Origin: a virus
Virus record (IMG/VR): IMGVR_UViG_3300033987_000026
Reading direction: 5' to 3' (one strand)
Length of the DNA stretch: 56,984 nt
In this document: positions 1 through 56,984 of the stretch, one piece after another
How positions within the stretch are numbered: position 1 is the stretch's first letter
How the letters are laid out: each line of letters begins with the position of its first letter
Position numbers and translations under genes: made by a program
Notes under the pieces: model-generated
Seen by the model: the letters and a program-made list of their open reading frames with translations, nothing else
Database searches by the model: none
What the model was told of the DNA's origin: nothing

Positions 1-127
1 CCCAGATAATGGCCGAGATTGCCAAACTTCGCGAAGAGGAAAACAACAAGAGCGGCCAAATGGAAGCAATAGCAGCCAAATACACAGAGCAGATCCAGGC
101 CCTGAACGAACAGATCAGAGAGCAGGA
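1..127. repeat. Terminal overlap, copy 1 (identical to 56858-56984)
   Basis: Base-for-base identity read by eye; consistent with circular assembly closure or terminal redundancy. Confidence 0.9.
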
Positions 128-605
128 ACAGCTCAAGACCAAGATATTCATAGCAGAGAGCCAGAAGGAGAGAATCGCAGAGCTGGCCGCCAAGGAAAAG
201 GAGCTTTCAAAGCAGTACGAGGAGCTGGAGAGAGGCATCTACCTCTGCGAAGTGTTCACAAAGACCAAGGTAAGCCTCCTGGACGACAAGATAAACAGCA
301 AGTTCAAGAGTGTACGCTTCAGACTTTTTCAGGAGCAGCTTAACGGCGGGATCAAGGACGACTGCGAAGTCATGATACCTACCGAAGACGGCAGGATGGT
401 ACCTTTCACCTTTGCAAACAATGCGGCCAGAATAAACGCCGGCCTGGAGATCATCGACACCTTGTCGAAGCACTGGAACCTGGCAATGCCGGTATTCATA
501 GACAACGCCGAGAGCGTGACCAGGCTCCTGAAGATGGACACCCAGGTAATACGCCTGGTAGTTTCAGAGCCGGACAAGAAGCTCCGACTGGAGGTGGACG
601 CATGA
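3..605 (+). CDS. Rad50/SbcC-like AAA ATPase, C-terminal part (continues from 55486..56984 across the circular junction)
   Basis: Same frame as 55486 ORF through the overlap. Coiled-coil-type sequence followed by VFIDNAESV (Walker B/D-loop-like). Confidence 0.8.
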   Translation, partial: QIMAEIAKLREEENNKSGQMEAIAAKYTEQIQALNEQIREQEQLKTKIFIAESQKERIAELAAKEKELSKQYEELERGIYLCEVFTKTKVSLLDDKINSKFKSVRFRLFQEQLNGGIKDDCEVMIPTEDGRMVPFTFANNAARINAGLEIIDTLSKHWNLAMPVFIDNAESVTRLLKMDTQVIRLVVSEPDKKLRLEVDA

Positions 606-868
606 AAAAGATAACCACGGCCACAGGATACATCGCATACGAGGCCACAAAGGAAGAAATTCAGCTTTTAGGTGGATACGGAATATGCGATGAGTGTGGA
701 GAGGACACAGAAAAAGGCTACCTGGTACCGGTTTTGAACCACTACCAGTGCCCGGAATGCTTCGAATCCTGGAGCAAAACAGCCAGGTATTACCCGGAAG
801 ACATCCCGATTCAAGACAGAAGAGCAGCCTACTATGAGCGCATGATACCGCTCACAAATCAAAATTAA
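602..868 (+). CDS. Small zinc-ribbon-like protein
   Basis: ATGA overlap with upstream stop. CDECGED...CPEC cysteine pairs. Confidence 0.6.
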   Translation: MKKITTATGYIAYEATKEEIQLLGGYGICDECGEDTEKGYLVPVLNHYQCPECFESWSKTARYYPEDIPIQDRRAAYYERMIPLTNQN

Positions 869-888
869 GGAGTTAAGGAGGAATTCAC

Positions 889-2049
889 ATGTCTACAACC
901 ACAAGCGCAAAGAATCAGAAACCTGCAGTTCAGAACCAGAACCAAGCCCAAAATCAGAACCAGGGAGCTCTGCAACCAGCAGAGAACCAGCAGCTCACCA
1001 TGAGCGAACGCTTCACTAACCTGGTGCTCCGCGAATTTGGCAACAACGTAGCCGGAGCGCTTCAGGTGTCAGAGTACCAGAAGAGACTTATCCAGGGATA
1101 CTTCATAGCAATTGACAGGGCTCTTAAGATAGCCGAGGAGGCCAGGATCCGCAAGAACGAGAGCAACAAAGACCACAAATACGATAATAACATCCCGGTA
1201 ACATGGAGCAATGTGAACCTTAATGACCTGGCCCTCGATGTAGTGCACTACGCCAAGATGGGCCTGGACATGATGATGGATAATCACCTTTTCCCGATCC
1301 CATACAAGAACAATAAGACCAATAAATACGACGTCACCCTCATGCCTGGATATAACGGGATCCAGTACATCGCCGAGAAATACGCGGTAGAAAAGCCCAA
1401 GGCAGTAACCATCGAGCTTGTTTATAGCACCGACACCTTCAAACCCATCAAGAAGAGCAAGGATAACCAGGTAGAGAGTTACATTTTTGAGATTAACAAC
1501 CCATTTGACAGAGGCGAAATCGTCGGCGGCTTCGGATACATCGAATACGAGGACCCGGCAAAAAACAAGCTGATCATCATGACCAGGAAGGACATCGAAA
1601 AACGCAAGCCGGCATACGCAGCAGCGGAATTCTGGGGAGGAACCACCAAGGTATGGGAAAACGGCAAACAGGTAGAGAAGGAGACTGATGGCTGGTTTGA
1701 AGAGATGTGCCTGAAGACCATTAAACGCGAGGTTTACAGCGCAAAGCATATTCCAAGGGATCCCAAGAAGATCGACGACAACTACCAGTACATGAAGATG
1801 CGCGAGGCCAGATATGCAGAGCTTGAAGCCCAGGCCGAAATTGACGGATATGCTAACACCATAGTAATAGACACCACACCAACCACGCCAGAGGAACCCA
1901 AGCAGCTGCAGAGCCCACAGGTAGAGCCGGAGACAGGAGAGATCATAGAACCACAGCAGCAGCCATCAGCACAGCCAGTACAGCCGGCGAAGAGCACGCA
2001 TACAGAAGTAAACTCCCAGCAAACGCTCTTTGAAGGGCCGAACTTCTAA
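889..2049 (+). CDS. recT: RecT-like single-strand annealing protein with Q/N-rich N-terminus
   Basis: GGAGG RBS. PGYNGIQYIAEKY-type core resembling RecT family. Sits between the ATPase and the MBL nuclease. Confidence 0.65.
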   Translation: MSTTTSAKNQKPAVQNQNQAQNQNQGALQPAENQQLTMSERFTNLVLREFGNNVAGALQVSEYQKRLIQGYFIAIDRALKIAEEARIRKNESNKDHKYDNNIPVTWSNVNLNDLALDVVHYAKMGLDMMMDNHLFPIPYKNNKTNKYDVTLMPGYNGIQYIAEKYAVEKPKAVTIELVYSTDTFKPIKKSKDNQVESYIFEINNPFDRGEIVGGFGYIEYEDPAKNKLIIMTRKDIEKRKPAYAAAEFWGGTTKVWENGKQVEKETDGWFEEMCLKTIKREVYSAKHIPRDPKKIDDNYQYMKMREARYAELEAQAEIDGYANTIVIDTTPTTPEEPKQLQSPQVEPETGEIIEPQQQPSAQPVQPAKSTHTEVNSQQTLFEGPNF

Positions 2050-2750
2050 TGGATATCAAGGTTTTAGCCTCCAGCAGCGCTGGGAACGCCTACCGCATAA
2101 GCGACGGCCGAACCAGCCTGCTGCTGGACGCAGGAATACCAATAAAGGCAATACAGGTCGGATGTGGCTTCAAGGTGACACAAATGGATGGCTGCTTTGT
2201 GTCACACAGCCACAAAGACCACAGTAAGGCCGCCAGAGACCTTGCAAAGCTCGGCGTAGACATTTACACCAGCAAGGGCACAATCGAAGCGTGTGGCCTT
2301 TCAGGGCACCGAATACACGCGATAAAAGCCCTTCAGGAATTCACGATAGGAACCTTTAAGGTTTTGCCTTTCGATGTGCAGCACGACGCGCCGGAGCCGC
2401 TGGGATTTCTTTTTACATCGGCCTTTTCAGGGGAAAAGCTCCTATACTTCACGGACACGTACTACATAAAGTACAAGTTCCAGGGATTGACCCATATCAT
2501 GGCGGAGTGCAACTACGATACAGAGACCCTTCAGAGGAGCGTAGAAGCCGGATATATACCAATAGAGTTGGTACCAAGGCTGGTAAAAAGCCACATGAGC
2601 CTTGAACACTTCCTGGAGCTGCTAAAAGCCAACGATTTAAGCAAGGTGAGGCAGATCTACCTTCTGCACTTAAGCAATAACAACAGCGACGAGAAGCGGT
2701 TCAAGGAAGCAGTTCAGAAGCTGACCGGTGCCGAAGTGTACGTTTGCTAA
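2049..2750 (+). CDS. Metallo-beta-lactamase-fold hydrolase (putative recombination exonuclease)
   Basis: HSHKDH (HxHxDH) motif. Start overlaps the RecT stop. Confidence 0.8.
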   Translation: MDIKVLASSSAGNAYRISDGRTSLLLDAGIPIKAIQVGCGFKVTQMDGCFVSHSHKDHSKAARDLAKLGVDIYTSKGTIEACGLSGHRIHAIKALQEFTIGTFKVLPFDVQHDAPEPLGFLFTSAFSGEKLLYFTDTYYIKYKFQGLTHIMAECNYDTETLQRSVEAGYIPIELVPRLVKSHMSLEHFLELLKANDLSKVRQIYLLHLSNNNSDEKRFKEAVQKLTGAEVYVC

Positions 2751-2784
2751 GTGAGGCCAATAACAAAGGGGGTGACTTACACAG

Positions 2785-3681
2785 ATGGCAAGGACGCGAA
2801 GCATTAAACCTGGATTTTTCGATAACGAGATACTCGGAGACCTCCCACCATTAACCAGGCTTCTATTCATAGGCCTGTGGACCATAGCAGACAGGGAAGG
2901 GAGGCTTGAGGATAAACCAAGACGGATCAAAAAGATGTTACTGGGATACGACGACGTAGACGCAGACGGAGTGGACAAAATGCTCCAATCCTTACACGAT
3001 ACAGGCTTTATTTTCAGGTACACAGTAGACGGTAACAAATACATTCAAGTGGTTAATTTCCTGAAGCATCAAAACCCGCATGTCAAGGAAAAACCGAGCG
3101 AAATACCGCCTCCACCGGACTTTATAGCAGAGCATCATGAAAGCACCATACAAGCACCAGACTTGCACAGTGCTGACACAGTACAAGCCGGGCCTATTAC
3201 CGTTAACCTATCACCTACTACTGGTACCCTATCACCCACTACCGATAACCCGCCTGAAGGCGAGGACGATGTGGACGGGCCTGATGAACAGCCAAAAAAG
3301 TCTTTATTAGAGCAGCGATTTGATGAATTCTGGGCTGCTTACCCAAAGAAGGTAGGCAAAAAGGCAGCATGGAACGCCTGGAAAAAGGTCAAGCCGGATA
3401 CAGAACTGTTTGACAAGATCATGACGGCCATAGGAAGAGCTAAAGCAACGTGGCAATGGCAGAGAGAAAACGGCAGATATATACCAAACCCAAAAACCTG
3501 GCTGAACGAGGGAAGATGGGATGATGAATACGAGGAGGGACCGACGAATGGACTCAATAGCAAGCATTTTGACGGGCATAACCAGCAACCAGCGACCAGC
3601 TCGCCTGGATCCGAAGGTAAGAGAGATGCCCTTGCAGGTTTCAAGAGAGCCGAAGATTTCGACTTCTACCGAGGGAAATGA
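2785..3681 (+). CDS. Putative replication initiator / replisome organizer
   Basis: N-terminal RSIKPGFFDNE...LFIGLWTIADREGRLEDKP and C-terminal FDEFWAAYPKKVGKKAAWNAWKK motifs common in phage replication proteins. Carries iterons in its linker. Lies upstream of the DnaC-like gene. Confidence 0.6.
   Translation: MARTRSIKPGFFDNEILGDLPPLTRLLFIGLWTIADREGRLEDKPRRIKKMLLGYDDVDADGVDKMLQSLHDTGFIFRYTVDGNKYIQVVNFLKHQNPHVKEKPSEIPPPPDFIAEHHESTIQAPDLHSADTVQAGPITVNLSPTTGTLSPTTDNPPEGEDDVDGPDEQPKKSLLEQRFDEFWAAYPKKVGKKAAWNAWKKVKPDTELFDKIMTAIGRAKATWQWQRENGRYIPNPKTWLNEGRWDDEYEEGPTNGLNSKHFDGHNQQPATSSPGSEGKRDALAGFKRAEDFDFYRGK
3193..3236. repeat. Iteron-like repeats inside the replication gene (candidate origin)
   Basis: CCTATTACC at 3193, CCTATCACC at 3207 and 3228. 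The 16-mer CTGGTACCCTATCACC at 3221-3236 recurs at 16595-16610 with one change. Confidence 0.5.
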
Positions 3682-4621
3682 GGCCGAGAACCGGTTTCAG
3701 ATACGGTCCGATCAGGCCATAGCAGAAGGCTGGAAATACAACGAATCTCCACCGGAACCAAAGAAATGCGAATATTGCGGCAAGACATTATACCATTACG
3801 GCCTCATAAGCCCACTACAGACTAAACAGATTTTTATATGGATGCCGGAACCAGAACACTGCGACTGTGAACAGGCCCAGAGATACTGGGCAAAGGTGGA
3901 TGCGGAGAAAAAAGCTGCAGAGGAAGAAAAGAGGCGCCTGGAAGAGCAAGAGCGACTGCAGCAAAAGATAAACAAGCTGATTAAAGACAGTGGAATCAGA
4001 GGCAGGTTTTTGAACCGGACATTTGAGCGCTTCGAGGTAAACGAGGTAAACAGGCAGGCATACGAAGTAGCCAAGAACTACGCTGATAATTTCCAGGCCA
4101 TGCTTCCCAGAAAGGGACCAAATGGCATAGTGCAGCCACCGGAGATAGAACACAACGGATTATTTATAACCGGCAGCTACGGTACCGGGAAAACCCACCT
4201 GGCAGCGGCAATATCGAACCAGTTAATCAGAGAAGGGATACCAGTTATATGCATGACGATGATAGACCTTCTGGCCAGAATTAAACAGACCTTTGACCGC
4301 AGTGACGAGGCAACAGAGGCGGAAATCATGAGGATTTACGAAGAGGTTCCCCTTTTGGTAATAGACGACATAGGCAGTGAACAACCGACAGAGTGGGGGT
4401 CCACAAAAATATACTCGATTATCAACGCCAGATATGAAGCATACATGCCGGTTATAGTGACCACAAACTACGCCGGAGACGAGCTGATAAGGAGAATGAC
4501 ACCGATAGGACCTAACGGCAGGCCATTAGACAGCAGAAACGCTGAAAAAACGCTGGACAGACTGTATGAGATGTGCGTAGGCATTGAGATGAACTGGGAA
4601 AGCTGGAGGTCGAGAGCATGA
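3626..4621 (+). CDS. DnaC/IstB-like AAA+ helicase loader
   Basis: Walker A GSYGTGKTH, Walker B LLVIDDIG, VIVTTNY. Start uncertain (3626 chosen to limit overlap; the track ORF opens at 3521). Confidence 0.85.
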   Translation: MPLQVSREPKISTSTEGNEAENRFQIRSDQAIAEGWKYNESPPEPKKCEYCGKTLYHYGLISPLQTKQIFIWMPEPEHCDCEQAQRYWAKVDAEKKAAEEEKRRLEEQERLQQKINKLIKDSGIRGRFLNRTFERFEVNEVNRQAYEVAKNYADNFQAMLPRKGPNGIVQPPEIEHNGLFITGSYGTGKTHLAAAISNQLIREGIPVICMTMIDLLARIKQTFDRSDEATEAEIMRIYEEVPLLVIDDIGSEQPTEWGSTKIYSIINARYEAYMPVIVTTNYAGDELIRRMTPIGPNGRPLDSRNAEKTLDRLYEMCVGIEMNWESWRSRA

Positions 4622-5634
4622 AGGCGGTAAGAACTGAACCAAGGAAGCTGATACCTGCAGAAAGAGCCAAACGCAAATGGACGCCAGAAGAAGAATACTA
4701 CCTCAAGGATAAATGGGGAGAAGTAAGCATAAAAAGCCTTGCCAAGGCCCTCGGACGCAGCGAGAACGCAGTTATTGTCAGAGCCCAAAGACTGGGCCTT
4801 GGAGCGCACCTTCACGCAGACCACAGAATAACAGTTAATCAACTCATGCTGGCAATATACGGAGGAAAACCGCAGGGAGGCGGCACATTGAACCGCTGGA
4901 TCGAGAACGGCCTTCCGGTGAAAAAGCACAAAGTCAAGAACAGCACATTCAGAGTGATTGATATAGATGACTTCTGGAAATGGGCAGAACAGCACAAAGA
5001 ACTCGTGGACTTTTCCAGACTGGAAGAGAATGTGCTGGGAAAAGAACCGGCATGGGTAAAGGAAAAACGCAGGATTGACAAAAGAGAGAAGTTCAATACG
5101 GAGCCATGGACGCCAGCAGAAGACAGCAAGCTCATTCATCTCCTGGACAGATACGAATACACATACCATGATTTAAGCCAAATTTTGAACCGGTCAGAAG
5201 GAGCAATAAAACGAAGGATATATGACCTCGGCCTGGTGCAAAGGCCTGTGAGGAATGAAAATAAGCCCTGGACCGAAGAAGAGACGAGAAAACTCCTGGA
5301 GATGAAGGCAAAAGGTCACCGCTGGGAAGAGATAGGACGAGCACTCAACAGAACTGGCAGCGCAGTCAGAGGCAAATATGAACGGCTGCAAAACCCAGAG
5401 TATTGCAAGAGGTATTACAGGAGCAGCAGGGAGCAACTTAACCGGTACTTCCAGAAAGACATGTGCAGACATTTTGTAAAGACCATAGGATGCACGGCCG
5501 GAGGAACCAACTGCGACAACTGCACGAACTTCCAGCGGAGAGACCCTGAAGAAAAACCTGATACCGGCTGGAACCCAATCTGCAGTATAAGCGCAGAGCA
5601 GATCCTTCAGGAACGATACGAATATGTCGGATAA
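4618..5634 (+). CDS. Protein with three Myb/SANT-like (RsfA-like) repeats and a Cys-rich C-terminus
   Basis: Three repeats: WTPEEEYYL...RAQRLGL, WTPAEDSKL...RRIYDLGL, WTEEETRKL...GKYERL. C-terminal CRHF..GCTAGGTNCDNC. Confidence 0.7.
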   Translation: MKAVRTEPRKLIPAERAKRKWTPEEEYYLKDKWGEVSIKSLAKALGRSENAVIVRAQRLGLGAHLHADHRITVNQLMLAIYGGKPQGGGTLNRWIENGLPVKKHKVKNSTFRVIDIDDFWKWAEQHKELVDFSRLEENVLGKEPAWVKEKRRIDKREKFNTEPWTPAEDSKLIHLLDRYEYTYHDLSQILNRSEGAIKRRIYDLGLVQRPVRNENKPWTEEETRKLLEMKAKGHRWEEIGRALNRTGSAVRGKYERLQNPEYCKRYYRSSREQLNRYFQKDMCRHFVKTIGCTAGGTNCDNCTNFQRRDPEEKPDTGWNPICSISAEQILQERYEYVG

Positions 5635-5649
5635 GAGGAGGTCGAGACA

Positions 5650-5985
5650 ATGAAGAAAAAGAGAGCATGTAGAATGACAGAGGAGGAAAGAGCCATTCAC
5701 AACAGAGCAGTAAGCATAAGGAAAATGACAGATGCACAGCTTTGTGAATTCATAGATCGCACATACGGAAAAGGCATGGAAGAAGGAGTAAAGCTGGCAC
5801 TGGCCCAAAGCAAGGTCCAGGCAAAGCCTGAAGACGCAATCGCCCACGTTAGGAAATTTATCGATTACCTGACCGAGAAAACCGGCTGCGGAAATAGAAT
5901 CGGCAAAGGCACAATAATGCAGCTTAACAGAGAATTGGAGAACGCCATCAAGAGCGGCCTGTTTTCCGGGGAGGTGGGCGAATGA
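5650..5985 (+). CDS. Hypothetical protein
   Basis: GAGGAGG RBS. ORF on the operon strand. No recognised motif. Confidence 0.55.
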   Translation: MKKKRACRMTEEERAIHNRAVSIRKMTDAQLCEFIDRTYGKGMEEGVKLALAQSKVQAKPEDAIAHVRKFIDYLTEKTGCGNRIGKGTIMQLNRELENAIKSGLFSGEVGE

Positions 5986-6590
5986 GCAGAAGTCACGCGA
6001 ACAGAGGACAAGCATTTGAGGAGTTTTTAAGGTTCGTTCACCAAAGATATCAGGCAGACGGAATAGCATGTGTCCATAAGGTGCCAACGGAGTTTTTACC
6101 ATTACGGAACGCAAAAGGCCAGGTATGCAGCGCGAAGGTTGAGCATAAGAGCTGCGTAGATTACCTGGGAAGATATAAAGGCATACCGGTGGCCATAGAG
6201 GCAAAGCACACAGAAGACAAAAGGATCGCTTTCAACAGGGTAGAGCCTCACCAGGCAGAGTACCTCGATGACTGGCTTAAGGATCCTAATGCAATAGCAC
6301 TCGTCCTGGTGAGCTTCAGCCTTCGCAGGTTTTACGCGGTACCTTGGGAGTTCTGGAAAGCAGCGCTTGAGAGCTGGCAGCAGCACAAGGGCAAGGAGAA
6401 GAGGACCGTAACCGCATATGGATGGACATGGACAACACCAGGAATGGCCAGCGTATCAGAGGAGCAGCTTCATCCGGAATGGGAGATAAAGACCGGAGGA
6501 AGATCAGGACTCCCATACCTTGAAATTATAGACAAAATGACAGGGGGAGAGGGTAATGCAAACAGAAGACAAGGTAGTAAGGTCATTTGA
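5982..6590 (+). CDS. recU: RecU-like Holliday junction resolvase
   Basis: VDYLG...IPVAIEAKHTE...HQAEYL pattern typical of the RecU/PBP-related factor A family. ATGA overlap with the upstream gene. Confidence 0.7.
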   Translation: MSRSHANRGQAFEEFLRFVHQRYQADGIACVHKVPTEFLPLRNAKGQVCSAKVEHKSCVDYLGRYKGIPVAIEAKHTEDKRIAFNRVEPHQAEYLDDWLKDPNAIALVLVSFSLRRFYAVPWEFWKAALESWQQHKGKEKRTVTAYGWTWTTPGMASVSEEQLHPEWEIKTGGRSGLPYLEIIDKMTGGEGNANRRQGSKVI

Positions 6591-6819
6591 TCTAAACAGC
6601 CTTATGCAAATAACAAGGCTTCCGCTGATTTGTGTTTATAACAACCCTTCAGATTATCCGGGGAAGTATGTAGCCAGGGTATGGGATGTAGATCGGCCAA
6701 CCAACTTGGTAGCTATCGCAGATAGCCTGGAGGAAATCAGAGAAGCTAAACCACCGGAGATGATGATTATGGACAGGATGCCAAACGACGACCCGGTTAT
6801 CGTTGAAACATGGATTTAA
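6556..6819 (+). CDS. Hypothetical protein
   Basis: GGGGGAGAGGG RBS. Overlaps the RecU 3' end by 35 nt. Confidence 0.5.
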   Translation: MQTEDKVVRSFDLNSLMQITRLPLICVYNNPSDYPGKYVARVWDVDRPTNLVAIADSLEEIREAKPPEMMIMDRMPNDDPVIVETWI

Positions 6820-6837
6820 GAAAGGAGACCCAACCAC

Positions 6838-7161
6838 ATGGATGCAAAAAGGATACATGAATCACTTAAAATTATGCTAACACCAAAGGACTACATAGAA
6901 CTCCTGACATTAATGATAAAAGACGTTGAAGAAATGATCGAATGGGGTGGAAAACAGAAGGGTAATAGCGAGGAGGGAAAAGATGAAAACTTACATGAAC
7001 CGGATAGATCGAGAACACCATGTAATGATCCTGGTCATATGGGATTATTTAAACACATGGCTGGAGCAGATCAGCTGCCTCACCAAAGAGGAGAGGAAAA
7101 GAGTCAAGACAGCGGCGACCCATCTCCTCCACACCAGCGACAGCATTGTAAAGAGACTTGA
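6838..7161 (+). CDS. Questionable ORF (N-terminal ~45 aa protein-like, remainder overlaps the next gene out of frame)
   Basis: GGAGA RBS and ATG. The 3' 179 nt overlap 6983..7426 and translate to low-complexity sequence. Confidence 0.25.
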   Translation: MDAKRIHESLKIMLTPKDYIELLTLMIKDVEEMIEWGGKQKGNSEEGKDENLHEPDRSRTPCNDPGHMGLFKHMAGADQLPHQRGEEKSQDSGDPSPPHQRQHCKET

Positions 7162-7426
7162 TACTGATTATGCCAAAAGGCTTATAAGAGCAGCAAAGAA
7201 CACAGAGGTAAGAGTAGTGGACCGGGCAAATGTAATGCTCGGCCGAGAGCCAGATACAGTAAACATCAAGATAGACGACCTATACGACATGGCCAGCTAC
7301 GCATTGACCGATTGCAGAGGCTGTAAGAGGCCCGACCACAAAAGCTGCGAGAAATACAAGCTCTTCATGGATTTAAATATACCCGTAGCCCAGGAACAGA
7401 CGGACGGCTGCCCTTATGAGAATTGA
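6983..7426 (+). CDS. Hypothetical protein with C-terminal Cys cluster
   Basis: GAGGAGGG RBS 7 nt upstream of ATG 6983. CRGCKRPDHKSC...GCPY. Confidence 0.6.
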   Translation: MKTYMNRIDREHHVMILVIWDYLNTWLEQISCLTKEERKRVKTAATHLLHTSDSIVKRLDTDYAKRLIRAAKNTEVRVVDRANVMLGREPDTVNIKIDDLYDMASYALTDCRGCKRPDHKSCEKYKLFMDLNIPVAQEQTDGCPYEN

Positions 7427-7439
7427 TGGAGGGATGACC

Positions 7440-7739
7440 ATGAAGATAGAAACTTACTACGAATGCCCAATATGCCATAAAAGCTGGGCAACACGCAGCG
7501 AGGCAATAGCCTGCAGGAACCAGCACCCTGTAATTGAAAAGAAATGGGCCAACTGCGAAGTATGCGGCCAGGGATGGAACATAGCATACTGGGGAGAAAA
7601 ACGAGCAGCAGAGCTCGCCAGAAAATGTGAACAGGAGCACGAGGCAAAAGGAGAGACGGAGGAATTAAGTAGAAAGACATTCTTCTTAAGCGGAGGGACA
7701 AAAGGCAAATATTACCCACCAAGGAAGGAGAACAAATGA
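7440..7739 (+). CDS. Small zinc-finger protein
   Basis: GGAGGG RBS. CPICH...CRNQH and CEVCG motifs. Confidence 0.6.
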   Translation: MKIETYYECPICHKSWATRSEAIACRNQHPVIEKKWANCEVCGQGWNIAYWGEKRAAELARKCEQEHEAKGETEELSRKTFFLSGGTKGKYYPPRKENK

Positions 7740-8401
7740 ATGGGACCGTTTGTATACCAAGAATCATCGAATGTAGCAGATGTGGCTGCGAATGGAACGT
7801 AAGCAGCCAGGCATACATACCGGAAAGTGGTTATATTTGCCCGCACTGCACGAGCAGAGAGCGAGAAAATAACGCCTTTCAGGAGGATAAGCATATGGCA
7901 AATAGATCACTGCTTCACAGAAGCAAGATAGAGGATTTCAAGAGCTGGCTTCAGGAAGACGGCTGGCAGATAGAACAGCCCAAAGGAATATACGAGGTCG
8001 TAAGGGCCACAAAGGGCACCAGGAAGCCATTAATAGTTTACACGAGGGATAACAAAGGCAATGAGCATATAACCGTTCAGGACCGCGATGTGCCGGTCGT
8101 AAGGGCATACATAAGGGACAGGAGAAGAGAAGCCAGGGCAAAGGCCAACGGGATCCAGAAAGTAACCAAAGAAGAAATGCTGAAGATAATCGACACCAGG
8201 GAGCCACTCGGAAAGTTTTACAGGATAGAAGGCAAGACCATCATCGCAGTGGATAATTCCACAGGAGACGCCTGGACCGAGGAATTCAAAGACTTTGAAA
8301 TTTTCCTTCTGTGGATAACCACACAGCTGACCGTAGAGGATGCGGTAGAAAAAACAAGGAGGAGGAATAAGCATGCAAAATGTGTCAGCATTAGAAATTA
8401 A
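7736..8401 (+). CDS. Hypothetical protein (N-terminal zinc ribbon; strong in-frame internal start at 7895)
   Basis: CSRCGC...CPHC at the N-terminus. AGGAGG RBS precedes in-frame ATG 7895. Confidence 0.55.
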   Translation: MNGTVCIPRIIECSRCGCEWNVSSQAYIPESGYICPHCTSRERENNAFQEDKHMANRSLLHRSKIEDFKSWLQEDGWQIEQPKGIYEVVRATKGTRKPLIVYTRDNKGNEHITVQDRDVPVVRAYIRDRRREARAKANGIQKVTKEEMLKIIDTREPLGKFYRIEGKTIIAVDNSTGDAWTEEFKDFEIFLLWITTQLTVEDAVEKTRRRNKHAKCVSIRN

Positions 8402-8431
8402 AGAAAACATATCAAGAGGAGGAGACAGTGT

Positions 8432-8959
8432 ATGAACGAGCTTAAAAAATGCGAAAGGTGCAGAAACAGCAGGTTTATATACCTGGAGAGAAAATGCAAA
8501 TTTGAAATGCCGCAATTTCCAATAGAGGACGAGGGAGAATGTGAGCATTATGACAGCTGGTTTATCGAGTACCCGCTAACAATCGACGGAATAGACAATT
8601 GCTTTAACAAAGAAAGAGTAAGGAGCTTATACGATTGCGGAAAACTCGTCAGGATTTCACCATGCGGAGAAGAGTATAAAGGCAAAACATACCTCGGGAT
8701 ATTGCTTGGCGATCTTCCGATCGGTGCACACATTTCTTTTAACAGAGAGAGCAAGATACTGAAGGTTTCACCTCATACGAACCCTGGAATATTTGTACCA
8801 GAGCTAAAAAAGATCATTTATGGATGTGAAAGCTGGTGGGGAGAGATCGAAAACCCAGAAGACCTGAAAGACATAACCAGTGAGGATATAGAAAACACCT
8901 GGTATGTTCAACTTCTCAAGAGTATGGCCGGAATGGAGGCGACCAAAGATGATGAATAA
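8432..8959 (+). CDS. Hypothetical protein
   Basis: GAGGAGG RBS. N-terminal CERC...C pattern. Confidence 0.55.
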   Translation: MNELKKCERCRNSRFIYLERKCKFEMPQFPIEDEGECEHYDSWFIEYPLTIDGIDNCFNKERVRSLYDCGKLVRISPCGEEYKGKTYLGILLGDLPIGAHISFNRESKILKVSPHTNPGIFVPELKKIIYGCESWWGEIENPEDLKDITSEDIENTWYVQLLKSMAGMEATKDDE

Positions 8960-9911
8960 GAGCAAGATAGAATGGTGTGATTTCACCTGGAACCCGGTCA
9001 CAGGCTGCCGGCACGGCTGCCCATACTGCTACGCAGCAAAGCAGGCAAGACGCTTTTCCGGAGATGTAAGGCTGAATAAGAGTTCAGACCAGCTGAAAAG
9101 AGACGAGAATGGTCTGTATATCCTGGACAAGCCATTTAAAAACCAGGTAGGCAAGGTTATACCGGACCCGGTGGGATTTGAGCCGATAATGCACAAATAC
9201 CGCCTGCCAATGCCGGCACAAAAGAAGAAACCGGCCAAGATTTTTGTAGTATCCATGGGAGATTTATTCGGATCCTGGATACCGGACAGCTGGATCGAGG
9301 AAGTATTCAGGGCCTGTGATGCAGCACCATGGCACACCTACATGTTTTTAACAAAGAACCCACGCAGGTATGTGGAGCTGGCCGAAAAAGGCATACTCCG
9401 GACCGGCGACAACTTCTGGTACGGCAGCACAGCGACCACACCGGAAACGGAATTCTTCTGGGACGAAAAACTAAACACATTTGTAAGCATTGAACCAATT
9501 CACGCACCATTCCCGGACGTCATACGCCCGGATAACGGCCTTCAAAAGGTGAAATGGGTAATCATCGGAGCAGAGACAGGAAACCAAAAAGAAAAGGTGG
9601 TACCGGAGAAAAGCTGGATCAGGGACATAGTCAAGGCCTGCTGGGTAGCAAAGATACCGGTATTCCTGAAGGATAACTTAAAGGAGGTGTGGGGAGAGGA
9701 CCTCATCCAGGAGTGGCCGGCAGGAATGCCGATGGACAAAGGAAACGACGTGCCGCAATGCAAAGAATGCGAGCATTGCGAAATAACACCTGAAGGTAAG
9801 AGAGGGAACCGGCACTACTGCAGGAAGGAAGACCGGCACGTTTTAGGAAGATACGCCAGGACAAGCCCGCCATGGTGCCCACTGCGAAAGGAGGATATCA
9901 ATGATAAATAA
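8949..9911 (+). CDS. Phage Gp37/Gp68-family (DUF5131-like) protein with Cys-rich C-terminal extension
   Basis: KIEWCDFTWNPVTGCRHGCPYCYA N-terminal signature. C-terminal CKECEHC cluster. Confidence 0.7.
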   Translation: MMNKSKIEWCDFTWNPVTGCRHGCPYCYAAKQARRFSGDVRLNKSSDQLKRDENGLYILDKPFKNQVGKVIPDPVGFEPIMHKYRLPMPAQKKKPAKIFVVSMGDLFGSWIPDSWIEEVFRACDAAPWHTYMFLTKNPRRYVELAEKGILRTGDNFWYGSTATTPETEFFWDEKLNTFVSIEPIHAPFPDVIRPDNGLQKVKWVIIGAETGNQKEKVVPEKSWIRDIVKACWVAKIPVFLKDNLKEVWGEDLIQEWPAGMPMDKGNDVPQCKECEHCEITPEGKRGNRHYCRKEDRHVLGRYARTSPPWCPLRKEDINDK

Positions 9912-10611
9912 AATACTACTTAAACTTCGTGAAGAAATGGGAATATCCCAAGAAATAGCTGCAAAAGCCTTGAATGTTTCCCGGTCCGCCCTTGGATATT
10001 ATGAAAGGGGTGAGCGCCAGCCTGATGCTTCTTTTATTATCAAAGCTGCAGATTTTTTTGGTGTTACTGCTGACTATCTCCTGGGTAGATCTGACTATCG
10101 TTCAGTAGAAAATCAGGCAATAGCAAATAAATTTGAACTTCCATTATCTGATAAGGCAATCTCTTTTTTGAAGTCCGTTCCTCCTGAGCTTCAACCTACC
10201 CTTGATTTGTTATTTGCAGATCAGAACTTTGAGAACTTTTTACTTGAATTAGTAAAAAATAGCACAAGACAAAAGGCTCTGCAGCTTGTCAACCAAGAGC
10301 GTAATCGCCAGGATGAAAAATGGGGAGAGCAAAACCACCCGCCTCAATACTGGACGGGGATCCTTGGAGAAGAATTCGGAGAATACTGCCAGGCTGTAAA
10401 TGAAACTGTATTCGACAATGGAGCGGAGGCTCGTAAAAAAGGTGGTTATGACAACATGATGAAAGAGCTCACCCAAGTGGCGGCTGTGGCCGTAGGAGCA
10501 ATGGAAGCACTCATGAGGCAGAGAATAAGAGAACAGATCTCCGAAAGGAAGAAAATCAAAGAGATAGAGAATTACCTGGCCACAACAGGACGAAAGGATG
10601 AAATAAAATGA
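9901..10611 (+). CDS. XRE-family HTH domain fused to a MazG-like all-alpha NTP pyrophosphohydrolase domain
   Basis: N-terminus ISQEIAAKALNVSRSALGYYERGERQP. C-terminus ERNRQDEKWGEQNH...WTGILGEEFGEYCQAVNE. Confidence 0.65.
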   Translation: MINKILLKLREEMGISQEIAAKALNVSRSALGYYERGERQPDASFIIKAADFFGVTADYLLGRSDYRSVENQAIANKFELPLSDKAISFLKSVPPELQPTLDLLFADQNFENFLLELVKNSTRQKALQLVNQERNRQDEKWGEQNHPPQYWTGILGEEFGEYCQAVNETVFDNGAEARKKGGYDNMMKELTQVAAVAVGAMEALMRQRIREQISERKKIKEIENYLATTGRKDEIK

Positions 10612-10991
10612 TCCACAACCAGCAATGTGAGATATGCCGAGAACCTACCAAGAGACCGGTAGGTTTCTGGGATGGATATAACAAAGGCGGAAAAAGCACA
10701 GGTGGTTATTTATATACCTGCAGCAATATGGAGTGTTACATCAGGCAAGAGGAGGCTAAAAAAGAGCTGGAGGAAAAGCAAAAGATAGAAAAATCCATGG
10801 ACGAAAACCGCCGGAACAAAGTAGACATTCACAGGATGAAAAGAATCAGAAGACTTGTAGGTATGACCATAGCTGACTGCGCCAAAGCAATAGGCGTCAG
10901 CCCTTCAACCTTCAGCAATTACGAAAACTTCAGGGAGCCGATGCCGCCGCAGGAATTTAATAAAATAATGGCCATATTGAAGGAGGGATAG
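10608..10991 (+). CDS. Zinc-ribbon plus HTH (XRE-like) small regulator
   Basis: CEICRE...CSNMEC N-terminus. C-terminal MTIADCAKAIGVSPSTFSNYEN. Confidence 0.6.
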   Translation: MIHNQQCEICREPTKRPVGFWDGYNKGGKSTGGYLYTCSNMECYIRQEEAKKELEEKQKIEKSMDENRRNKVDIHRMKRIRRLVGMTIADCAKAIGVSPSTFSNYENFREPMPPQEFNKIMAILKEG

Positions 10992-10995
10992 AGCT

Positions 10996-11475
10996 ATGAT
11001 GATTGAGTTTTGCGGAAATTGCAAGCTCGGAGAAGATACCAAAGACATATATCCAGGAACATGCTCTTATTTCAAAAAAGTACCGGGCAAGCACTGTGCA
11101 AACTACAGGTCACTACCATACAAGCCGAATGAAGGTCGCATGGTTTACATCGCCAGTGCGATGAGAGGAGACATAGAAGGAAACCTGAAAAAAGCTGCAG
11201 CATACTGCCAGGCAGCTGCAGAATCCGGAGTGATACCGATAGCACCGCACCTTTATTTTTCATCCTACCTGGATGACAGGATCCCGGAGGAAAGAGCTGC
11301 CGGCATGGAGATGGGACTGCAGATCCTGAAGAGGTGTGACGAGCTCTGGGTATTCGGGCCACCAACGGAAGGTATGAAGGCGGAAATAAGGCTGGCCGAA
11401 AGCCTGAAAATTCCGATCCTTTACATACCGGAAGAGACAATAAATAAGATTTTAGAGAGGAGATGTATCGCGTGA
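10996..11475 (+). CDS. DUF4406 / nucleoside 2-deoxyribosyltransferase-like protein
   Basis: VYIASAMRGD...APHLYF...CDELWVFG pattern. N-terminal Cys cluster. Confidence 0.5.
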   Translation: MMIEFCGNCKLGEDTKDIYPGTCSYFKKVPGKHCANYRSLPYKPNEGRMVYIASAMRGDIEGNLKKAAAYCQAAAESGVIPIAPHLYFSSYLDDRIPEERAAGMEMGLQILKRCDELWVFGPPTEGMKAEIRLAESLKIPILYIPEETINKILERRCIA

Positions 11476-11885
11476 ACAAAGCAATATTCACAGGACGCCT
11501 GGGCAGCGACCCAGAGCTCCGCTACACAACCACCGGAATACCGGTATGTACTTTTAACCTGGCAGTGGACAGGCCCAAGCCAAAGGACGGAGAAGGAGGA
11601 ACCGACTGGCCAACCATAGTGGCCTGGAGACATAAGGCCGAATTTGCAGCAAAGTATCTGACCAAGGGGCGCAAGATCCTTGTCGTGGCCACAGTGAGGA
11701 CCAGGGTAACAGAGGACAGCAACGGCAAAAAGCGCAAAATTACAGAGTTCTGGGCCGAGGAAATAGAGTTCTGTGACAGCAAGCCACAAAACAGCGCGGC
11801 AGCGAGCGGATACCAGGAAGACGACAGAGATTATTATACGGACGGTTTCACGCCAGTAGAAGATGATGGCGATTTTCCGTTTTAG
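11463..11885 (+). CDS. ssb: Single-stranded DNA-binding protein
   Basis: OB-fold N-terminus NKAIFTGRLGSDPELRYT and acidic tail DDGDFPF. Start may be GTG 11472. Confidence 0.9.
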   Translation: MYRVNKAIFTGRLGSDPELRYTTTGIPVCTFNLAVDRPKPKDGEGGTDWPTIVAWRHKAEFAAKYLTKGRKILVVATVRTRVTEDSNGKKRKITEFWAEEIEFCDSKPQNSAAASGYQEDDRDYYTDGFTPVEDDGDFPF

Positions 11886-11900
11886 AGAGGAGGGATAAGG

Positions 11901-12506
11901 ATGGCGATGAACAGCAAGGAGTCAATGGGCATAGCAGGCATGAGCTTTGCCTGCTTAAGCACAAGAGTATTAGAAATAGCTCTTCAAAAAGGGATAGAGG
12001 CAGGAACCAAGGCAGCAATGGAATACTTAATCGAGGAAAAGAAGGCGCAGAGGAAAGGGAGGTATGACCGACGACTACGAAATACCCGTCTGCTGCTTAA
12101 GAATTACAGGGCATTAAAACAACATGTCCAAGGCGCCGTGTTCAACGCCAAGCAGGCAAAGGAAAGCGCAATAGACATATTAGATGGTTTGGACGAGTTC
12201 AGCTTCGATGATAACCTATACATCGAAAGCATAAAGAGGAGCCAGCAGAGGACATTCATCATCCTACAACACATAGACGAGATGTTGAAATATTTCAGGA
12301 TAGCCTGCGAGCAATCAGGCAGGGAGGAAGAGATGAGATGGTATAGGATCATCATGAAGACCTACATAGACGAGGAAAGGAAAACAGCTGAACAAATTGC
12401 AGAGGAAGAACACATAGAAAGGCGCACAGTTTACAAGAATATCAACGCAGCAATAAAGCCTCTCTCTGCCCTGATTTTTGGCATTGACAGCCTCAAACTT
12501 TACTAA
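11901..12506 (+). CDS. Putative late-gene transcriptional activator (ArpU/RinA-like, sigma region-4-like HTH)
   Basis: LLLKNYRALKQHV and C-terminal TAEQIAEEEHIERRTVYKNINAAIKPLS. Located immediately upstream of the packaging operon. Confidence 0.55.
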   Translation: MAMNSKESMGIAGMSFACLSTRVLEIALQKGIEAGTKAAMEYLIEEKKAQRKGRYDRRLRNTRLLLKNYRALKQHVQGAVFNAKQAKESAIDILDGLDEFSFDDNLYIESIKRSQQRTFIILQHIDEMLKYFRIACEQSGREEEMRWYRIIMKTYIDEERKTAEQIAEEEHIERRTVYKNINAAIKPLSALIFGIDSLKLY

Positions 12507-12507
12507 A

Positions 12508-12576
12508 AAGTATGGTGCAAGAACCATGCCAGCACAGGGCACAAACTGGGCACTGTAAAGGCACTTTAAATATTAT
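12508..12576 (+). promoter_or_regulatory. Candidate late promoter with phased GCAC repeats
   Basis: AAGTATGGTGC (12508), CCAGCACAGGG (12529-12539). GCAC at 12539, 12550 and 12561 (11-bp spacing), then TATTATAAAAT. Confidence 0.4.
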
Positions 12577-12603
12577 AAAATGATAGCGTGGAGGAGTGGA
12601 AAT

Positions 12604-14235
12604 ATGGCCAAGAAAAAGGCGACAAATACCTTCATCGAGATTGACTACTCAACCGAGGCAACACCGAGGGCAGTAACACCGGATGGAATTCCGGTTTTCT
12701 GTGCTTATGATGATATCATTCCGATTGAGAAGGCAATCCCGAACCCCAAGAACCCGAACCAGCACAGCCAAGCTCAAATAGAGCTGCTGGGGAACATCAT
12801 CAAAGCAAACGGATGGAGAGTAGCGGTCACCATTTCAAAGAGGAGCGGCTTCATTGTCAAAGGACATGGCCGACGCCTGGCAGCGCTTTATATCAAGAGC
12901 GGATACATCCCGGTAGATTACCAGGACTACACCAACGAGGCTGAGGAATGGGCCGACCTCATAGCAGACAACAGACTGGCAGAGCTCTCAACCATGGATA
13001 CGGGAATGCTGGTCGATTTAATAAACGAAATGGACACCGGCGAGGTACCGGTGGAAATGACCGGCTACACCGAGGAGGACCTGGCGGCCATCATAGCAGC
13101 TCTGGAAGGAGCAGACGACACGGTGGACGACAAGGTCGACGATGTACCGGAGGCACAAAACATACCAATGACCAAGGCCGGAGACATCTGGTTCCTTGGA
13201 CCACATAAACTGCTATGCGGCAGCGCAACCGATAGAGAGGCCATCGAAAAGCTGATGGCCGGAGAAAAAGGCCAAATGGTCAACACAGATCCACCATACG
13301 GAGTAAGCTACGAAACCCAGAGCGGTAAGTTTGACATGATCAAGAACGACGATCTCACCGGCGACGATTTAATGGCCGGCCTTCTGATACCTGCATTTAA
13401 GAATTATGTGGAGTTCACGGATCCGGACGCAGCCTTTTATATCTGGCATGCCAGCAGCACCAGGCGAGACTTTGAGGACGCCATGACAGCTGCAGGCCTC
13501 ATCGAAAAGCAATACATCATCTGGGTAAAGAACGCACCGGTACTGGGCCATGCAGACTACCAATGGGCGCATGAACCGTGTTTCTATGCAGAGAAAGCAG
13601 GCCAGAGCGCCCACTTCTACGGAGACAGATCGCAAAGGACCACCTGGAAAGTAGTCCTCCGGGATAGCAACCACATGGCAACGGTTCTCACAGGAGGTGT
13701 CGTATTGACCGATGGAGCAGGAGGAAAGGTATTCCTCAATGATAAGCCACCAAAGGGCAAGAAGATCAGGTATATACGCTTAAGCGAAGGCAAGAGCGTC
13801 TGCCTGTATCCGGAGAGCAAAGCCTCCACAGTCTGGGAAGTAGCCAGAGAAACCGGTACAGAGCACCCGACACAAAAGCCGGTAGAACTTGCAATCAGAG
13901 CCATAGACAACAGCAGTAAACCAGGAGACCTTGTGCTTGACTTCTTCGGAGGTTCCGGGAGCACACTTATAGGAGCTGAAATGACCGGCAGGCGATGCAA
14001 CATGGTGGAGCTGGATCCAAGATACTGCGATGTGATCATTAACCGGTATGTGCGTTTTACAGGAAATATCGGAGTGACCTGCCTGCGAGATGGCCAGGAG
14101 CTGACATATATGCAGCTTAAGCAGGAGAACGACAAGCTCAATGGCCTTGCGGGGGGGTACAGAATAGTGATATTTAAGGCAAGGTGCACATTGACCCGAT
14201 TTATTCGTTTCATAGACAAAATATTCAGGAGATAA
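12604..14235 (+). CDS. ParB-like nuclease domain fused to an N6/N4 DNA methyltransferase
   Basis: N-terminal PNPKNPNQHS...KGHGRRLAA. TDPPYG motif IV followed by LDFFGGSGST motif I. Confidence 0.85.
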   Translation: MAKKKATNTFIEIDYSTEATPRAVTPDGIPVFCAYDDIIPIEKAIPNPKNPNQHSQAQIELLGNIIKANGWRVAVTISKRSGFIVKGHGRRLAALYIKSGYIPVDYQDYTNEAEEWADLIADNRLAELSTMDTGMLVDLINEMDTGEVPVEMTGYTEEDLAAIIAALEGADDTVDDKVDDVPEAQNIPMTKAGDIWFLGPHKLLCGSATDREAIEKLMAGEKGQMVNTDPPYGVSYETQSGKFDMIKNDDLTGDDLMAGLLIPAFKNYVEFTDPDAAFYIWHASSTRRDFEDAMTAAGLIEKQYIIWVKNAPVLGHADYQWAHEPCFYAEKAGQSAHFYGDRSQRTTWKVVLRDSNHMATVLTGGVVLTDGAGGKVFLNDKPPKGKKIRYIRLSEGKSVCLYPESKASTVWEVARETGTEHPTQKPVELAIRAIDNSSKPGDLVLDFFGGSGSTLIGAEMTGRRCNMVELDPRYCDVIINRYVRFTGNIGVTCLRDGQELTYMQLKQENDKLNGLAGGYRIVIFKARCTLTRFIRFIDKIFRR

Positions 14236-14290
14236 CGGCAGGTCACAACAAAGGGCCTGCCTTTTAATATTCAGGAAAGGAGGTAGCAGC

Positions 14291-14875
14291 ATGGGGAAGC
14301 GCAAGGAAAATGTCTATCCGTGGGAACGGATCCCAGGGGAGACTTCCAGGGAATATCAGAAGTTCTGTGCATACCGGGACATGAACTCATCGGATAAACC
14401 AATCCGGAAACGCAGCCTTCAAAGGCTGGCCAAGGAGCTGGGACTTTCACTGGACCACCTAAAGAAGTTAAGCGCCAAGAATGACTGGGTAAGCAGAGCC
14501 GCAGCATATGACGAATACCTGGATGAGCTGGCCAGAGAGCAAAACGAGGCTGAAATCATCAAGATGCGTAAGAACCATGCGCTGCTGGCCTCTCAAATGA
14601 TCACCAAGGCGGCCAAGAGGCTGCTAACAATGCCGGAAGAGGAGATAACCGCAGCCGACCTCGTGCGCCTGGTCGATGTCGGAGTGAAAATCGAAAGATT
14701 GAGCCGCGGCGAATCCACCGAAAATAGACAGATAAGCGGAGAGGCAAAGGTCATTCACCAGGGAGAAGTAACGGTTAAAAATCCGATGAGCCTGGACCTT
14801 TCCCGATTATCTGACGAGGAGCTGTCGAACCTTGAACAGCTACTGGAAAAACTACATCCAGAGCCAGATGTTTGA
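14291..14875 (+). CDS. terS: Terminase small subunit (putative)
   Basis: AAAGGAGG RBS. HTH-like N-terminus. Directly upstream of and overlapping TerL. Confidence 0.6.
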   Translation: MGKRKENVYPWERIPGETSREYQKFCAYRDMNSSDKPIRKRSLQRLAKELGLSLDHLKKLSAKNDWVSRAAAYDEYLDELAREQNEAEIIKMRKNHALLASQMITKAAKRLLTMPEEEITAADLVRLVDVGVKIERLSRGESTENRQISGEAKVIHQGEVTVKNPMSLDLSRLSDEELSNLEQLLEKLHPEPDV

Positions 14876-16325
14876 TGTTAACGCTCTGCGGGAAGCGATC
14901 CTGAAGGAGAAAGCGGAGCGCAACCTTTCAGAGTTCATCAAACAAGCGTGGCAAGTAATCGAACCAGGCACGCCGTATGTAGAGAACTGGCACATTGATT
15001 TAATAAGCGAGTATCTCCAAGCGGTGGATAACTGCGAGATATTGAGGCTTATAATCAATATCCCGCCCCGGCACATGAAGTCCATACAAACAACAGTGTG
15101 CTACCCAGCCTGGTCATGGATCAAGAAACCGGAAAAGCGTTTTATAAAAGTTTCATACAGTGACAGCTTATCCAGGAAGCATAACGTACTCTGCAGAGAT
15201 ATTATTAGAAGCCCATGGTACCAGAAAAACTGGGGAGACCGGTTCAAGATCAAGGACGACGTCGACAGGCAGGATGAGTTCAAAAATAATCACCACGGAA
15301 TGATGTTCTCCACGAGCGTAGGCGGCCGATTAACCGGTGAAGGCGGAGATGTAATCATCGTGGACGACCCGCAAAATCCTCTCATGGCCAACAGCGCCAC
15401 AGAGAGAGAAGCATCGATAGCATTCTTTAAGAACACGCTGCAGACCCGTCTCAATGATCCGAAAAAAGGCGCAATAATCGTAATCATGCAGAGACTGCAT
15501 GAGAACGACCTGACAGGCTACATTCTTTCAGAGCAGCTGGGATATGAACATGTATGTCTGCCGGCAGAAGCTCCAGAAAGGACAATTATTCATTTTCCGA
15601 TAAGTGGCCGTGAGATTATCCGGGAGAAAGGAGATCTTCTTAATCCACAGCGCTTTGACAAAGAAACCCTGGAAGGCCTCAAGAAATCCATGGGAAGCGC
15701 TCAATATGCCGGACAGTTCCAGCAGACACCGGCGCCGGCTGAAGGTTTAATATTCAAGAGAGAATGGCTGGGGAATTTCTTCAAGGCAGCACCTCACCAA
15801 AGCATGCTTATTCAATCCTGGGATATGCCGTTCACTAAAAGCGAAGGCAGCGCCAAATGTGCAGGCATTGTCATGGGAAGGAATGGCTCCAACATTTACA
15901 TCCATGACCTGGTGAACGACAAAATGAGCTTCACAGAGAGCGTGGCTGCAGTTCGCACACTTACAGGCAAGTGGCCAAAAGCCAGAGCGAAGGTTATAGA
16001 AAACAAAGCAAATGGCCCGGCCATCGTTGACCTTCTGAAAAAAGAGATCCCAGGCATGGTGGAGTTTAACCCGAAGGGCAGTAAGGAAGAGCGTGCAATC
16101 AGTGTAACACCTTACTTTGAAGCGGGAAATATCTGGTTCCCAGATCCAGAAACGCACCCATGGGTACACGACTTAATCAATGACCTTTTGATATTTCCAA
16201 AAGGGCAATACAAGGATACAGTAGACGCCCTGGTACAAGGTATTTTATATCTCATGGATAAACCGTCCATGACAGGTCCGCCAAAGAACACTAACCTTAT
16301 AAAGAGCAGCTACTGGCGACGATAA
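14868..16325 (+). CDS. terL: Terminase large subunit
   Basis: PPRHMKS Walker A-like, VIIVDDPQNP Walker B, MQRLHENDLTG. Start overlaps the TerS stop. Confidence 0.9.
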   Translation: MFDVNALREAILKEKAERNLSEFIKQAWQVIEPGTPYVENWHIDLISEYLQAVDNCEILRLIINIPPRHMKSIQTTVCYPAWSWIKKPEKRFIKVSYSDSLSRKHNVLCRDIIRSPWYQKNWGDRFKIKDDVDRQDEFKNNHHGMMFSTSVGGRLTGEGGDVIIVDDPQNPLMANSATEREASIAFFKNTLQTRLNDPKKGAIIVIMQRLHENDLTGYILSEQLGYEHVCLPAEAPERTIIHFPISGREIIREKGDLLNPQRFDKETLEGLKKSMGSAQYAGQFQQTPAPAEGLIFKREWLGNFFKAAPHQSMLIQSWDMPFTKSEGSAKCAGIVMGRNGSNIYIHDLVNDKMSFTESVAAVRTLTGKWPKARAKVIENKANGPAIVDLLKKEIPGMVEFNPKGSKEERAISVTPYFEAGNIWFPDPETHPWVHDLINDLLIFPKGQYKDTVDALVQGILYLMDKPSMTGPPKNTNLIKSSYWRR

Positions 16326-16330
16326 GATAA

Positions 16331-16402
16331 AGCACTATACAAGCACAGTGCAAGTATGGTGCTTGAATGATACCAATACCAGCCCAGCACAGGGAGAGCA
16401 CA
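16331..16402. repeat. AGCAC(AG) repeat cluster A plus AAGTATGGTGC / CCAGC..AGCACAGGG module
   Basis: AGCAC at 16331, 16342, 16386 and 16397 (two pairs, each 11 bp apart). The module also occurs at 12508-12545. Confidence 0.6.
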
Positions 16403-16472
16403 ACAAAAGGTGAGGTAACCTCAAAAACAGCGTCGAATGATAAAAATCGACACAAAAATGATGAGCTTACAA

Positions 16473-16497
16473 AAGCGTTCAAAACGCTTATTTTTTA
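16473..16497 (+). terminator. Rho-independent terminator after terL
   Basis: AAGCGTT-CAA-AACGCTT stem-loop followed by ATTTTTTATT. Confidence 0.7.
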
Positions 16498-16543
16498 TTC
16501 GCTTCAACCGTTCCAAACCCAGCAATAATGCGGCTTTGCAAAA

Positions 16544-16583
16544 AGCACAGTGCAAGCACCATACAAGCACAGTAAAAGCACAG
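16544..16583. repeat. Four AGCAC(AG) repeats at exact 11-bp phasing
   Basis: AGCAC at 16544, 16555, 16566 and 16577. Includes CAAGCACCATAC (16553-16564), the inverted copy of 16354-16365. Confidence 0.65.
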
Positions 16584-16594
16584 AACGAGCCCTG

Positions 16595-16644
16595 CTGGTA
16601 CCCTATTACCTTTAACCTATTACCTTTTACCTATTACCTATCAC
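16595..16644. repeat. 14-bp tandem iterons (CCTATTACC core)
   Basis: CCTATTACC at 16602, 16616 and 16630; CCTATCAC at 16637. 16602-16624 matches 3193-3215 at 21 of 23 positions. Confidence 0.6.
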
Positions 16645-16710
16645 TATATAGTGCGACGGGTAGGACGGGAAAGGAGGGATAAATAAAATCAAAGAGAGGA
16701 GAGATCCATC

Positions 16711-16944
16711 ATGGACACCAAAGGCTATCAATTGAGGGCCCGTTTCCTTCAGGAGGCTGAAGAGAAAGGACCAACAGCACAAATGCTGATAGTAGCTGTC
16801 AAGCTGCCAACCGGAGCCGTCGAGCTTATCACAAACACGGCCCTGCTGCACACAAAGATAGACTACTACAAGAACGCATATGATGAGGAATTCAGGCTAA
16901 AAGGGAACTCCAACGTGCAGATAGTAGGCTTCATGTTTGTGTAG
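16711..16944 (+). CDS. Hypothetical protein
   Basis: GAGAGGAG RBS. First ORF after the non-coding hub. Confidence 0.5.
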   Translation: MDTKGYQLRARFLQEAEEKGPTAQMLIVAVKLPTGAVELITNTALLHTKIDYYKNAYDEEFRLKGNSNVQIVGFMFV

Positions 16945-16978
16945 CCAGGACAAGGCGGAAAGGGAGGTGAGAAAGTAA

Positions 16979-18379
16979 ATGGCTAACAATAATTTCAGGG
17001 AAATCGGCCGCATCGGACAAAAAAGATATGGTGGCTTTTTCTATGAGGAATTCCTGAAAGATCTCCAGGGAAGGAAAGGCGTCGAGGTTTACAAAGAGAT
17101 GAGTGAGAACGACGATGTAATCGGCGCAATCCTTTATGCGATCGAGATGTTAATCAGGCAAGTATCCTGGATGGTTCAACCGGGAGGACCCACAGCAAAG
17201 GATGAGGAAGCTGCAGAGTTCATCTACCAATGTATGGACGATATGCAGGATACCTGGACCGATACCATATCGGAAATCCTTTCATTCCTGACATATGGAT
17301 GGAGCGCTCACGAAATCGTGTATAAGAGGCGCGCCGGCAAGAGTAAGGATCCGCGACTAAACAGCAAATACAGCGATGGTCTCATAGGATGGCGCAAGCT
17401 GCCAATCAGAGCCCAGGAAACCCTCTGGGAATGGATATACGACGATGAGGACAATCTCCTCGGAATGATCCAGATGCCACCGCCAAAGTATGAGCTCATC
17501 ACGATACCGATTGAAAAACTCTTAATCTTCAGAACCAAGAGCAGGAAAGGCAGCCCGGAAGGAAAGAGTATTCTCCGTAACGCATATCGCAGCTGGTACT
17601 TCAAGCGCAGGATCCAAGAGATAGAGGGAATAGGTATCGAAAGAGATCTGGCTGGTTTCCCGGTATTGACAGCTCCGGAAAGAATGAATATCTGGGACGA
17701 GGACGACCCGGAAATGGAAGCAATCAGGATGGCTGCTGACAGGATCGTTCAAAACATAAGGCGAGACAGCATGGAAGGCTTGACATTACCGGCTGGATGG
17801 AAACTGGAACTATTGAGCACAGGAGGACGCCGCCAGTTTGACACTAATGCAATCATTGAAAGATACGACACCAGGATAGCAATGACCGTCCTGGCCGATT
17901 TCATTTTGTTAGGTCACCGGAAGGTGGGTAGCTTTGCATTATCCAGCGACAAGACGGAACTCTTTGCAATGGCCGTCGGAGCTTATCTGGACATTATCTG
18001 CGAGACTTTCAACAACAAAGCAATCCCGGCGCTGATTGATTTAAACGCTCAACACTTCGCAGGTATTACCGATTATCCGACACTGCAGCACGGAGACATT
18101 GAAAGCGCAGACATTCAGGCTCTGGCTTCTTACATCAAGGATATGACTGGCGTCGGTGTGCTGGTACCGGACGACCATCTCGAAGATTACGTGAGAGAAG
18201 TGGCCGGCCTGCCAGAAAGGCTGGATGATGGAACTAACCCAAGGCAGCCAAGACCGGCACGGAACAACAATTCTGATGTGAAGCCAGGCAAAGAGGCAGA
18301 CAACGACAACCTGGGAGATTTGGAGGACGATGAGGAAGCTGTAAAGAAGGCCAAGGAACGACTGGGGAGGTACGATTGA
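16979..18379 (+). CDS. Portal protein (DUF935 / Mu gp29-like)
   Basis: Size, position and YKEMSENDDVIGAILYAIEMLI-type N-terminal region. Followed by the MuF gene. Confidence 0.8.
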   Translation: MANNNFREIGRIGQKRYGGFFYEEFLKDLQGRKGVEVYKEMSENDDVIGAILYAIEMLIRQVSWMVQPGGPTAKDEEAAEFIYQCMDDMQDTWTDTISEILSFLTYGWSAHEIVYKRRAGKSKDPRLNSKYSDGLIGWRKLPIRAQETLWEWIYDDEDNLLGMIQMPPPKYELITIPIEKLLIFRTKSRKGSPEGKSILRNAYRSWYFKRRIQEIEGIGIERDLAGFPVLTAPERMNIWDEDDPEMEAIRMAADRIVQNIRRDSMEGLTLPAGWKLELLSTGGRRQFDTNAIIERYDTRIAMTVLADFILLGHRKVGSFALSSDKTELFAMAVGAYLDIICETFNNKAIPALIDLNAQHFAGITDYPTLQHGDIESADIQALASYIKDMTGVGVLVPDDHLEDYVREVAGLPERLDDGTNPRQPRPARNNNSDVKPGKEADNDNLGDLEDDEEAVKKAKERLGRYD

Positions 18380-21300
18380 TGTTCAGGATCCGGAAATCAA
18401 TACACCTGCACCCGATATACAAGGCAAAAAAGAAAAGCAAAGCAGCACAGGAGGTCCTCGATAAATTAAATGCCTTCCTGGATGCAACGGAGCCCGAACC
18501 GGTGTTTTTCCTCACCAGGCTATGGAAGGACCAGCAGCAGGCCATAACATATAAGGAATTAAGAGAGGCAATTCTCAACGGTTACATCGACGAAAAGACC
18601 ATCCAGGCCTGGCAGAACGACTACGCGAACTTTGTGAACGAGCATCTGAAACCTTTATGGATAGAGGCTATGCAGGCAGCCAATGAAGATTTGATGGCAG
18701 CACATCCGGAATATTTCTTCGACCCAATGAGCCAGGGTGTCCTTAAGTGGATCAACGAACATGGAGCACAATGGGTAACGGTAATAGCGGAGGAGCAGAA
18801 AGAAGCAATATCGGCCATGCTGCAGCATGCATACAGCGGAGCCTTCACCGTTGACGAGCTGGCCAGAGCGATCCGTGCGACGATAGGCCTGAATAAGGTC
18901 CAGGCCAAGGCCAACCTGAACTACTATCAGCATGTGAAGAAAACTCTCCTGGAAAACAACCCAGGCATGAAGGAATCAACGGCCCAGAAAAAAGCCCAGG
19001 AGGCAGCAGCGAAATACGCGGCCAAGCAGCATAGGCAAAGAGCTTTCACTATAGCCACAACTGAAATGGCCTTTGCTTACAACAAGGGAGCTGACGAAGG
19101 CATAAAGCAGGCCCAGGAGCAGAACCTCATAGGCAAGGTGGTGAAAGTTTGGAGCACAGCTGCAGATGAAGGTGTATGCTCTATATGCGGAGCGTTGGAC
19201 GGCGTCGAAGTGGAAATGGGCGCTGATTTTGATTTCAAAGGCAACGAGCTATACAGCGGCCAGAAGGAAACCCCACCGGCGCATCCACGCTGCAGATGCG
19301 CGCTGCTTTATGTAGAGAAGGAACCGCCGAAATATAAGACGGTGCCTGATCAAGAAGTGATCCAGAACTGGAACCCGGAAGATCAGATGCCGACACCGGA
19401 GCCTCCGGACCCAGCAAAACCAGTGATACCGCCGGCGGAGAAAATGCCACCAGGCATGAAATACAAAGGAAAAGCAAACCTCGGAGGAACCGGAGAAATG
19501 CACTTATACGTCGATGAGACCGGCCAGGAATGGCTATTCAAACCGGCACAAAGCAAAGCTGGAAAACCAGAAGCCTTCAGGGCATACGTCCAGGAGGCCG
19601 GATATAAGGTCCAGGCGATAATAGATCCAGACACAGCGGTACCGGTAGGAACTGGAGAACTGGGCGGCAAGTTTGGAGCCTTTCAGAAGAGAATAACCAC
19701 CGTCAACGACAAGATAGACCTGAAGCACTGGCAATACACCAGCGACCAGCTGCCACCGGGAACAGCCGCACAACTACAGAGAGAGCATGTAACCGACTGG
19801 CTACTGGCCAACTTTGACAGCCACGGTGGCAATTTCGTAATGGACGACGCCGGCAGGCTTATAGGAACAGACAAAGAACAGGCCTTCAGGTACATCAAGG
19901 AAATAGGCGCCCAGCAGATGAGCTACACATACCACCCAAACGCAACCTACGGGGAAACAGAGCCGATTTATAATACCTTATTCCGGAGGTTTGCAAAGGG
20001 AGAAATAGATCTGGATCTGCAGGATACATTGACTTACATCAAGAGAGTGGAGGCAATCCCAGATAACCAGTACCGGGAAATATTCAGAGACTATGCCGAA
20101 GCTCTATATGGGAAAGGCAAAGAAGCAGAGGAGCTGCTGGACCTGATCGTCGAGAGAAAAAACCGGTTAAGAGAAGACTACCGTCAATTTTTCAGCGACC
20201 TTCTCACAGAGCGAACCGGTAAAAAACAAGTGTTCGTCTGGGCAGACGAGGCTGCAGAGCATATGAAACAGCCACTAACGGCAGTAACACACAGCCCGGA
20301 AACCCTGCAAAAGATGAACATGGCAGAGCTTAAGCAACTGGCCAAACAAAAGCAGATCCCATACTACAACAATATGAATAAGACCCAGCTGATAACAGCT
20401 ATATCGGACCCGGTAAAAGCACCAGAAATGAGCGCCCAGGTAAGAAATAGGCTGCTGGCCAACGAGGCAGCCAGGAAAGCTGCAGCAAGAACACCAGCAG
20501 CGCAGAAGGCCAAAGAAATCGTATCTGCAGATGAAATATTCAAAGACGCCTCAATCATTCCGGAGAAAAAACTGGGCATTCCGGTCAGGAGCGACAAGGG
20601 CAGCGTTGAAGGCCTCAATTTAACGGCCAGGAGGATGCGCATATTAGACGACGCAAGCGGTACCGAATATGAGGTATACGAAATATCCGGAAAACTCACC
20701 AGGGAAGCATGGTCCAAGACATGGGATAAAATGAAGCCAATAGGAGAAATAGGAGAGCTGGAATTTGAGCTTGCAGACGATGTCAAAAAGCTCTTTGCTT
20801 CCAAGGCGGACCTCGGAGCTTCCATCCGGACCATAAAGGTAACCGACGGAGAAACCACATTCGAGCTTTATATCGATGGCCAGACAAGGAGATACAATGG
20901 ATGGCGTGGTTTTTTCAGATTGAGAACTCCGGTAACCTCAAACGGAGCTGCGGACGCTGCAAATATGAGAAACATGCTGCAGAAGCTGGAGCTTGATGAT
21001 CTTTTATTGAAACCGGACAGCGAGGCAGAAACGATCCTCAAAAAGAGCCGGCTTGTATGGCAACACGCTCCACATCGTATCCAGGAATTAGATGGTTTGA
21101 CGCCAGAGCAAATACCGATTAAACTGGATATGATATTAAAGCAAGAAGGAATAGACCCGAAGCGTATAAATAACATGAAGCTGGTTAAAGTCTTCGAAGG
21201 CTATTCAACTTATGTCGAAGAGGGCATCGTGGAAACATACAAGAAGGCAGGCCTGAAATATGTCTGGACCGGAGTTCCGGACGGAGACGACATCGTGAAG

Positions 21301-21798
21301 ATCATCCAAAGCCCTGGCCTGATGTCAAATAACAACCGTTTCAGGGCAGGATTGAGGCGCACAGGAGCAAGTCCGGTAGAAGACTTCCGGACCGGCGGCA
21401 GCGATAATGTATTCACCAGGATAGGCGTCAAGAATAAGAACAACCCAAGATTTGACGACTGCTACCGAGGGAACCGATATCGCATTCTTATTGATCCAAA
21501 AGTCATGGAGAGAACCGACTGGTATGCATATGAAGGAGACTCGTTCGGAAGCTCGGATCCGTCGGCACTGGCCGGCAGGCTTTCGCCGGTGGAATTTATT
21601 CAGAGAATGGCCACAAGCTACCGGTACGGGAACGAAATCATGTTCAGGCACGGAATAGCTAAGGAGACATTCATCGGGATATCATGCCAGAGCAACGCGC
21701 TCCGAGCAGAGCTCCTGGAGAAGTTCAAACAGGCGCATATTACTGCAGTAAACGGGATACCGATAGAAGATTTTGTAAAGGTGGGATCTACGATATGA
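18376..21798 (+). CDS. MuF/SPP1 gp7-like head morphogenesis domain fused to a large multi-domain extension (polyvalent virion protein)
   Basis: MuF motif KVWSTAADEGVCSICG...PPAHPRCRCAL (aa 256-310). Pro-rich linker. Kinase-like LFKP...DSHGGNF...GTDKE (aa 361-580). SAP/Rho_N-like aa 646-678. Unassigned C-terminal ~440 aa. Confidence 0.85.
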   Translation: MMFRIRKSIHLHPIYKAKKKSKAAQEVLDKLNAFLDATEPEPVFFLTRLWKDQQQAITYKELREAILNGYIDEKTIQAWQNDYANFVNEHLKPLWIEAMQAANEDLMAAHPEYFFDPMSQGVLKWINEHGAQWVTVIAEEQKEAISAMLQHAYSGAFTVDELARAIRATIGLNKVQAKANLNYYQHVKKTLLENNPGMKESTAQKKAQEAAAKYAAKQHRQRAFTIATTEMAFAYNKGADEGIKQAQEQNLIGKVVKVWSTAADEGVCSICGALDGVEVEMGADFDFKGNELYSGQKETPPAHPRCRCALLYVEKEPPKYKTVPDQEVIQNWNPEDQMPTPEPPDPAKPVIPPAEKMPPGMKYKGKANLGGTGEMHLYVDETGQEWLFKPAQSKAGKPEAFRAYVQEAGYKVQAIIDPDTAVPVGTGELGGKFGAFQKRITTVNDKIDLKHWQYTSDQLPPGTAAQLQREHVTDWLLANFDSHGGNFVMDDAGRLIGTDKEQAFRYIKEIGAQQMSYTYHPNATYGETEPIYNTLFRRFAKGEIDLDLQDTLTYIKRVEAIPDNQYREIFRDYAEALYGKGKEAEELLDLIVERKNRLREDYRQFFSDLLTERTGKKQVFVWADEAAEHMKQPLTAVTHSPETLQKMNMAELKQLAKQKQIPYYNNMNKTQLITAISDPVKAPEMSAQVRNRLLANEAARKAAARTPAAQKAKEIVSADEIFKDASIIPEKKLGIPVRSDKGSVEGLNLTARRMRILDDASGTEYEVYEISGKLTREAWSKTWDKMKPIGEIGELEFELADDVKKLFASKADLGASIRTIKVTDGETTFELYIDGQTRRYNGWRGFFRLRTPVTSNGAADAANMRNMLQKLELDDLLLKPDSEAETILKKSRLVWQHAPHRIQELDGLTPEQIPIKLDMILKQEGIDPKRINNMKLVKVFEGYSTYVEEGIVETYKKAGLKYVWTGVPDGDDIVKIIQSPGLMSNNNRFRAGLRRTGASPVEDFRTGGSDNVFTRIGVKNKNNPRFDDCYRGNRYRILIDPKVMERTDWYAYEGDSFGSSDPSALAGRLSPVEFIQRMATSYRYGNEIMFRHGIAKETFIGISCQSNALRAELLEKFKQAHITAVNGIPIEDFVKVGSTI

Positions 21799-22130
21799 TA
21801 GACCAAAGAGCTGTATACGTCTTCAAGCCACCGGGAGAAAGAGATTTCACCGGGATAGCGCTGGATGTTCACATTCACAAAGAGGCCCTCCGGTTCTTTG
21901 ACACCAACAGAGGACACGAGCTGCCAGGCAAAGTAACCCAGGAGACAGACAATGGATTTACATTCACATCAACGGGAATCATCCAGGGAGAATGGCAGTT
22001 CAAAGTTCTGGGAATTGGAGAGTTTAAGCGGAAATATTTCAAACTGGTCGAAGGCGGGCAAGCGCTGGCGGCCAAGCTACAAACCACAGAGGACCTCCAC
22101 CAATGGTATCGGAGGGAGTTCAAGATTTAA
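21795..22130 (+). CDS. Hypothetical protein translationally coupled to the MuF-fusion gene (candidate immunity/partner)
   Basis: ATGA start/stop overlap at 21795-21798. 111 aa with no recognised motif. Confidence 0.6.
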   Translation: MIDQRAVYVFKPPGERDFTGIALDVHIHKEALRFFDTNRGHELPGKVTQETDNGFTFTSTGIIQGEWQFKVLGIGEFKRKYFKLVEGGQALAAKLQTTEDLHQWYRREFKI

Positions 22131-22179
22131 GACGGGGAAAAGGACCTCGTCTTTTTGCTTTGAAAGGAGGTAGATAACA

Positions 22180-22665
22180 ATGGCCAAGTTCAGCGACCTG
22201 GTGAGCATCAAGAAGGACCAACAGAAACCGGCCACACCGGCGAAATCTACATCAGGAGTGATAAAAGGTCGCTTCAAGATCCAGAAATCAGACGACGACA
22301 AAATGCTGGCCTTTGGCTGGGCCAATGTAGCGGTTACAGCCGGCGGCCAACAGATAGAGGACTACCACGAGGACATGATAGACCCGGAAGAGCTGGAGCA
22401 GGCTGCATACAAGTTCGTGGAGCTTTACCGGGAAGGCGGAGAGCAGCACGAGCGCGGAGGAGTGGCCGTGCTCATTGAAAGCATGGTATTCACCAAGGAA
22501 AAAATGAAGCTCCTGAACATTCCGGAAGGGACGCTGCCTGAAGGCTGGTGGATAGGCTTCAAGGTATTAGACCCGGACGTCTGGGAAAAGGTCAAGGATG
22601 GCACATATCCGATGTTCAGCATTGAAGGAGAGGCCATCCGGGAGGAAATCACCGAAGAGGAATAA
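22180..22665 (+). CDS. XkdF-like phage prohead serine protease (putative)
   Basis: FGWANVAV...EDYHEDMIDPEELEQAAYKF pattern resembling the XkdF family. Position upstream of scaffold and capsid. Confidence 0.6.
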   Translation: MAKFSDLVSIKKDQQKPATPAKSTSGVIKGRFKIQKSDDDKMLAFGWANVAVTAGGQQIEDYHEDMIDPEELEQAAYKFVELYREGGEQHERGGVAVLIESMVFTKEKMKLLNIPEGTLPEGWWIGFKVLDPDVWEKVKDGTYPMFSIEGEAIREEITEEE

Positions 22666-22682
22666 CAGAATAACGGCAAATC

Positions 22683-22715
22683 AAAAAACGACGAGCAATC
22701 GTCGTTTTTTGTTTT
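22683..22715 (+). terminator. Rho-independent terminator
   Basis: CGACGA-GCAA-TCGTCG stem-loop flanked by an A-run and TTTTTTGTTTT. Confidence 0.7.
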
Positions 22716-22752
22716 ATATAAATTAAGCCGGGAAAGGAGGAGAGACGCGGAA

Positions 22753-24027
22753 ATGGCATTCAAACTGAAAGACCTGAAAATCACCAAGGTGGATTTTGTA
22801 GAGGCCGGAGCAAACCCAGAGGCAAACATCCTGCTGTTTAAGAGCAAGAACGGAGCTCCGGGAGCAAAATCTTCTGAACCCCCTGCAGCGAAAGGAGGTG
22901 AGAAAAGCGAGAGCCCAGTCAAGAAGTTTTTCTCTGCTATAGCAAAAGCTCTGGGCATAGCCGAAGACGAGCATGTAGGCGAAGCAATCGAGCAGATAGC
23001 CAAAGGTTACGAAGCTGCCACATTCGGAGAAAAGATGGACGAGCAGAAGCGCAGGAGAGTAACCAGCGAAATATGGGACGTTTGCTACGCTTTGGAGGAA
23101 AGCCTGTGTTCCATTATCTGCGACGATGAAGTGCCGGAAGAGGACAAACCCGGCATGATGGAGCAGAGCCTGAACGAGTTCGCGGAGGCTGTGAAAGAGC
23201 TTATTCCTACATGGGCGCAGGGAAAAACCACAAACAAAATCGCCAAGAACGAGCAACCCATCACACCCGCAAGGCTTGAATTAGCCAAAGCTGCAAAGGA
23301 AAAGCTGGAGGCTATTATAGCCAAAGGGAAAAAGTATCCGGACACAGATCCGGAGACAGATCCAGAAGACACGTCCGTTCAGGACGGATGCAAGAAACCA
23401 AAAACAAAAAAATCGAAAGGAGACATGGAGGATATGAAAATCGACAAGAGCAAACTGACACCTGAAGAGCTCGCGATGCTCGAGGCCATCGAAAAGAAGG
23501 CCGGCATTCAGGACGAGCCCGCAAATGATCCTAATCCCGACGCACCTGCAGCAACCGATGTAAACAAGAGTGCAGGCCAGGCCGGAGACAACCAGAACAC
23601 CGGAGAAGAGGAAGATATCTACAAGGGACTTCATCCTGCAGTAAAGGCAGAGCTTGAAAGACTTCGCAAGGCAGCAGACCAGGCGGAGGAAAAAGAGCTA
23701 ACCGAGATTGCAAAGAAGTATGAGATCATCGGCAAAAAGCCCGAGGAGCTGGTACCTCTCTTTAAGAGCTTAAAAAAAGCCGGCGGCAACGCTTATGAAC
23801 AGATGATCGCCATACTCGACGCCAGCGTGGAGGCTGTAGAGAAGTCCGGAGTTTTCTCCGAGATAGGCAAAAAAGGCGGCACTGGCACCGTTGACGCATG
23901 GGCGACCATTGAAAAGCACGCCGACGAGATCCAGAAATCTATGCCTAACTTGACGAGAGCTCAAGCAATCGACAAGGCATGCCAATTGCATCCCGAACTC
24001 GTACATGAGTACGAGAAAAATAGATAA
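22753..24027 (+). CDS. Scaffolding-like protein (acidic, helical)
   Basis: Charged/coiled-coil composition. Position between protease and capsid genes. Confidence 0.55.
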   Translation: MAFKLKDLKITKVDFVEAGANPEANILLFKSKNGAPGAKSSEPPAAKGGEKSESPVKKFFSAIAKALGIAEDEHVGEAIEQIAKGYEAATFGEKMDEQKRRRVTSEIWDVCYALEESLCSIICDDEVPEEDKPGMMEQSLNEFAEAVKELIPTWAQGKTTNKIAKNEQPITPARLELAKAAKEKLEAIIAKGKKYPDTDPETDPEDTSVQDGCKKPKTKKSKGDMEDMKIDKSKLTPEELAMLEAIEKKAGIQDEPANDPNPDAPAATDVNKSAGQAGDNQNTGEEEDIYKGLHPAVKAELERLRKAADQAEEKELTEIAKKYEIIGKKPEELVPLFKSLKKAGGNAYEQMIAILDASVEAVEKSGVFSEIGKKGGTGTVDAWATIEKHADEIQKSMPNLTRAQAIDKACQLHPELVHEYEKNR

Positions 24028-24033
24028 GGAGGA

Positions 24034-24432
24034 ATGAACATGTTTATCAGCACAGGAATTAATGATAGCCCGGTAATCACCGGGAAAGCAACTGCAGCCA
24101 TTGAAAATGGCGCTTTTCTTGCTGCCAAGTTTGACGCAAACGGAGGCATTGTTCTTGCCGGTGCAGGCGAGAATGCACTCGGCCTTTTGATTGCTACCAC
24201 TCCGGAAAATGTGGCAGCTGGCGAAGACGTAACCGTCCAGATTAAGGACATCGGCCTCTGGAGAACCGGAGGCGCCGTAGCCGCAGGCGCAGAGCTCACT
24301 TCTGACGCCAACGGAGCGGCCGTAACAGCTGCAGTGGGAAATTATGTGACAGCAATCGCACTCGAAGCTGCAGCAGCTGCCGGCCAGGTGATCAAAGTAC
24401 AAATCGTAAAGTCAGGCAAAGTGCCGGCTTAA
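24034..24432 (+). CDS. DUF2190-like head decoration/cement protein
   Basis: Gly/Ala-rich beta-type sequence typical of the family. Immediately upstream of the major capsid gene. Confidence 0.6.
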   Translation: MNMFISTGINDSPVITGKATAAIENGAFLAAKFDANGGIVLAGAGENALGLLIATTPENVAAGEDVTVQIKDIGLWRTGGAVAAGAELTSDANGAAVTAAVGNYVTAIALEAAAAAGQVIKVQIVKSGKVPA

Positions 24433-24458
24433 AACAATATGAAAGGAGATAACAGTCA

Positions 24459-25478
24459 ATGAAAGGAACAAGCATATCTAACATTCAGGTACAGATCGCA
24501 AAAGGCTGGAGGCCCAATAACTACCTGACAAACATGTCCATGGCCTTCTTCCAGGAGGAAGGAGACTTTGTGGCACCCTCAATTTTCCCGATTTGTCCTG
24601 TGGCATTGAGCTCCAGCTATTACTACACATTCAGCAAGGCTGACCTTGCGAGAGACAACGTGCAGAGAAAACCCGCATTCGGAAAGGTTCAGCCTGCACT
24701 GATGGGCCAGACAGACAACACCTACAAGTGCGAAGTGGACCAGGTAATCGTAGGTATCGACCAGATCGACGCTTTGAACTACCAGAGAGCAAAGGCTCCC
24801 GGCGTGGCAGATCCGAGAAGAGCAAAAGTAAGATTTGTCACCGAGCAGCTGAAGCTCCACCTGGACCTTCTCTTTGCACAGAACTTTTTCAATGCTGCAG
24901 CATGGCAGAATGTATGGACTGGCGTAGCAGCTAACCCCGGCGCGAACCAGTTCCTGAAATTCACCGATGCCAACTTCGACCCTGTAAACTTCTTTGATGC
25001 CAGAATCAAAGACATCAAACAGTCCGGACGCAGAAAACCCAACAGGCTGGCCCTTGGCGTTGACGCATACAACGCATTAAAGAACCATCCTGACATCGTC
25101 GAAAGGGTAAAATACACCGGCAGCACCGCCAACCCTGCAATCGTCACACCTCAAGCTCTGGCTGCAATCCTGCAGATCGAGGAAGTAAAGGTTCTCGAAA
25201 GCACCTACAACAGAGGCGGCATCGGCCAGGAAGACATGCAGTTTGTATGCGCAACCGACGGCGCACTTCTCTGCTACGCAACCGACAATCCTTCCATCGA
25301 CGAGCCCAGCGCAGGCTATATCTTCACATGGGATATGCTCGGCAATGGTCAGTACATCGCAATTGACCAGTACGAAGGAGAAAAAGGCACGCATGCAGAG
25401 TTCATCGAAGGTTTGATGGCCACAGACATGAAGAAGACCTGCGACGATCTGGCAATCTACTTCGACCAGTGCGTATAA
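24459..25478 (+). CDS. Major capsid protein (capsid E-like, HK97 fold)
   Basis: Size, position and composition; family call from memory only. Confidence 0.75.
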   Translation: MKGTSISNIQVQIAKGWRPNNYLTNMSMAFFQEEGDFVAPSIFPICPVALSSSYYYTFSKADLARDNVQRKPAFGKVQPALMGQTDNTYKCEVDQVIVGIDQIDALNYQRAKAPGVADPRRAKVRFVTEQLKLHLDLLFAQNFFNAAAWQNVWTGVAANPGANQFLKFTDANFDPVNFFDARIKDIKQSGRRKPNRLALGVDAYNALKNHPDIVERVKYTGSTANPAIVTPQALAAILQIEEVKVLESTYNRGGIGQEDMQFVCATDGALLCYATDNPSIDEPSAGYIFTWDMLGNGQYIAIDQYEGEKGTHAEFIEGLMATDMKKTCDDLAIYFDQCV

Positions 25479-25495
25479 GAGAAGGAGGGGCACCG

Positions 25496-26038
25496 ATGAA
25501 CGGTAACAGTTACGGTTACATTTGCAAAAAAGCGTGTGTACTTGGAGGCGTCGCCTATTCCGAAGGCGACGCTATCCCTGCTGATGCCGTTCTTCCGAGC
25601 CGCGAAAAGGTCTTAATCAAGCAAGGGCTTATAGTTCCGGCCGTAAATGTTGACGTGCTACTGGAGGAAAACAAATTTTTAAGAGCGAAGGTAGCCGAGC
25701 TTCAAAAGACTGCCGGAGAAGCCACAGAATCGCCCAGAAACGACGAAAAGGAACCGGGGAATATAATCATACCTATAACGGCAAAAGGCGGCCTAATTGA
25801 GCTCGAAATGAAGCCAGAGGACATAATAAAAGCCATTGCTACCCTGCAGCTTAATGCAGAGGAGGCTGCCAAGGCGGTGGGCGAAATCGACAAAGAGGAA
25901 ATCCTTATACTGATTGATGCGCTTGACTACAGGAAAACGGTCAAGACAGCAATCCTGGAAAGGGTAGAGCAAATGGAGACCGGCGGAGAGGAAGAGCAGG
26001 GCAACACAGAGGAGAATAAGGGTCAGGGTGATGCATAA
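25496..26038 (+). CDS. Hypothetical head-associated protein
   Basis: GAAGGAGGGG RBS before ATG 25496. Acidic C-terminus. Confidence 0.55.
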   Translation: MNGNSYGYICKKACVLGGVAYSEGDAIPADAVLPSREKVLIKQGLIVPAVNVDVLLEENKFLRAKVAELQKTAGEATESPRNDEKEPGNIIIPITAKGGLIELEMKPEDIIKAIATLQLNAEEAAKAVGEIDKEEILILIDALDYRKTVKTAILERVEQMETGGEEEQGNTEENKGQGDA

Positions 26039-26481
26039 TGGCAGAGAGAAGCTACACCTATGACCCAACGAAGATCAAGGAAAAAGGCAAAGACAGGATG
26101 CGTTTTGAGCTTGGCGACACCATGGTAGAGGGAGGAGCCGAAACGGCAGCACTTTCCGACGAGGAAATCAATGCTGTTTTGGAGATGTACCCGAACAAAT
26201 GGAAAAAAGCCAAGCTGGCGCTCGTTGAAAGCATATGCCGGCGATTTTCCTATGAGGTAGACACCGACGTCGGACCTCTTTCCCTGGGCCTACAGGCCCG
26301 CGTAGAAGTATGGCGAGAGATGTACAAGGAGCTAAAGGCCGAATTAAATTATTCCGTGCCGAGCGCAAATCCGGCCGCGATAAGCGGCGACGCATACTTT
26401 TACAAAGGAATGATGGATAACCCGGCAGCAGGACGAAAGGAAGGTGGGGGATATGTACCTCAGGCCAGGGAACCTGTATAA
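26038..26481 (+). CDS. Putative head-tail connector protein
   Basis: ATAATG start/stop junction. Position in the connector block. Confidence 0.5.
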   Translation: MAERSYTYDPTKIKEKGKDRMRFELGDTMVEGGAETAALSDEEINAVLEMYPNKWKKAKLALVESICRRFSYEVDTDVGPLSLGLQARVEVWREMYKELKAELNYSVPSANPAAISGDAYFYKGMMDNPAAGRKEGGGYVPQAREPV

Positions 26482-26800
26482 AGACTTTACCGTAGAGAAA
26501 AAAGACAGAACCGTGAGCTCACGCGGGAGAGCAAAGAGCGGATACAGCGACGATGGAGTGACAATAAGAGGCATCCTGGCCGAGGCTAAACCCCAGGAAA
26601 AGGAGCGATGGCGGCAGCTCCAGCATCCCATAAGTCACACGATAGTCCAAAGAGGAAAGCCCAAGGCGGATCCGGAAGACCGCCTGATTTTTGGAGACAG
26701 AATATTCTTCGTCCAGGGAGTAGATGAACCGGGCGCCTTGGGACTTTGGACCATTTACTACGTGGAGGAACGCTTCGATGGCTATGAATATCAAGATTAA
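26453..26800 (+). CDS. Putative head closure / head-tail adaptor protein
   Basis: Size and position. Start 26453 or GTG 26444. Confidence 0.5.
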   Translation: MYLRPGNLYKDFTVEKKDRTVSSRGRAKSGYSDDGVTIRGILAEAKPQEKERWRQLQHPISHTIVQRGKPKADPEDRLIFGDRIFFVQGVDEPGALGLWTIYYVEERFDGYEYQD

Positions 26801-27269
26801 ACCGGAGATAGACAAAATAGTGGACCAGATAAACCACGAAGCTAAATCCAGAGCTTTCAGGGCCGCCAATGAGCTCCGAAATGCAGCGCTCAATGTCCTG
26901 CGTGGCCAAAGGTCCGGCCGCGTTTATAAAAGGCCTTTTTCAAGCAGCAAATATACAGCTTCAGCGCCAGGGGAACCACCTGCAGCAAGGACCGGAAACC
27001 TGCGCTTGAGCTGGAAACCAAGGACAGGATCCGAAATAGCAGGCAGCAGCCTGACGGTAAGGCCTGCAATTGTCACGGACGTGAAATATGCACCAATCCT
27101 CGAAAAGGGATACGACGGCGAGGTCCAAAAGACCATGAAGCTGAAAAAAGGTGGTACCAAAACGATAAACTACCACCTGACTATTGAACCGCGTCCATTC
27201 GAGGAACCGATAATCGAGGCTGCAAAGCCGAAGATTAAGCAAATCTACAGCGAGCCATATCTCAAATAA
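26778..27269 (+). CDS. HK97 gp10-like protein
   Basis: ASAPGEPPAARTGNLRLSW motif typical of the HK97 gp10 family. Confidence 0.7.
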   Translation: MAMNIKIKPEIDKIVDQINHEAKSRAFRAANELRNAALNVLRGQRSGRVYKRPFSSSKYTASAPGEPPAARTGNLRLSWKPRTGSEIAGSSLTVRPAIVTDVKYAPILEKGYDGEVQKTMKLKKGGTKTINYHLTIEPRPFEEPIIEAAKPKIKQIYSEPYLK

Positions 27270-27289
27270 TTCAGGGAAGGAGGGAAGCC

Positions 27290-27568
27290 ATGCCGTTAAT
27301 TAAAGACACCGTCAACAAAGTGTTTGATAAAGCCAGCGTGCATAAAGGAGATTTAATCAGGGCGAAACATGAGACATGGGATGAACCCAGGAATGGGATT
27401 GTAACAGCGGTGAGCGATGAAAAGCTGACCGTTTTATTTTTGCCAGGCCTGGGGAACGTCACAAACTACTTCACAATATTTGCTTCAGAGGTATCTGCCG
27501 GCAAATGGGCGGTCAAATGGACCACCGACATGGAGACCATCAATTCTGAAGGCACGGCAGGCGAATGA
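27290..27568 (+). CDS. Hypothetical protein
   Basis: GGAAGGAGGG RBS. Structural operon context. Confidence 0.5.
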   Translation: MPLIKDTVNKVFDKASVHKGDLIRAKHETWDEPRNGIVTAVSDEKLTVLFLPGLGNVTNYFTIFASEVSAGKWAVKWTTDMETINSEGTAGE

Positions 27569-28461
27569 CAATGACGCTGGAGGATTTGATTTATAACCGA
27601 CTTATAGCCAGCAAGGACCTGACGGACAAGCTGGCCAAGTTCAACAAACTGCCGGCAATTTTCTACCAGGCAGCTCCTGGAGATCAGGAGGAAGGCTGGA
27701 AAGGCAAAAAACAGTACCCGCGAATTGATTTCGTGGTAGACATGCAGGCCAATCCGGAAAGACAGAGCTCCGGATTAATGACGCTTAACATATGGTGCGA
27801 CGAGGCCGGAACGCCTCCGGAAGAAATAGAGCCGGAAGTGCGTGCTGCTTTATGTGATGTGTTCATGCAGCCGGCCGAACAGCCTCCGTACTGCCTGGCC
27901 TGGGTAAGGTCTGACAGCTTCGAAGTAAGCGCAAACACAATAAAAGGATCCCATGTAAATGGCATAACAGTTCTTTTTGACGTGCTGGCTTTTCCCTGCC
28001 AAGAGACAACAGACCCGGATCCCATCATGGCCATGAACGAGTTCATCAAGGAATGGGAACCAGCCGCTGTATTGATAGGCCGTGACAAGATCCAGGATTA
28101 CTTCACAACAGCAAACGACAAGCCTGCATTTTATTTCAGGCTTGCGACATTGGAAACGGCCGAGGAAACAAATACAGTGGCCTGGATGAACGGAAGCATA
28201 GCTGGCCATATATTCGCTCCAACTGCGGAAGCAAGGCTACAATGGCTTAAATACCTCGTAGACACGCTGGCAACCCAGGGAGAGGTTACAATGCTGGACA
28301 CATCTCCCATGTTCATACGGAGCATAAGAGCCGACAGCGCGGCCAATTACCTCATTACAGGCCAGCTCCAAATCAATGTGCGGTTTGGTATACTTCGCAG
28401 GCCAAAATATGCGCATGTACTGGCGAAGACGAATATCGCAGGAACAGATTATGAAGAATAG
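27565..28461 (+). CDS. Hypothetical structural protein (possible tail terminator-like N-terminus)
   Basis: ATGA overlap. Position just upstream of the sheath gene. Confidence 0.5.
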   Translation: MTMTLEDLIYNRLIASKDLTDKLAKFNKLPAIFYQAAPGDQEEGWKGKKQYPRIDFVVDMQANPERQSSGLMTLNIWCDEAGTPPEEIEPEVRAALCDVFMQPAEQPPYCLAWVRSDSFEVSANTIKGSHVNGITVLFDVLAFPCQETTDPDPIMAMNEFIKEWEPAAVLIGRDKIQDYFTTANDKPAFYFRLATLETAEETNTVAWMNGSIAGHIFAPTAEARLQWLKYLVDTLATQGEVTMLDTSPMFIRSIRADSAANYLITGQLQINVRFGILRRPKYAHVLAKTNIAGTDYEE

Positions 28462-28472
28462 GAGGTTATTCT

Positions 28473-28700
28473 ATGGCTGAAAAAACCGAGAACACCAAGA
28501 AGACCAGCTCTGTGGAGCCGACAACCCCGGAGCCCGAATACACAGCCGAAGAGCTCGCTGCAGCATCAGAAAAGGTATTCGGTAAAAAGGTCATGCCTGA
28601 ATGCGTAATGGCTGCCTTCCGCGTGGCAGGCGTCGAAAAAGCCACAAAAACACAGGCAGCAAAAATAGTAAAAGATTTCATGACGAAGGAGGTCAAGTAA
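28473..28700 (+). CDS. Hypothetical protein
   Basis: AGGAGG RBS. 75 aa. Confidence 0.5.
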   Translation: MAEKTENTKKTSSVEPTTPEPEYTAEELAAASEKVFGKKVMPECVMAAFRVAGVEKATKTQAAKIVKDFMTKEVK

Positions 28701-28701
28701 C

Positions 28702-30114
28702 ATGGCAGGAGTTTTCACGATAGGTGAAAAGAAAGTCCGCCCTGGAGTCTATACCAGATATGAGAATGCCGGCGGAGTAACACCGGCAGGAGCCGTAAAC
28801 GGTATAGGCGCAGTAGTTATAAGGGCAAACTGGGGACCGCTCAACAAGCTCGTAGAACTTGACAGCCCCAGTGCGGCAACTTCCACCTTTGGAACAGAGC
28901 TCACCGTGGACGCAATCACAGAGATGTTCAACGGAGGCTGCAGCAAAGTAAAAGCAGTAAGAGCAGGATCCGGAGGAACCGCCGCAACAATAACCCTCAA
29001 AGACGGCGCTTCAACTGACGTGGTAAAAATCACCGCGAAATACGTCGGTAACCGTCCGTTCAATGTAACCATTAGGGACAGTTTGCTGAACGACGATAAG
29101 CGCGAATGCATCATCTATTCAGGGACCACAGAGTTTGAAAAGGTGGAATTTGCAAAGGGAGCAACCGGAGCAGGAGAGCCAGCAGATCTCGTGGCGGCAT
29201 TCGCCAACAGCAAGAACTTCACAGCAGAAAAACTCGCCGACGGAAACAAGGTGCTGGCAACAGTGGCCCAGGCAGCCATGACAGCCGGAACCAACCCGAC
29301 TGTAACCACCACCGAATACAGTGCAGCGCTTAATATTCTGGAAGCAGGCAAGTGGAACGTGCTGTGCGTAGACACATCTGACACGGCAGTTCATGCACTG
29401 GTACAGTCCTTCATCCAGAGGATCTACCTCGCCGGAGCCACACCGATGGCCTGCGTAGCAGAGACAAAGGATGTGGACCTTGATACCAGGATGAACCATG
29501 CTGCAGCATTCAACGATGAGAAAATGGTCTACGTCTTGAACTCGGCATACGACGCCAGCGGAAACCTTTATGACGGATACAAGCTGGCAGCCAGGATCGG
29601 TGGCATGATAGCAGCCGTAGCTTCCAACACCAGCCTGACCCACACCGTGGTAAACGGATTTGTTTCTCTCGCAGAGGCGCTGACAAATAGCCAGATTGAA
29701 AAGGCGCTGCAGAAAGGCTGCATCGTTCTCACAGTGAACGCAAGCGACCAGATCTGGATCGAGAGCGCCATCAATACCCTGGTAACACCAAGCGGCAACC
29801 AGGATGAAGGCTGGAAGAAAATCCGCAGGACCAAGACCAGGTTTGAGCTCATCGAAAGGATAGTAGCAACCACCGATCCACTGATCGGCAAGATAAACAA
29901 CGACAGTGACGGAAGAGCGACATTCATAGCTGCGGCCCAGGGCGTAGTAAACGCCATGATCGGCGAGAAGAAACTCCTGGACGGTACCGTTTATGAGGAT
30001 CCACTCAATCCGCCTGCGGGAGACAGCGCATGGTTTGTAATTGCTGTTGATGATATCGACAGTATAGAAAAGGCATATCTGACCTTCAAGTTCAGATTTT
30101 CGCCTGAATCTTAA
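28702..30114 (+). CDS. Tail sheath protein (XkdK-like)
   Basis: N-terminus MAGVFTIGEKKVRPGVYTRYEN typical of sheath proteins. 470 aa, followed by the tube gene. Confidence 0.9.
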   Translation: MAGVFTIGEKKVRPGVYTRYENAGGVTPAGAVNGIGAVVIRANWGPLNKLVELDSPSAATSTFGTELTVDAITEMFNGGCSKVKAVRAGSGGTAATITLKDGASTDVVKITAKYVGNRPFNVTIRDSLLNDDKRECIIYSGTTEFEKVEFAKGATGAGEPADLVAAFANSKNFTAEKLADGNKVLATVAQAAMTAGTNPTVTTTEYSAALNILEAGKWNVLCVDTSDTAVHALVQSFIQRIYLAGATPMACVAETKDVDLDTRMNHAAAFNDEKMVYVLNSAYDASGNLYDGYKLAARIGGMIAAVASNTSLTHTVVNGFVSLAEALTNSQIEKALQKGCIVLTVNASDQIWIESAINTLVTPSGNQDEGWKKIRRTKTRFELIERIVATTDPLIGKINNDSDGRATFIAAAQGVVNAMIGEKKLLDGTVYEDPLNPPAGDSAWFVIAVDDIDSIEKAYLTFKFRFSPES

Positions 30115-30130
30115 GGAAGGAGGATAAGGC

Positions 30131-30586
30131 ATGTTAAATAACAGAGCACCGATTGATGCCAGGAAAGTATTGACCGGGAAAGACGGCGCGCTTTACAACG
30201 ACGAGGGCGTCATGCTGGCCACCGTTGAAACATTCCAGACCCAGGTCAATGTGACAAATGCTAAATATCAGCCGCTGGGAGACGCACAAGAGCATGAAGT
30301 GTTCCAGGCCTATGGCGTGACCCTAACCTTCACAGAAGTGGTAATCGCAGACGAGCGCTTCATCCAGGAGCTGTTCGAAGGAATGAAGACCGGAGTAATG
30401 CCGGCTTGGAATTTCCAAGGCGTGGTAAAGGGACGCAACGGGAGCGAACAGCGCATGATTTACAGACAGTGCGTACCAAGCGGCACTATAGATCTGCAGA
30501 ACCTTTCCGTGGGAGATACCATCAAGAGAGCCTGGAGCCTCTTTGTCAATGATCCTCCGGAATTGCAAAGCTTGTTAACCGCCTAA
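30131..30586 (+). CDS. Tail tube protein (XkdM-like)
   Basis: Size, position and XkdM-like sequence pattern. Confidence 0.8.
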   Translation: MLNNRAPIDARKVLTGKDGALYNDEGVMLATVETFQTQVNVTNAKYQPLGDAQEHEVFQAYGVTLTFTEVVIADERFIQELFEGMKTGVMPAWNFQGVVKGRNGSEQRMIYRQCVPSGTIDLQNLSVGDTIKRAWSLFVNDPPELQSLLTA

Positions 30587-30637
30587 TACGCAACCTAATA
30601 CGCAATGGAAGCGTGCAGGCATATAACCAAATATTTA

Positions 30638-30671
30638 TGGCCGTCCTGCACACCAGGGCGGCCAATTTTTT
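30638..30671 (+). terminator. Rho-independent terminator after the tube gene
   Basis: TGGCCGTCCTG-CACAC-CAGGGCGGCCA (one G-T pair) followed by ATTTTTT. Confidence 0.65.
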
Positions 30672-30693
30672 AATTTAAGGAGGTTATGAAATC

Positions 30694-31212
30694 ATGGCAA
30701 ACGATAAAATCGAAAAAGCCAGAATTGAAGAAATTGAGCTTACTGAAGAGGAGAACAAGGGCCAGTTAAGAGCATACGAGGACGATATCCTCAAAGGTTT
30801 GCTGGCGGCTGCAAACTTTAAGACTGAGGAAGACAACATTCAAACAATCGAGATAGCCAGAAACGGCGTGGTTCTCTTTAAATTCCGCATTCGTCCTTTG
30901 ACCGAGGAAGAATACCAGGCCTGCAAAGAGAAATACACCAAATACGTCAGGAACAAACAGCTCGGCATTAAATTCCCTGAATATACCGACACCGTAAGAT
31001 ACAGAAGCGCTCTGATATACCAGGCAACCATAGAAGAGGACAGGGCAAAGATCTGGGATAACAAGAGTGCATGGAAGGCTTTAAATGTGCTCAATGGTGT
31101 GGACCTTATCGACAAGACATTGCTCGCAGGAGAAAAGGACGCCGTGCTTGAGCTTATCGACAAAATCAGCGGTTATTCAGTTACTGCAGAGGAAACCGCA
31201 AAAAACTCATAA
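30694..31212 (+). CDS. Tail assembly chaperone (XkdN-like), zero-frame product
   Basis: Position between the tube and tape measure genes. Ends just after the slippery heptamer. Confidence 0.75.
   Translation: MANDKIEKARIEEIELTEEENKGQLRAYEDDILKGLLAAANFKTEEDNIQTIEIARNGVVLFKFRIRPLTEEEYQACKEKYTKYVRNKQLGIKFPEYTDTVRYRSALIYQATIEEDRAKIWDNKSAWKALNVLNGVDLIDKTLLAGEKDAVLELIDKISGYSVTAEETAKNS
31200..31206 (+). promoter_or_regulatory. Slippery heptamer A_AAA_AAC for -1 programmed frameshift
   Basis: In-frame X_XXY_YYZ at GCA AAA AAC, 4 nt before the stop codon. The -1 frame stays open to 31370. Confidence 0.6.
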
Positions 31213-31370
31213 AGGCCGGGGGAATGGCCACCCTGCTTCATCACATATTCCAGCGGATGGGCATTCCTCCGGACGAGGTTATGGCCAAACCGCCAGGAGT
31301 GAGAGCTTTCATGTTAGCCTCTATGCGCGTGCAGCTTGAGGAAGAAAATAATTCAGAAACAGACGAATAA
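31206..31370 (+). CDS. Frameshift extension of the tail assembly chaperone (-1 frame)
   Basis: The -1 frame encodes LIKAGGMATLLHHIFQRMGIPPDEVMAKPPGVRAFMLASMRVQLEEENNSETDE. Too short to appear in the ORF track. Confidence 0.55.
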   Translation, partial: LIKAGGMATLLHHIFQRMGIPPDEVMAKPPGVRAFMLASMRVQLEEENNSETDE

Positions 31371-31374
31371 CCTC

Positions 31375-31420
31375 TTGACTTTCTGTGGCACAATAATTAT
31401 AATTTAATTGTGGCACAGAA
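31375..31420 (+). promoter_or_regulatory. Consensus-like promoter with symmetric operator
   Basis: TTGACT (31375-80), 17-nt spacer, TATAAT (31398-403). TTCTGTGGCACAAT (31381-94) and ATTGTGGCACAGAA (31407-20) flank the -10. Confidence 0.65.
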
Positions 31421-31434
31421 AGTGAGGTGATGAA

Positions 31435-31611
31435 GTGAGTCCACGCACCGGAAGACCGAAGTTAGATAAGCCTAAAACCATTGAGGTTAAAGCAAGGATC
31501 GATGAAGAAATGAACAATCGATTAAAGGAATATTGCAGAAAGAACAATATGACAAGAACCGAAGTGGTAAGAAAAGGCTTGGAAACGGTATTAAGAGAAG
31601 AAAAAGAATAA
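31435..31611 (+). CDS. Ribbon-helix-helix (CopG/Arc-like) regulator, 58 aa
   Basis: GTG start after GAGGTG. PRTGRPKLDKPKTIEVKARIDEEMNNRLKEYC...RTEVVRKGLE pattern. Not in the track (under 60 aa). Confidence 0.65.
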   Translation: MSPRTGRPKLDKPKTIEVKARIDEEMNNRLKEYCRKNNMTRTEVVRKGLETVLREEKE

Positions 31612-31720
31612 AAAATGGCACCCGCCGTCCCGTCAAGAACAAAGCGAGTGCCACCCACCAGCCGAAGCTGATAAATACATTCTATCAGACTTCCGGCTGA
31701 AAAACAAGGAGGTTAATAGA

Positions 31721-31948
31721 ATGTCGCAAATCGAAAAGTTATATGAAGCTTACTGCGTAGAACAAAGCCACGCACCAATGTCACAAGAAACCATGCGTCT
31801 ACATGAAGTTTTATCAAGTATGCTTCCTCATAAGGAATATATGAAAGTAGAGGAACTTATCACAGCCAGCTATAACGAGCGAGACAAAGAATTCTTTTTT
31901 GCTGGATTCAAAGCAGCAATGAGATTATGGGTAGAGGCGATGAAATGA
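31721..31948 (+). CDS. Small helical hypothetical protein
   Basis: AAGGAGG RBS. KEFFFAGFKAAMRLW C-terminal motif seen in Firmicutes mobile elements. Confidence 0.55.
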   Translation: MSQIEKLYEAYCVEQSHAPMSQETMRLHEVLSSMLPHKEYMKVEELITASYNERDKEFFFAGFKAAMRLWVEAMK

Positions 31949-32430
31949 AAAAACTCGATCTCACAGGTCAGCGTTTCGGAAGGCTGGTAGTAATTGAGGA
32001 AGCAGGTCACTCATCTGATGGGCGCGTAAGGTGGCTATGTAAGTGTGACTGCGGAAATTATACGTCCACTCCAAGCACAAAAACACTGCGAAATGGAACC
32101 TGCAGAAGCTGTGGATGTATCGAAAAAGAGCGACCTAACAAGCGAACGCATGGGAAGTCCAGTACAAAATTATTCCACGTTTGGAATGGTATGAAACAAA
32201 GGTGTTATAATCCCAATAACAGAAGTTATAAAACCTATGGAAGCAGAGGCATTAAAGTTTGCGACGAGTGGCGTGATGATTTTATGGCATTCCATGATTG
32301 GGCTATAGCCAATGGTTATGAGGAAGGACTTACAATAGATAGGATTGATAACGACGGGGATTATGAACCAAACAACTGTAGATGGATTACCCGACAAGAA
32401 AATGTAAGCAAAATGAGAAAAGAACAATAA
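31945..32430 (+). CDS. HNH_3/AP2-like putative homing-endonuclease-type DNA-binding protein
   Basis: CKCDCGN...CRSCGC zinc motif. YGSRGIKVCDEW and LTIDRIDNDGDYEPNNCRW. ATGA overlap with the upstream ORF. Confidence 0.65.
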   Translation: MKKLDLTGQRFGRLVVIEEAGHSSDGRVRWLCKCDCGNYTSTPSTKTLRNGTCRSCGCIEKERPNKRTHGKSSTKLFHVWNGMKQRCYNPNNRSYKTYGSRGIKVCDEWRDDFMAFHDWAIANGYEEGLTIDRIDNDGDYEPNNCRWITRQENVSKMRKEQ

Positions 32431-32450
32431 TAGCAATGGCGCTAACAATG

Positions 32451-32478
32451 AACACTGGGAAAACCCAGTGTTTTTGTT
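32451..32478 (+). terminator. Rho-independent terminator closing the inserted cassette
   Basis: AACACTGGG-AAAA-CCCAGTGTT followed by TTTGTT. Confidence 0.75.
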
Positions 32479-32505
32479 ATGGAAAATAAAGAAAGGAGGT
32501 GCAAT

Positions 32506-35500
32506 ATGGCTGCAGAGGTTTTCAGGATCGAGATCCCAATTAGTGTCGAGGATAAGACGGATCCTGGCGTTTCCCAGGCAACGCGAAAGATAAACGGATT
32601 TGACAAGGCCAACCAAAAGACGCAAGAGCGGCTGAACCAGATGAACAAAACCAAATACCAGATCGTTCTTGATGCGCTGGATAGAGCATCAAGCATTGTC
32701 GGTAAAGTTTCATCAAAAGCACGCAGCATAGCTGGTAAGACATTCAGCTTTACGATGAAAGTAATCGACCTGGCCACAGCACCATTAAAGGCCTTATGGA
32801 ACTTCGCAACCTCCATACAAGGCGCCATACTCGGCGCGACCGGTGCATTTGCCGGTATTTATAAACCGATGGACATAGCCGCCGATTTCGAGCAGACACA
32901 GATCGCATTTGAAACCATGCTAAAAAGCGCCGAGAAGGCAGAAAAATTCCTGAAGGAAGCGTCAGAGTTCGCCAATAAAACACCGTTCGAATTCCCGGAA
33001 CTGATCAACAGTAGTAAGCTGCTGATGGCCTTCGGTTTTGAAGCAGACAATGTGCTTGATATGCTGAAGACCATAGGTGACACGGCCAGCGGCCTGGGAG
33101 CTGGTTCTGAAGGAATAGACCGTATAACGAGAGCACTCGGCCAGATGAGAGCGAAAGGACGAGCACAGGCAGAGGAACTCCTGCAGCTTCAGGAGCTTGG
33201 TGTACCAGTCAACCAAATACTGCAGGAAGAGCTCGGCCTAACCGGAGAACAGATCGCAAACATCGGTAAAGAGAGTATAGAAGCGGCAAAGGTTATAGAT
33301 GCGTTATTACGAGGCATGGATAAACGTTTCGGAGGCATGATGGCCAACCAATCCAGGACCGCCAAGGGTATGATATCAACCCTTAAAGACACTCTTCAAA
33401 ACTCACTTTTGAGGCCCTGGGGACAAGGCCTGTGGGAAGGTATAAAGCCAGGACTTGAAAAGCTCACCAACTGGATAGACGAGAACCAGGACATCATCAC
33501 ACAGTGGGGAGAAGCCTGGAAGAAAGCCGGAGCAAATATTTCCAAGTGGGTAATGGCCAGAGTGGACAACTTAAGAAACAGCATACAGCGCATGGTTAAC
33601 TCCCAGGAATGGAAGGACGCGAAAAACTTCGGTGAAAAGCTGAAGATAGCCTGGGACAAGATCATAGCGCAGCCGTTCAACGAATGGTGGAATTCAACCG
33701 GCAAGGCCTGGCTTGCAGACAAAGCCAGCAAAATCGGTGAAGGAATAGGAACTGCGCTCTCTGCAGGACTGCTGGCCATACTCGGAATAGACGCAAAAGG
33801 CGCCGTAGAGGACGGAACCAGCATAGGAGCTTCATTCGCTGAAGGCTTCCAAAAAGGATTTGACGGCAAGAAGGTAGGTGAGGCACTCCTAAATGCCATA
33901 AAGGGCGTATTCAAAGACGCAGGAACGCTGCTCCCAGGAGGAGAGGAACCAACCAGTACATCCTGGCTGTCGGCCGGAGCAATAGCACTGGCGCTTCAAA
34001 AACTCGGAATTTTCAAGCTGATCGGCAAAGGCGGCAAGGGATTAATTAACCTCTTTGGCAAAGGCAGCAAGAGTGGAACACCTGATACAACAGGCATACC
34101 GTCGGCTTACTCAACAGACACCATGTATGTAACAGCCTCCATAGTTTACGTTTACGGAAAGACTATTCAGGGCCCAGGAGGAGGATCCCCGACAGGAGGT
34201 TCACCATTAGGAGGTTATCCTTCCCTACCAACAGTAACCAAGCCCCCAGCATTACCACCGGCCGGAGGAACACCGTTAGCACTTCCAGGAGCCGCAGGAG
34301 CTGCAGGTAAGGCATTAAACACTGTGCAGTTGGCCAACGGAACATATGTGGTCACAGGCGGAGCATTGGCAACCGGCCTGGCCAAGACCGGCGTAGCACT
34401 CGGCAGCGGAGCAACAACTGCCGGCGGAGCCATAGCAGCCGGAGCTTCAAGTGTTCTGGGCGGCGCGCTCGGTATTGCCGGACTTGGAGCCGGAGCGATA
34501 GACATATACCAGGGCACCAAGAAGACCGGGAAAGAAGCCAAGGACGAATACTGGAAGGGCGGTACCAAGATAGGCATGGTAGGCGCAGGAGCCGGCATAG
34601 GAGCTGCAATAGGCTCGGTGGTACCGGTAATAGGAACAGGCGTAGGAGCTCTTGTAGGAGCCGGAATCGGCGGCGTCGCCGCACTCTTCACCGGAGATAA
34701 AGCAGGAAAAGCCCTATCAGACGCAACAGACAAAGACGGAGCTTTATCAAAGTTCTGGGAAAACACCAAGCAGTGGGCAAGTAACACATGGGACTCCATC
34801 AAGACTGGAGCTTCAAACGCCGGATCCTGGGTGGCCGAGAAGTGGAACGCGGCCGGAGACTGGATCAGCAACAAATGGAGTAGCTTCAGCGACTGGTTCG
34901 ACACTTCGGTATGGACCCCGGTAAAAGACGTCGGAATATCGGCCATTAACATAGCAGCCGGCGCATGGAGTGAAGTCAGAGACTGGGTAGGAGAGAAATG
35001 GATCGATTTCTCCGCATGGTTCGACGAAAGCGTATGGACTCCGGTAAAAGACGCGGCGCAAGCTGCAGGTGAATGGGTAAGCCAGAGATGGGATGAAGCC
35101 AGGACGTGGATCGGAGACAGATGGTCTGATTTTTCTTCCTGGTTTGACGAATCCATATGGACCCCAGTAAGCAATGCAGCGCAGGCAGCCGGCCAATGGG
35201 TAAGTGACCGCTGGAACGAGGCAAGGACATGGATAGGCGAACGCTGGTCCGACTTTTCAACATGGTTTGAAGAGAGCATATGGACCCCGGTCAAAACAGG
35301 AGCCCAGGCGGCAGGTCAGTGGGTAAGCGAAAGATGGAGCGAGGCCAAGGCCTGGGTAAGCGAGACATGGGGAACTGTAAGCACCTGGTTTGATGAAACG
35401 GTATGGCAGCCGGTAAAAAGCGCAGCACTGACAGCCGGAGCATGGCTGGGAGATCAGTTCACAGCGGCAAAGAACGCCATAAGCGAGGCCTGGTCCGGAG

Positions 35501-36099
35501 TATCCGACTGGTTCTCAAATAACGTATGGGAGCCCATCAAGAACGGAGCAACCAAAGCATGGGAATGGGTAGGCGAGAAGCTCGGCGGCATTGGCGAATG
35601 GATCGGAGACCTGGGCCAAAAAGGCTCAAAGGAAACCGGCCTGACAACCAGCAAGGGCAAAGGCAGTATCCTCGAACATGCATACGGCGGAATTATGACA
35701 AAACCGCACATGGGCATCGTGGCCGAGGACGGAGCCGAAAGCCTTATCCCGTTAAGCCCAAGCAAGAGACAAAGAGGCCTTGATTTATGGCAGCGGACCG
35801 GTGAACTTCTCGGAGTCAGGGCCTACGAAGACGGCGGAATAGTAGGCGAGGAACCGGAGGAAATCCCAGTGGCGTCCGCAACCGGAAAAGCCGGCCAAAA
35901 CATAACCATCAAAGTGGAAGTCAAGGCAGAGCCTAAATTCACGATCGAAGGCAGCGGAGATAACACTGACGAAAACAAAGTGGTGGCCATATTGAAAGCC
36001 TATATCCGTGAAATGACCGACGACATAGGAGACGAGCTGGCAGAGAGACTGGCCCGCATTTTTGCAAATATGCCGGTGAAAGGAGGAGCTGAAGCGTAA
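32506..36099 (+). CDS. Tail tape measure protein
   Basis: ~1197 aa. Gly-rich hydrophobic segments, Trp-rich tandem repeats. Position after the chaperone. Confidence 0.9.
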   Translation: MAAEVFRIEIPISVEDKTDPGVSQATRKINGFDKANQKTQERLNQMNKTKYQIVLDALDRASSIVGKVSSKARSIAGKTFSFTMKVIDLATAPLKALWNFATSIQGAILGATGAFAGIYKPMDIAADFEQTQIAFETMLKSAEKAEKFLKEASEFANKTPFEFPELINSSKLLMAFGFEADNVLDMLKTIGDTASGLGAGSEGIDRITRALGQMRAKGRAQAEELLQLQELGVPVNQILQEELGLTGEQIANIGKESIEAAKVIDALLRGMDKRFGGMMANQSRTAKGMISTLKDTLQNSLLRPWGQGLWEGIKPGLEKLTNWIDENQDIITQWGEAWKKAGANISKWVMARVDNLRNSIQRMVNSQEWKDAKNFGEKLKIAWDKIIAQPFNEWWNSTGKAWLADKASKIGEGIGTALSAGLLAILGIDAKGAVEDGTSIGASFAEGFQKGFDGKKVGEALLNAIKGVFKDAGTLLPGGEEPTSTSWLSAGAIALALQKLGIFKLIGKGGKGLINLFGKGSKSGTPDTTGIPSAYSTDTMYVTASIVYVYGKTIQGPGGGSPTGGSPLGGYPSLPTVTKPPALPPAGGTPLALPGAAGAAGKALNTVQLANGTYVVTGGALATGLAKTGVALGSGATTAGGAIAAGASSVLGGALGIAGLGAGAIDIYQGTKKTGKEAKDEYWKGGTKIGMVGAGAGIGAAIGSVVPVIGTGVGALVGAGIGGVAALFTGDKAGKALSDATDKDGALSKFWENTKQWASNTWDSIKTGASNAGSWVAEKWNAAGDWISNKWSSFSDWFDTSVWTPVKDVGISAINIAAGAWSEVRDWVGEKWIDFSAWFDESVWTPVKDAAQAAGEWVSQRWDEARTWIGDRWSDFSSWFDESIWTPVSNAAQAAGQWVSDRWNEARTWIGERWSDFSTWFEESIWTPVKTGAQAAGQWVSERWSEAKAWVSETWGTVSTWFDETVWQPVKSAALTAGAWLGDQFTAAKNAISEAWSGVSDWFSNNVWEPIKNGATKAWEWVGEKLGGIGEWIGDLGQKGSKETGLTTSKGKGSILEHAYGGIMTKPHMGIVAEDGAESLIPLSPSKRQRGLDLWQRTGELLGVRAYEDGGIVGEEPEEIPVASATGKAGQNITIKVEVKAEPKFTIEGSGDNTDENKVVAILKAYIREMTDDIGDELAERLARIFANMPVKGGAEA
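34876..35613 (+). repeat. Six in-frame 123-nt (41-aa) Trp-rich tandem repeats within the tape measure gene
   Basis: W-x-x-F-S-x-WFDES-x-WTPV units starting at 34876, 34999, 35122, 35245, 35368 and 35491. Confidence 0.85.
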
Positions 36100-36761
36100 T
36101 GGATATATACCTCACTGAAATAGAAACAGGAGCAAGGCTGGCGCTTTCCATGCTCCCCGAAAAAACAAAGCAAGAAGGCGACGCTGCATTCCAGGTTTAT
36201 GACATTATCAATGTCGGGGAGGTAAGGATCCCGAAGGGTACCAACCTTTTAACCTTCTCGTGGAGCGGTACCCTCCCCGGCAAAAGCCGAAGGAACGCCA
36301 GCTATGTAAAATCCCAATACTGGCAAAGCCCGGAGGAGATCCAGAACATATGGGAAAGATGGCGTAAAGAAGGCACCAAAATAAGGCTCATGGTCACAGA
36401 GACACCAATCAACCACGATGTATACCTGGACAGTTACACTGCAGAGGCCGCCGGAGGAAACGGCGACTACGAGTACACAATCACCTTTATTGAAGCAAAG
36501 CCTATAGAGGTTTACACGGTAAACGAGCTGAACATCAAGCCCAAAACGCAGACAAATAAGACGAGCACATCAACTCGGCCTCCGGCAGCAAAAGCTGCAG
36601 CCAAGACTTATACCGTTAAAAGTGGAGATAGTCTCTGGAAAATTGCACAAGTGACCCTTGGCAAGGGCGGAAGGTATATGGAGATTTACAACCTGAACAA
36701 AGACAAGCTGAAAAACCCAAACCTAATATACCCGGGACAAGTCCTAACGCTGCCGAGTTAG
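36099..36761 (+). CDS. XkdP-like LysM-domain tail protein
   Basis: C-terminal LysM YTVKSGDSLWKIAQ...NLIYPGQVLTLP. Confidence 0.8.
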   Translation: MDIYLTEIETGARLALSMLPEKTKQEGDAAFQVYDIINVGEVRIPKGTNLLTFSWSGTLPGKSRRNASYVKSQYWQSPEEIQNIWERWRKEGTKIRLMVTETPINHDVYLDSYTAEAAGGNGDYEYTITFIEAKPIEVYTVNELNIKPKTQTNKTSTSTRPPAAKAAAKTYTVKSGDSLWKIAQVTLGKGGRYMEIYNLNKDKLKNPNLIYPGQVLTLPS

Positions 36762-36804
36762 GAGGTGAAGAGCCACGATAGACATTAGCAGAATCAAATA
36801 CAGA

Positions 36805-38025
36805 GTGATACTAATTACATCTTCAGGCAAACAGATCGATGTCACCCAGGCTGCCGAAAGTCTCGGATGGGAGGAAGGCGACGCAGAGCTGGCCATGAGA
36901 ACCAGCATATCACTCCATAATATCACATACGAAGGCAAAAAACTCTCCAGCATTGCACAACCAGGATGCATAGTGGTCGTTATTGCAGACTGGGGAACAG
37001 GCAGCGACGAGGTCGCCAGAGGAACCATAGTGGAATGGGAACCTGGAGAAATCGGGAACACTGCTACCATCTTTGACATCATGGCTTATGATGAGCTCTT
37101 CAACCTTCAACAGAGCCAGGATAACCGGTATTATACGGCTGGCACAGGAACCAAATCGGCCATCATGGGAATATTCAACGACTGGGGAGTACCCGTCGAA
37201 AAATACGAGGGCCCGGATGTAGCACATGCAAAGATGCCTTTCAAGAACGAATATTTGAGCAATATTCTCCTGCAGCTTTTAGATGATGCAGCAAAGAAAG
37301 GCGGACCCAAATGCATTATCCGAGCCACAAAAGGCAAGGTAAGCGTGCTGCCGAAAGGAAGCAATAAAACCATATACCACTTTGATGAAGACACAAACGC
37401 GACGCTGGTCAGAGATAAGATCAGCACCGCGGATCTTGTCACCAGGGTAAAGGTGGTAGGCAAGGAAGACAGCGAAGGAAGGCAGCCGGTGGAGGCCGTA
37501 CTTGACGGATTAACCCAATACGGTATCCGGCAAAGGATCTACAATAGGTCCGAAGACGATACACTGGCCACAGCGAAATCAGCGGCCCAGCAAATGCTGG
37601 ACGAGCAAGGCAAACCGGCCAGGACAATAGTCCTCGAAGCTCCAGACGTGCCAATGATCCGCAAAGGAGACAAAATCCATGTCAAGGCAGGTACCCTCAA
37701 CGGATACTACATCATCAAGGCCATAAGGCACGATGCCGGCAGCAGAACCATGACCATGGAGCTGGAAGACGAAGAGGACAAAACAACAACAGCTACCACC
37801 ACACAGGCCACAACCACTGCAGCTTCAAGCTCCGGAGAGTTCAACAAGGGAGATACCGTAATCTTGAACGGACCGGTATACCGCGACAGCTACGGAAACG
37901 GCAAAGGAAAAACCTTCACCAACCGGAAATGCACCATCACCATTAAAGTGGACACTTCAAGGCCATGCCCGTACCATGTGGACGCCATCGGCTGGGTAAA
38001 GCCAAATACAATAACTAAAGCATAG
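36805..38025 (+). CDS. XkdQ-like baseplate hub / late control D-like protein
   Basis: Position and size. Start uncertain: GTG 36805, but the AGGAGGTG RBS lies at 36760-67. Confidence 0.65.
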   Translation: MILITSSGKQIDVTQAAESLGWEEGDAELAMRTSISLHNITYEGKKLSSIAQPGCIVVVIADWGTGSDEVARGTIVEWEPGEIGNTATIFDIMAYDELFNLQQSQDNRYYTAGTGTKSAIMGIFNDWGVPVEKYEGPDVAHAKMPFKNEYLSNILLQLLDDAAKKGGPKCIIRATKGKVSVLPKGSNKTIYHFDEDTNATLVRDKISTADLVTRVKVVGKEDSEGRQPVEAVLDGLTQYGIRQRIYNRSEDDTLATAKSAAQQMLDEQGKPARTIVLEAPDVPMIRKGDKIHVKAGTLNGYYIIKAIRHDAGSRTMTMELEDEEDKTTTATTTQATTTAASSSGEFNKGDTVILNGPVYRDSYGNGKGKTFTNRKCTITIKVDTSRPCPYHVDAIGWVKPNTITKA

Positions 38026-38036
38026 GAGGTGGGAGC

Positions 38037-38483
38037 ATGAAACCATCATCGGGAAGCTCAGGCATAAACAAGCTGGCCAGGGTAATGCAGCAGCGCATGA
38101 AGGAAGTAAATGCATCTCCCCTTCTGCTTGATTTTGGAGTAATCCAAGCGGATTACAGCTTGCTGACCAACACATACCCGATACCAATACCTAAAACGGA
38201 TTACCTGGTATGCAGGGATGTAACCCATGACCCAGGCAAACCATTAACCCAAACCAAAACCGGACAAGGACAGCACCCACATGGCCCAAGCGGAAGCCAC
38301 GACCAATACCAAGGCGACGGAACTCACAGCCACCCAAATACAGAGGGAGCTCATGTTCACGATGTAGTGGTTCCGGAAAGCATGCACTGGCTGAAGCCGG
38401 GAGACAGGGTCCTGGTGGCCTGGGTACAAAACGACGCCGTAGTCATTGATATCGTGCTACCGGCAACAAAGATAGGAGGATGA
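38037..38483 (+). CDS. XkdR-like (DUF2577) baseplate protein with His-rich insert
   Basis: LLDFGVIQADYSLLTN pattern. HPHGPSGSHDQYQGDGTHSHP. Confidence 0.55.
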   Translation: MKPSSGSSGINKLARVMQQRMKEVNASPLLLDFGVIQADYSLLTNTYPIPIPKTDYLVCRDVTHDPGKPLTQTKTGQGQHPHGPSGSHDQYQGDGTHSHPNTEGAHVHDVVVPESMHWLKPGDRVLVAWVQNDAVVIDIVLPATKIGG

Positions 38484-38487
38484 TCAT

Positions 38488-38937
38488 ATGGCAGATAAAA
38501 ACCTGTTTCCTGTCTTTGACGTTCCAGAGATCAACATAACAACTCCTCCGGAGGAGCAGAAATATAAGCCGAGCGTTTATTTTGATTTCCAGCTTGGAGA
38601 CTTCAGGCGAGACGGAGCCAATAAACTGGTGGTGGCCGACGGGAAAGAAGCATACAAACAATGGTGCATTAAAACCGTGCTGACAGAACGCATGGAAAGG
38701 CTGGCATACAGCAGCGATATAGGAATCGAGCTTCATGACGCCTTAAAACAGGCGGACCGGCAGGCGGTAGAATCGGCCCTGGAGAGAACTATCACAGAGG
38801 CACTCATGGTCAACCCAAGGACAGAATATGTCCGGGGATTTGAGTTTACATGGACCAGTGACAGCATATACTGCGAGTTCGTTGTAAAGGGCAAAGAATG
38901 GGAAGAACAAAAAATCGGTGTGAATTTTCAAACATAA
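38488..38937 (+). CDS. XkdS-like (DUF2634, gp25-like) baseplate protein
   Basis: Position between the XkdR-like and baseplate J genes. Confidence 0.55.
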   Translation: MADKNLFPVFDVPEINITTPPEEQKYKPSVYFDFQLGDFRRDGANKLVVADGKEAYKQWCIKTVLTERMERLAYSSDIGIELHDALKQADRQAVESALERTITEALMVNPRTEYVRGFEFTWTSDSIYCEFVVKGKEWEEQKIGVNFQT

Positions 38938-38950
38938 GGAGGTGGAATAG

Positions 38951-40087
38951 ATGTCGATACCAGAGTTTACACCGCCCAGTTTCCTGAATGATCAGGATGC
39001 TGAAACAATTCATAAGCGCATGATGGAAAATCTGCCACCGGACATAGACGATACGGAAAATGGCTTTCCTTGGGATTTTACCAAGCCTACAGCACTTGAA
39101 AAAGCAGAAATGCTGGAATTCCACCTCGTAGAAACGCTGAAGATCATGTTCCCGATGTGGGCATATGACGAATGGCTGGACTACCATGCCAAAGGGCGCG
39201 GTATAACAAGAAAACCTGCAAACGCAGCTTCAGGAGAGCTCCTTATAACAGGAGTACCAGGAACAACAATACCTGCAGGTTTCAGGTTCGCCGCACCGGC
39301 CACAGCTGACACGCCGGCAATTGAATATCAGACAACCGAAAAGTATACCATCGGCGAAGATGGGACCGTAAGAGTTCAAGTAACGGCTGTTGAACCAGGG
39401 ACCAAAGGGAATGTGCCGGCAAATACGGTTACTTTGATGATGACGCCAATCAAAGGCATTACATCAATAACCAACGAAGCAAGCATTACAGGCGGAACCG
39501 AAGTAGAGAGCGACGATGAGCTGCGCAATAGGATATTAGAAATTGACGCAGCCAGCGAGGCCAGCTTTGTCGGCAGCGATGGTGATTATAAGCGATGGGC
39601 GGAGGAGGTTCCTGGTGTAGGTACCGCGCTGGTAATGCCGGAATGGGCAGGACCAGGAACGGTGAAGGTGGTCGTAATTGACGCCAACGGCCAGCCGGCC
39701 AACCAGGCGATAATTACTGCAGTATACAACAACATCATGTCGCCGGACGACAGGCTGCAGAGGAAGGCTCCAATAGGCGCCACGGTCACCGTAGAGGCAC
39801 CGACGGCCAAGGAGATAAATTATAGCTTCACACTCGAATTAAAGGCAGGTGTGAACCAGGAAACTGTTCTGGAGCGTTTCAAAGCGCAGCTTCGAACATA
39901 TTACGTCGAAGCCAAGAAGGAAGGAGTAGTGAGATACAACAGGGTAAGCTCAATTTTAACCAACACAGAAGGAGTGAAAGACTTCACGGGACTGACCATG
40001 AACGGAGGTACCGTCAATATCGTGCTTGAGGAGGACGAATACCCGGTAACGGGCACTATTGATCCGGGCGGAGGTGGCAGCGAATGA
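38951..40087 (+). CDS. Baseplate J-like protein (XkdT-like)
   Basis: Size, position and family-like sequence. Confidence 0.8.
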   Translation: MSIPEFTPPSFLNDQDAETIHKRMMENLPPDIDDTENGFPWDFTKPTALEKAEMLEFHLVETLKIMFPMWAYDEWLDYHAKGRGITRKPANAASGELLITGVPGTTIPAGFRFAAPATADTPAIEYQTTEKYTIGEDGTVRVQVTAVEPGTKGNVPANTVTLMMTPIKGITSITNEASITGGTEVESDDELRNRILEIDAASEASFVGSDGDYKRWAEEVPGVGTALVMPEWAGPGTVKVVVIDANGQPANQAIITAVYNNIMSPDDRLQRKAPIGATVTVEAPTAKEINYSFTLELKAGVNQETVLERFKAQLRTYYVEAKKEGVVRYNRVSSILTNTEGVKDFTGLTMNGGTVNIVLEEDEYPVTGTIDPGGGGSE

Positions 40088-40749
40088 ATTTAGAGAATTT
40101 CCCTACCAGCCCGGCGGCCAAGAGAATGCTGAAGACCGTATCGCCGATTTATGACAAGTCCTATATTGCAAAGTGGATATTCCAGGTCATGGGCCTGGAG
40201 ATAGACGAGGCATGGCAATTCATCGAAGAGCTGCGCCTTCAGGCATTCCCGGAGACGGCCACATGGGGAATAACATACTGGGAGCAACGATATAATATCC
40301 CACCCGATGAAAGCCTATCCCTTGAGGAACGCCGGCAGCGCGTGATCATTAAACGAGGTAAGCGCTCTCCAATGAACCCGGCAAGAATTGAACGGATTGT
40401 AAGAGACGTGACAGGCAGAGAGGACATGGTAACCGAGCAAAACGGAGAGTACACCTTTTATATTTCCATTTTGCCGGGAGAATCGACGGTGGACTACCAG
40501 GAGCTAATAGACACCATAAAAAGCGTGAAGCCGTCGCATCTTGCATTTAAAGTGCTCTTCGAAACCGACGTGTCAATGACAATCCAGGTAAACAACCAGG
40601 CCTACACATTCGAATATCCGCTCACAGGGACCATCCCGGATATAAACACGGTAGGAGGCATAGAACACGGGTCAATATTACCGAGCATTACAGCACAAGG
40701 CTCGGTATTTGATTATCAGCTTTGCGGCGAAGGAGAACGCGACCTATAG
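40084..40749 (+). CDS. XkdU/YmfQ-like (DUF2313) tail protein
   Basis: FPETATWGITYWEQRYNI...LEERRQRVI pattern. Confidence 0.65.
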   Translation: MNLENFPTSPAAKRMLKTVSPIYDKSYIAKWIFQVMGLEIDEAWQFIEELRLQAFPETATWGITYWEQRYNIPPDESLSLEERRQRVIIKRGKRSPMNPARIERIVRDVTGREDMVTEQNGEYTFYISILPGESTVDYQELIDTIKSVKPSHLAFKVLFETDVSMTIQVNNQAYTFEYPLTGTIPDINTVGGIEHGSILPSITAQGSVFDYQLCGEGERDL

Positions 40750-40763
40750 AAAGGAGGAAAGCC

Positions 40764-41075
40764 ATGGGATTGCTAACAGCGGCGGCGATTGAAGGGTATA
40801 AGGAGTATACCAGGAAGACAATCGCATATGCCAGATACAAAGCAGGCGGCAATTATTACAACGCTAAAATTTCTTCGGTTTCCGTCCTTCCGGATGGCAG
40901 ACTGGCGGTCGATTTCCTGATCGACCATATGGTACCAGGGGACATCAACGTGACGGAGGTTCAGCTTTACGACACGAACAATAACCTCTGGCTTTCAAAG
41001 CCGGAAAGCCTGGTCCGAAAGGATGTGCAAGAAGGAATTTTATACAGGTTCACATTCATAATTCAGGAAGGGTAG
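40764..41075 (+). CDS. Hypothetical tail-region protein
   Basis: AAAGGAGG RBS before ATG 40764. Confidence 0.5.
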   Translation: MGLLTAAAIEGYKEYTRKTIAYARYKAGGNYYNAKISSVSVLPDGRLAVDFLIDHMVPGDINVTEVQLYDTNNNLWLSKPESLVRKDVQEGILYRFTFIIQEG

Positions 41076-41085
41076 GTGAAAAAGC

Positions 41086-41604
41086 GTGCATAAACAGACC
41101 GAATGGAAGGACCATGTGACCCAGTTTCCGAACCGGAGGATCATAACTGACAACGGCGACGGAACAGTCACAGTAACAAAAGCGCAGGGAGAGGTTATCC
41201 AGCAAGGGACACCTCAAAGCGCAACCAACTTCAACAACGTAGAGAACGGGATCCAGGACGCCCATACAGCCTTTCAGGTATTCCTGCATTACTTCATGCA
41301 GTTTGACCGCTGGATCAGGCAGAAGGTGGCGGACTTTGCGGCCGAGTTTCTCAATGAAATTCAGACTGTGACCCTCACGAATACGCTTAAGTTCCCATTC
41401 AACGACAGCGTTTATACAGTGAGCCTGGTAACACCAAGGAAGACGCTTAACTATGACGTGAGCTGGGAGATCATCAGCGCAAACGGCAATGTCGGCGATA
41501 TTACCGTGTCCGACAAACAGCTGAACGGCTTCAAAATTGCCTTTGATGGCAGCGCAACAAGCGTAACGATTAAATTAAGAATTAAAGGAGGCATGCTCGT
41601 ATGA
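41086..41604 (+). CDS. Tail-fibre-like protein
   Basis: N-terminus TEWKDHVTQFPNRR...GTPQSATNFNNVENGI typical of fibre N-termini. GTG start. Confidence 0.5.
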   Translation: MHKQTEWKDHVTQFPNRRIITDNGDGTVTVTKAQGEVIQQGTPQSATNFNNVENGIQDAHTAFQVFLHYFMQFDRWIRQKVADFAAEFLNEIQTVTLTNTLKFPFNDSVYTVSLVTPRKTLNYDVSWEIISANGNVGDITVSDKQLNGFKIAFDGSATSVTIKLRIKGGMLV

Positions 41605-41927
41605 AGGTAATCGAAAAGAACGAAGGTCCTAAAATCGCTTACGAAGAAAACGGTACAATGGTATTTCTCGGCGATTACGAGCTCATGATCAACGTGGCCA
41701 AGTACCAAAGAGACTGGCCGGTGCACATTGATATTTGCCGCAATAGAGATAACCAACTGGTCATAGGCACAGGAGAGGGCCTGTACTATGTGGCACAACT
41801 TGATATACCGGCAATCAAATACACAGAACCAGAAACCGAAGAGGAAATCCCAGAGCCGCTACCTATCGACATGAGCGAGGTAGTTCTAACGCTTTGGAGC
41901 CTTGAAAACCTGGTACCGTCAAACTAA
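41601..41927 (+). CDS. Hypothetical protein
   Basis: ATGA overlap. 108 aa. Confidence 0.5.
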   Translation: MKVIEKNEGPKIAYEENGTMVFLGDYELMINVAKYQRDWPVHIDICRNRDNQLVIGTGEGLYYVAQLDIPAIKYTEPETEEEIPEPLPIDMSEVVLTLWSLENLVPSN

Positions 41928-41943
41928 AGGAGGACTGAACAAG

Positions 41944-43032
41944 ATGGCAAATTTTGATTTAGTGAAATTGGCACTAAAGGCGACATGCCCAGGAAACGAC
42001 GTATTGTTGGACGATAAAGGGCTACCCAGCGTCATGGTGCGTATTCCGAAGTTTAAGATTTCAGACGTAATCGCCGGAGGCAGCAACAGCACACATCCAG
42101 CGTTCATCGTTAATGGAATAGAAGTTCCGGAAATATACATTTCCAAATTCCAGAATGTAATCCATAACGGCAGAGCCTACAGCCTGCCTGGCGAGGACCC
42201 CAAGACAAGTATTAACTTCGACACAGCAAGACAGTATTGCGAGGCCAAGGGGCCCGGCTGGCATCTTATGACGAACGCCGAATGGGCGGCGTTGGCATTA
42301 TGGTGCCGCAAAAACAACCTTATGCCAAAAGGCAATAACAACTATGGGAAGGACTCGTCTGAAAGTACAGTAGTGGCAATTCCGACATCCGACTCAAACG
42401 GAGGATCCTATGATCCTGGCGATACAATCGGCAGAGTAGCCACTGGCACAGGCCCTGTAACTTGGAGCCACAACGGGGAAGTTACAGGCATCTGGGATTT
42501 AAACGGCAATGTATGGGAGTGGATAGGTGGATACAGAACGGTTAATGGAGAAATTCAGATATTGCCAAATAACGATGCTGCTGACGCAGACAACAGCCAA
42601 GCTGCAGACAGTACCAAATGGAAGGCAATCCTTCAGGATGGTTCACTTGTCGATCCTGGAACAGCCAACACCTTGAAATGGGATTATACTGCCGCACCGG
42701 CTGCTGGCGCAGCATTCAGGCTTAATACCACTGTCGCATACCCTCAAGCTGATGATACCCCTTATGGAGCAAACAGCTTTGCGGCATTGACAACAGCTTC
42801 TGGAGTAACAGTCCCAGAGATACTGAAAGCGCTCGCTCTATTTCCTGCGGACACTGGAGACCATGGTGGTGACTATATTTATATGCGCAACAACGGCGAA
42901 CGCCTCGCGTATCGCGGCGGCAACTGGTACAACGGTTCGGCGGCCGGTGTGTTCAGTCTGCACGGCGGCAATCCACGCTCGGGCGTCCACACGAGCATCG
43001 GGTTCCGCTCCGCTTTTATTCCGGGAATCTGA
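41944..43032 (+). CDS. DGR target: receptor-binding-type protein with FGE-sulfatase / C-type lectin-fold C-terminal domain
   Basis: WHLMTNAEWAALALW, GIWDLNGNVWEWIGG motifs. VR occupies codons near the C-terminus. Confidence 0.85.
   Translation: MANFDLVKLALKATCPGNDVLLDDKGLPSVMVRIPKFKISDVIAGGSNSTHPAFIVNGIEVPEIYISKFQNVIHNGRAYSLPGEDPKTSINFDTARQYCEAKGPGWHLMTNAEWAALALWCRKNNLMPKGNNNYGKDSSESTVVAIPTSDSNGGSYDPGDTIGRVATGTGPVTWSHNGEVTGIWDLNGNVWEWIGGYRTVNGEIQILPNNDAADADNSQAADSTKWKAILQDGSLVDPGTANTLKWDYTAAPAAGAAFRLNTTVAYPQADDTPYGANSFAALTTASGVTVPEILKALALFPADTGDHGGDYIYMRNNGERLAYRGGNWYNGSAAGVFSLHGGNPRSGVHTSIGFRSAFIPGI
42904..43014 (+). repeat. DGR variable repeat (VR)
   Basis: 111 nt matching TR except at 42928, 42942, 42961, 42967, 42968, 42982, 42983, 42988 and 42995. 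Confidence 0.9.
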
Positions 43033-43060
43033 TATCTGGAACCCTGAATATCTGATCATT

Positions 43061-43080
43061 AGGGAGCCGCAAGGCTCCCT
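43061..43080 (+). promoter_or_regulatory. GC-rich hairpin downstream of VR (candidate DGR homing element and/or terminator)
   Basis: AGGGAGCC-GCAA-GGCTCCCT, then TTCAATTTTC. Starts 47 nt after the VR end. Confidence 0.5.
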
Positions 43081-43106
43081 TTCAATTTTCAAGACGGAGG
43101 GATTAG

Positions 43107-43445
43107 ATGGAAGAGCTGAAGATACTGCAGAAGACATACGACATGATCATGTATGGAAACCAGTGTCTTCTGCAATTTCCCAGAGCAGAGCGATATGCAC
43201 TTGCAGCAGAGATTAAACAGAGCATGTATAAAATTTTGAGGCTTATTATCCAGGCAAACAAGCAGCGAAACAAGAGGCAACTTCAGATGGAAATAGACAC
43301 TGAGCTGGATGTATTGAGGACTTTTATCAGGCTTGCAGCAGATAAGCAAACCAAATATCTACCTCTCCGAAAGTATGAAATCTGGAGTAAGCAGCTGAAT
43401 GAAATTGGCAAGATGCTTGGAGGCTGGATCAAGGCAACAAATTAA
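43107..43445 (+). CDS. avd: DGR accessory variability determinant (Avd-like four-helix bundle)
   Basis: 112 aa, basic, helical. Located between the target and TR. Confidence 0.8.
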   Translation: MEELKILQKTYDMIMYGNQCLLQFPRAERYALAAEIKQSMYKILRLIIQANKQRNKRQLQMEIDTELDVLRTFIRLAADKQTKYLPLRKYEIWSKQLNEIGKMLGGWIKATN

Positions 43446-43483
43446 CCAATAACCATCGGGGATAGGTCGTTTAATTTGGGGAG

Positions 43484-43594
43484 CTCGCGTATCGCGGCGG
43501 CAACTGGAACAACGGTTCGGCAGCCGGTGTGTTCAGTCTGAACGGCAACAATCCACGCTCGAACGTCAACACGAACATCGGGTTCCGCTCCGCT
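43484..43594 (+). repeat. DGR template repeat (TR)
   Basis: Non-coding 111-nt copy of VR. Every mismatch position is A in this copy. About 24 adenines by manual count. Confidence 0.9.
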
Positions 43595-43777
43595 CTGCCC
43601 CCACACGTCAGAAGCCTGGCGCTCACGTGGCACCAGGACGGAACAGGGGGACAAAGGGATCTATCTCCGTGCCTTTTGAGACAGCAGAGGGCAAAAGATT
43701 GAATTGCCGAGAAGACGACCGGTAGGAAACGAAAGCCGCCACGCTCGGCGTAATCAACAATTCGGAGGGAGGTACAC
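43484..43777 (+). ncRNA. Putative DGR RNA (TR plus 183-nt spacer preceding RT)
   Basis: No credible ORF. By analogy with characterised DGRs the TR-spacer transcript templates and primes cDNA synthesis. Confidence 0.45.
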
Positions 43778-44866
43778 TTGGAAACACTACGAAATATTTA
43801 CCCCACCATTTATGACTTCGAGAACCTCCACAAAGCATACTTAAGCGCCAGAAAGAACAAGCGGTACCGAGGGGATGTACTGGAATTCACAGCAAACCTC
43901 GAAGAAAACCTTATCCAGCTGCAAAATGAACTGATTTATAAGACATACCAAGTAGGTAGGTACCGGGAGTTCTATGTTTATGAGCCAAAGAAAAGGCTTA
44001 TCATGGCCCTGCAGTTCAGGGACCGGGTAGTCCAATGGGCTATATACCGACACCTGAACCCATGGTTTGATAAGCAATTTATATATGACAGCTATGGATG
44101 CCGAGAAGGAAAAGGCACCCACCGTGCGGCGGATCGACTTCAATACTGGATGAGACAAGTAAGCAGAAAGGAGGGACGGTATTATTATTTAAAGCTGGAC
44201 ATTTCAAAATACTTCTACAGGGTGGATCATGGAGTTTTAATGAACATCCTCCGAAAGAAAATCGAAGACGAGGACCTACTGGATATACTCGAAAGGATAA
44301 TCAACTGCGAACATACAGCATTTGGCCTGCCGGCATTTATGGACCCAGAGGATTGTTCAAGGGAGGATAGGCTTTTCGACAAAGGAATGCCTATAGGCAA
44401 TTTGACCAGCCAGCTGTTTGCAAATATTTATTTAAACGAGCTGGACCAGTATGCAAAGAGGGAACTGCGGCTTCATTACTACATCCGATATATGGACGAC
44501 ATCATTATTTTACACAATGATAAGCAGTACCTCCAGGCGATAAAGGACGACATCGAGAACTTTCTATGGGAACGATTAAAGCTAAACCTAAATAAAAAGA
44601 CAGCGATCAGGCCAATAAGTCAAGGCATCGAATTTGTAGGCTTCCGGATCTTCCCCACCCATCGCAAACTGAAAAAATCCAGCGTAAAGAAAATGAAAGC
44701 CAGGCTGAAGTATGTCAGGTCCGCATACGAACGCGGCAAAATTGACGAGGAAAGCCTGCGGGCAACGGAGGCATCTTATCTCGGAGTAATGAAACATTTC
44801 AACAGCTATGGATTACGCAAAGCTCTGGGCTTTGTACCGGAGCAATCAGACGAGGGAAAGAGGTGA
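43778..44866 (+). CDS. DGR-type reverse transcriptase
   Basis: TTG start after GGAGGGAGG. LDISKYF, PIGNLTSQLFANIYL (SQ motif), IRYMDDIIIL catalytic box. Confidence 0.95.
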   Translation: METLRNIYPTIYDFENLHKAYLSARKNKRYRGDVLEFTANLEENLIQLQNELIYKTYQVGRYREFYVYEPKKRLIMALQFRDRVVQWAIYRHLNPWFDKQFIYDSYGCREGKGTHRAADRLQYWMRQVSRKEGRYYYLKLDISKYFYRVDHGVLMNILRKKIEDEDLLDILERIINCEHTAFGLPAFMDPEDCSREDRLFDKGMPIGNLTSQLFANIYLNELDQYAKRELRLHYYIRYMDDIIILHNDKQYLQAIKDDIENFLWERLKLNLNKKTAIRPISQGIEFVGFRIFPTHRKLKKSSVKKMKARLKYVRSAYERGKIDEESLRATEASYLGVMKHFNSYGLRKALGFVPEQSDEGKR

Positions 44867-44876
44867 AGGATTATCG

Positions 44877-45194
44877 ATGCAAATTGATATGATAGCAGTC
44901 TTGGCCTTTATGGGAGTTCCGAGTGCAGTGACAGGATTATGTTTCTGGGCAATCCAGAGGAACATAACAAAGAGGGATGCAAAAAGGGAGGAAATCGATA
45001 AGGCCAGAGAAAAAAATGAGCTCTTGCTAATTAAGGGAATAGGTGCTGCAATTGCCCTGGGAGAAGCTACGGCCCGCGCAATAAAGGACGGGAAATGCAA
45101 TGGAGAGCTCACTGCGGCGCTGGAATATGCCCAGAAGGTAAAGCATGAGCAAAAAGACTTCCTAACAGAGCAAGGTGTAAAAAACATGTATTGA
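44877..45194 (+). CDS. Membrane protein of lysis cassette (one N-terminal TM, holin/antiholin-like)
   Basis: IAVLAFMGVPSAVTGLCFWAI hydrophobic segment. GAGGTGAAGG RBS. Confidence 0.5.
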   Translation: MQIDMIAVLAFMGVPSAVTGLCFWAIQRNITKRDAKREEIDKAREKNELLLIKGIGAAIALGEATARAIKDGKCNGELTAALEYAQKVKHEQKDFLTEQGVKNMY

Positions 45195-45210
45195 GAGGTG
45201 GTGATACATA

Positions 45211-45510
45211 TTGAATAAGGCATACAAAACAAAAGAAGGGTGGACTTTTTCAAAGTGGCTGGCGGTTGTGACGTCAGTTTTTTTCTTTGGAACCGTCGTA
45301 TTCGCTTTATGGGTATGGTTCAAGCAAGACAGGGTACCCAGCGAAATACTTTCCACAGTGGCTGTTCCGTTTAGCTCGGTAACGGCTTTTTATTTTATTA
45401 AAGCCGGATACGAGAACGGAAAGAAAATTGATGGAAGCATTTATGACTTGAACAATGCGCAGACACAACCAATACAACCGACTGAAAATGTCGAAAATCA
45501 AAGTTTTTAG
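45211..45510 (+). CDS. Two-TM holin-like protein
   Basis: WLAVVTSVFFFGTVVFALWVWF and VAVPFSSVTAFYFI segments. TTG start. Confidence 0.5.
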   Translation: MNKAYKTKEGWTFSKWLAVVTSVFFFGTVVFALWVWFKQDRVPSEILSTVAVPFSSVTAFYFIKAGYENGKKIDGSIYDLNNAQTQPIQPTENVENQSF

Positions 45511-45522
45511 GAGGAATTAATC

Positions 45523-46539
45523 ATGAATATCACAAAGAAAAACTCACCGAACAAGTACAATGGCCGTAATGGCTGGAAACCAGACATGATTGTGTGCCAC
45601 ATCACCGAGGGCTCATACGAAGGAGCTGTGAGCTGGCTCTGCAATCCGGATGCCGAAGCATCAGCTCATTTTGTTGTCGCTCAGGATGGCCGCATCACGC
45701 AGCTCGTTCCACTAACCGACGGTGCATGGTGCAATGGCACGAGCACAGACCCAAGCAAAAACACATACTACGGCAAGTCATCGCTTGCAGCAGTAAGGGA
45801 AAGAAAAACCAATGCCAATTACTACACTGTAAGCATTGAGCATGAGGGAATATGGGCCAAAACAAAAGGTAAGCTCACAGACGCACAGCTGGCAGCAACC
45901 ATTGAATTAATCGCCTACATTCGCAGCGAAGTGAAACGCATTTATGGTGTGGAAATCCCTCTGGACAGGGAACACATTGTCGGGCATTACCAGATAAACC
46001 CGATTACAAAACCGAACTGCCCAGGTGCATTATTCCAGTTTGACGCAATCATATCAGCATTAAAAGGAAACGCACCTTCAGGCAATACAGGAGGTTCCAC
46101 ACTTTACAGGGTACAAGTGGGGGCTTACAGCGTAAAAGACAACGCAGAGAGAACCATGGCGGCACTTAAGGCCAAAGGATACGATACCATGCTTGTAAAG
46201 GCAAACAACCTTTACAAAGTACAGATCGGCGCTTATTCAGTGAAATCAAATGCCGACAACATGGCAGCCAAGTTAAAAGCTGACGGCTTCGATACCTTCA
46301 TTACAACTGAAGGAGGAACGCCGGTATCTGCTGGAAGTGTTTCTTCAGCTCCAACCATTAAGGTAGGCAGCAGAGTCAAAGTCAGAAATGGAGCAAAGAC
46401 ATACACCGGCGGCGGCCTTGCAAGCTTTGTATACAACACAGTGTATGATGTTCAGGAATTAAAAGGCGACCGTGCAGTTATAGGAATCAATGGTCAAGTC
46501 ACAGCAGCCGTAAGGCTCGAAGACTTGATACTTCAATAA
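45523..46539 (+). CDS. Endolysin: N-acetylmuramoyl-L-alanine amidase (Amidase_2) with two SPOR repeats and an SH3-like C-terminus
   Basis: MIVCHITEGS...ASAHFVV...EHIVGHYQI. YRVQVGAYSVKDNAE and YKVQIGAYSVKSNAD repeats. Confidence 0.9.
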   Translation: MNITKKNSPNKYNGRNGWKPDMIVCHITEGSYEGAVSWLCNPDAEASAHFVVAQDGRITQLVPLTDGAWCNGTSTDPSKNTYYGKSSLAAVRERKTNANYYTVSIEHEGIWAKTKGKLTDAQLAATIELIAYIRSEVKRIYGVEIPLDREHIVGHYQINPITKPNCPGALFQFDAIISALKGNAPSGNTGGSTLYRVQVGAYSVKDNAERTMAALKAKGYDTMLVKANNLYKVQIGAYSVKSNADNMAAKLKADGFDTFITTEGGTPVSAGSVSSAPTIKVGSRVKVRNGAKTYTGGGLASFVYNTVYDVQELKGDRAVIGINGQVTAAVRLEDLILQ

Positions 46540-46554
46540 AGAGGAGGAAGTTAA

Positions 46555-46980
46555 ATGAAAGAGATACTCACAACCATAATCCAGGTCGTAGTTATTCCGG
46601 CCATTCCGGTACTGGTTACCTACCTGGTGAAATACCTGAAGGCCAAGGCAGATCAGACCACGACCAAGATCAATAACGAGCTCGTCAGGACATATCTTCA
46701 GGAAGCAACAGACGCAGTCCTACAGGCCGTCACTTATACGGCCCAGACATATGTCGACACCCTCAAGAAACAGGGCAAATTTGATAAGGAAGCCCAGGAA
46801 AAAGCATTTAACACAGCAAAAGACATAGCTCTCAAATTGCTCACGGACGAGGCCAAACAGATGATAGAAGACCTATATGGAGACCTCATGCTCTGGCTTG
46901 AAACCAAGATAGAGCAGACCGTGAAAGAGCAAAAGACCTTCGCCGCCATAGGAACGCTGGAGACGTTCCCGGATGAATAA
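46555..46980 (+). CDS. LL-H family holin-like protein
   Basis: N-terminal TM, then YLKAKADQ...TYVDTLKKQGKFDKEAQEKAF pattern resembling LL-H holins. Confidence 0.7.
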   Translation: MKEILTTIIQVVVIPAIPVLVTYLVKYLKAKADQTTTKINNELVRTYLQEATDAVLQAVTYTAQTYVDTLKKQGKFDKEAQEKAFNTAKDIALKLLTDEAKQMIEDLYGDLMLWLETKIEQTVKEQKTFAAIGTLETFPDE

Positions 46981-46990
46981 CACAAACAAG

Positions 46991-47028
46991 GACCGCCAGA
47001 TATTCTTCATATCTGGTGGTCTTTTTTA
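46991..47028 (+). terminator. Rho-independent terminator ending the late operon
   Basis: 13-bp stem GACCGCCAGATAT / ATATCTGGTGGTC (one G-T pair), then TTTTTT. Confidence 0.8.
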
Positions 47029-47057
47029 TTGACTATTAACCAACGGCAGTTTATAAT
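47029..47057 (+). promoter_or_regulatory. Consensus sigma-70-type promoter of the accessory operon
   Basis: TTGACT (47029-34), 17-nt spacer, TATAAT (47052-57). Confidence 0.65.
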
Positions 47058-47088
47058 GTTCTCAAGTATTGAGAAGGAGGAGTTAACC

Positions 47089-47367
47089 ATGACGAAACAA
47101 GAGTTCAAAAATCTCACAAAGCGAGAATTCACCGACAAAGAGTATGAAGCAATAGAAACTGTTTATACATTCCACCCGGCCATAAGCGAGACAGAAGGCA
47201 AGAAGCAGATCGCCAGCCTTTATGACACCTTCGGGTTCAGGATAATAGCCGACATGCTGCCGACGGCAATTAAAGCAAAGGAACTCGAGGAACAAATAGC
47301 CCGGAAAAAGCACGAGCTGGAAGAGCTCCAGGAAGAGTTTAAAAGATTAAAGAACCCAAACATATAG
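47089..47367 (+). CDS. Hypothetical protein (92 aa)
   Basis: GAAGGAGG RBS before ATG 47089. Confidence 0.55.
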   Translation: MTKQEFKNLTKREFTDKEYEAIETVYTFHPAISETEGKKQIASLYDTFGFRIIADMLPTAIKAKELEEQIARKKHELEELQEEFKRLKNPNI

Positions 47368-47473
47368 CAACCGGCGCCTTGATAGGTGCCATGCCCGCAG
47401 AGCCTGCCGCCTCCACGCGGCGCGGGTGGATAACCAACCAAGAGCAGGCAAAACAACACAAGGAGGAAAGAAC

Positions 47474-47800
47474 ATGGGATACAGAAACGAGTGGTACGGA
47501 ACCAAGAAGGAACTTATAGAGCTTGTAGAGCGCTGCATCGAAGACATTCAGGTGGATATGGATATTAGAATCAGCACCAGAGACATGCGGAAACTTTTCT
47601 GTGAAGCATTCACCAGGAACATAGTGCAGAACGAATTAAGAGAGATGATGGCATACATCATCGATGAAGAGGAGAAAGAAGAAGGCGAACAGAAGTGCAG
47701 AGTTTGCGGCTGCACCCAATACAACGCATGCGAAGACGGCTGCTACTGGGTAGAAGAGGATCTGTGTAGCAAGTGCGCAGAAAAGATGAAGGAGGAATAA
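47474..47800 (+). CDS. Hypothetical protein with C-terminal Cys-rich motif
   Basis: AAGGAGG RBS. CRVCGCTQYNACEDGCYWVEEDLCSKC. Confidence 0.55.
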   Translation: MGYRNEWYGTKKELIELVERCIEDIQVDMDIRISTRDMRKLFCEAFTRNIVQNELREMMAYIIDEEEKEEGEQKCRVCGCTQYNACEDGCYWVEEDLCSKCAEKMKEE

Positions 47801-47802
47801 TC

Positions 47803-48063
47803 GTGGGGAAACCTTACTACGAGCTGGACCAGGAGACCCGGAACATCATCCTGGAGCTCCAAAAGAAATGCATTGAACTGGACCTGGGGAATGTTAGCTT
47901 TCATTACTACCCTACCAGGACGAGAATGGAGGAAACAGAGTTTTATTTGACCGAGTACAAAGAATACTGGGAGCTTGTCGTAAAACAGCGATGGGCCAAA
48001 ACAGCCGACATTTACAGAATTAAAGACGGAGATATTATTTATCAATATTCAGAAAAGGATTGA
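47803..48063 (+). CDS. Hypothetical protein (86 aa)
   Basis: GTG start after GAAGGAGG. Confidence 0.5.
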   Translation: MGKPYYELDQETRNIILELQKKCIELDLGNVSFHYYPTRTRMEETEFYLTEYKEYWELVVKQRWAKTADIYRIKDGDIIYQYSEKD

Positions 48064-48077
48064 GAGGAGGAGCGGTG

Positions 48078-48230
48078 ATGACCAACGCAGCGGCAATCGG
48101 ATATATGATAAAGGCGGCCAAACAGGCCAAGCTGGACAAGAAAACCATTAAGCAGCTGGAGGCCTTAATGTTGGAAGAGATGGACTTTCACACCGAGGAG
48201 GAGGCAGAGCAGGAATATTACAATTTTTGA
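48078..48230 (+). CDS. Small hypothetical protein (50 aa)
   Basis: GAGAGGAGG RBS. MTNAAAIGYMIKAAKQAKLDKK... Below the track length cutoff. Confidence 0.4.
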   Translation: MTNAAAIGYMIKAAKQAKLDKKTIKQLEALMLEEMDFHTEEEAEQEYYNF

Positions 48231-48242
48231 GGAGGAATGAGA

Positions 48243-49163
48243 ATGAAGAATATAAGAGACAGAATCGCCGGCGCATTGTACGGCGTAGCAATAGGGGACG
48301 CATTAGGAGCTCCCCTGGAGTTCATGAGCAAGGAGGAGATTTCCAGGAAGCATGGCCGGGTAACAGAGATGATCGGAGGCGGCTGGCTGAACGTGATGCC
48401 AGGAGAGATCACCGACGACACACAGATGACCCTGGCAGTAGCTGAAGGAATTATAGAGGACCCGGACAACCCGATTAAGGCCATCGGTAAAAGGTTTATC
48501 GAATGGGCCAGGAGCGGACCGAAGGACATCGGAGGAACCTGCAGCATGAGTATCCGCTGGGCCATCTTCCTGGGCCAAAATGATGCGCCAGACGAAGAGA
48601 AATGGTTCGAGGCAAGTAAATATACCTCCAAAGCAAACGGAGGCCGTAGCGGCGGAAATGGAGCGCTTATGCGCACGGTTTACCCAGGTCTTTATTACAA
48701 GGATTTGCTGATGGCGGTAGAGACGGCCGGAGCCATAGCACAAATGACACACTGGGATAAAAAATCAACAGAGGCTTGTAATTTATACACGGAAATGATA
48801 CACTTAATTATCGAATCGGTTAATAAGGAACAGGCCCTGCAGATTATAAGAGACGTGCTCCAGGGAAGCGAATACTGCCTGGAAACCAGGAAGCAGCTCA
48901 ACCCCACCGGGTACGTCGTGGACAGTTTCAACTGCGTGCTCCACAGCATAGCAGCAACCGGGACCTTTGAGGAGGCCATAATCGAAGCCGCCAATCTTGG
49001 AGGAGACGCAGACACCATCGCGGCCATCACCGGCGGCCTGGCCGGAGCGATATACGGATACAACGAGATCCCGGAAAGATGGATCCAGGCCCTGGATCCG
49101 AAGATCAGGATGCAGCTCGACAAGCTCGTGGACGCAGCAGTAAAGAACAGGGAGGGCAGATAA
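48243..49163 (+). CDS. ADP-ribosylglycohydrolase family protein (DraG/ARH-like)
   Basis: GVAIGDALGAPLEF, GEITDDTQMTLAVAEG, GNGALMR, GGDADTIAAITGGLAGAIYG. Confidence 0.9.
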   Translation: MKNIRDRIAGALYGVAIGDALGAPLEFMSKEEISRKHGRVTEMIGGGWLNVMPGEITDDTQMTLAVAEGIIEDPDNPIKAIGKRFIEWARSGPKDIGGTCSMSIRWAIFLGQNDAPDEEKWFEASKYTSKANGGRSGGNGALMRTVYPGLYYKDLLMAVETAGAIAQMTHWDKKSTEACNLYTEMIHLIIESVNKEQALQIIRDVLQGSEYCLETRKQLNPTGYVVDSFNCVLHSIAATGTFEEAIIEAANLGGDADTIAAITGGLAGAIYGYNEIPERWIQALDPKIRMQLDKLVDAAVKNREGR

Positions 49164-49164
49164 C

Positions 49165-49422
49165 ATGGCAGGATACGGCAGACCGTTAAAAGGTAAAACC
49201 AGGCGCGTGCCGATTACGGTACACACGGCCATAGGCATACTTGATATAATCGACCAGTACGTCGAGGAGAGAAACCAGGAAGAGAAGGCTTATTCACGCT
49301 CGGATTTTTACAACGAGGCGGCCAGACTTTACCTGGAACACCTGGGGAGGTTACCTGAAGAGGAAAAGGACCCAGGGGAAAAGGAACCGTACCAAAATCG
49401 TACCGAAATTTTTCAGAAATAG
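49165..49422 (+). CDS. Ribbon-helix-helix-like small protein
   Basis: RRVPITVHTAIGILDIIDQYV...SRSDFYNEAARLYLEHL. ATG lies 2 nt after the ARH stop. Confidence 0.55.
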   Translation: MAGYGRPLKGKTRRVPITVHTAIGILDIIDQYVEERNQEEKAYSRSDFYNEAARLYLEHLGRLPEEEKDPGEKEPYQNRTEIFQK

Positions 49423-49620
49423 AAATAAGGGTGATAATATGAATAATACAAATAATAAAAACCAGTAAAAATCACCCGACATAACACGGGATAATTTTCG
49501 ATTATCGAGTGGGAATAACAGCAAAAAATCCGGAAACCAGCATGAAACCTGGTATTCCGGATTTAATTTTTATGAAATCGTACCAAAAGCGTACCACTTT
49601 TAATTTTTTGACCCTTTTTT
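49423..49620. other. Candidate attP region
   Basis: AT-rich non-coding stretch next to the integrase 3' end. Flanked by CGTACCAAAA(T/G)CGTACC at 49388-49404 and 49579-49595. Small inverted repeats inside. Confidence 0.4.
49523..49572. terminator. Bidirectional terminator-like hairpin between convergent operons
   Basis: AATCCGGAA..CCAG / CTGG..TTCCGGATT stem flanked by an A-run and a T-run. Confidence 0.65.
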
Positions 49621-50772
49621 CTAATTTTTTGAGATTTCTTTTTCTACTTTTTCGAGATCCAAAACGACTGCAGAAGGACTTTCATTTTTGATGGTAGCAT
49701 GCCGATTTAGATCAGCAGCAACCTGCTCCATCTTGTTTGGATACAGATGTGCATAGGTAGACATGGCCACCTCGACAGTATCGCCCAGGCGCTCGGCCAC
49801 AGCCACGATGGAATAACCCAGCTCAACCAGCAAGGCAGCATGAGAATGACGGAGATCATGAACGCGGATCCGTTTCACGCCGGCAGCCTTGGCCGCCTCA
49901 TTGAGAGCACGCCCCAGAGTTCCCTTCTGGAAGTAGAATATACGGTCGTGCTCGTCGATATCATACAGAGCATTGATATACCGCATGACCTCATCATAGA
50001 GGAAATCAGGCATTGAGACATCCCGGTAACTGTTGTCGGTTTTAGGAGGCCCGTTCTTATCCTGGCCTTTGCGCCGGTGGTGAGTTTTTTCAATGCGGGC
50101 AATCTTTGAGGGAAGGATATCGGCAGGCTGCAGAGCGAGGCACTCGCCTTCACGGAGGCCCAGCCAGTACATGAGCATAAAGGCAACACGGAAGCTCCAG
50201 TTTGTGACGTAAGCCATGGCCTGGTTAAATTCAGACAAGGTCCAGAATTTCATCTTCCCGGCCTTCTTTTTACCCATGAAGCCGGCAGGATGGCACGGAT
50301 TAGACTTCAGGTTATAGAACTTAACCGCATAATTGAAAATGGCCGACAGCCGGCTATTTAACGACCGGATATAGGTTTCAGAATACTTTTTACCGGTCCG
50401 AGGATTTATGGCAGACATGACGGTGTTCTGCCAGTTCCGGATCGTCACGGCGTCAATTTCATTCACCGGGAGCTCACCAAAGTAAGGGAGCAGCCACTTG
50501 TCGATGATGGAATCCTGCGTGCCCTGCGTACCTTCCCGGACACGATGCTCGGCGTCGGCCCGGTACAATTCCACCAGGGAGGCAAACGACATTTCACAGT
50601 TCCGGCTATTCTTCAGGAGAAATTCACGCTCGAAGGCCAGGGCATCTGATCGTTTATCGAACCCTTCTTTTTTCTTTTTTCGTCTCTTCCCAGTCCAATC
50701 AGTATACCAGAAGGCAGCAAGCCATTTTATAGCTCCGCTTTTAGTTTTGTATTTATAAACAGGCAATCGCAT
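49621..50772 (-). CDS. int: Tyrosine recombinase (phage integrase)
   Basis: HDLRHSHA...MSTYAHLY catalytic region. AAGGAGG RBS before ATG at 50772. Confidence 0.95.
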   Translation of the reverse strand: MRLPVYKYKTKSGAIKWLAAFWYTDWTGKRRKKKKEGFDKRSDALAFEREFLLKNSRNCEMSFASLVELYRADAEHRVREGTQGTQDSIIDKWLLPYFGELPVNEIDAVTIRNWQNTVMSAINPRTGKKYSETYIRSLNSRLSAIFNYAVKFYNLKSNPCHPAGFMGKKKAGKMKFWTLSEFNQAMAYVTNWSFRVAFMLMYWLGLREGECLALQPADILPSKIARIEKTHHRRKGQDKNGPPKTDNSYRDVSMPDFLYDEVMRYINALYDIDEHDRIFYFQKGTLGRALNEAAKAAGVKRIRVHDLRHSHAALLVELGYSIVAVAERLGDTVEVAMSTYAHLYPNKMEQVAADLNRHATIKNESPSAVVLDLEKVEKEISKN

Positions 50773-50831
50773 GCCTCCTTTCACAAAAGCCCCGGCCAGA
50801 AAGCAGGCCGAGGCTTATTTTCATTCGTTAT

Positions 50832-51176
50832 TTATTCGGCTGCAGCGCCAGCCAGAACGTTATTGAAAGCAATTTCCCACTCAAGATATTTAGTAACCGC
50901 AAACTTGTACACTTCGCCGGCCTTCGTTTCAATCACAAGGACGTTATTGCTGAAGCCATGCTTCCCACGAGAGACACCTTTTATATCTTCCAAAGGGATC
51001 TCGAATTCATAATCGCCCTGCGTAAGGTTAACCAGGGCCCCGATGGCAATAATCTTTGAGAGTTTATGTCGGGAATAAATAAACCGACGGTTTGTCAGGA
51101 TCCCGCGCCCGTTTTGCACGTTAAAAGCGCCTTTTACCCTATTAGCAAGGCCTTCCATGATGATTTTTTCCTGCAT
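50832..51176 (-). CDS. Bacterial PH/GRAM-like small protein (lysogeny-module cargo)
   Basis: GILTNRRFIY...IPLEDIKGV...VLVIETK pattern. Location between int and the repressor. Confidence 0.45.
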   Translation of the reverse strand: MQEKIIMEGLANRVKGAFNVQNGRGILTNRRFIYSRHKLSKIIAIGALVNLTQGDYEFEIPLEDIKGVSRGKHGFSNNVLVIETKAGEVYKFAVTKYLEWEIAFNNVLAGAAAE

Positions 51177-51187
51177 TTCACCACCCC

Positions 51188-51763
51188 CTAAAGATCAGGA
51201 AACAATTCCTTCAAATACTCATAGTTTGCAGGAGACAGAGCCCGTGAAGTCAGAACACCCTGGAGCCAGAGCTCCATCCGGTTCTTGCGGCCACGCTCCG
51301 TTTTTAGCTGCGAAGCCTCTTCCCACGCGTGATCATAGGCACGCTTAAGGGCAGCATTAAATATCTGATCACGACGAGATCTGATATCCCGCAGCTGCGC
51401 TTTAAAATCATTTTGAGCCAGGCCGGCCAAAGCAAGATCAGCGTCCGAGGCCGACGCCAGCTGCTCCAGGAAATATTCCGCAGCAAAGAAACATGTAATA
51501 AACTGCTGAAAAACGAGAGAGGAACTCGCAGCATTAGAGAACTTCACAAAGGCTTCATAAACCCTTACAAGCCGGTGTTCCAGGAAGGATTCGTCCACCC
51601 AGGCAACAGCACACCGGCAACCATCATGTAGCGGAGGCTCCAGGACAGAATGCCCCGCAATTTCAAAAACCTCATCAATCCTCACGGCCGTGCCTTCCAG
51701 TTTAGCACAAAGCGAACAGGTGCAATCGTCGGCCGATGAAGACCACACCTTAAACATACCCAT
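51188..51763 (-). CDS. Stand-alone MuF-type Cys/His motif fused to an unknown helical domain (lysogeny-module cargo)
   Basis: FKVWSSSADDCTCSLCAKLEG...PPLHDGCRCAV parallels aa 256-310 of the 18376 ORF. AGGAGGG RBS. Confidence 0.6.
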   Translation of the reverse strand: MGMFKVWSSSADDCTCSLCAKLEGTAVRIDEVFEIAGHSVLEPPLHDGCRCAVAWVDESFLEHRLVRVYEAFVKFSNAASSSLVFQQFITCFFAAEYFLEQLASASDADLALAGLAQNDFKAQLRDIRSRRDQIFNAALKRAYDHAWEEASQLKTERGRKNRMELWLQGVLTSRALSPANYEYLKELFPDL

Positions 51764-51814
51764 GACCACCCTCCTCTCAATCCCAGAAGATAAAGTACCG
51801 CCGTAATTCGCGCT

Positions 51815-52231
51815 TTAAGCTTTCTCTTTGAAATCAACAACAGGCTCGGAGGACTTGATCTCTTCGAGCGTTTTCAACATGTCAATATATTCTGCGGCCT
51901 TCTCCTTTGCTTCAGGGGAAAGACTTTCAATTTTTTTAATAAGTTCTTTGTCGCCAGACGAAATCGCCTCGGCCATCTTCGGCTTTGACTTCGACGTACC
52001 ACATTTTGAGGATCTGGCTCGACCCATTTCATCGGATAGTCCCAGGATGAAATCGGCGGAGACGTCATAAAGCTCGATAAGAGCCCTAAGCGTTTCAGGG
52101 TCGGGTGTGGTTGCGTTATTCTCGTAGCGAGAAAGGGACTTATTGCTCAAGTTAATCGCCTTGTAGACATCAAGCTGAGTGAGACCTGCCCGTTCTCGAG
52201 CCATACGAAGACGTTCTCCAAAAGTGAGCAT
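51815..52231 (-). CDS. CI-like repressor (XRE-family HTH)
   Basis: FGERLRMARERAGLTQLDVYKAINLSNKSLSRYEN. Divergent from the cro-like gene. Confidence 0.85.
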   Translation of the reverse strand: MLTFGERLRMARERAGLTQLDVYKAINLSNKSLSRYENNATTPDPETLRALIELYDVSADFILGLSDEMGRARSSKCGTSKSKPKMAEAISSGDKELIKKIESLSPEAKEKAAEYIDMLKTLEEIKSSEPVVDFKEKA

Positions 52232-52385
52232 AGAGACACCTCCATTCTAACATTATATAACATTCGCAGGTTTTGAGAAAAAAATTCTCAAAAATTTAGA
52301 AATTCCTATTGACATCTCGGAAATCGAGAATTAAAATAGGATTAGAATTCTCAATAAGTGAGAACACGAAAGGAGGTTGCTAAAC
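52232..52385. promoter_or_regulatory. Lysis-lysogeny switch region: divergent promoters and GAGAA/TTCTC operator motifs
   Basis: Rightward TTGACA (52309-14), 17 nt, TAAAAT (52332-37). Leftward TATAAT (complement of 52252-57). GAGAA at 52275, 52326 and 52360; TTCTC at 52285 and 52348. Confidence 0.7.
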
Positions 52386-52616
52386 GTGAAGCCAATGCAT
52401 CAGAGGCTCCGAGAATATCGCGAGAGCAAAGGCGTAACCCTTACACACATAGCCAAGAAGACCGGCAAGACCGTTCAAAGGATAAGCGCGCTGGAAATAG
52501 GCGCAATCCGGCTGACGGTCGACGAATTCGAGGAGCTTTGTGTGAATGGCTACGAAGTCAACCCTGCAATTTTTTTTACGGATCAGTTCTCTAAAAATGA
52601 GAACATCAAGCCGTAA
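52386..52616 (+). CDS. Cro-like XRE-family HTH regulator
   Basis: AAAGGAGG RBS. LREYRESKGVTLTHIAKKTGKTVQRISALE. Confidence 0.8.
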   Translation: MKPMHQRLREYRESKGVTLTHIAKKTGKTVQRISALEIGAIRLTVDEFEELCVNGYEVNPAIFFTDQFSKNENIKP

Positions 52617-52675
52617 TATCCCCAATATTGAGAATCTTTATGCATCAATTATATTGCAGGGAGGTGACCAAATAT

Positions 52676-53155
52676 ATGGCCAAAAAGGCTACGAAAGCCG
52701 CAGATAACATTTTTTACAAAGCACGAATGGAAGCAGCAGCGTGCAACGACAGATTAAGCAGCCGCGAAGGAGCAGCTGAACAGCTCGGAATTGACCGTAC
52801 CAGGCTTGCACGAATAGAACTCGGTAGCCTTAACCCATACCCAGAAGAAGTCCTTCTGATGAGCGACGCATATAACGCACCAGAGCTCAATAATTACTTT
52901 TGCTCAAAGATGTGCCCGATCGGAAAAGCAACCATACCGACAGCAGAACTTCTTCACTTGGACAGGCTCACGATCAGGATCTTGACAGCATTGGGAAATA
53001 CAGAGTTCATCCAGAGGACTATCCTCGAGATAGTGAAAGACGGGGTTATTTCAGACGATGAGCAACCGCGGGTTGAGCAAATACTCACAGCACTTGAAAA
53101 TGTCTCAAAGGCAGCATTAGAGATGAAGTTGTGGGTAGAGAAAAACTTAAGGTAA
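52676..53155 (+). CDS. HTH-containing early regulator (XRE-like)
   Basis: REGAAEQLGIDRTRLARIELG. AGGGAGGTG RBS. Confidence 0.55.
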   Translation: MAKKATKAADNIFYKARMEAAACNDRLSSREGAAEQLGIDRTRLARIELGSLNPYPEEVLLMSDAYNAPELNNYFCSKMCPIGKATIPTAELLHLDRLTIRILTALGNTEFIQRTILEIVKDGVISDDEQPRVEQILTALENVSKAALEMKLWVEKNLR

Positions 53156-53166
53156 AGGGGGTTTTA

Positions 53167-53358
53167 GTGGTGGCAACCAGCACACAAGAGAAATCGAAGT
53201 TTGTAAAAGTAGATGAAGTAGCGGAAATGCTCGAGATTTCAAAAAGCCATGCATATAAAATCATCCGGCAGCTCAACGAGGAACTGAAGAAACAAGGCAA
53301 GATCACAAACGCCGGCAGAGTTTCACGCCGGTACCTGGAGGAAAGGCTCTACTGTTGA
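53167..53358 (+). CDS. Small MerR/excisionase-like HTH protein
   Basis: FVKVDEVAEMLEISKSHAYKIIRQLNEELKKQG. GTG start after AAGGGGG. Confidence 0.55.
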   Translation: MVATSTQEKSKFVKVDEVAEMLEISKSHAYKIIRQLNEELKKQGKITNAGRVSRRYLEERLYC

Positions 53359-53376
53359 GCTTACGGAGGACAAGCC

Positions 53377-54060
53377 ATGAAGCATTTCAGGAGAACAACA
53401 ACCTTGATAATTGCCACGACAATAGTTTTCACAGGCAAAATAATGCTCGACTTGAACGCCGGAGGCCAGGAGGCACAAACCACATCCAGCGCGGTCGAGC
53501 CTGTACATACACAACAGCTCGAACCAGAGCCGACCATAGCAGCGATGATGGTAATCACTCCAAGCCCGACACCGGAACCGGAAGAGGATCCGGAACCACA
53601 GGTCAGATTTTACGACATCCCGCTTTCACGAGAGCTCCAGGAATACACCTTCAGGCTTTGCGAAGAGAACGGCCTGGATTACGAGATGGTCCTGGCATTG
53701 ATGGACCAGGAGAGCGACTACCGGGAGAAGGTAATCAGCAAGACCAATGATTACGGCATCATGCAGATCAACGAGATCAACCACGAATGGCTCAAAGAGG
53801 AACTGGGAATAGACGACTTTCTGGAAGCAAAGCAGAACATTCGCGCAGGGATAAGGATCCTGGCAGAATTGACGGCAAAATACGAAGATCCGCACCTGGT
53901 ATTGATGGCTTACAACTGCGGAGAGAGTGGAGCCAAAAGGCTCTGGAAACAAGGTAAAACTACGAGCGAATACAGCCGGTCGATAATGGCCAGAGCTGAA
54001 GAATTAAGAAAGGAGGCAGAGCAATGTCAACAGTATGCGGTAAATGCCAACGCCCACTAA
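53377..54060 (+). CDS. Membrane-anchored lytic transglycosylase (SLT domain)
   Basis: N-terminal TM. LMDQESDY (catalytic Glu), YGIMQIN, AYNCG motifs. Confidence 0.85.
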   Translation: MKHFRRTTTLIIATTIVFTGKIMLDLNAGGQEAQTTSSAVEPVHTQQLEPEPTIAAMMVITPSPTPEPEEDPEPQVRFYDIPLSRELQEYTFRLCEENGLDYEMVLALMDQESDYREKVISKTNDYGIMQINEINHEWLKEELGIDDFLEAKQNIRAGIRILAELTAKYEDPHLVLMAYNCGESGAKRLWKQGKTTSEYSRSIMARAEELRKEAEQCQQYAVNANAH

Positions 54061-54173
54061 AAGACCCGAAGAGCATAGAGCGCGGGTACGGGCCGGACTG
54101 CTGGAGAGAGATCAAAGCCAAGAGGGCCGAAGAGGAAGAGGCCAAAGAAAACGAAGAGGAGGCAGAGAAATGA
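54024..54173 (+). CDS. Small CxxC protein (49 aa)
   Basis: AAGGAGG RBS. MSTVCGKCQRPLKDPKSIERGYGPDCW motif common in small phage proteins. Overlaps the SLT 3' end. Confidence 0.45.
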   Translation: MSTVCGKCQRPLKDPKSIERGYGPDCWREIKAKRAEEEEAKENEEEAEK

Positions 54174-54460
54174 GGTCAGATTTCACCTACCACACCAGGG
54201 AAGTTAATGGGACAAGCGTCCTGGTAATCATCGATTTAGACCGAGGCGGGATGAGCGTCACCAACAACGTAGAGGCAGTAGTTAAAAGCATAGCAGCAGA
54301 GCTCGGAGAGGACATCTACAAAAGGCCCATCATCTACAAGGACAGCATGGGGATTTATGACGGCATAGACGGCACCAACCTGGCGAGCCCCTTCTACCAC
54401 ATAGGCGAGACGGACGAGGCCAGGGTAGCGGCAAAAGCAGCGGAAAGGACAAGGAGGTAG
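54170..54460 (+). CDS. Hypothetical protein (96 aa)
   Basis: ATGA overlap with the upstream small ORF. Confidence 0.5.
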   Translation: MRSDFTYHTREVNGTSVLVIIDLDRGGMSVTNNVEAVVKSIAAELGEDIYKRPIIYKDSMGIYDGIDGTNLASPFYHIGETDEARVAAKAAERTRR

Positions 54461-54462
54461 AC

Positions 54463-54600
54463 ATGAGTTATTTCTGGACTTGTGAGGTCTGCGGCGCCAG
54501 CCTGGATCCAGGCGAAAAGTGCGACTGCAGCAAAGAACAACAGAAAACGCCAGAACCGGCGGAAGCAAAGGGGGAAGAGGAATGCAAGAAAACAGCTTAA
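54463..54600 (+). CDS. Small zinc-ribbon-like protein (45 aa)
   Basis: AAGGAGG RBS. CEVCG...CDC. Confidence 0.4.
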   Translation: MSYFWTCEVCGASLDPGEKCDCSKEQQKTPEPAEAKGEEECKKTA

Positions 54601-54839
54601 AAACCAACATCATCAAGCTGCGCTTCATCAGAAACGGCCAGCCACAGGGAAGGGAATACACCTACTACACACCGGTAGAGGTCGCGGTAGGAGACATAGT
54701 AGAGATTGAAGCCAGGGAAGGCATAGCCAAGGGAATAGTAACCCAGGTAAACGTACCGGAGGAAGAAATAGCGCCTTTCAAGGACAGAGCAAAGTCCATC
54801 ATCGGAAAGGCCCAGGTCGAGGAGGTCGCAGCGCAATGA
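54582..54839 (+). CDS. Hypothetical protein (85 aa)
   Basis: GGGGGAAGAGG RBS before ATG 54582. Confidence 0.5.
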   Translation: MQENSLKTNIIKLRFIRNGQPQGREYTYYTPVEVAVGDIVEIEAREGIAKGIVTQVNVPEEEIAPFKDRAKSIIGKAQVEEVAAQ

Positions 54840-55135
54840 ACAACAGGATAAAGAAAAAGCCCCTTCGGTTAGGAAGGAGCATAAGAGCAGGAATCAAGAT
54901 AGGAGTTCTCATTTTGACGGCCATGAGCACCGTCGAAATCGCCAAGATGGCCTGGGAGACATACCAGAGCAGGACCGGAGCTCCAGGCGGTGAGATTTTG
55001 GTATTGCCGATGATGATCCTGCTTTTTTATACAGGATGGACAGCAAGAGGAGAATGGATAGATTTCAAAAGAGCCTTTAGAGAAGCGGAAAGGAGAGAAT
55101 ACCATGCAAGCGACAATCCAGCTTATAAGGGATGA
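54836..55135 (+). CDS. Small membrane protein (two TM segments)
   Basis: IKIGVLILTAMSTVEIA and ILVLPMMILLFYTGW segments. ATGA overlap. Confidence 0.5.
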   Translation: MNNRIKKKPLRLGRSIRAGIKIGVLILTAMSTVEIAKMAWETYQSRTGAPGGEILVLPMMILLFYTGWTARGEWIDFKRAFREAERREYHASDNPAYKG

Positions 55136-55511
55136 AGCAGCCTTATTCCTTGGGAGAAGACCAACAGATGAAGAAATGAAGTGGGCGCTTCCCAGGGCCA
55201 AGAAGAAACTCACCTGGATCATCGAGAGAGAAGGAGACGCTGACGGCATAAGACGGCAACCCTGGTACCTTGGAAAGCTGGTAGAAGAGGCAATCGTGGA
55301 AGAGGAATTCTCACAGTATACCCTTGCAAGATGCATGGAGATTGAAGCGCAGAGACAGGCTGCAGCTTCCGGGGAAAAAGAAAAAGGCCATCCTTTAACG
55401 GACGACCCAACCACGCTCCCATTATATCCCAGGGAGATGCAGTTTGTCAATCCAACCCAAAACTATGAAACGAGGAGGATGACAAATGAAGCTGTTAACA
55501 TTGAAACTTGA
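55104..55511 (+). CDS. Hypothetical protein
   Basis: ORF in operon orientation. Overlaps its neighbours by about 30 nt at each end. Confidence 0.5.
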   Translation: MQATIQLIRDEAALFLGRRPTDEEMKWALPRAKKKLTWIIEREGDADGIRRQPWYLGKLVEEAIVEEEFSQYTLARCMEIEAQRQAAASGEKEKGHPLTDDPTTLPLYPREMQFVNPTQNYETRRMTNEAVNIET

Positions 55512-56984
55512 GAATTTTCAGGGACTGAAAGCAGAGGAATTCAATTTCAACGGCCACAGTGCCAGCATTTACGGAGACAACGCCACAGGAAAGACGACAG
55601 TATTCAACGCTATAACCTGGCTACTTTTTGGAAAGGCCAGCACAGGAGCAAAGAACTTCACACCAAAGACCAAAGGTCCTGACGGAGACCTTCACTACCT
55701 GGACCACGCAGCAGAGGCAACATTCAAGCTGCAGGATGGCCGGGTAATAACCCTCCGCAAGGTTTTCCACGAGGTCTACAAGAAAAAACGCGGATCGGCC
55801 ACAGAAGAGTTTGACGGCCATACCATAGACTTTTATATCGACGGCGTGCCAACCAAGGAGAAGGAATACGAAGCAACCATGCTTTCACTTTGCGGCGGCA
55901 GCGTCGAGAAAATGAAGATGCTGACCATGCCGAACTACTTCCCGGAAGAGATGAGCTGGGACGCCAGGAGAAAGATCCTGCTGGAGATTTGCGGGGACGT
56001 TTCAGACGAGGACGTAATCAACAGCACATCGGAGCTCAAAGACCTTCCAAAATTCCTTCTGAAGCCAGGAACCACTAATCAATACTACGATGTGGACGAA
56101 TACAAGAAGATAGCCAGCGCCAAAAAGTCCGAAATCAATAAACAGCTTCAGGAGATACCCGGCCGCATCGATGAGGCCCGGAGAGCAATACCTGACATCA
56201 CCGGCCTTGACCCGAAAGCCATAGACCAGAAGATCCAGGAGCTCAATAAACAGAAGAGTGAACTCGAAATGGAAAAGGCTCAGGCCTTAAGCGGAGACCT
56301 TACAACAATGGCCATCAGAAAACAAATATCCGAGGCCAATACCAGGCTTGCAGAAGCCAGGGCAGCATACGCTGCTAAAACAAGTAGCCTGAACGAAGGA
56401 ACATACGCAGCAATAAACAGCCTGAAAAGAGATCAGATAACAGTAACAAACCGTATCCAGGACGCAAAAGCAGACCTGGAGAGAACCCAAAGGACCATAG
56501 AAAGGCTCAAGAGCCACAGGGAGAGCTTAATCAACGATTACATGGCCATACAGAAGGAGACCTGGGACGAAAGCAAGGAAACCTGCCCGACCTGCCACAG
56601 GCCACTTCCGGAAGAGGAAATCCAGAAGCTCCGCGAGGCATTCAACCTGCAGAAGAGCAGACGCCTGGAGCAGATAAACCTTCAGGGCCAGCGCGAATGC
56701 AGCAAGGAGATGATCACCGAGCTGGAGGAAAAGGCCAACACATTAAGAGAGCAGATCAAGAAGGATGAGCAGCTTATAGAAGACTACGAACTGCAGCTCA
56801 AGGCTTTGCAGAGCCAGCTCAAGACGCCGGCGCCTTTCGAGAGCACCGAAGAATACGCCCAGATAATGGCCGAGATTGCCAAACTTCGCGAAGAGGAAAA
56901 CAACAAGAGCGGCCAAATGGAAGCAATAGCAGCCAAATACACAGAGCAGATCCAGGCCCTGAACGAACAGATCAGAGAGCAGGA
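55486..56984 (+). CDS. Rad50/SbcC-like AAA ATPase, N-terminal part (open at window end, continues at 3..605; joined product 658 aa)
   Basis: ATG 55486 after GAGGAGG. Walker A GDNATGKTT. Long coiled coil. CPTCHRPL zinc-hook-like CxxC. No stop before 56984. Confidence 0.85.
   Translation, partial: MKLLTLKLENFQGLKAEEFNFNGHSASIYGDNATGKTTVFNAITWLLFGKASTGAKNFTPKTKGPDGDLHYLDHAAEATFKLQDGRVITLRKVFHEVYKKKRGSATEEFDGHTIDFYIDGVPTKEKEYEATMLSLCGGSVEKMKMLTMPNYFPEEMSWDARRKILLEICGDVSDEDVINSTSELKDLPKFLLKPGTTNQYYDVDEYKKIASAKKSEINKQLQEIPGRIDEARRAIPDITGLDPKAIDQKIQELNKQKSELEMEKAQALSGDLTTMAIRKQISEANTRLAEARAAYAAKTSSLNEGTYAAINSLKRDQITVTNRIQDAKADLERTQRTIERLKSHRESLINDYMAIQKETWDESKETCPTCHRPLPEEEIQKLREAFNLQKSRRLEQINLQGQRECSKEMITELEEKANTLREQIKKDEQLIEDYELQLKALQSQLKTPAPFESTEEYAQIMAEIAKLREEENNKSGQMEAIAAKYTEQIQALNEQIREQ
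56858..56984. repeat. Terminal overlap, copy 2 (identical to 1-127)
   Basis: Exact 127-nt identity with the window start. Confidence 0.9.

Follow-up and report, generated by a model that had tools for sequence, protein, structure and literature searches.

A MuF-fusion protein gene of a temperate phage with a predicted atypical kinase and a predicted DarT-like ADP-ribosyltransferase domain

Directly behind the portal gene in the window, by which we mean the whole stretch of 56,984 nucleotides analysed here, lies a gene that joins a MuF head-morphogenesis domain to a kinase-fold domain and to a C-terminal module ending in a DarT-like ADP-ribosyltransferase (ART) fold. We think it rather probable that the product is a virion-associated "polyvalent" effector, which would be packaged and injected, while a small partner ORF and an ADP-ribosylglycohydrolase of the same phage would serve as protection. 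Two predicted host-modifying enzymes on one head protein would extend the known theme of MuF toxins and polyvalent proteins. The phage belongs to anaerobic Firmicutes and is temperate, as indicated by an integrase (49621..50784) and a cI-like repressor (51815..52231).

Architecture of the fusion gene

The features discussed below are the following:

16979..18379, + strand: portal protein of the Mu type (Pfam Portal_Mu, E=2e-41)
18376..21798, + strand: MuF-fusion (polyvalent) protein gene, 1140 aa from TTG (ORF list; at least 240 full-length homologues)
18418..19323, + strand: MuF / SPP1-gp7-type head-morphogenesis domain, aa 15-316, with a CxxC...CRC core
19324..19455, + strand: Pro-rich disordered linker, aa 317-360, with low conservation and low pLDDT
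19456..20259, + strand: predicted atypical kinase domain of the PI3/4-kinase / CtkA / HipA type, aa 361-628 (Foldseek, invariant residues)
20296..20406, + strand: Rho_N / SAP-like helix-extended-helix motif, aa 641-677 (Pfam PF07498)
20521..20940, + strand: beta-rich domain, fold unassigned, aa 716-855 (AF2 pLDDT >90)
20944..21174, + strand: helical connector from the beta domain to the ART-like domain, aa 857-933 (AF2 secondary structure)
21175..21795, + strand: DarT-like ADP-ribosyltransferase-fold domain, aa 934-1140 (Foldseek, invariant residues)
21795..22130, + strand: partner ORF of 111 aa, in translational coupling with the fusion gene (ATGA junction, RBS)
22180..22665, + strand: XkdF-type prohead serine protease, the gene after the partner ORF (Pfam Peptidase_S78_2, E=1e-27)
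48237..49163, + strand: DraG/Tri1-like ADP-ribosylglycohydrolase (Pfam PF03747, E=3e-65)

A preliminary description of this DNA had placed a 1140-aa MuF-fusion ORF directly after the portal gene, and this is where we find it (18376/18379..21798). Judging from the sequence, the true start is probably ATG 18379 and not the listed TTG 18376, since this ATG overlaps the portal stop codon in a TGATG junction and is preceded, 8 nt upstream, by the ribosome binding site GGGGAGG; the product would then comprise 1139 aa, the length likewise found in its closest homologues. The same architecture of ~1,120-1,150 aa is retained in at least 240 homologues at 44-95% identity and is therefore not a product of chance. 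It consists, in this order, of MuF, Pro-rich linker, kinase-fold domain, Rho_N/SAP motif and a 425-aa C-terminal module, and the AF2 model of the full protein has a mean pLDDT of 84.

The non-enzymatic parts agree with what had been described before. The MuF domain passes the Pfam threshold (PF04233 at aa 208-310, E=2e-9), in agreement with PHROG 2468 and 3517 ("head morphogenesis"), which span aa 14-322. The Pro-rich linker behind it (aa ~317-360) falls below a pLDDT of 50 at aa 320-328 and 338-346. For the SAP/Rho_N-like helix pair, PF07498 exceeds its gathering score at aa 644-676 (E=3.5e-7) and the Rho N-terminus (3l0o) was matched in a profile search, which makes this motif a probable nucleic-acid-binding element.

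The kinase domain and the C-terminal module

For the extension, HMM-profile and structure searches gave results that are not confined to structural folds. The kinase-like module had been proposed from the motifs LFKP (K389), DSHGGNF (D481/H483/N486) and GTDKE (D499), which lie at the positions named. Its key residues comprise a Gly-loop (G370-T-G373), K389, D481-x-H483-x-x-N486 and D499-K-E-Q; K389, D481, H483, N486 and D499 do not vary among 54 family members and, like the Gly-loop, are partly retained even in mycobacteriophage homologues with as little as 25% identity. Foldseek places the domain within the protein-kinase-like fold, with PI3-kinases (PI3K p110, E~1e-4) and H. pylori CtkA (3akl_A, TM 0.55 over 295 columns) as best matches, and relatives give sub-threshold matches to HipA_C (6/14, best 7e-5), PI3_PI4_kinase (2/14) and LepB_N. 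With CtkA and the HipA-family kinases it shares the fold, the D-x-H-x-x-N catalytic loop, the downstream metal-binding Asp and the beta3 Lys, but it lacks the HipA N-terminal domain and the HipB partner and is embedded in a virion protein, and its sequence similarity to the HipA family is sub-threshold and seen in relatives only. Fold and residues together point to an atypical kinase, for which we predict a host-modifying role.

The C-terminal module has no Pfam model and forms a family of 2,214 clusters at 50% identity, most of which contain the beta-rich and the ART-like domain together. The beta-rich domain, its first half, gave only low-probability Foldseek matches (CalU16 and the uncharacterised archaeal proteins 1yem and 2dc4). 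The last ~210 aa are modelled as an ART fold with a pLDDT of 94 (pTM 0.91), and the eight best Foldseek matches in the PDB are all DarT (7yk3, E=3e-4; 8baq, TM 0.61, rmsd 4.5 Å); Tpt1 comes next. Baculovirus ORF32 and iridovirus 422L are among the structural neighbours from viruses, and we take both, as a putative placement, to be members of the ORF28 family. The ORF28 family is related to DarT (PMC9503650).

Over 54 relatives, which have 18-37% identity to their reference sequence, R988, S999, G1007, R1015, R1046, D1048, D1055, G1058 and E1087 are invariant in the ART domain, E1087 being part of the motif N-E-I-M-F-R. Three relatives match Pfam DarT with 21 bits against a cut-off of 22.5, and the alignments fall on this invariant N-E strand. 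The gaps within R988/S999/E1087 (11 and 88) are nearly those of DarT1 R52/S63/E152 (11 and 89), and from this spacing and the partial HMM alignment we regard the two sets as putative counterparts. An R-S-E triad resembling Iota toxin had been proposed tentatively for R1015, S1059 and E1087. The ART fold and the invariance of E1087 support this reading in part, whereas S1059 has to be rejected as triad serine because the position is not conserved, and an Iota/C3-like fold likewise, as hhalign against C3-like ARTs gave nothing and the fold is DarT-like; R1015 is invariant, yet probably not the motif-1 arginine.

The likeness to DarT of the DarTG systems (8baq, 7omy, 7yk3; PMC11543638) thus covers the structure, DarT being the top match over aa ~925-1140, the placement of a catalytic Glu that opens a strand ~53 residues before the C-terminus, the Arg...Ser...Glu spacing of DarT1 and the sub-threshold Pfam matches. 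In contrast to DarT, the domain is accompanied by neither a DarG macrodomain nor a NADAR protein, its ARTT-like loop is shorter, with an invariant R1046-T-D1048 / D1055 motif of its own, and it is fused behind a kinase and a beta-rich domain in a virion protein. Moreover, Thr964 replaces the motif-1 His (strand '..Y-H..') that is common across the wider ART family, so that NAD+ binding is not assured; in the subfamily, position 964 is variable, with no majority residue in the consensus and a His in one member (P0104).

This missing histidine would suit catalytically dead kinase-like and ART-like scaffolds with a structural role in the head, for example as an internal or ejection protein, and so would the lack, in the fusion protein itself, of sequence-level matches to a kinase or ART family and of any curated enzyme family above threshold. 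We nevertheless regard dead scaffolds as extremely unlikely, since K389, D481, H483, N486, D499, R988, S999 and E1087 are the focus of conservation across 18-45% identity, and since the kinase domain is the best-conserved of all parts of the fusion protein. Besides, a NUDIX domain immediately 5' of the module in one relative and the ADP-ribosylhydrolase (ARH) companion tie the module to NAD/ADP-ribose chemistry. Based on the model, we favour the prediction that the C-terminal domain is a host-modifying DarT-like ADP-ribosyltransferase. The two enzyme-like domains also occur in other arrangements: there are MuF+ART variants without kinase; kinase followed by ART is found in proteins as long as 2,960 aa that do not match the MuF profile of the present family; and the C-terminal module is found in large proteins in which no phage domain could be detected, including one encoded in a Deltaproteobacteria metagenome-assembled genome.

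The partner ORF and the hydrolase

The small ORF has the 111 codons (21795..22130) and the ATGA overlap described before, its ATG 21795 overlapping TGA 21796-21798 of the fusion gene, and AAGGTGGG lies 9-10 nt upstream of this ATG. It follows the C-terminal module in 70/70 viral contigs, including a kinase-less variant. Among head modules, it is present in 29/29 with the extension and in 0/22 related short-MuF modules (Fisher 6e-15, phylogeny not corrected for), and in related modules with a MuF protein of 310-355 aa the protease comes directly after MuF. The possibility raised earlier that the ORF is a general head-assembly gene, conserved in phages whose MuF proteins lack extensions, is therefore rejected.

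The partner ORF has no match in Pfam, PHROG, NCBIfam or PADLOC and no recognisable fold. Its evolution is more rapid than that of any domain in the fusion protein, with a divergence that follows the ART and helical parts most closely (rho 0.91-0.92). Lone close homologues (62-72% identity) are found elsewhere: some in early or replication regions, where the neighbours are DUF5131, a Phd antitoxin and a RecD2 helicase, and the rest at prophage edges adjoining the host pur operon, one of the latter beside an apparently degraded prophage that has, over the stretch read, a 172-aa integrase fragment as its sole recognisable phage gene. MuF, kinase and ART genes are missing from the surroundings of all these orphan copies. 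The distribution is toxin-immunity-like, and the ORF is a candidate for an immunity protein or inhibitor cognate to the ART module.

Alternatively, the enzymes could be real and the partner ORF a dedicated chaperone or packaging adaptor that keeps the C-terminal module folded, or unfolded, for procapsid entry. Its strict adjacency, its translational coupling and its place inside the head-morphogenesis operon, immediately 5' of the prohead protease, are in line with such a role, and its occurrence only with the extension suits chaperone and immunity equally. At the orphan sites, however, a packaging chaperone would be without a client because of the missing MuF, kinase and ART genes, and the rapid evolution is typical of immunity proteins, so that we judge a chaperone unlikely.

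The second candidate for protection is the hydrolase, which is encoded between the lysis genes and the integrase, 26 kb from the fusion gene, and has DraG (2woc, 5e-48) and Tri1 (6dre, 9e-37) as nearest solved structures. Among the matches listed, hydrolase and C-terminal module occur together on at least 13 viral contigs, and 9/10 module contigs of at least 55 kb also encode the hydrolase; on 11/12 tabulated contigs the two are syntenic at a distance of 25-30 kb. This co-occurrence may partly reflect the shared ancestry of one phage lineage. The hydrolase is a candidate enzyme for reversing the modification set by the ART, and its DraG/Tri1-like type hints at protein arginine as target. The known reversers of DarT are macrodomain or NADAR proteins and not ARH, and a DarT-like fold with a DraG-like partner therefore points to different substrate classes.

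In another explanation, the extension has its substrates in the phage and could, for instance, ADP-ribosylate or phosphorylate phage DNA ends or head proteins at assembly or ejection, for restriction protection or ejection control, with the Rho_N/SAP motif bound to the packaged genome. DarT and Tpt1, the nearest structural relatives, do modify nucleic acids, the nucleic-acid-binding motif lies between the two enzymes, and SPP1 gp7 binds DNA and influences ejection. We consider this very unlikely all the same, as a sealed capsid offers no NAD+ or ATP, the module is also found in the large proteins mentioned above, in which no phage domain was detected, and the obligate partner, its orphan copies and the DraG-like hydrolase resemble protection from a toxic activity.

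Proposed role and comparison with known systems

The analysis shows the folds of the domains, the conservation of the catalytic residues, the linkage of the genes and their phylogenetic spread; regarding packaging, injection, enzymatic activity, targets and immunity, we infer the following scheme for a virion-carried effector. As established for SPP1 gp7, the MuF domain would bring the fusion protein to portal and procapsid, with the HipA/PI3-4K/CtkA-type kinase, the Rho_N/SAP motif and the two-domain module ending in the DarT-like ART as cargo on flexible linkers. The protein would be packaged in the head, where the neighbouring XkdF protease could process it by trimming the linkers, and would enter the next host cell together with the DNA. 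There, the kinase would phosphorylate and the ART, using NAD+, would ADP-ribosylate macromolecules of the host (or of a rival phage). In the producing cell, the partner ORF, made stoichiometrically via translational coupling, would most likely bind and silence the ART module, comparable to Bsi for Bxa, and the hydrolase near the integrase would most likely undo stray ADP-ribosylation, comparable to BAH for Bxa.

Bxa is a MuF-ART of a Bacteroides stercoris prophage that comes with Bsi and BAH, while Apk2 is a MuF-(p)ppApp synthetase and the E. faecalis EFV toxin likewise a MuF toxin (PMC11699363, PMC5576092). Bxa and Apk2 have adjoining inhibitory and enzymatic immunity proteins (PMC11699363), and an ORF of <150 aa follows 89% of MuF toxin genes (PMC5576092). 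The fusion protein shares with these toxins the N-terminal MuF, the portal-adjacent gene in a temperate head module, the small ORF immediately downstream and a C-terminal NAD+-using effector fold, which is predicted here. As for Bxa with BAH, the same phage encodes an ADP-ribosylhydrolase, although 26 kb away and not adjacent. In contrast to the MuF toxins, there are two predicted enzyme domains instead of one; the ART is DarT-like and not an Arg-specific C3/VIP2-like R-S-E toxin as in the Bxa type; and the effector part is conserved through the lineage, with a C-terminus that is not variable among close relatives, whereas that of classical polymorphic toxins varies.

These differences bear on whether the protein, like Bxa, is a MuF "polymorphic toxin" whose main function lies in competition or host interaction once lysis has set it free, and which does not reprogram the newly infected cell. 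The phage is temperate and MuF toxins are almost confined to temperate phages (PMC5576092), released Bxa hits eukaryotic and bacterial targets (PMC11699363), and orphan immunity-like copies are typical of inter-strain conflict. Yet the fusion protein has no secretion or cell-entry domain, its effector part is not polymorphic at 44-95% identity across the lineage, and the MuF anchor and portal-adjacent gene favour delivery via the virion; we thus find action after lysis quite improbable.

Polyvalent proteins (Iyer et al. 2017, PMC5512222) also combine several effector domains in one polypeptide encoded among virion genes, with MuF as a hub domain and ARTs and kinases as recurring cargo. Their kinases are C-terminally truncated Ser/Thr/Tyr-type kinases of Verrucomicrobia/Bacteroidetes elements or zeta-toxin P-loop kinases (PMC5512222), unlike the HipA/PI3-4K/CtkA-like domain found here. 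In Pfam, including the ART-PolyVal/LPD models, nothing matched the kinase or the C-terminal module above threshold, and the sole trace of the ART-PolyVal and LPD families was a match of one relative to LPD37 with E=0.17.

Proteins annotated as "minor capsid and ADP-ribosyltransferase fusion" in mycobacteriophages (prophiFSQJ01-1 gp54, McProf gp54, Aikoy/Onyinye gp15-16) are similar in length (1,170-1,340 aa), in the MuF-like N-terminus (gp54) and in ending with an ART, and their middle domain is homologous to the kinase (26-35% identity, E down to 9e-29). Their ART, however, is of the C3/VIP2 type (Pfam ADPrib_exo_Tox) and has no sequence relation to the C-terminus described here, and the small ORFs that follow their genes are shorter, at 48-57 aa.

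Among enzymes of other phages, T4 Alt is a head-packaged ART that is processed by the prohead protease and injected, and T7 gp0.7 is a kinase. Both are functional analogues, modifying host proteins as infection begins, and belong to unrelated folds and families; in the present case, both predicted activities reside on one MuF-anchored polypeptide of a temperate phage.

The fusion gene and its phage setting

The gene directly 3' of the portal gene encodes a MuF protein with a long C-terminal extension. The best-supported reading of our data is a MuF-anchored, head-packaged two-enzyme effector with a co-translated inhibitor and a DraG-like reversing enzyme, for which we infer packaging, ejection, activity and immunity.

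Features of the fusion gene, its partner ORF and the hydrolase gene (window positions; aa, residues of the 1140-aa ORF)
18376..21798, + strand: fusion ORF, 1140 aa counted from TTG
aa 14-322: PHROG head-morphogenesis families, E down to 3e-43
aa 208-310: Phage_Mu_F (PF04233), Pfam E=2e-9, 38.6 bits (cut-off 29.6)
aa 320-346, 629-638 and 698-711: disordered linkers in the AlphaFold model
aa 644-676: Rho_N, Pfam E=3.5e-7, above the gathering score
20521..20940 (aa 716-855): beta-rich domain, first half of the C-terminal module
21795..22130: small ORF, 111 aa
22180..22665: XkdF-type prohead protease, next gene after the small ORF
48237..49163, + strand: ADP-ribosylglycohydrolase, DraG/Tri1-like (PF03747, E=3e-65), between lysis genes and integrase

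The ORF that the preliminary description placed after the portal gene is real and carries its motifs where they had been described; the MuF start is recognised by PF04233 above the gathering score together with the PHROG families, and the SAP/Rho_N-like helix pair is a Rho_N domain that passes the Pfam gathering score. The Portal_Mu gene ends at 18379, and protease, scaffold-like and capsid genes lie downstream of the fusion. At the junction (...GAT TGA TGT...) the portal stop shares bases with an ATG at 18379, which has GGGGAGG eight bases 5' of it. Because of this arrangement, and because a product of 1139 aa has the length of the closest homologues, translation probably starts at 18379. The full-length AlphaFold model has a mean pLDDT of 84, with disorder limited to the N-terminal 14 residues and the linkers.

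By its gene content the phage is temperate, with a tyrosine integrase (49621..50784), a cI-like repressor, genes for RecT, terminase and lysis, and a reverse transcriptase. When aa 331-1140 were compared with a protein database, at least 240 proteins matched, and among the 120 listed nearly all are 1,080-1,153 aa long and keep the architecture at 44-95% identity, apart from a few shorter ones (654-799 aa) that resemble fragments. They stem from metagenomes and from MAGs of Clostridia (Dysosmobacter, Negativibacillus, Peptococcia); megablast against GenBank phages gave no DNA-level match to the head module.

As in MuF polymorphic toxins (Jamet et al. 2017), kinase and ART folds lie C-terminal to MuF, integrase and repressor are present in the window, and an ORF of less than 150 aa directly follows the fusion. 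C-terminal polymorphism among close relatives was not seen: more than 100 full-length homologues (44-95% identity) keep the extension without exception, and modularity appears at deeper levels only, in the form of short MuF proteins and of MuF-ART proteins without the kinase. As in polyvalent proteins (Iyer et al. 2017), several effector-type domains are joined in a product of the virion gene region, with MuF, kinase, Rho_N, beta domain and ART on one chain.

A second, partial MuF sequence occurs in the lysogeny module, where a 193-aa ORF (51188..51769, - strand) lies between the integrase and the cI-like repressor. Of the MuF domain it has only the CxxC...CRC core (E=9e-6 over Pfam MuF positions 66-111), which shares 34% identity with fusion aa 257-316; an unassigned helical tail follows. 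The ORF may encode a MuF decoy made in the lysogen or be an orphan cassette.

Predicted kinase and DarT-like ART domains

The kinase-like region is the best-conserved part of the fusion. A kinase-like module had been suspected from short motifs, and the fold comparison bears this out: with the full-length model, Foldseek retrieved from the PDB PI3-kinase catalytic subunits at E~1e-4 and Helicobacter pylori CtkA (3akl_A; TM 0.55, target-normalised, 295 columns), with Stk1, RIOK2 and MAP kinases as lower matches. The beta3 lysine K389, the D481-x-H483-x-x-N486 motif and D499 are invariant in these positions throughout a 54-member family alignment. In a 14-sequence alignment reaching down to 25% identity, G371 of the Gly-rich loop, K389, W475, D481, G493, K500 and N522 are invariant, and H483, D499 and Q502 nearly so.

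At the sequence level, the kinase region of the window (aa 360-640) matched no curated family in Pfam, PHROGs, NCBIfam, PADLOC or PDB sequences, and a kinase profile returned from PDB sequences chance matches only, e.g. an enoyl-ACP reductase and a tail needle protein. A member-by-member Pfam scan of the 14 sequences gave sub-threshold matches to HipA_C in six (best 7e-5), to PI3_PI4_kinase in two (best 4e-4) and to LepB_N in one; the bit scores of the HipA_C and PI3_PI4_kinase matches, listed only for Aikoy gp15, are below the gathering scores. A HipA N-terminal domain and a HipB partner are absent, and the kinase is flanked by the Pro-rich linker and Rho_N. In our view the middle domain is a predicted atypical kinase of the HipA/CtkA/PI3-4K type, with its catalytic set intact and outside every curated family.

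The same region was found by tblastn against GenBank phages within large mycobacteriophage virion proteins, namely gp54 of prophiFSQJ01-1 and of McProf (annotated 'minor capsid and ADP-ribosyltransferase fusion'), gp15/16 of Aikoy and Onyinye and gp195 of Phrappuccino. There the kinase-like segment is preceded by a MuF-like N-terminus and followed by a C3-type ART (Pfam ADPrib_exo_Tox) at the C-terminal end.

Since the full-length fold search was swamped by kinase matches, the C-terminus was modelled separately (aa 712-1140; pLDDT 94.1, pTM 0.91). The eight best Foldseek matches of this model in the PDB are all DarT, among them the Mycobacterium tuberculosis enzyme (7yk3, E=3e-4), E. coli C7 DarT1 with NAD+ (8baq; TM 0.61, rmsd 4.5 Å, 215 columns) and the Thermus and Thermosipho structures 7omu, 7omv, 7omw, 7omx and 7omy. 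They are followed by Tpt1 (7yw4, TM 0.59) and, further down, PARP1. Nearby predicted viral structures comprise uncharacterised giant-virus proteins, a 588-aa 'minor capsid protein', and betabaculovirus ORF32 and iridovirus 422L, the last two of which we take to be members of the 'ORF28' family. This family has been described as related to DarT (PMC9503650).

At the sequence level, aa 700-1140, searched as full protein or as alignment, matched nothing in Pfam, PHROGs, NCBIfam, PADLOC or PDB sequences, and the window protein gave no match to the Pfam DarT profile (PF14487). Some module relatives reach this profile below its cut-off of 22.5 bits (P0230 with 21 bits, P0206 and P0293 with about 18, the lowest being 17.7). 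Their alignment covers profile positions 142-190 of 201, exactly the 'N-E-I-M-M-R-R-G-I' strand, and places the invariant Glu at about position 153.

The preliminary description had tentatively read R1015, S1059 and E1087 as an Iota-like R-S-E triad. An ADP-ribosyltransferase remains the assignment, with a fold closest to DarT, and R1015 and E1087 are invariant in the 54-member alignment of the fusion family. The Iota/C3/VIP2-type triad (PF03496-type ARTs; R, S-T-S and E-x-E on beta1, beta2 and beta5) was rejected: S1059 is not conserved, there is no Pfam match, no strands lie between the proposed 'S' and 'E', and hhalign gave a probability of 1-2% for each of three C3-like ARTs, of which two belong to mycobacteriophage proteins and one to the related phage L001. 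Across 54 diverse module members with 18-37% identity to their reference, R988, S999, G1007, R1015, R1046, D1048, D1055, G1058 and E1087 are invariant. The key residues of DarT1 are H17, R52, D54, S63 and E152 (PMC11543638). The distance from R52 to S63 is 11 residues, as is that from R988 to S999, and S63 and E152 are 89 residues apart compared with 88 for S999 and E1087. Because of these similar spacings, R988, S999 and E1087 would form the functional triad, with E1087 as candidate catalytic Glu and R988 as candidate for the Arg that binds phosphate and abstracts a proton.

On this mapping, strand 960-967 would be beta1, and the invariant R1046-T-D1048/D1055 motif would sit in the equivalent of the substrate-binding ARTT loop. 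The position of the motif-1 His (H-x-T), which in DarT contacts the adenosine ribose, is Thr964 in the window; it is variable in the window's subfamily, the consensus of which has no majority residue, with His in P0104. Two other placements of beta1 were considered. Placing it on strand 1011-1018, which would make R1015 the motif-1 Arg, was dismissed as neither beta3 nor beta4 would fit between the proposed 'S' and E1087, and strand 943-948 is less likely, the aromatic-His motif being on strand 960-967 in most of the wider family.

The beta-rich domain, which precedes the ART-like domain, has the conserved motifs D740, E745, Y768-E-x-x-G-K773 and F847-R-x-R850. Foldseek gave low-probability matches only, to CalU16 (4fpw) and to the uncharacterised archaeal proteins 1yem and 2dc4, which presumably represent START-like and CYTH-like folds.

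Among 1.84 billion cluster representatives, a profile of the whole module matched 2,214 at E<=1e-3, of which 1,432 reach E<=1e-10. The proteins range from 138 to 2,960 aa and bear the module C-terminally, N-terminally or internally. Pfam searches (E up to 0.01) of 13 large relatives recognised no family in six of them; of the other seven, four are likewise without a family and the rest carry NUDIX with a weak HipA_2, MuF, or MuF with an intein and Rho_N. In P0184 the NUDIX domain (aa 715-820) lies directly upstream of the module, which in this one relative ties the module to NAD/ADP-ribose chemistry. The intein of P0174 is inserted in the MuF domain (aa 188-435). Four proteins of about 900-1,200 aa (P0229, P0222, P0203, P0195) have the beta and ART-like module N-terminally or mid-protein and no Pfam domain; one of this set, MBI2375204.1, comes from a Deltaproteobacteria MAG. 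Judged by such sequences, the module family may reach beyond phages.

The cassette and its small partner ORF

Local HMMs detected the kinase in 31 of 146 listed module representatives, upstream of the module in every one and in chains as long as 2,960 aa, and MuF in 11. MuF and module without the kinase are combined in P0158, P0160 and P0163 and in the IMG/VR locus L120. The extension can also be followed at a fixed genomic site in phages with portals 66-86% identical to that of the window. Twenty-nine such loci with at least about 4 kb 3' of the portal have MuF, kinase, module and small ORF, compared with 22 loci with a MuF protein of 310-355 aa, in which the 4.4-4.5 kb of downstream sequence read matched neither kinase nor module nor small ORF. 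In about half of these 22, the ORF sizes clearly fit protease, scaffold, cement protein and major capsid directly after MuF, so that they represent an equivalent head module minus the cassette. Three loci (L231, L232, L234; portal 81-83% identical) have in place of the fusion, about 70..3400 nt past the portal end, an unrelated 1,110-aa ORF that none of the MuF, kinase and module HMMs recognises, possibly another kind of polyvalent protein occupying this slot.

The small ORF was confirmed at 21795..22130, its ATG overlapping the fusion TGA (21796-21798) as ATGA, as had been proposed, with AAGGTGGG 9-10 nt 5'. Searches of Pfam, PHROGs, NCBIfam and PADLOC gave no match to it, and no DarG macrodomain or NADAR antitoxin adjoins the fusion. 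Its homologues are all 108-148 aa long. On four independent contigs of distant family members, a homologue of 31-49% identity lies between fusion and protease and keeps the C-terminus T-x-D-L-H-x-W-Y-R-x-x-F. The association is strict: a small ORF follows within about 100 nt of the module end in all 70 IMG/VR loci with enough downstream sequence (module identity from 96% down to 32%), including the kinase-less variant. In the portal-anchored sample it is present in 29/29 extension-bearing and 0/22 short-MuF loci (Fisher p=6e-15, phylogeny ignored). The immunity proposal thus stands in the comparison that could have spoken against it, the small ORF being absent from all 22 phages with an unextended MuF protein.

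Mean identity to the window is 72% for the kinase, 63% for MuF, 59% for the ART, 56% for the beta domain and 53% for the small ORF, the fastest-evolving element. Its divergence follows that of the helical and ART parts best (rho 0.91-0.92, compared with 0.74 for MuF).

The small ORF also has close homologues (62-72% identity) that stand alone. In seven viral contigs lone small ORFs lie in the early/replication region, where their neighbours are DUF5131, a Phd antitoxin, a RecD2 helicase and a DnaC-like loader; the sequence upstream of them contains neither a MuF nor a kinase or ART ORF. Others sit beside a Fic gene where a prophage edge meets the pur operon of the host, which is Thermoanaerobacterium saccharolyticum in one case and a Firmicutes MAG in the other; the MAG locus has no phage gene that can be recognised apart from a 172-aa integrase fragment, and so looks like a degraded prophage. 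An effector that always has its partner, and a partner that is sometimes alone, is the classic signature of toxin and immunity. The pattern found here is therefore toxin-immunity-like and speaks against a pure packaging chaperone, and makes the small ORF a candidate immunity gene of the fusion.

The surroundings of the lone copies look like a small accessory or defence islet. DUF5131 is present in four of five loci (among them L030 5814..10333 and L024/L027 3182..5336, not L032 8354..10333), a Fic gene is near the small ORF in both genomic loci, and L024 also has an adjacent Phd/YefM antitoxin. In L001 (10030..11773, the context of the distant homologue P0114) and also in L002, two extra stand-alone ART genes lie between small ORF and prohead protease, one with a Pfam ADPrib_exo_Tox match and one with a weak ART match; the head-module position 3' of the small ORF looks like a hotspot for ART cargo.

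The hydrolase, possible substrates and further genes

The ARH/DraG-type hydrolase, 26 kb from the fusion, is the only ADP-ribose hydrolase found in the window, and tblastn with four C3/VIP2-type queries revealed no other C3/VIP2-type ART there. The hydrolase retains intact metal-binding Asp motifs and, among solved structures, is closest to DraG (2woc, 5e-48) and to the Tre1 immunity protein Tri1 (6dre, 9e-37), both arginine-ADP-ribose hydrolases. Among the matches listed, module and hydrolase occur together on at least 13 viral contigs, with module identity down to 34-37%, and the hydrolase is present on 9/10 module contigs of 55 kb or more. Their distance is constant at 25-30 kb on 11 of 12 tabulated contigs. 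In portal-anchored contigs of at least 30 kb, the hydrolase was found in 5/12 with the module and 0/10 with short MuF (p=0.04, the phages being related). As the contigs come from related phages and from the matches listed, we regard this co-occurrence as supportive rather than decisive. ARH-type domains have been reported to be rare in phages (PMC9503650).

The two enzymes of ADP-ribose chemistry give different hints about the substrate: the DarT/Tpt1-like fold hints at nucleic acid, the DraG/Tri1-like hydrolase at protein arginine. We consider it rather unlikely that the kinase-(Rho_N)-beta-DarT-like ART cassette with its obligate partner of about 110 aa is an undescribed, very widespread two-enzyme effector system of which the head-injected ART modifies nucleic acid (host or rival-phage DNA or RNA) and not protein. 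Were this so, the phage would carry a counterpart of the DarT toxin, mirroring DarTG defence. Since Tpt1-type enzymes act on phosphate groups, the kinase might in that case act in concert with the ART, creating or exploiting a phosphorylated acceptor.

MuF anchoring is regarded as a general route by which temperate phages bring enzymes into the cell along with their DNA, and to our knowledge only Bxa, Apk2 and EFV have been studied among them. With regard to our preferred reading, a head-packaged effector with inhibitor and reversing enzyme, Bxa with its immunity proteins Bsi and BAH, and Apk2, are parallels to fusion, small ORF and hydrolase (PMC11699363), and the fusion fits the polyvalent-protein concept (PMC5512222). 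The architecture type is already known. New are a HipA/PI3-4K-like kinase family in virion proteins, a very large uncurated family of beta domain plus DarT-like ART, the conserved pairing of kinase and then ART, the strict small partner with its orphan copies, and the syntenic ARH. The kinases that PMC5512222 reports from polyvalent proteins are of other kinds, and a literature search for MuF and HipA yielded nothing relevant. The locus defines a conserved cassette, common in phages of gut and digester Firmicutes, that combines two enzyme families recognised by no Pfam model, the HipA/PI3-4K-like kinase and the DarT-like ART behind the beta domain. Besides, it provides a starting point for the study of more than 2,000 protein clusters (50% identity) that are uncharacterised, some of them large and without a detectable phage domain.

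Two further regions of the window deserve mention. A protein with FGE-sulfatase/C-type-lectin fold (41902..43032, + strand), a candidate variable receptor-binding protein, and a reverse transcriptase (43778..44866, + strand; RVT_1, E=8e-26) make 41902..44866 (+) a probable diversity-generating retroelement. Just 5' of the terminase genes, a 551-aa N6/N4 DNA methyltransferase (12580..14235, + strand) has an N-terminal extension of about 200 aa that appears ParB-like by eye and in which Pfam found no ParB domain; homologues occupy the equivalent position in the related phages L001 and L006.

Follow-up and report, generated by a model that had tools for sequence, protein, structure and literature searches.

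An apparently repressor-controlled ADP-ribosylhydrolase at the integration site of a temperate phage is a candidate eraser for the phage's own predicted DarT-like MuF transferase

Introduction

The closest described system to the one considered here comes from a Bacteroides stercoris prophage, whose MuF protein Bxa carries a C-terminal ADP-ribosyltransferase (ART) domain and is neutralised both by a binding protein, Bsi, the product of a small adjoining non-enzymatic ORF, and by BAH, an ADP-ribosylhydrolase (ARH) that reverses the modification (PMC11699363). A second point of reference is DarT, a stand-alone toxin that modifies DNA and whose known erasers are macrodomains and NADAR enzymes, not ARHs (PMC11825919, PMC11833690). 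Such an eraser can be phage-borne with no transferase gene adjoining it, as with the NADAR enzyme AdfN, which acts against DarT1 (PMC11825919).

Here we analyse a 56,984-nt stretch of viral DNA (the window; IMG/VR record IMGVR_UViG_3300033987_000026). It belongs to a temperate phage of anaerobic Clostridia, and the operon under study is its right-end cargo operon, adjoining the integration site. All three kinds of component of the Bxa/Bsi/BAH system are predicted from its sequence, with the ART and the small ORF again adjacent. The window phage differs in that its ARH lies 26 kb away, in an operon of its own near attP that is apparently under repressor control; its MuF protein, a polyvalent protein of 1140 aa, has additional conserved domains; its candidate ART has a predicted DarT-like fold and belongs to a family absent from Pfam; and its host is a Clostridia-class anaerobe.

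Among ARH-family enzymes, Tri1 confers immunity to the ART toxin Tre1, and DraG is the dinitrogenase reductase-activating glycohydrolase. The window ARH shares their fold, binuclear metal site and catalytic residues, but is phage-borne and stands in no nitrogenase context. It also differs from AdfN, being an ARH rather than a NADAR enzyme and belonging to a temperate phage that itself encodes a candidate transferase. To our knowledge, DarT-type enzymes have no known pairing with an ARH-family eraser.

Results

A cargo operon between the lysis genes and attP

The first-pass annotation of this DNA placed a strong late-operon terminator and a near-consensus promoter at the head of an accessory operon, and both are present. 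The intrinsic terminator of the late (lysis) operon (46985..47027, + strand; inverted repeat I1) comprises a hairpin of 16 pairs at 46988-47024 and a T-run behind it, and the gene 5′ of it matches a PHROG holin family (phrog_13712, E=3e-36). The sigma-70-type promoter behind it (47029..47057, + strand; TTGACT-17-TATAAT) matches at 11/12 positions and ranks top among promoter-like sites in a 6-kb scan. Relatives with a different flanking terminator and a different first cargo gene have it almost unchanged in sequence, which argues that it is more than a chance match.

Six + strand ORFs follow, as first described: orf1 (47089..47367, 92 aa, phrog_31564), orf2 (47474..47800, 108 aa, containing CRVCGCTQYNACEDGCYWVEEDLCSKC and a Cys-rich C-terminus), orf3 (47803..48063, 86 aa, with a GTG start), orf4 (48078..48230, 50 aa, often found directly 5′ of the ARH), the ARH gene (48243..49163, 306 aa, containing GDALGAPLEF, DDTQMT and GGDADTIAAITG) and, last in the operon, an ORF for a small ribbon-helix-helix (RHH)-like DNA-binding protein (49165..49422, 85 aa), whose ATG lies 1 base past the ARH stop codon.

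The proposed position beside attP also held up once the attP core was mapped from prophage junctions. The core, ATCGAGTGGGAATAA (about 49504..49518), has the same sequence as the 3′ end of the host gene guaA. Homology to L081, an integrated prophage, stops at 49517, and in a degraded prophage remnant, L086, attL and attR have the core in common beside a guaA confirmed by Pfam. Arm-type direct repeats flank it, CGTACCAAAATCGTACC on the P arm (49388..49404, + strand), where it falls within the 3′-terminal part of the RHH ORF, and its direct-repeat match CGTACCAAAAGCGTACC on the P′ arm (49579..49595, + strand). L086 has these repeats too, in its attL and attR. Next to them is a tyrosine integrase with an arm-binding domain (49621..50784, − strand; PF14657, PF14659, PF00589; phrog_1). 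The hairpin that had been taken for the operon's attP-side terminator does exist (49523..49570; inverted repeat I18, bidirectional, with T-runs on both sides), but it lies on the P′ side, between the core and int. Being beyond the core, it sits at the other prophage end in a lysogen, so that the operon would there run into the host guaA terminator, as in L081.

Operators at the promoter

A palindrome overlapping the predicted transcription start, TTCTCAAGTATTGAGAA (47059..47075), is a repressor-type operator by its sequence. It matches four TTCTCR-N5-YGAGAA operators (52263..52364) found by motif search between the gene for a CI-like HTH repressor (51815..52231, − strand; PF01381, E=1e-13) and a cro-like gene (52386-52616). 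This motif has seven matches in the window against 0.47 expected, a number reached in 0/100 shuffles, and four of the seven are those of the cI-cro intergenic region. In relatives the half-sites are kept and the spacer varies. The phage repressor thus appears to control the operon: since the cI-cro operator recurs over the start site, we predict silence in lysogens and expression soon after infection. This regulation is not universal, as the promoter of L038, a heteroimmune relative, has no such operator.

These observations alter the initial picture of an autonomous operon in a slot classically used by morons and lysogenic-conversion genes. The operon does possess its own promoter, but given the operator it is not simply autonomous. 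It resembles a moron cassette in lying between the lysis genes and attP, in having a promoter and a terminator separate from those of the late operon, the promoter being 3′ of the late terminator, and in its mosaic, exchangeable cargo; classic morons, however, are active in the lysogen, whereas this promoter is predicted to be silent there.

A second palindrome, TATTAACC-N6-AGTTTATA, lies in the promoter spacer (47034..47055). Its family consensus is (T/A)ATAAACC-N6-GGTTTATA, and in relatives the arms are conserved and the central 6 nt variable. It is found upstream of every 'RRVPITVH'-type RHH locus with enough upstream sequence, including six loci that have the RHH gene only, whereas a 1.18-Mb set of loci with neither ARH nor RHH gives 0 matches. 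On this distribution, we infer that it is a candidate operator, possibly bound by the RHH protein.

The RHH-like protein itself belongs to a narrow family of 84 clusters. Its AlphaFold2 (AF2) model (core pLDDT 82-95) shows an extended segment (about residues 13-20), then two helices (23-39, 45-60) and finally a disordered tail, fitting the ribbon-helix-helix order of an N-terminal beta strand and two helices. Its best profile matches are weak and none is significant (MetJ, E=0.28; MazE6, E=0.29), as are the only Pfam matches, each seen in single members of the family (HicB_lk_antitox, 0.018; MetJ, 0.091), and its best Foldseek matches, ParD2, ParB of pCXC100 and TraM, all have E>1.

Pairing of ARH and RHH genes is frequent among relatives, with gene order reversed in L101 and L294. 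The close coupling originally read as an ARH-specific pair is nevertheless contradicted by six related loci, in which the RHH gene has the same position and promoter with other cargo and no ARH, and by inserts of 190-440 nt between the two genes in some relatives. The RHH protein is therefore not ARH-specific. The conserved promoter with its spacer palindrome on the 5′ side and the RHH gene on the 3′ side frame an exchangeable cargo slot. We found no description in the literature of cassettes built in this way, in which a promoter palindrome is conserved on the 5′ side and an RHH gene on the 3′ side.

The ARH retains the DraG active site

The ARH matches PF03747 over profile positions 1-287 of 287 (E=3e-65; 221 bits, cut-off 26.2) and phrog_6572 (E=3e-63). 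Its best solved relatives are Rhodospirillum rubrum DraG (2woc, E=7e-48), A. brasilense DraG and Tri1 (6dre, E=1e-36). It aligns end to end with DraG, with PLEF, ITDDTQM, KDIGG and GGDADT in register with 2woc. The binuclear metal site and catalytic acidic residues of DraG, which we take to be E28, T59/D60/D61, D97 and D243/D245/T246, all have counterparts in the window protein, including that of D97, whose position is fixed by the D97N mutant chain 2woe. The ARH residues E26, T57-D58-D59-T60, D95 and D255/D257/T258 are invariant among 27 homologues. The motifs had been described as complete-looking, and on alignment no catalytic Asp or Thr is missing.

At the level of equivalogs, the protein falls below the cut-off for DraG (TIGR02662; 220.9 bits against 337) and far below that for Tri1 (NF041672; 174 bits against 490). 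The N-terminal toxin-binding extension of Tri1 is absent, the match beginning at profile position 65 and residue 70 of 6dre. We conclude that this is a complete DraG/Tri1-like ADP-ribosylhydrolase, predicted to be active. DraG-type ARHs act on arginine, and from the conservation of all its catalytic residues we predict that it hydrolyses arginine-ADP-ribose.

A DarT-like domain at the C-terminus of the MuF protein

The phage's MuF polyvalent virion protein (18376..21798, + strand; 1140 aa; PF04233, PF07498) is encoded after the portal gene. From N- to C-terminus it comprises a MuF domain (residues 208-310; PF04233, SPP1 gp7; 38.6 bits, cut-off 29.6), a middle domain that is conserved, Rho_N and a beta domain, and it ends in a domain with a predicted ART fold (about 20980-21795). 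This architecture is constant across 155 IMG/VR relatives. No Pfam ART-family model, DarT included, matches the C-terminus. Its AF2 model, however, is confident (pLDDT 88, pTM 0.86), and DarT enzymes are the closest solved folds: eight of the top nine Foldseek PDB matches are DarT ARTs (probability 0.96-1.0), the exception being rank 5 (1yem, 0.41), and KptA, scabin, cholera toxin/LT and PARP come after them. E-values are marginal (7e-3 to 5e-2), with a target-normalised TM of about 0.5. Matches in BFVD include baculovirus ORF32 and IIV6 422L, and the motifs GG[AS]DxVFTR, RTDWYAY and NExMFR are invariant. The C-terminus thus models confidently as an ART fold closest to DarT, with marginal Foldseek E-values. 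Unlike DarT, it is fused to a virion protein, and its partner eraser would be an ARH instead of a macrodomain or NADAR enzyme.

A 111-aa ORF (21795..22130, + strand) overlaps the MuF stop codon (ATGA). Where a locus reaches that far, the ORF almost always lies directly 3′ of the ART, and it evolves more quickly than the ART does. The ORF that follows an ART homologue in Saccharibacteria aligns with it (hhalign probability 92.6%, E=4.6e-7). Its product is our candidate for a binding-type immunity protein, or another kind of partner, to the ART.

Co-occurrence of ART and ARH genes

Looking for the ARH alongside MuF C-terminal domains in related phages had been proposed as a check on whether it protects against the phage's own MuF-borne ART, and the outcome favours that option. 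The ART is found in every relative carrying the MuF middle domain, and an ARH is present in 11 of the 12 ART-positive IMG/VR contigs of at least 55 kb, a count made without the MuF genes of ARH-lacking (RHH-only) relatives as a control. ART identity over these contigs ranges from 33 to 95%, and the co-occurrence may largely reflect shared ancestry. For four ARH-positive contigs of complete size, an ART is not among the matches listed. The arrangement varies: in the window phage the ARH is 26 kb downstream of the ART; in two divergent phages it is 10-13 kb upstream, in the replication region and without an RHH gene; and at five places in Saccharibacteria chromosomes an ART homologue, a small ORF and an ARH lie side by side. 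Together with the predicted ART fold and the co-occurrence in phages, this Saccharibacteria trio makes protection from the phage's own ART the favoured one of the options originally put forward.

Discussion

Our preferred reading, which we consider about evenly balanced between right and wrong, is that the early, repressor-controlled ARH acts as an eraser for the phage's own DarT-like MuF ART, with the 111-aa protein as a binding-type partner, a scheme for which the experimentally studied Bxa/Bsi/BAH system is a precedent. Under this model, the operon would be shut off in an established lysogen and would fire immediately after infection or induction. The ART would enter the cell alongside the DNA, or be made late in infection, and ADP-ribosylate host targets; the early-made ARH would then strip the modification, leaving phage development, the establishment of lysogeny and the producing cell unpoisoned. 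We infer the enzymatic activities, substrates, virion delivery and timing in this scheme. Several points count against it. Were the operon repressed in lysogens, the ARH could not protect them from superinfecting virions. The 26 kb between ART and ARH also speak against the model, as the Bxa/BAH and Saccharibacteria genes are adjacent, and so does the DarT-like fold itself, DarT being a DNA-modifying enzyme whose known erasers are not ARHs, and DraG-type ARHs acting on arginine. The marginal Foldseek E-values, the possible effect of shared ancestry on the co-occurrence, the four ARH-positive contigs with no ART among the matches listed and the operator-free promoter of L038 count against it too.

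The most probable of the alternatives, though we think it unlikely, is anti-defence: the early ARH would remove ADP-ribose that a host defence has put on phage or host components, or degrade an ADP-ribose-derived immune signal, and the link to the MuF ART would be coincidental. The immediate-early timing predicted from the operator would suit a counter-defence gene, as would the exchangeable cargo slot, a location that anti-defence genes often occupy; many unrelated phages have ARH genes, and orphan phage erasers against DarT are known (AdfN/NADAR, PMC11825919). Yet PADLOC gave no match and no defence ART was found nearby, while the ARH shows strong co-occurrence with the phage's own ART, and in Saccharibacteria the three genes are neighbours. 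The papers on defence ARTs consulted here, moreover, describe DNA or RNA targets and macrodomain, NADAR or PARG erasers, not DraG-type ARHs. Protection of the lysogen is quite improbable in our estimation. A prophage ARH would here shield its host from ART toxins of competing bacteria or phages, as a broad immunity of the Tri1 kind, in keeping with Tri1 being among the closest solved relatives, with an operon that has its own promoter at the prophage end, with the retention of ARH and RHH by remnant L086 after loss of its structural genes, and with the operator-free promoter of L038. It is the window's own promoter, with an operator predicting repression in lysogens, that argues against this role, along with the Tri1 equivalog score far under its cut-off and the missing toxin-binding extension.

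Two further readings centre on the RHH protein. It could be a recombination directionality factor (excisionase), induced from the repressor-controlled promoter to act on the attP arms, with the ARH as unrelated cargo. Derepression upon induction would give the right timing for a small, basic, DNA-binding protein whose gene lies directly beside attP and overlaps an arm-type repeat at its 3′ end, and in close relatives RHH identity follows integrase identity (in L011, ARH 79%, RHH 96% and integrase 99%). We regard this as very improbable: the RHH gene is retained without an adjoining integrase in L041, L043 and L045 and with a different integrase layout in L275, and profile searches found no similarity to known excisionase families. 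Least probable of all is that ARH and RHH make up a two-gene unit of their own, either a toxin-antitoxin pair or an enzyme with its regulator, in which the RHH protein controls or neutralises the ARH. The single nucleotide between the genes in the window, a pairing that persists in several lysogeny-module layouts and even where ARH identity has fallen to about 50%, its survival in reversed order in L101 and L294, and the weak similarity to RHH antitoxins (MazE6, HicB-like and, by fold, ParD2) are consistent with such a unit; but an eraser enzyme is not expected to be toxic, the RHH matches all fall below statistical significance, and many phages and bacteria have an ARH without the RHH. The six RHH-only loci behind the same promoter and the 190-440 nt inserts that split the pair in several relatives weigh against it as well.

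Returning to the ARH as eraser of the phage's own ART, a bolder version, decidedly unlikely on present evidence, would make the MuF ART, the 111-aa protein and the ARH an undescribed three-part ADP-ribosylation system common to Clostridia phages and Saccharibacteria, with a DarT-like transferase, possibly acting on nucleic acid, reversed by an ARH. It would work by 'hit and reset': the virion brings the writer and the immediate-early, repressor-controlled operon brings the eraser, leaving lysogeny open as an outcome of that one infection. If the preferred eraser model itself holds, the logic of prophage MuF toxins (toxin, binding immunity and eraser) would extend from Bacteroides to Clostridia phages and Saccharibacteria, and an ART family would have been found that current profile libraries miss. 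An eraser could then stand under the lysis-lysogeny switch, away from its toxin, suggesting timed reversal of a virion-delivered modification, a question dating from T4 Alt. The window would also offer a concrete protein pair for asking what a DarT-like fold does with an ARH partner.

Should the preferred model hold, the promoter-cargo-RHH frame would provide a practical marker for accessory genes in this phage lineage. Comparison with relatives shows orf1 to orf4 of the window to be mosaic cargo of variable content and no fixed parts of a unit; orf1, for instance, is present in some close relatives and absent from others. The Cys motif of orf2 also occurs in hypothetical proteins from unrelated phages.

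An accessory operon beside attP encodes an ADP-ribosylhydrolase of the DraG/Tri1 branch

On re-reading of the sequence, the feature coordinates and peptide motifs reported for this region by the first-pass annotation all proved to be real. The holin gene (PHROG holin family match, E = 3e-36) ends at 46980 and is followed by a terminator hairpin of 16 pairs and then a T-run (46988-47024). Abutting this hairpin is the promoter TTGACT-17-TATAAT (47029-47057), which matches at 11 of 12 positions and is the best promoter-like site within a 6-kb scan. Downstream lie six plus-strand ORFs that have Shine-Dalgarno sequences and are joined by short or overlapping junctions: orf1 (47089-47367), orf2 (47474-47800), orf3 (47803-48063), orf4 (48078-48230), the ADP-ribosylhydrolase gene ARH (48243-49163), and an 85-aa ribbon-helix-helix (RHH)-like ORF (49165-49422).

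The 306-aa ARH covers the whole PF03747 profile (E = 3e-65), and its best solved relatives are Rhodospirillum rubrum DraG (2woc, E = 7e-48), Azospirillum brasilense DraG, and Tri1 (6dre, E = 1e-36). Every metal and catalytic residue is in register in the DraG alignment, with D95 standing where structure 2woe carries its D97N mutation. The active site, which had looked complete on first inspection, is indeed intact: E26, T57-D58-D59-T60, D95, and D255/D257/T258 are invariant across 27 homologues, down to 53% identity. Because it scores under both equivalog cut-offs (DraG and Tri1) and does not have Tri1's N-terminal extension, we assign it by sequence to the arginine-type DraG/Tri1 branch of the ARH superfamily, yet as neither DraG nor Tri1 proper.

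Searches of orf1-4 against Pfam, PHROGs, and NCBIfam gave no match except that of orf1 to phrog_31564 (function not assigned), PADLOC returned zero defence-system matches for the six ORFs, and the region has no match among GenBank phages at the DNA level, hence no isolated relative. Orf1-4 are present or absent even between close relatives, while ARH and RHH are kept (30 IMG/VR loci found via ARH). The C-terminus of orf2 (47693-47782) bears a Cys-rich motif, CxxCGCTxxxxCxxGCxWxxxDLCSxC, that belongs to no Pfam or PHROG family; hypothetical proteins from unrelated phages of Stenotrophomonas, Xanthomonas, and Streptomyces share it at 53-60% identity. In one related locus (L005), the complete gene is preceded, ~220 nt upstream, by a 34-codon piece of the ARH 5′ end (8001-8102; 82% identity), a trace of recombination inside the cargo slot.

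The MuF protein ends in a predicted ADP-ribosyltransferase followed by a small candidate partner gene

The gene after the portal encodes a 1140-aa protein with a MuF domain and a Rho_N motif. Its C-terminus has no Pfam match, no homologue in GenBank phages, and no match in a sequence search against the PDB, leaving a fold search as the informative one. The last 453 residues, modelled with 32 homologues (pLDDT 88, pTM 0.86), retrieved DarT transferases from the PDB as the top nine matches except rank 5 (1yem), with probabilities of 0.96-1.0, E = 7e-3 to 5e-2, and a target TM of ~0.5 for the DarT matches. Next came KptA, scabin, cholera toxin/LT, and PARP, all of ADP-ribosyltransferase (ART) fold. 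Matches in BFVD were uncharacterised viral proteins, among them baculovirus ORF32 and IIV6 422L; a DarT-related ART family has been described in baculoviruses and iridoviruses in a survey (PMC9503650). The C-terminus is thus predicted, at fold level, to be an ART, and its invariant motifs GG[AS]DxVFTR, RTDWYAY, and NExMFR are consistent with an enzyme.

The middle domain of this protein (residues 341-690; 19396-20445) is better conserved than its neighbours, at 53-97% identity in 155 IMG/VR relatives among the matches listed, and has no Pfam or PDB sequence match save Rho_N at its end. A DSHGGN/DKEQ motif, by eye recalling small-molecule or lipid kinases, found no support in the same Pfam and PDB sequence searches.

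Overlapping the MuF stop codon is a 111-aa ORF (21795-22130), which comes after the ART in almost every related locus of sufficient extent and diverges faster than both the ART and the next gene, a prohead protease. A comparable arrangement appears outside phages of this kind. A family of ~620-aa proteins on Saccharibacteria contigs has the ART domain (35% identity), and in five places, represented by four of these proteins, a 120-130-aa ORF and then a convergent 343-aa PF03747 ARH come after the ART homologue; this ARH is 29% identical to the one in the window. By hhalign (92.6%, E = 4.6e-7), the small Saccharibacteria ORF and the 111-aa phage family are homologues. The counterpart of the Saccharibacteria ORF is the ORF after MuF rather than a member of orf1-4; a small immunity-like ORF among the latter was ruled out, as none resembles the Saccharibacteria ORF.

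RHH closes a promoter-cargo-RHH frame

The first-pass annotation had described ARH as tightly coupled to RHH. The pairing is frequent and is kept across several lysogeny-module layouts, and the gene order is reversed in two relatives (L101 and L294). However, the RHH family is narrow (84 clusters only), and a search directed at it recovered six loci with RHH at the same place and no ARH; IMGVR_UViG_3300028797_000179 is one of the RHH-only phages. These loci reject RHH as an ARH-specific partner. Among their cargo are small ORFs and, judged by eye from translations, a large C5 cytosine DNA methyltransferase-like ORF and a PAPS-reductase-like one, which fill the promoter-to-RHH slot in L053 (3074-4906) and L054 (2907-5410).

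What stays constant is the promoter, which is conserved nearly base for base after the holin terminator across ARH and RHH-only loci, regardless of the gene that follows. Together, its spacer and -10 make up a palindrome, (T/A)ATAAACC-N6-GGTTTATA, at 47034-47055 in the window, in which the arms are conserved and the centre varies. This palindrome lies upstream of every 'RRVPITVH'-type RHH locus whose upstream sequence extends far enough, the six RHH-only loci among them. The sister RHH type 'RRVP(T/A)TVHIPTG' does not have it upstream, and it has 0 matches in 1.18 Mb of fetched loci without ARH and RHH. Because the promoter palindrome and RHH are constant while the cargo differs, the unit is a frame of palindrome-bearing promoter, cargo, and RHH, and we infer that RHH binds the palindrome. 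The RHH assignment itself comes from a strand-helix-helix AF2 model together with weak, non-significant matches to RHH proteins.

A functional link between ARH and RHH may still exist, possible but not obligatory; that the two form a dedicated module is, given the RHH-only loci, very improbable. Only slightly better placed is the minor rival in which RHH is an excisionase. A 70-aa 'Xis-like' ORF in one related locus (L275) gained no confirmation from Pfam. In a phage of different type in a Clostridium sp. MAG (L101, 7039-8945), a Fic-domain protein (PF02661, E = 3e-20), an RHH homologue, and an ARH follow one another, with RHH and ARH in the order opposite to the window, adjoining ClpP-like, portal, and terminase genes on the opposite strand.

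The accessory promoter carries a predicted immunity operator

The -10 is immediately followed by TTCTCAAGTATTGAGAA (47059-47075). This site fits the pattern TTCTCR-N5-YGAGAA, which occurs seven times in the window where 0.47 occurrences would be expected; 0 of 100 shuffles reached seven. Four of the seven fall in the interval that separates the CI-like repressor gene (51815-52231) from the cro-like gene (52386-52616), one of them within the rightward promoter's spacer and another just downstream of this promoter. Since the same motif recurs between cI and the cro-like gene, we read the accessory site as the phage immunity operator placed over the start site. The operon is accordingly predicted to be off in the lysogen and on at infection or induction, contradicting its earlier description as a classic moron.

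Relatives keep the operator half-sites with a variable spacer, and more distant ones have a second copy upstream of the -35. In the heteroimmune relative L038, the promoter and palindrome are kept, different operators occur elsewhere, and the accessory promoter has none; an operator at this position is not universal. In L046 and L047 (L046 3602-3851), TGTCTAT/ATAGACA repeats flank the accessory promoter in place of the TTCTC/GAGAA operator and may be operators of a different repressor. Co-variation of this operator with immunity type was not demonstrated: L038 is without one, and in L046 the repressor-like intergenic region nearby showed no TGTCTAT repeats. Distant relatives (L038 at ~1255-1275, L053, L054, and L056) share a conserved sequence after the promoter, GGATAAAACAG(G)AA...GCG(A/G)CAG, which is absent from the window and could be a 5′ leader element.

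ARH co-occurs with the MuF-borne ART

Combining three ART-directed scans with ARH scans of IMG/VR contigs ≥55 kb, we found the genomic association between ARH and a MuF C-terminal ART for which the first-pass annotation had called: among the matches listed, 11 of 12 ART-positive contigs carry ARH, at ART identities of 33-95%, and at least 11 of 15 ARH-positive contigs carry the ART, in counts that leave out the MuF genes of the RHH-only, ARH-lacking phages. In two divergent phages, ARH lies 10-13 kb upstream of the ART, amid replication genes and with no RHH, so the association survives relocation. All relatives that have the MuF middle domain also have the ART (among the matches listed), and shared ancestry could therefore account for much of the pattern.

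Of the three functions proposed from the initial reading, protection from the phage's own MuF-borne toxin is the best supported, whereas the moron setting is at odds with the predicted repression and an ARH-specific RHH did not stand. ARH would be an enzymatic eraser of the virion-borne ART, the 111-aa product a binding-type partner of the ART, and the ARH operon wired to the lysis-lysogeny switch. Against this reading, ARH and the ART are 26 kb apart, the fold statistics for the ART are marginal, and a DarT-like fold, for which the erasers on record are macrodomains and NADAR (PMC11825919, PMC11833690), is mismatched with an arginine-type ARH. Because of this mismatch, either protein arginine is the target of the ART in spite of the fold, or the pairing of a DarT-like enzyme with an ARH is new. 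Set beside the co-occurrence with the ART, a counter-defence role for ARH seems unlikely. Protection of the lysogen from foreign toxins, by an operon predicted to be repressed in that state, is less likely still.

The eraser reading has a precedent in a Bacteroides prophage, where the MuF toxin Bxa ADP-ribosylates arginine, the ARH BAH undoes this modification, and Bsi binds Bxa and so blocks it (PMC11699363). Here, too, there is a writer, a small partner, and an eraser, though the Bxa set is experimentally characterised and ours is predicted from genes. A MuF-toxin system with an ARH eraser is thus already known; new are the unlinked eraser operon, with its predicted repressor control, and an ART family, assigned at fold level, that profile libraries do not recognise.

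The operon adjoins an attP core that matches host guaA

The nearest genomic copies are prophages, found in MAGs that carry the labels Syntrophomonadales (89%), Oscillospiraceae (74%), and other Clostridia. The window is homologous to the integrated prophage L081 as far as 49517, and ATCGAGTGGGA is present in both attL and attR of a remnant prophage, L086; at its attL, this sequence forms the final codons of guaA (...IEWE*), a gene confirmed by Pfam. On these grounds, we place the attP core at about 49504-49518. Two copies of CGTACCAAAAKCGTACC flank it (49388-49404 and 49579-49595) and probably serve as arm sites of the integrase, a protein with an arm-binding domain. The first copy falls within the 3′-terminal part of the RHH ORF, an overlap that explains the 'RT' codons conserved in an otherwise variable RHH tail. 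A hairpin (49523-49570) stands on the int side of the core, so in the lysogen the operon would instead face the host guaA terminator, as in L081.

The remnant L086 (3700-9340; Bacillota MAG JAKJBX010000009.1) lies between guaA and purE/purC/purF. Its replication, structural, and lysis genes are gone, and int, a MuF-fragment gene, cI, cro, and the ARH-RHH pair are retained, which hints that ARH is worth keeping for the host. We rejected the idea that ARH and RHH had moved here as a unit, as the locus is a deleted prophage with the pair still at attR.

Between int and cI, the window encodes on the minus strand a 193-aa protein (51188-51769) that has at its N-terminus no more of a MuF domain than the C-terminal motif (PF04233 residues 66-111, E = 9e-6), joined to a helical domain without assignment. 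It is followed by a 114-aa ORF without assigned function (50832-51176, minus strand). Relatives conserve both genes, and the degraded L086 also keeps the one for the 193-aa protein; the two genes might form a second toxin/immunity-like pair, expressed in lysogeny.

Follow-up and report, generated by a model that had tools for sequence, protein, structure and literature searches.

In temperate phages of Gram-positive bacteria, the slot between integrase and repressor can hold superinfection-exclusion genes, as it does for the lactococcal Sie2009-type membrane proteins and the Ltp lipoprotein of S. thermophilus TP-J34. ImmA-type antirepressor proteases also sit beside the repressors of many Gram-positive phages. 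Head proteins of the MuF type are usually encoded elsewhere: in one survey, a portal or terminase gene lies near 85% of muf genes in phage genomes and 87% of those in bacterial chromosomes (PMC5576092), which makes a MuF module in a lysogeny slot atypical. Gp7 of SPP1, a protein of the MuF type, binds strongly to the portal, is brought into the procapsid in this way and aids the onset of infection (PMC6316719). Here we describe a gene, X, that carries part of a MuF domain and lies between the repressor and integrase genes of a viral sequence of 56,984 nucleotides (IMG/VR record IMGVR_UViG_3300033987_000026; the window is this whole stretch). The relevant features, in window coordinates, are as follows.

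16979-18379, upstream of the MuF gene: Mu-type portal gene (Portal_Mu, E 2e-41)
18376-21798, plus strand: the phage's own MuF gene, 1140 aa, immediately after the portal gene
19138..19329, plus strand: zinc knuckle of the own head MuF, aa 255-318 of the 1140-aa product (Pfam Phage_Mu_F, E 2e-9; hhalign)
49621..50772, minus strand: tyrosine integrase, 383 aa (Pfam Phage_integrase, Phage_int_SAM_3 and Arm-DNA-bind_4)
50783..50816, minus strand: terminator-like hairpin, an 11-bp stem followed by UUUUGUG (predicted RNA fold, -22.3 kcal/mol, z -2.55)
50832..51176, minus strand: gene Y, 114 aa, predicted PH/GRAM-like fold (AF2 and Foldseek; 47 homologue clusters)
51188..51763, minus strand: gene X, 191 aa plus stop (ORF and ribosome-binding site; 49 homologue clusters; AF2)
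51191..51586, minus strand: helical domain of X, aa 60-191, seven predicted helices, signature D134..FN138.A..R143AY ... LK156T157E.G160R
51593..51754, minus strand: MuF-type zinc knuckle of X, aa 4-57, KVWSS..D..C16xxC19 ... PPLH47xxC50xC52
51815..52231, minus strand: CI-like repressor, 138 aa (Pfam HTH_3, E 9.5e-14; PHROG transcriptional regulator/repressor families)
52252..52279, minus strand: promoter-like site 5' of the repressor, TTCTCA, 16-nt spacer, TATAAT (consensus scan, 10/12)
52309-52337, plus strand: divergent promoter-like site for a cro-like gene (consensus scan, 11/12)

A preliminary description of the window had placed two minus-strand ORFs between the integrase and a CI-like repressor. 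Both are present, in the minus-strand order cI-like repressor, gene X, gene Y, terminator-like hairpin and integrase, and the end coordinate given for X, 51763, agrees with ours. The ORF of X as listed runs for 193 aa from a GTG at 51769. Since a GAGGAGG box (51776-51770) is spaced 6 nt before an ATG at 51763, and database homologues begin with MGMFKV, we take this ATG as the true start, giving a product of 191 aa. The gaps between cI and X (51 nt) and between X and Y (11 nt) are short, each gene is preceded by a ribosome-binding site of its own, and the hairpin lies between Y and the ribosome-binding site of the integrase, all in keeping with the lysogeny-module position originally proposed for the two genes. 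Going by its match to the promoter consensus, the site at 52252..52279 is probably the start of a cI-X-Y transcript, and the predicted RNA fold makes the hairpin a putative terminator. Gene X, a moron-type accessory gene within the lysogeny module, points away from the late genes, and its product would most likely be made in the lysogen along with the repressor.

The product of X is made up of two modules, a MuF-type zinc knuckle and then a conserved helical domain. The parallel between the start of X and the phage's own head protein, first seen from the sequence alone, proved to be far above chance on formal alignment: BLASTP of X against the own MuF (aa 251-323) gave E 3e-12 at 32% identity, and hhalign of the X family against this MuF lineage gave a probability of 98.1% and E 1.3e-13 over 59 columns. 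The CxxC...HxxCxC knuckle is present, with C16, C19, H47, C50 and C52 of X aligned with C268, C271, H303, C306 and C308 of the own MuF. PHROG head-morphogenesis families match X with E down to 5.5e-7, and its AF2 model (pLDDT 90) matches dozens of MuF/minor capsid proteins in BFVD over about 60-70 columns (Foldseek). Taken together, sequence and predicted fold identify residues 4-57 as a genuine MuF-type knuckle. Pfam Phage_Mu_F (PF04233) matches X with E 8.7e-6 at model positions 66-111 of 112 only, and at 26.9 bits the match falls short of the gathering cut-off (29.6), so that X does not qualify as a whole MuF domain. In NCBIfam, X has a weak gp7 match only, and it scores 19.8 on TIGR01641 against a cut-off of 39.65. 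X shares with MuF and SPP1 gp7 (PF04233, and PF06152, Phage_min_cap2) their C-terminal knuckle, in sequence and in predicted fold, but lacks the helical regions at the N-terminus and in the centre of the MuF domain. Its gene also differs from theirs in position, lying in the repressor-integrase module and not after the portal, in a phage that has a bona fide MuF of its own. In the C-terminal 810 aa of the latter protein, the sole Pfam match was Rho_N and no PDB match was found.

Could X be a functionless fragment of a head gene in the course of decay? Only the last 46 of the 112 Pfam MuF positions are present, with a score below the gathering cut-off, and one frameshifted copy is known. The analysis of selection contradicts this view, with dN/dS values of 0.13-0.25 in both modules. 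Reading frames stay intact across 49 clusters, even where identity falls to 46%, AF2 predicts a compact structure with high confidence, and the family signature is conserved. We consider decay extremely improbable. X is under purifying selection, yet fast-evolving: in all comparisons its dN is higher than the values for cI, Y and int by a factor of 2-4.

The preliminary description laid its stress on the MuF motif. The homology holds, but the motif is not the conserved core of the protein: natural forms of 132 aa have lost the knuckle while keeping the helical domain and the slot, so that the knuckle is dispensable in some lineages, and the invariant columns of the family fall in the helical domain. 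By this pattern of conservation, it is the helical domain of 130 aa that forms the core of X. The AF2 model (pTM 0.86) is compact and has seven helices, and the domain has no match in Pfam, PADLOC or NCBIfam. A Foldseek search of the PDB with the X model returned nothing below E 0.4, and hmmsearch of PDB sequences with profiles A1 and A4 gave no credible match, so the view of this remainder as helical and without an assignable family stands. We also considered whether the domain might be the N-terminal helices of MuF in rearranged form. In sequence this is not supported, as hhalign found no match to the 1140-aa MuF outside the knuckle; four BFVD matches to the X model do align over 127-131 columns (Foldseek), and there may be a resemblance in structure alone.

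A profile search assembled a helical-domain family of 64 cluster representatives. Two PHROG families, both unannotated, are matched by its members (phrog_7974 by 28 of the 64, phrog_17596 by 23), X itself making only a grazing match to phrog_17596 (E 0.095). Family members carry membrane anchors, DUF4236, zinc ribbons or MuF knuckles, in varying orders. N-terminal hydrophobic anchors are found in at least 21 of the 64 representatives, and one protein, P0102, is a membrane-tethered version of X itself. The helical-domain matches of two further anchored and knuckled proteins, P0148 and P0150, reach only E of about 2-3e-4 in a library search, and the knuckle of P0148 is weak (Pfam E 0.029). Three distant proteins with both knuckle and helical domain (P0103, P0105 and P0113) lie on contigs too short to give an informative gene context. 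A described phage also encodes the domain: gp15 of C. difficile phage phiCD38-2 (DUF4236 plus helical domain) scores 75 bits against the domain profile. Its gene lies in the tail module, between the tail chaperone and tape-measure genes, and not in the lysogeny module. AcrIB2 of the same phage is another gene. Thus, the two PHROG families and gp15 have the helical domain in common with X, but have DUF4236 or membrane anchors where X has its MuF knuckle.

The tail-module gene of phiCD38-2 would fit the possibility that X is virion cargo, its knuckle targeting the portal or procapsid at induction and its helical domain being delivered with the DNA, for example as an anti-defence effector, in the manner of polyvalent MuF effectors. 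Targeting to the procapsid via the portal is known for proteins like gp7, and delivery of effectors has been proposed for MuF fusions (PMC6316719, PMC5576092, PMC5512222). Against this, X is in the repressor operon, facing away from the late genes; knuckle-less forms persist; membrane-anchored relatives, the knuckled P0102, P0148 and P0150 among them, could not be packaged; and X is absent from a sibling phage with a 96% identical MuF. Comparison with MuF polymorphic toxins and polyvalent proteins also brings out differences, in that X has a MuF fragment only and no recognisable toxin domain, its C-terminal domain is conserved and not polymorphic, and the gene downstream is distributed independently, unlike a cognate immunity gene. 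Delivery with the virion is quite unlikely.

At least three other phage lineages also encode a helical-domain protein immediately before the integrase, and three of them are unrelated to this phage by integrase. In one (L137), a membrane-anchored protein lies between a LexA-like, S24-type repressor and an integrase with no BLAST similarity to that of this phage; the protein contains two copies of the helical domain and a MuF2 knuckle that passes the Phage_min_cap2 cut-off with 40 bits. At a further locus (L138), an HTH repressor precedes a membrane-anchored protein that combines a helical domain with a weak MuF knuckle, and the integrase that follows is 42% identical to ours; the protein has extra C-terminal sequence with one weak TPR match (E 0.099). 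The protein has a helical domain only in L135, and a zinc ribbon plus helical domain in L136. Since knuckles of two MuF subfamilies have been fused to the same domain in different orders, the knuckle appears to be a selected functional module. Such fusions, made independently and found in the same slot, lend indirect support to the putative decoy or sensor mechanism of the preliminary description. That similar proteins occupy the slot between repressor and integrase in unrelated phages suggests a role in phage-phage conflict, with expression in the lysogen.

The same recurrence immediately upstream of integrases in unrelated phages would also fit a regulator of the lysis-lysogeny decision in an ImmA-type place, acting either on the cI-like repressor (as its partner, sensor or antagonist) or on the integrase (as a modulator). 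The gene immediately before X encodes a repressor with an N-terminal Xre-type HTH and, by Pfam, without an S24 autocleavage domain. In adjoining the repressor gene, on the upstream side of the integrase, X resembles the ImmA/IrrE metalloproteases (COG2856), but it has no HExxH motif, no match to Peptidase_M78/ImmA in Pfam or NCBIfam, and a different predicted fold. Moreover, phages with a cI of the same family (56-63% identity) manage without X, the repressor of L137 is of the LexA-like S24 type and needs no helper, many relatives are membrane-tethered, and X outpaces cI in evolution instead of keeping in step with it. We therefore regard a regulatory role as unlikely.

Gene Y, the neighbour of X, was correctly recognised as PH-like. 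Its AF2 model (pLDDT 82) resembles many PH domains with TM-scores of 0.65-0.7 and E down to 3.5e-5 (Foldseek), and 81 PDB structures match at E up to 1e-3, all 50 of those listed being PH or PH-like (TM 0.61-0.71). The order of its predicted secondary structure fits a PH domain, with a seven-stranded beta sandwich and a C-terminal helix cap. Y thus has the same fold as bacterial PH/GRAM-like domains without a sequence match to the curated models: none of the Pfam bacterial-PH or GRAM models matched, and the only hit was a sub-threshold one to Vps36 GLUE (E 0.028), while one source names a Y homologue a GRAM domain-containing protein. Some of the 47 homologue clusters bear zinc-ribbon or SHOCT tails, and stand-alone copies of Y exist in the chromosomes of Proteiniborus and Bacillus.

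The idea that X works with Y, as a two-gene system of a PH-like and a MuF-motif protein, draws on their adjacency, seen in several relatives as well as here, where the gap is 11 nt; a PH-like protein such as Y could conceivably supply the membrane contact missing in X. However, a survey of co-occurrence found the two genes to be distributed independently. X occurs without Y (L001, L005, L018 and L026) and Y without X (phage L061 and the Proteiniborus and Bacillus chromosomes), so that all four combinations, including neither, were seen. In one prophage remnant Y is intact beside a frameshifted X, and in the same pairs of phages Y is far more conserved (83-93% identity) than X (55-91%). A joint system is thus very unlikely, and that part of the preliminary description is not borne out; Y is cargo in its own right, a PH-fold gene found in the same slot as X by coincidence.

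Within its lineage, X has a constant place (cI, X, an optional variable gene, int) from 100% down to 41% identity. Most contexts within this lineage share ancestry and are not independent. X is absent from phages with a cI 56-63% identical, where the slot holds a zinc-ribbon membrane protein in L069 and L052-55 and is empty in L051. Contig 3300021045_000005 has a MuF 96% and an integrase 97% identical to those of this phage, a different cI, and no X. These observations establish X as an accessory gene. We had also considered that X might give immunity to the cargo of the phage's own MuF, or help in its head assembly, and rejected both because this sibling, with its 96% identical MuF, has no X. 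Among relatives, zinc-ribbon membrane, membrane-anchored, lipoprotein-like or HSDR_N-domain proteins occupy the interval, in line with its earlier characterisation as a hotspot for cargo. A search of a genome collection gave one locus, in a Dethiobacter MAG, and a metagenome scan returned mostly the same lineage. In tblastn searches of GenBank phage records, P0112, P0146 and P0121 had no match, and X, P0147 and P0102 matched only the MuF knuckles of head or unannotated genes; the exception was the DUF4236 proteins of C. difficile phages.

The results presented above lead us to prefer, tentatively, a model whereby X acts in the lysogen as a superinfection-exclusion or defence factor, a possibility that we draw from its sequence and setting. 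According to this model, the product of X would be a soluble protein whose knuckle came from the C-terminal part of the MuF/gp7 domain of head proteins, and whose 130-aa helical domain would be the working part of a small phage-associated family. The knuckle would engage a partner of the head MuF, either the portal or the complex of DNA and protein that is ejected upon infection, and the helical domain would then carry out a blocking or signalling step; in many relatives this domain would be tethered to the cytoplasmic face of the membrane. The knuckle may, however, not be the portal-binding element of MuF.

The likeness to proteins of the Sie2009/Ltp type is one of setting. X is in the same slot, co-oriented with the repressor, and is likewise accessory and fast-evolving, and its helical-domain relatives are often membrane-tethered. 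In contrast to these proteins, X has no hydrophobic segment, anchor, signal peptide or lipobox, and is predicted to be compact and soluble. To our knowledge, the Sie2009/Ltp proteins share neither sequence nor fold similarity with X. In favour of exclusion or defence we counted the operon layout, the constant position, the accessory status, the type of cargo found in the slot and the purifying but fast evolution, together with the recurrence upstream of integrases, the membrane-tethered relatives and the background in the MuF literature. We counted against it the failure to match PADLOC, the missing anchor or signal peptide, the knuckle-less forms, the tail-module place of gp15, the shared ancestry of most contexts, the weak helical-domain matches of P0148 and P0150 and the weak knuckle of P0148. 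No family of PADLOC-DB 2.0 matched either X or Y at E up to 1, and literature searches gave nothing on DUF4236 or on MuF modules that take part in defence or lie in a lysogeny module. These searches agree with the initial impression that no system with this architecture has been described.

It is also conceivable, although doubtful, that the helical domain defines a new class of lysogen-expressed exclusion or defence proteins, many of them anchored on the inner side of the membrane, which has repeatedly captured the MuF/gp7 knuckle as a mimic that intercepts the portal of competitors or the head-internal proteins that they eject with the DNA. Superinfection exclusion by such a "virion-protein mimic" would be a mode not previously described.

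If the preferred reading of X as an exclusion or defence factor is correct, a piece of a virion protein would be reusable by prophages as the recognition module of such a factor. It would also give a role to the unannotated phrog_7974/phrog_17596 domain, which adjoins integrases in several phage lineages, make the conserved MuF knuckle accessible through a small soluble protein, and add a new family to the integrase-repressor hotspot cargo of Firmicutes phages. Should it be wrong, X would still be a clean case of a fast-evolving accessory gene travelling with the immunity cassette.

The window is a temperate siphovirus-like genome of about 57 kb whose lysogeny module lies on the minus strand, at the opposite end from the portal and MuF genes.

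Structural and lysogeny-module features of the window
16979-18379: Mu-type portal gene (Portal_Mu, E 2e-41)
18376-21798, plus strand: gene for the 1140-aa MuF-family protein, directly after the portal gene (Phage_Mu_F, E 2e-9)
52279-52252, minus strand: promoter-like site, first element of the lysogeny module
51815-52231, minus strand: cI-like repressor, Xre-type
51188-51763, minus strand: gene X
50832-51176, minus strand: gene Y
50783-50816, minus strand: hairpin with an 11-bp stem, then UUUUGUG (-22.3 kcal/mol)
49621-50772, minus strand: integrase

Between cI and X are 51 nt that include a GAGGAGG box; Y follows 11 nt after X and has a ribosome-binding site of its own. ORF calling put the start of X at GTG 51769, but the Shine-Dalgarno spacing and homologues that begin MGMFKV place the true start at ATG 51763 (191 aa). 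The coordinates in the preliminary description were correct. Close to the integrase, on the other side of the attachment region, lie an ADP-ribosylglycohydrolase gene (48237-49163, plus strand; Pfam E 3e-65; DraG/Tri1-like in NCBIfam, under both cut-offs) and a short ORF of 85 aa (49165-49422, plus strand). The former is 60-92% identical in relatives, in constant position, and could act in immunity or anti-defence, perhaps in connection with an ADP-ribosylating activity. Just beyond the cro-like gene, a protein of 175 aa whose HTH is weak (52628-53155, plus strand) has a 48% identical counterpart in a distantly related phage with a different repressor (L138:3484-3957, minus strand), and is probably a second switch regulator.

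The N-terminus of X had been described as paralleling a motif of the phage's own head protein. The parallel is real: residues 1-68 match residues 251-323 of the 1140-aa MuF protein (BLASTP, E 3e-12, 32% identity), and the formal alignment that the preliminary description had proposed, here between profiles of X (20 sequences) and the MuF lineage (8 sequences), gave a probability of 98.1% and E 1.3e-13 over 59 columns (hhalign). However, only a fragment is present, covering positions 66-111 of the 112 in Pfam Phage_Mu_F (E 8.7e-6; 26.9 bits, under the cut-off of 29.6), and the same profiles showed no match beyond the knuckle. PHROG head-morphogenesis families match the same stretch, which carries the ligand pattern C16xxC19 ... 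H47xxC50xC52. The AF2 model of X (pLDDT 90, pTM 0.86) matched dozens of MuF/minor capsid proteins in BFVD over some 60-70 columns (Foldseek). X bears a MuF-domain zinc knuckle without the helical part that precedes it in head proteins. In the window's own MuF protein, the 810 residues that follow the MuF domain (19366-21795, plus strand) have a Rho_N/SAP-like stretch (aa 644-676) as their sole Pfam match and no match in the PDB; across 35 viral contigs they are 59-96% identical and have many invariant positions, and they are probably an uncharacterised virion-delivered effector region.

The conserved core of X is its helical domain: across 49 clusters of homologues, the invariant positions all fall within residues 60-191. 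Some lineages add an N-terminal zinc ribbon, giving 250-aa forms, and the 132-aa forms P0046-48 have lost both ribbon and knuckle and kept their genomic position. Nothing is hidden upstream of the 132-aa form in L015, where cI ends 54 nt before it. When a profile built on the helical domain alone was run against 1.84 billion representatives, 64 proteins matched at E up to 1e-3, 22 of them at E up to 1e-10; the shared signature is N.AI.RAY....A..LKTE.G+..R. Knuckles are N-terminal in some of these, mid-protein in P0148 and C-terminal in P0123 and in P0150, where the knuckle is of the MuF2/Phage_min_cap2 type (40 bits, above the Pfam cut-off). At least 21 of the 64 have N-terminal hydrophobic anchors, P0102 being a membrane-tethered version of X itself; five carry DUF4236, and further partners are TerB_N, SAP, TM2 and zinc ribbons. 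The domain is represented by two unannotated PHROGs, phrog_7974 and phrog_17596; neither sequence nor fold searches gave a PDB relative, and it has no Pfam model. Within it, the 210-aa X homologue P0003 has an exact tandem duplication of 19 residues (LEQLASASDADLALAGLAQ). Some family members have a 60-residue module ahead of the helical domain (P0137 aa 1-63), DUF4236-like by eye, although Pfam finds no family in P0137. Many Gram-positive temperate phages (H24-H43; Streptococcus, Enterococcus and Paenibacillus phages) have proteins that share this N-terminal module at 60-70% identity and differ in the rest of their sequence, some of them annotated as HIRAN domain proteins; the genes are within about 3 kb of a genome end in many records, and the module looks like a shared adaptor.

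Beyond the X lineage, helical-domain proteins again lie just upstream of an integrase.

Loci outside the X lineage, in gene order
L135: P0162 (helical domain only), integrase 25% identical to the window's
L136: P0161 (zinc ribbon and helical domain), integrase without similarity to the window's
L137: LexA-like S24 repressor, P0150 (anchor, two helical domains, MuF2 knuckle), integrase without BLAST similarity to the window's
L138: HTH repressor, P0148 (anchor, helical domain, weak knuckle, extra C-terminal sequence), small minus-strand ORF, integrase 42% identical to the window's

The sole annotated exception is gp15 of the C. difficile phage phiCD38-2 (L109:7001-7642; NC_015568.1 10168-10809), with DUF4236 and the helical domain (75 bits), encoded between the tail chaperone and tape-measure genes. 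Such proteins occupy the same tail-module position in the C. difficile phages phiCD146, phiCD111 and CDSH1.

Within the X lineage the order cI, X, optional gene, integrase is constant down to 41% X identity. In phages with cI 56-63% identical (L051-55, L069), the interval holds a 164-aa zinc-ribbon membrane protein or is empty; in other X-less relatives it is occupied by an HSDR_N-domain protein, as in L068, or by a lipoprotein-like one, as in L072. IMGVR_UViG_3300021045_000005 (L061, L105; 55.9 kb) has an integrase 97% and a MuF protein 96% identical to the window's, a different cI (48%), a divergent Y (51%) and no X. It is a near-identical sibling with a swapped immunity cassette, and a natural X-less control; therefore X travels with the immunity cassette, not the head genes, and the window's MuF protein does not need it. 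X is an accessory gene. The N-terminal ribbon of the 250-aa forms (CSCG...CPSCG; L006:6001-6150) resembles that of the 164-aa protein found in the same interval of other phages (L069:3471-3965; L005:6573-7067; BLASTP E 1e-5, 34 aa), a likeness that suggests exchange of modules where the cargo interval begins.

The PH-like call for Y was upheld by its AF2 model, a PH fold (pLDDT 82) with 81 PDB matches at E up to 1e-3 (Foldseek, TM 0.65-0.7). Its homologues form 47 clusters, some with C-terminal zinc ribbons or SHOCT. That X and Y work as a pair, as had been proposed, is contradicted by their distribution. Y follows X in some phages; the gene there is a zinc-ribbon membrane protein in L005 and L027, a membrane-anchored protein in L018 and L026, and absent in L001, and the sibling has Y without X. 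Y also stands alone, with no phage genes around, in chromosomes of Proteiniborus ethanoligenes and a Bacillus, and is intact beside a frameshifted X in the remnant L118. X and Y are no fixed pair. The L118 genes (L118:176-1118) abut nrdG/nrdD, which encode anaerobic ribonucleotide reductase, and have no integrase beside them; the Proteiniborus homologue likewise adjoins nrdD/nrdG (L009-L013:1876-5336), and chromosomal Y may be what is left of a domesticated prophage.

The reading of X as a decaying fragment is contradicted by selection: its dN/dS is 0.13 and 0.25 against two close relatives, with both modules constrained. In every pair its dN exceeds that of cI, Y and integrase by a factor of 2-4, and in L015 it is 55% identical, compared with 83% for cI and Y and 85% for integrase. 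This substitution pattern marks X as a working, fast-changing gene. Fast change is common among conflict genes and is no proof of a conflict role.

X, an accessory gene in the lysogeny module, belongs to a new, small family. Fusion of a MuF-type zinc knuckle with one helical domain has happened several times in this family, with the modules in different orders and the knuckles drawn from two MuF subfamilies; the combined proteins lie between repressor and integrase. That position is a well-known hotspot, and the general logic of repressor-adjacent cargo is well known too. The favoured reading, a tentative one, is that X is a lysogen-expressed exclusion or defence factor; the specific mimic mechanism is less likely still. 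In the preferred model, X would be produced in the lysogen, its knuckle would engage the partner of head MuF proteins, from incoming phages or those assembling in the cell, and the helical domain, which many relatives tether to the membrane on its cytoplasmic side, would perform blocking or signalling. Regulation of the lysogenic switch by X is a less probable rival explanation. SPP1 gp7 enters procapsids through a strong portal interaction and aids the start of infection (PMC6316719), and MuF domains carry effectors into virions (PMC5576092, PMC5512222, PMC3482391); X as virion cargo is a further rival to exclusion.

No PADLOC model and no PDB structure matched X, and full-text literature searches found no description of such a protein. 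Neither the domain architecture nor the helical family is well known. Since phiCD38-2, phiCD146, phiCD111 and CDSH1 are cultivable, the helical domain could be studied there.
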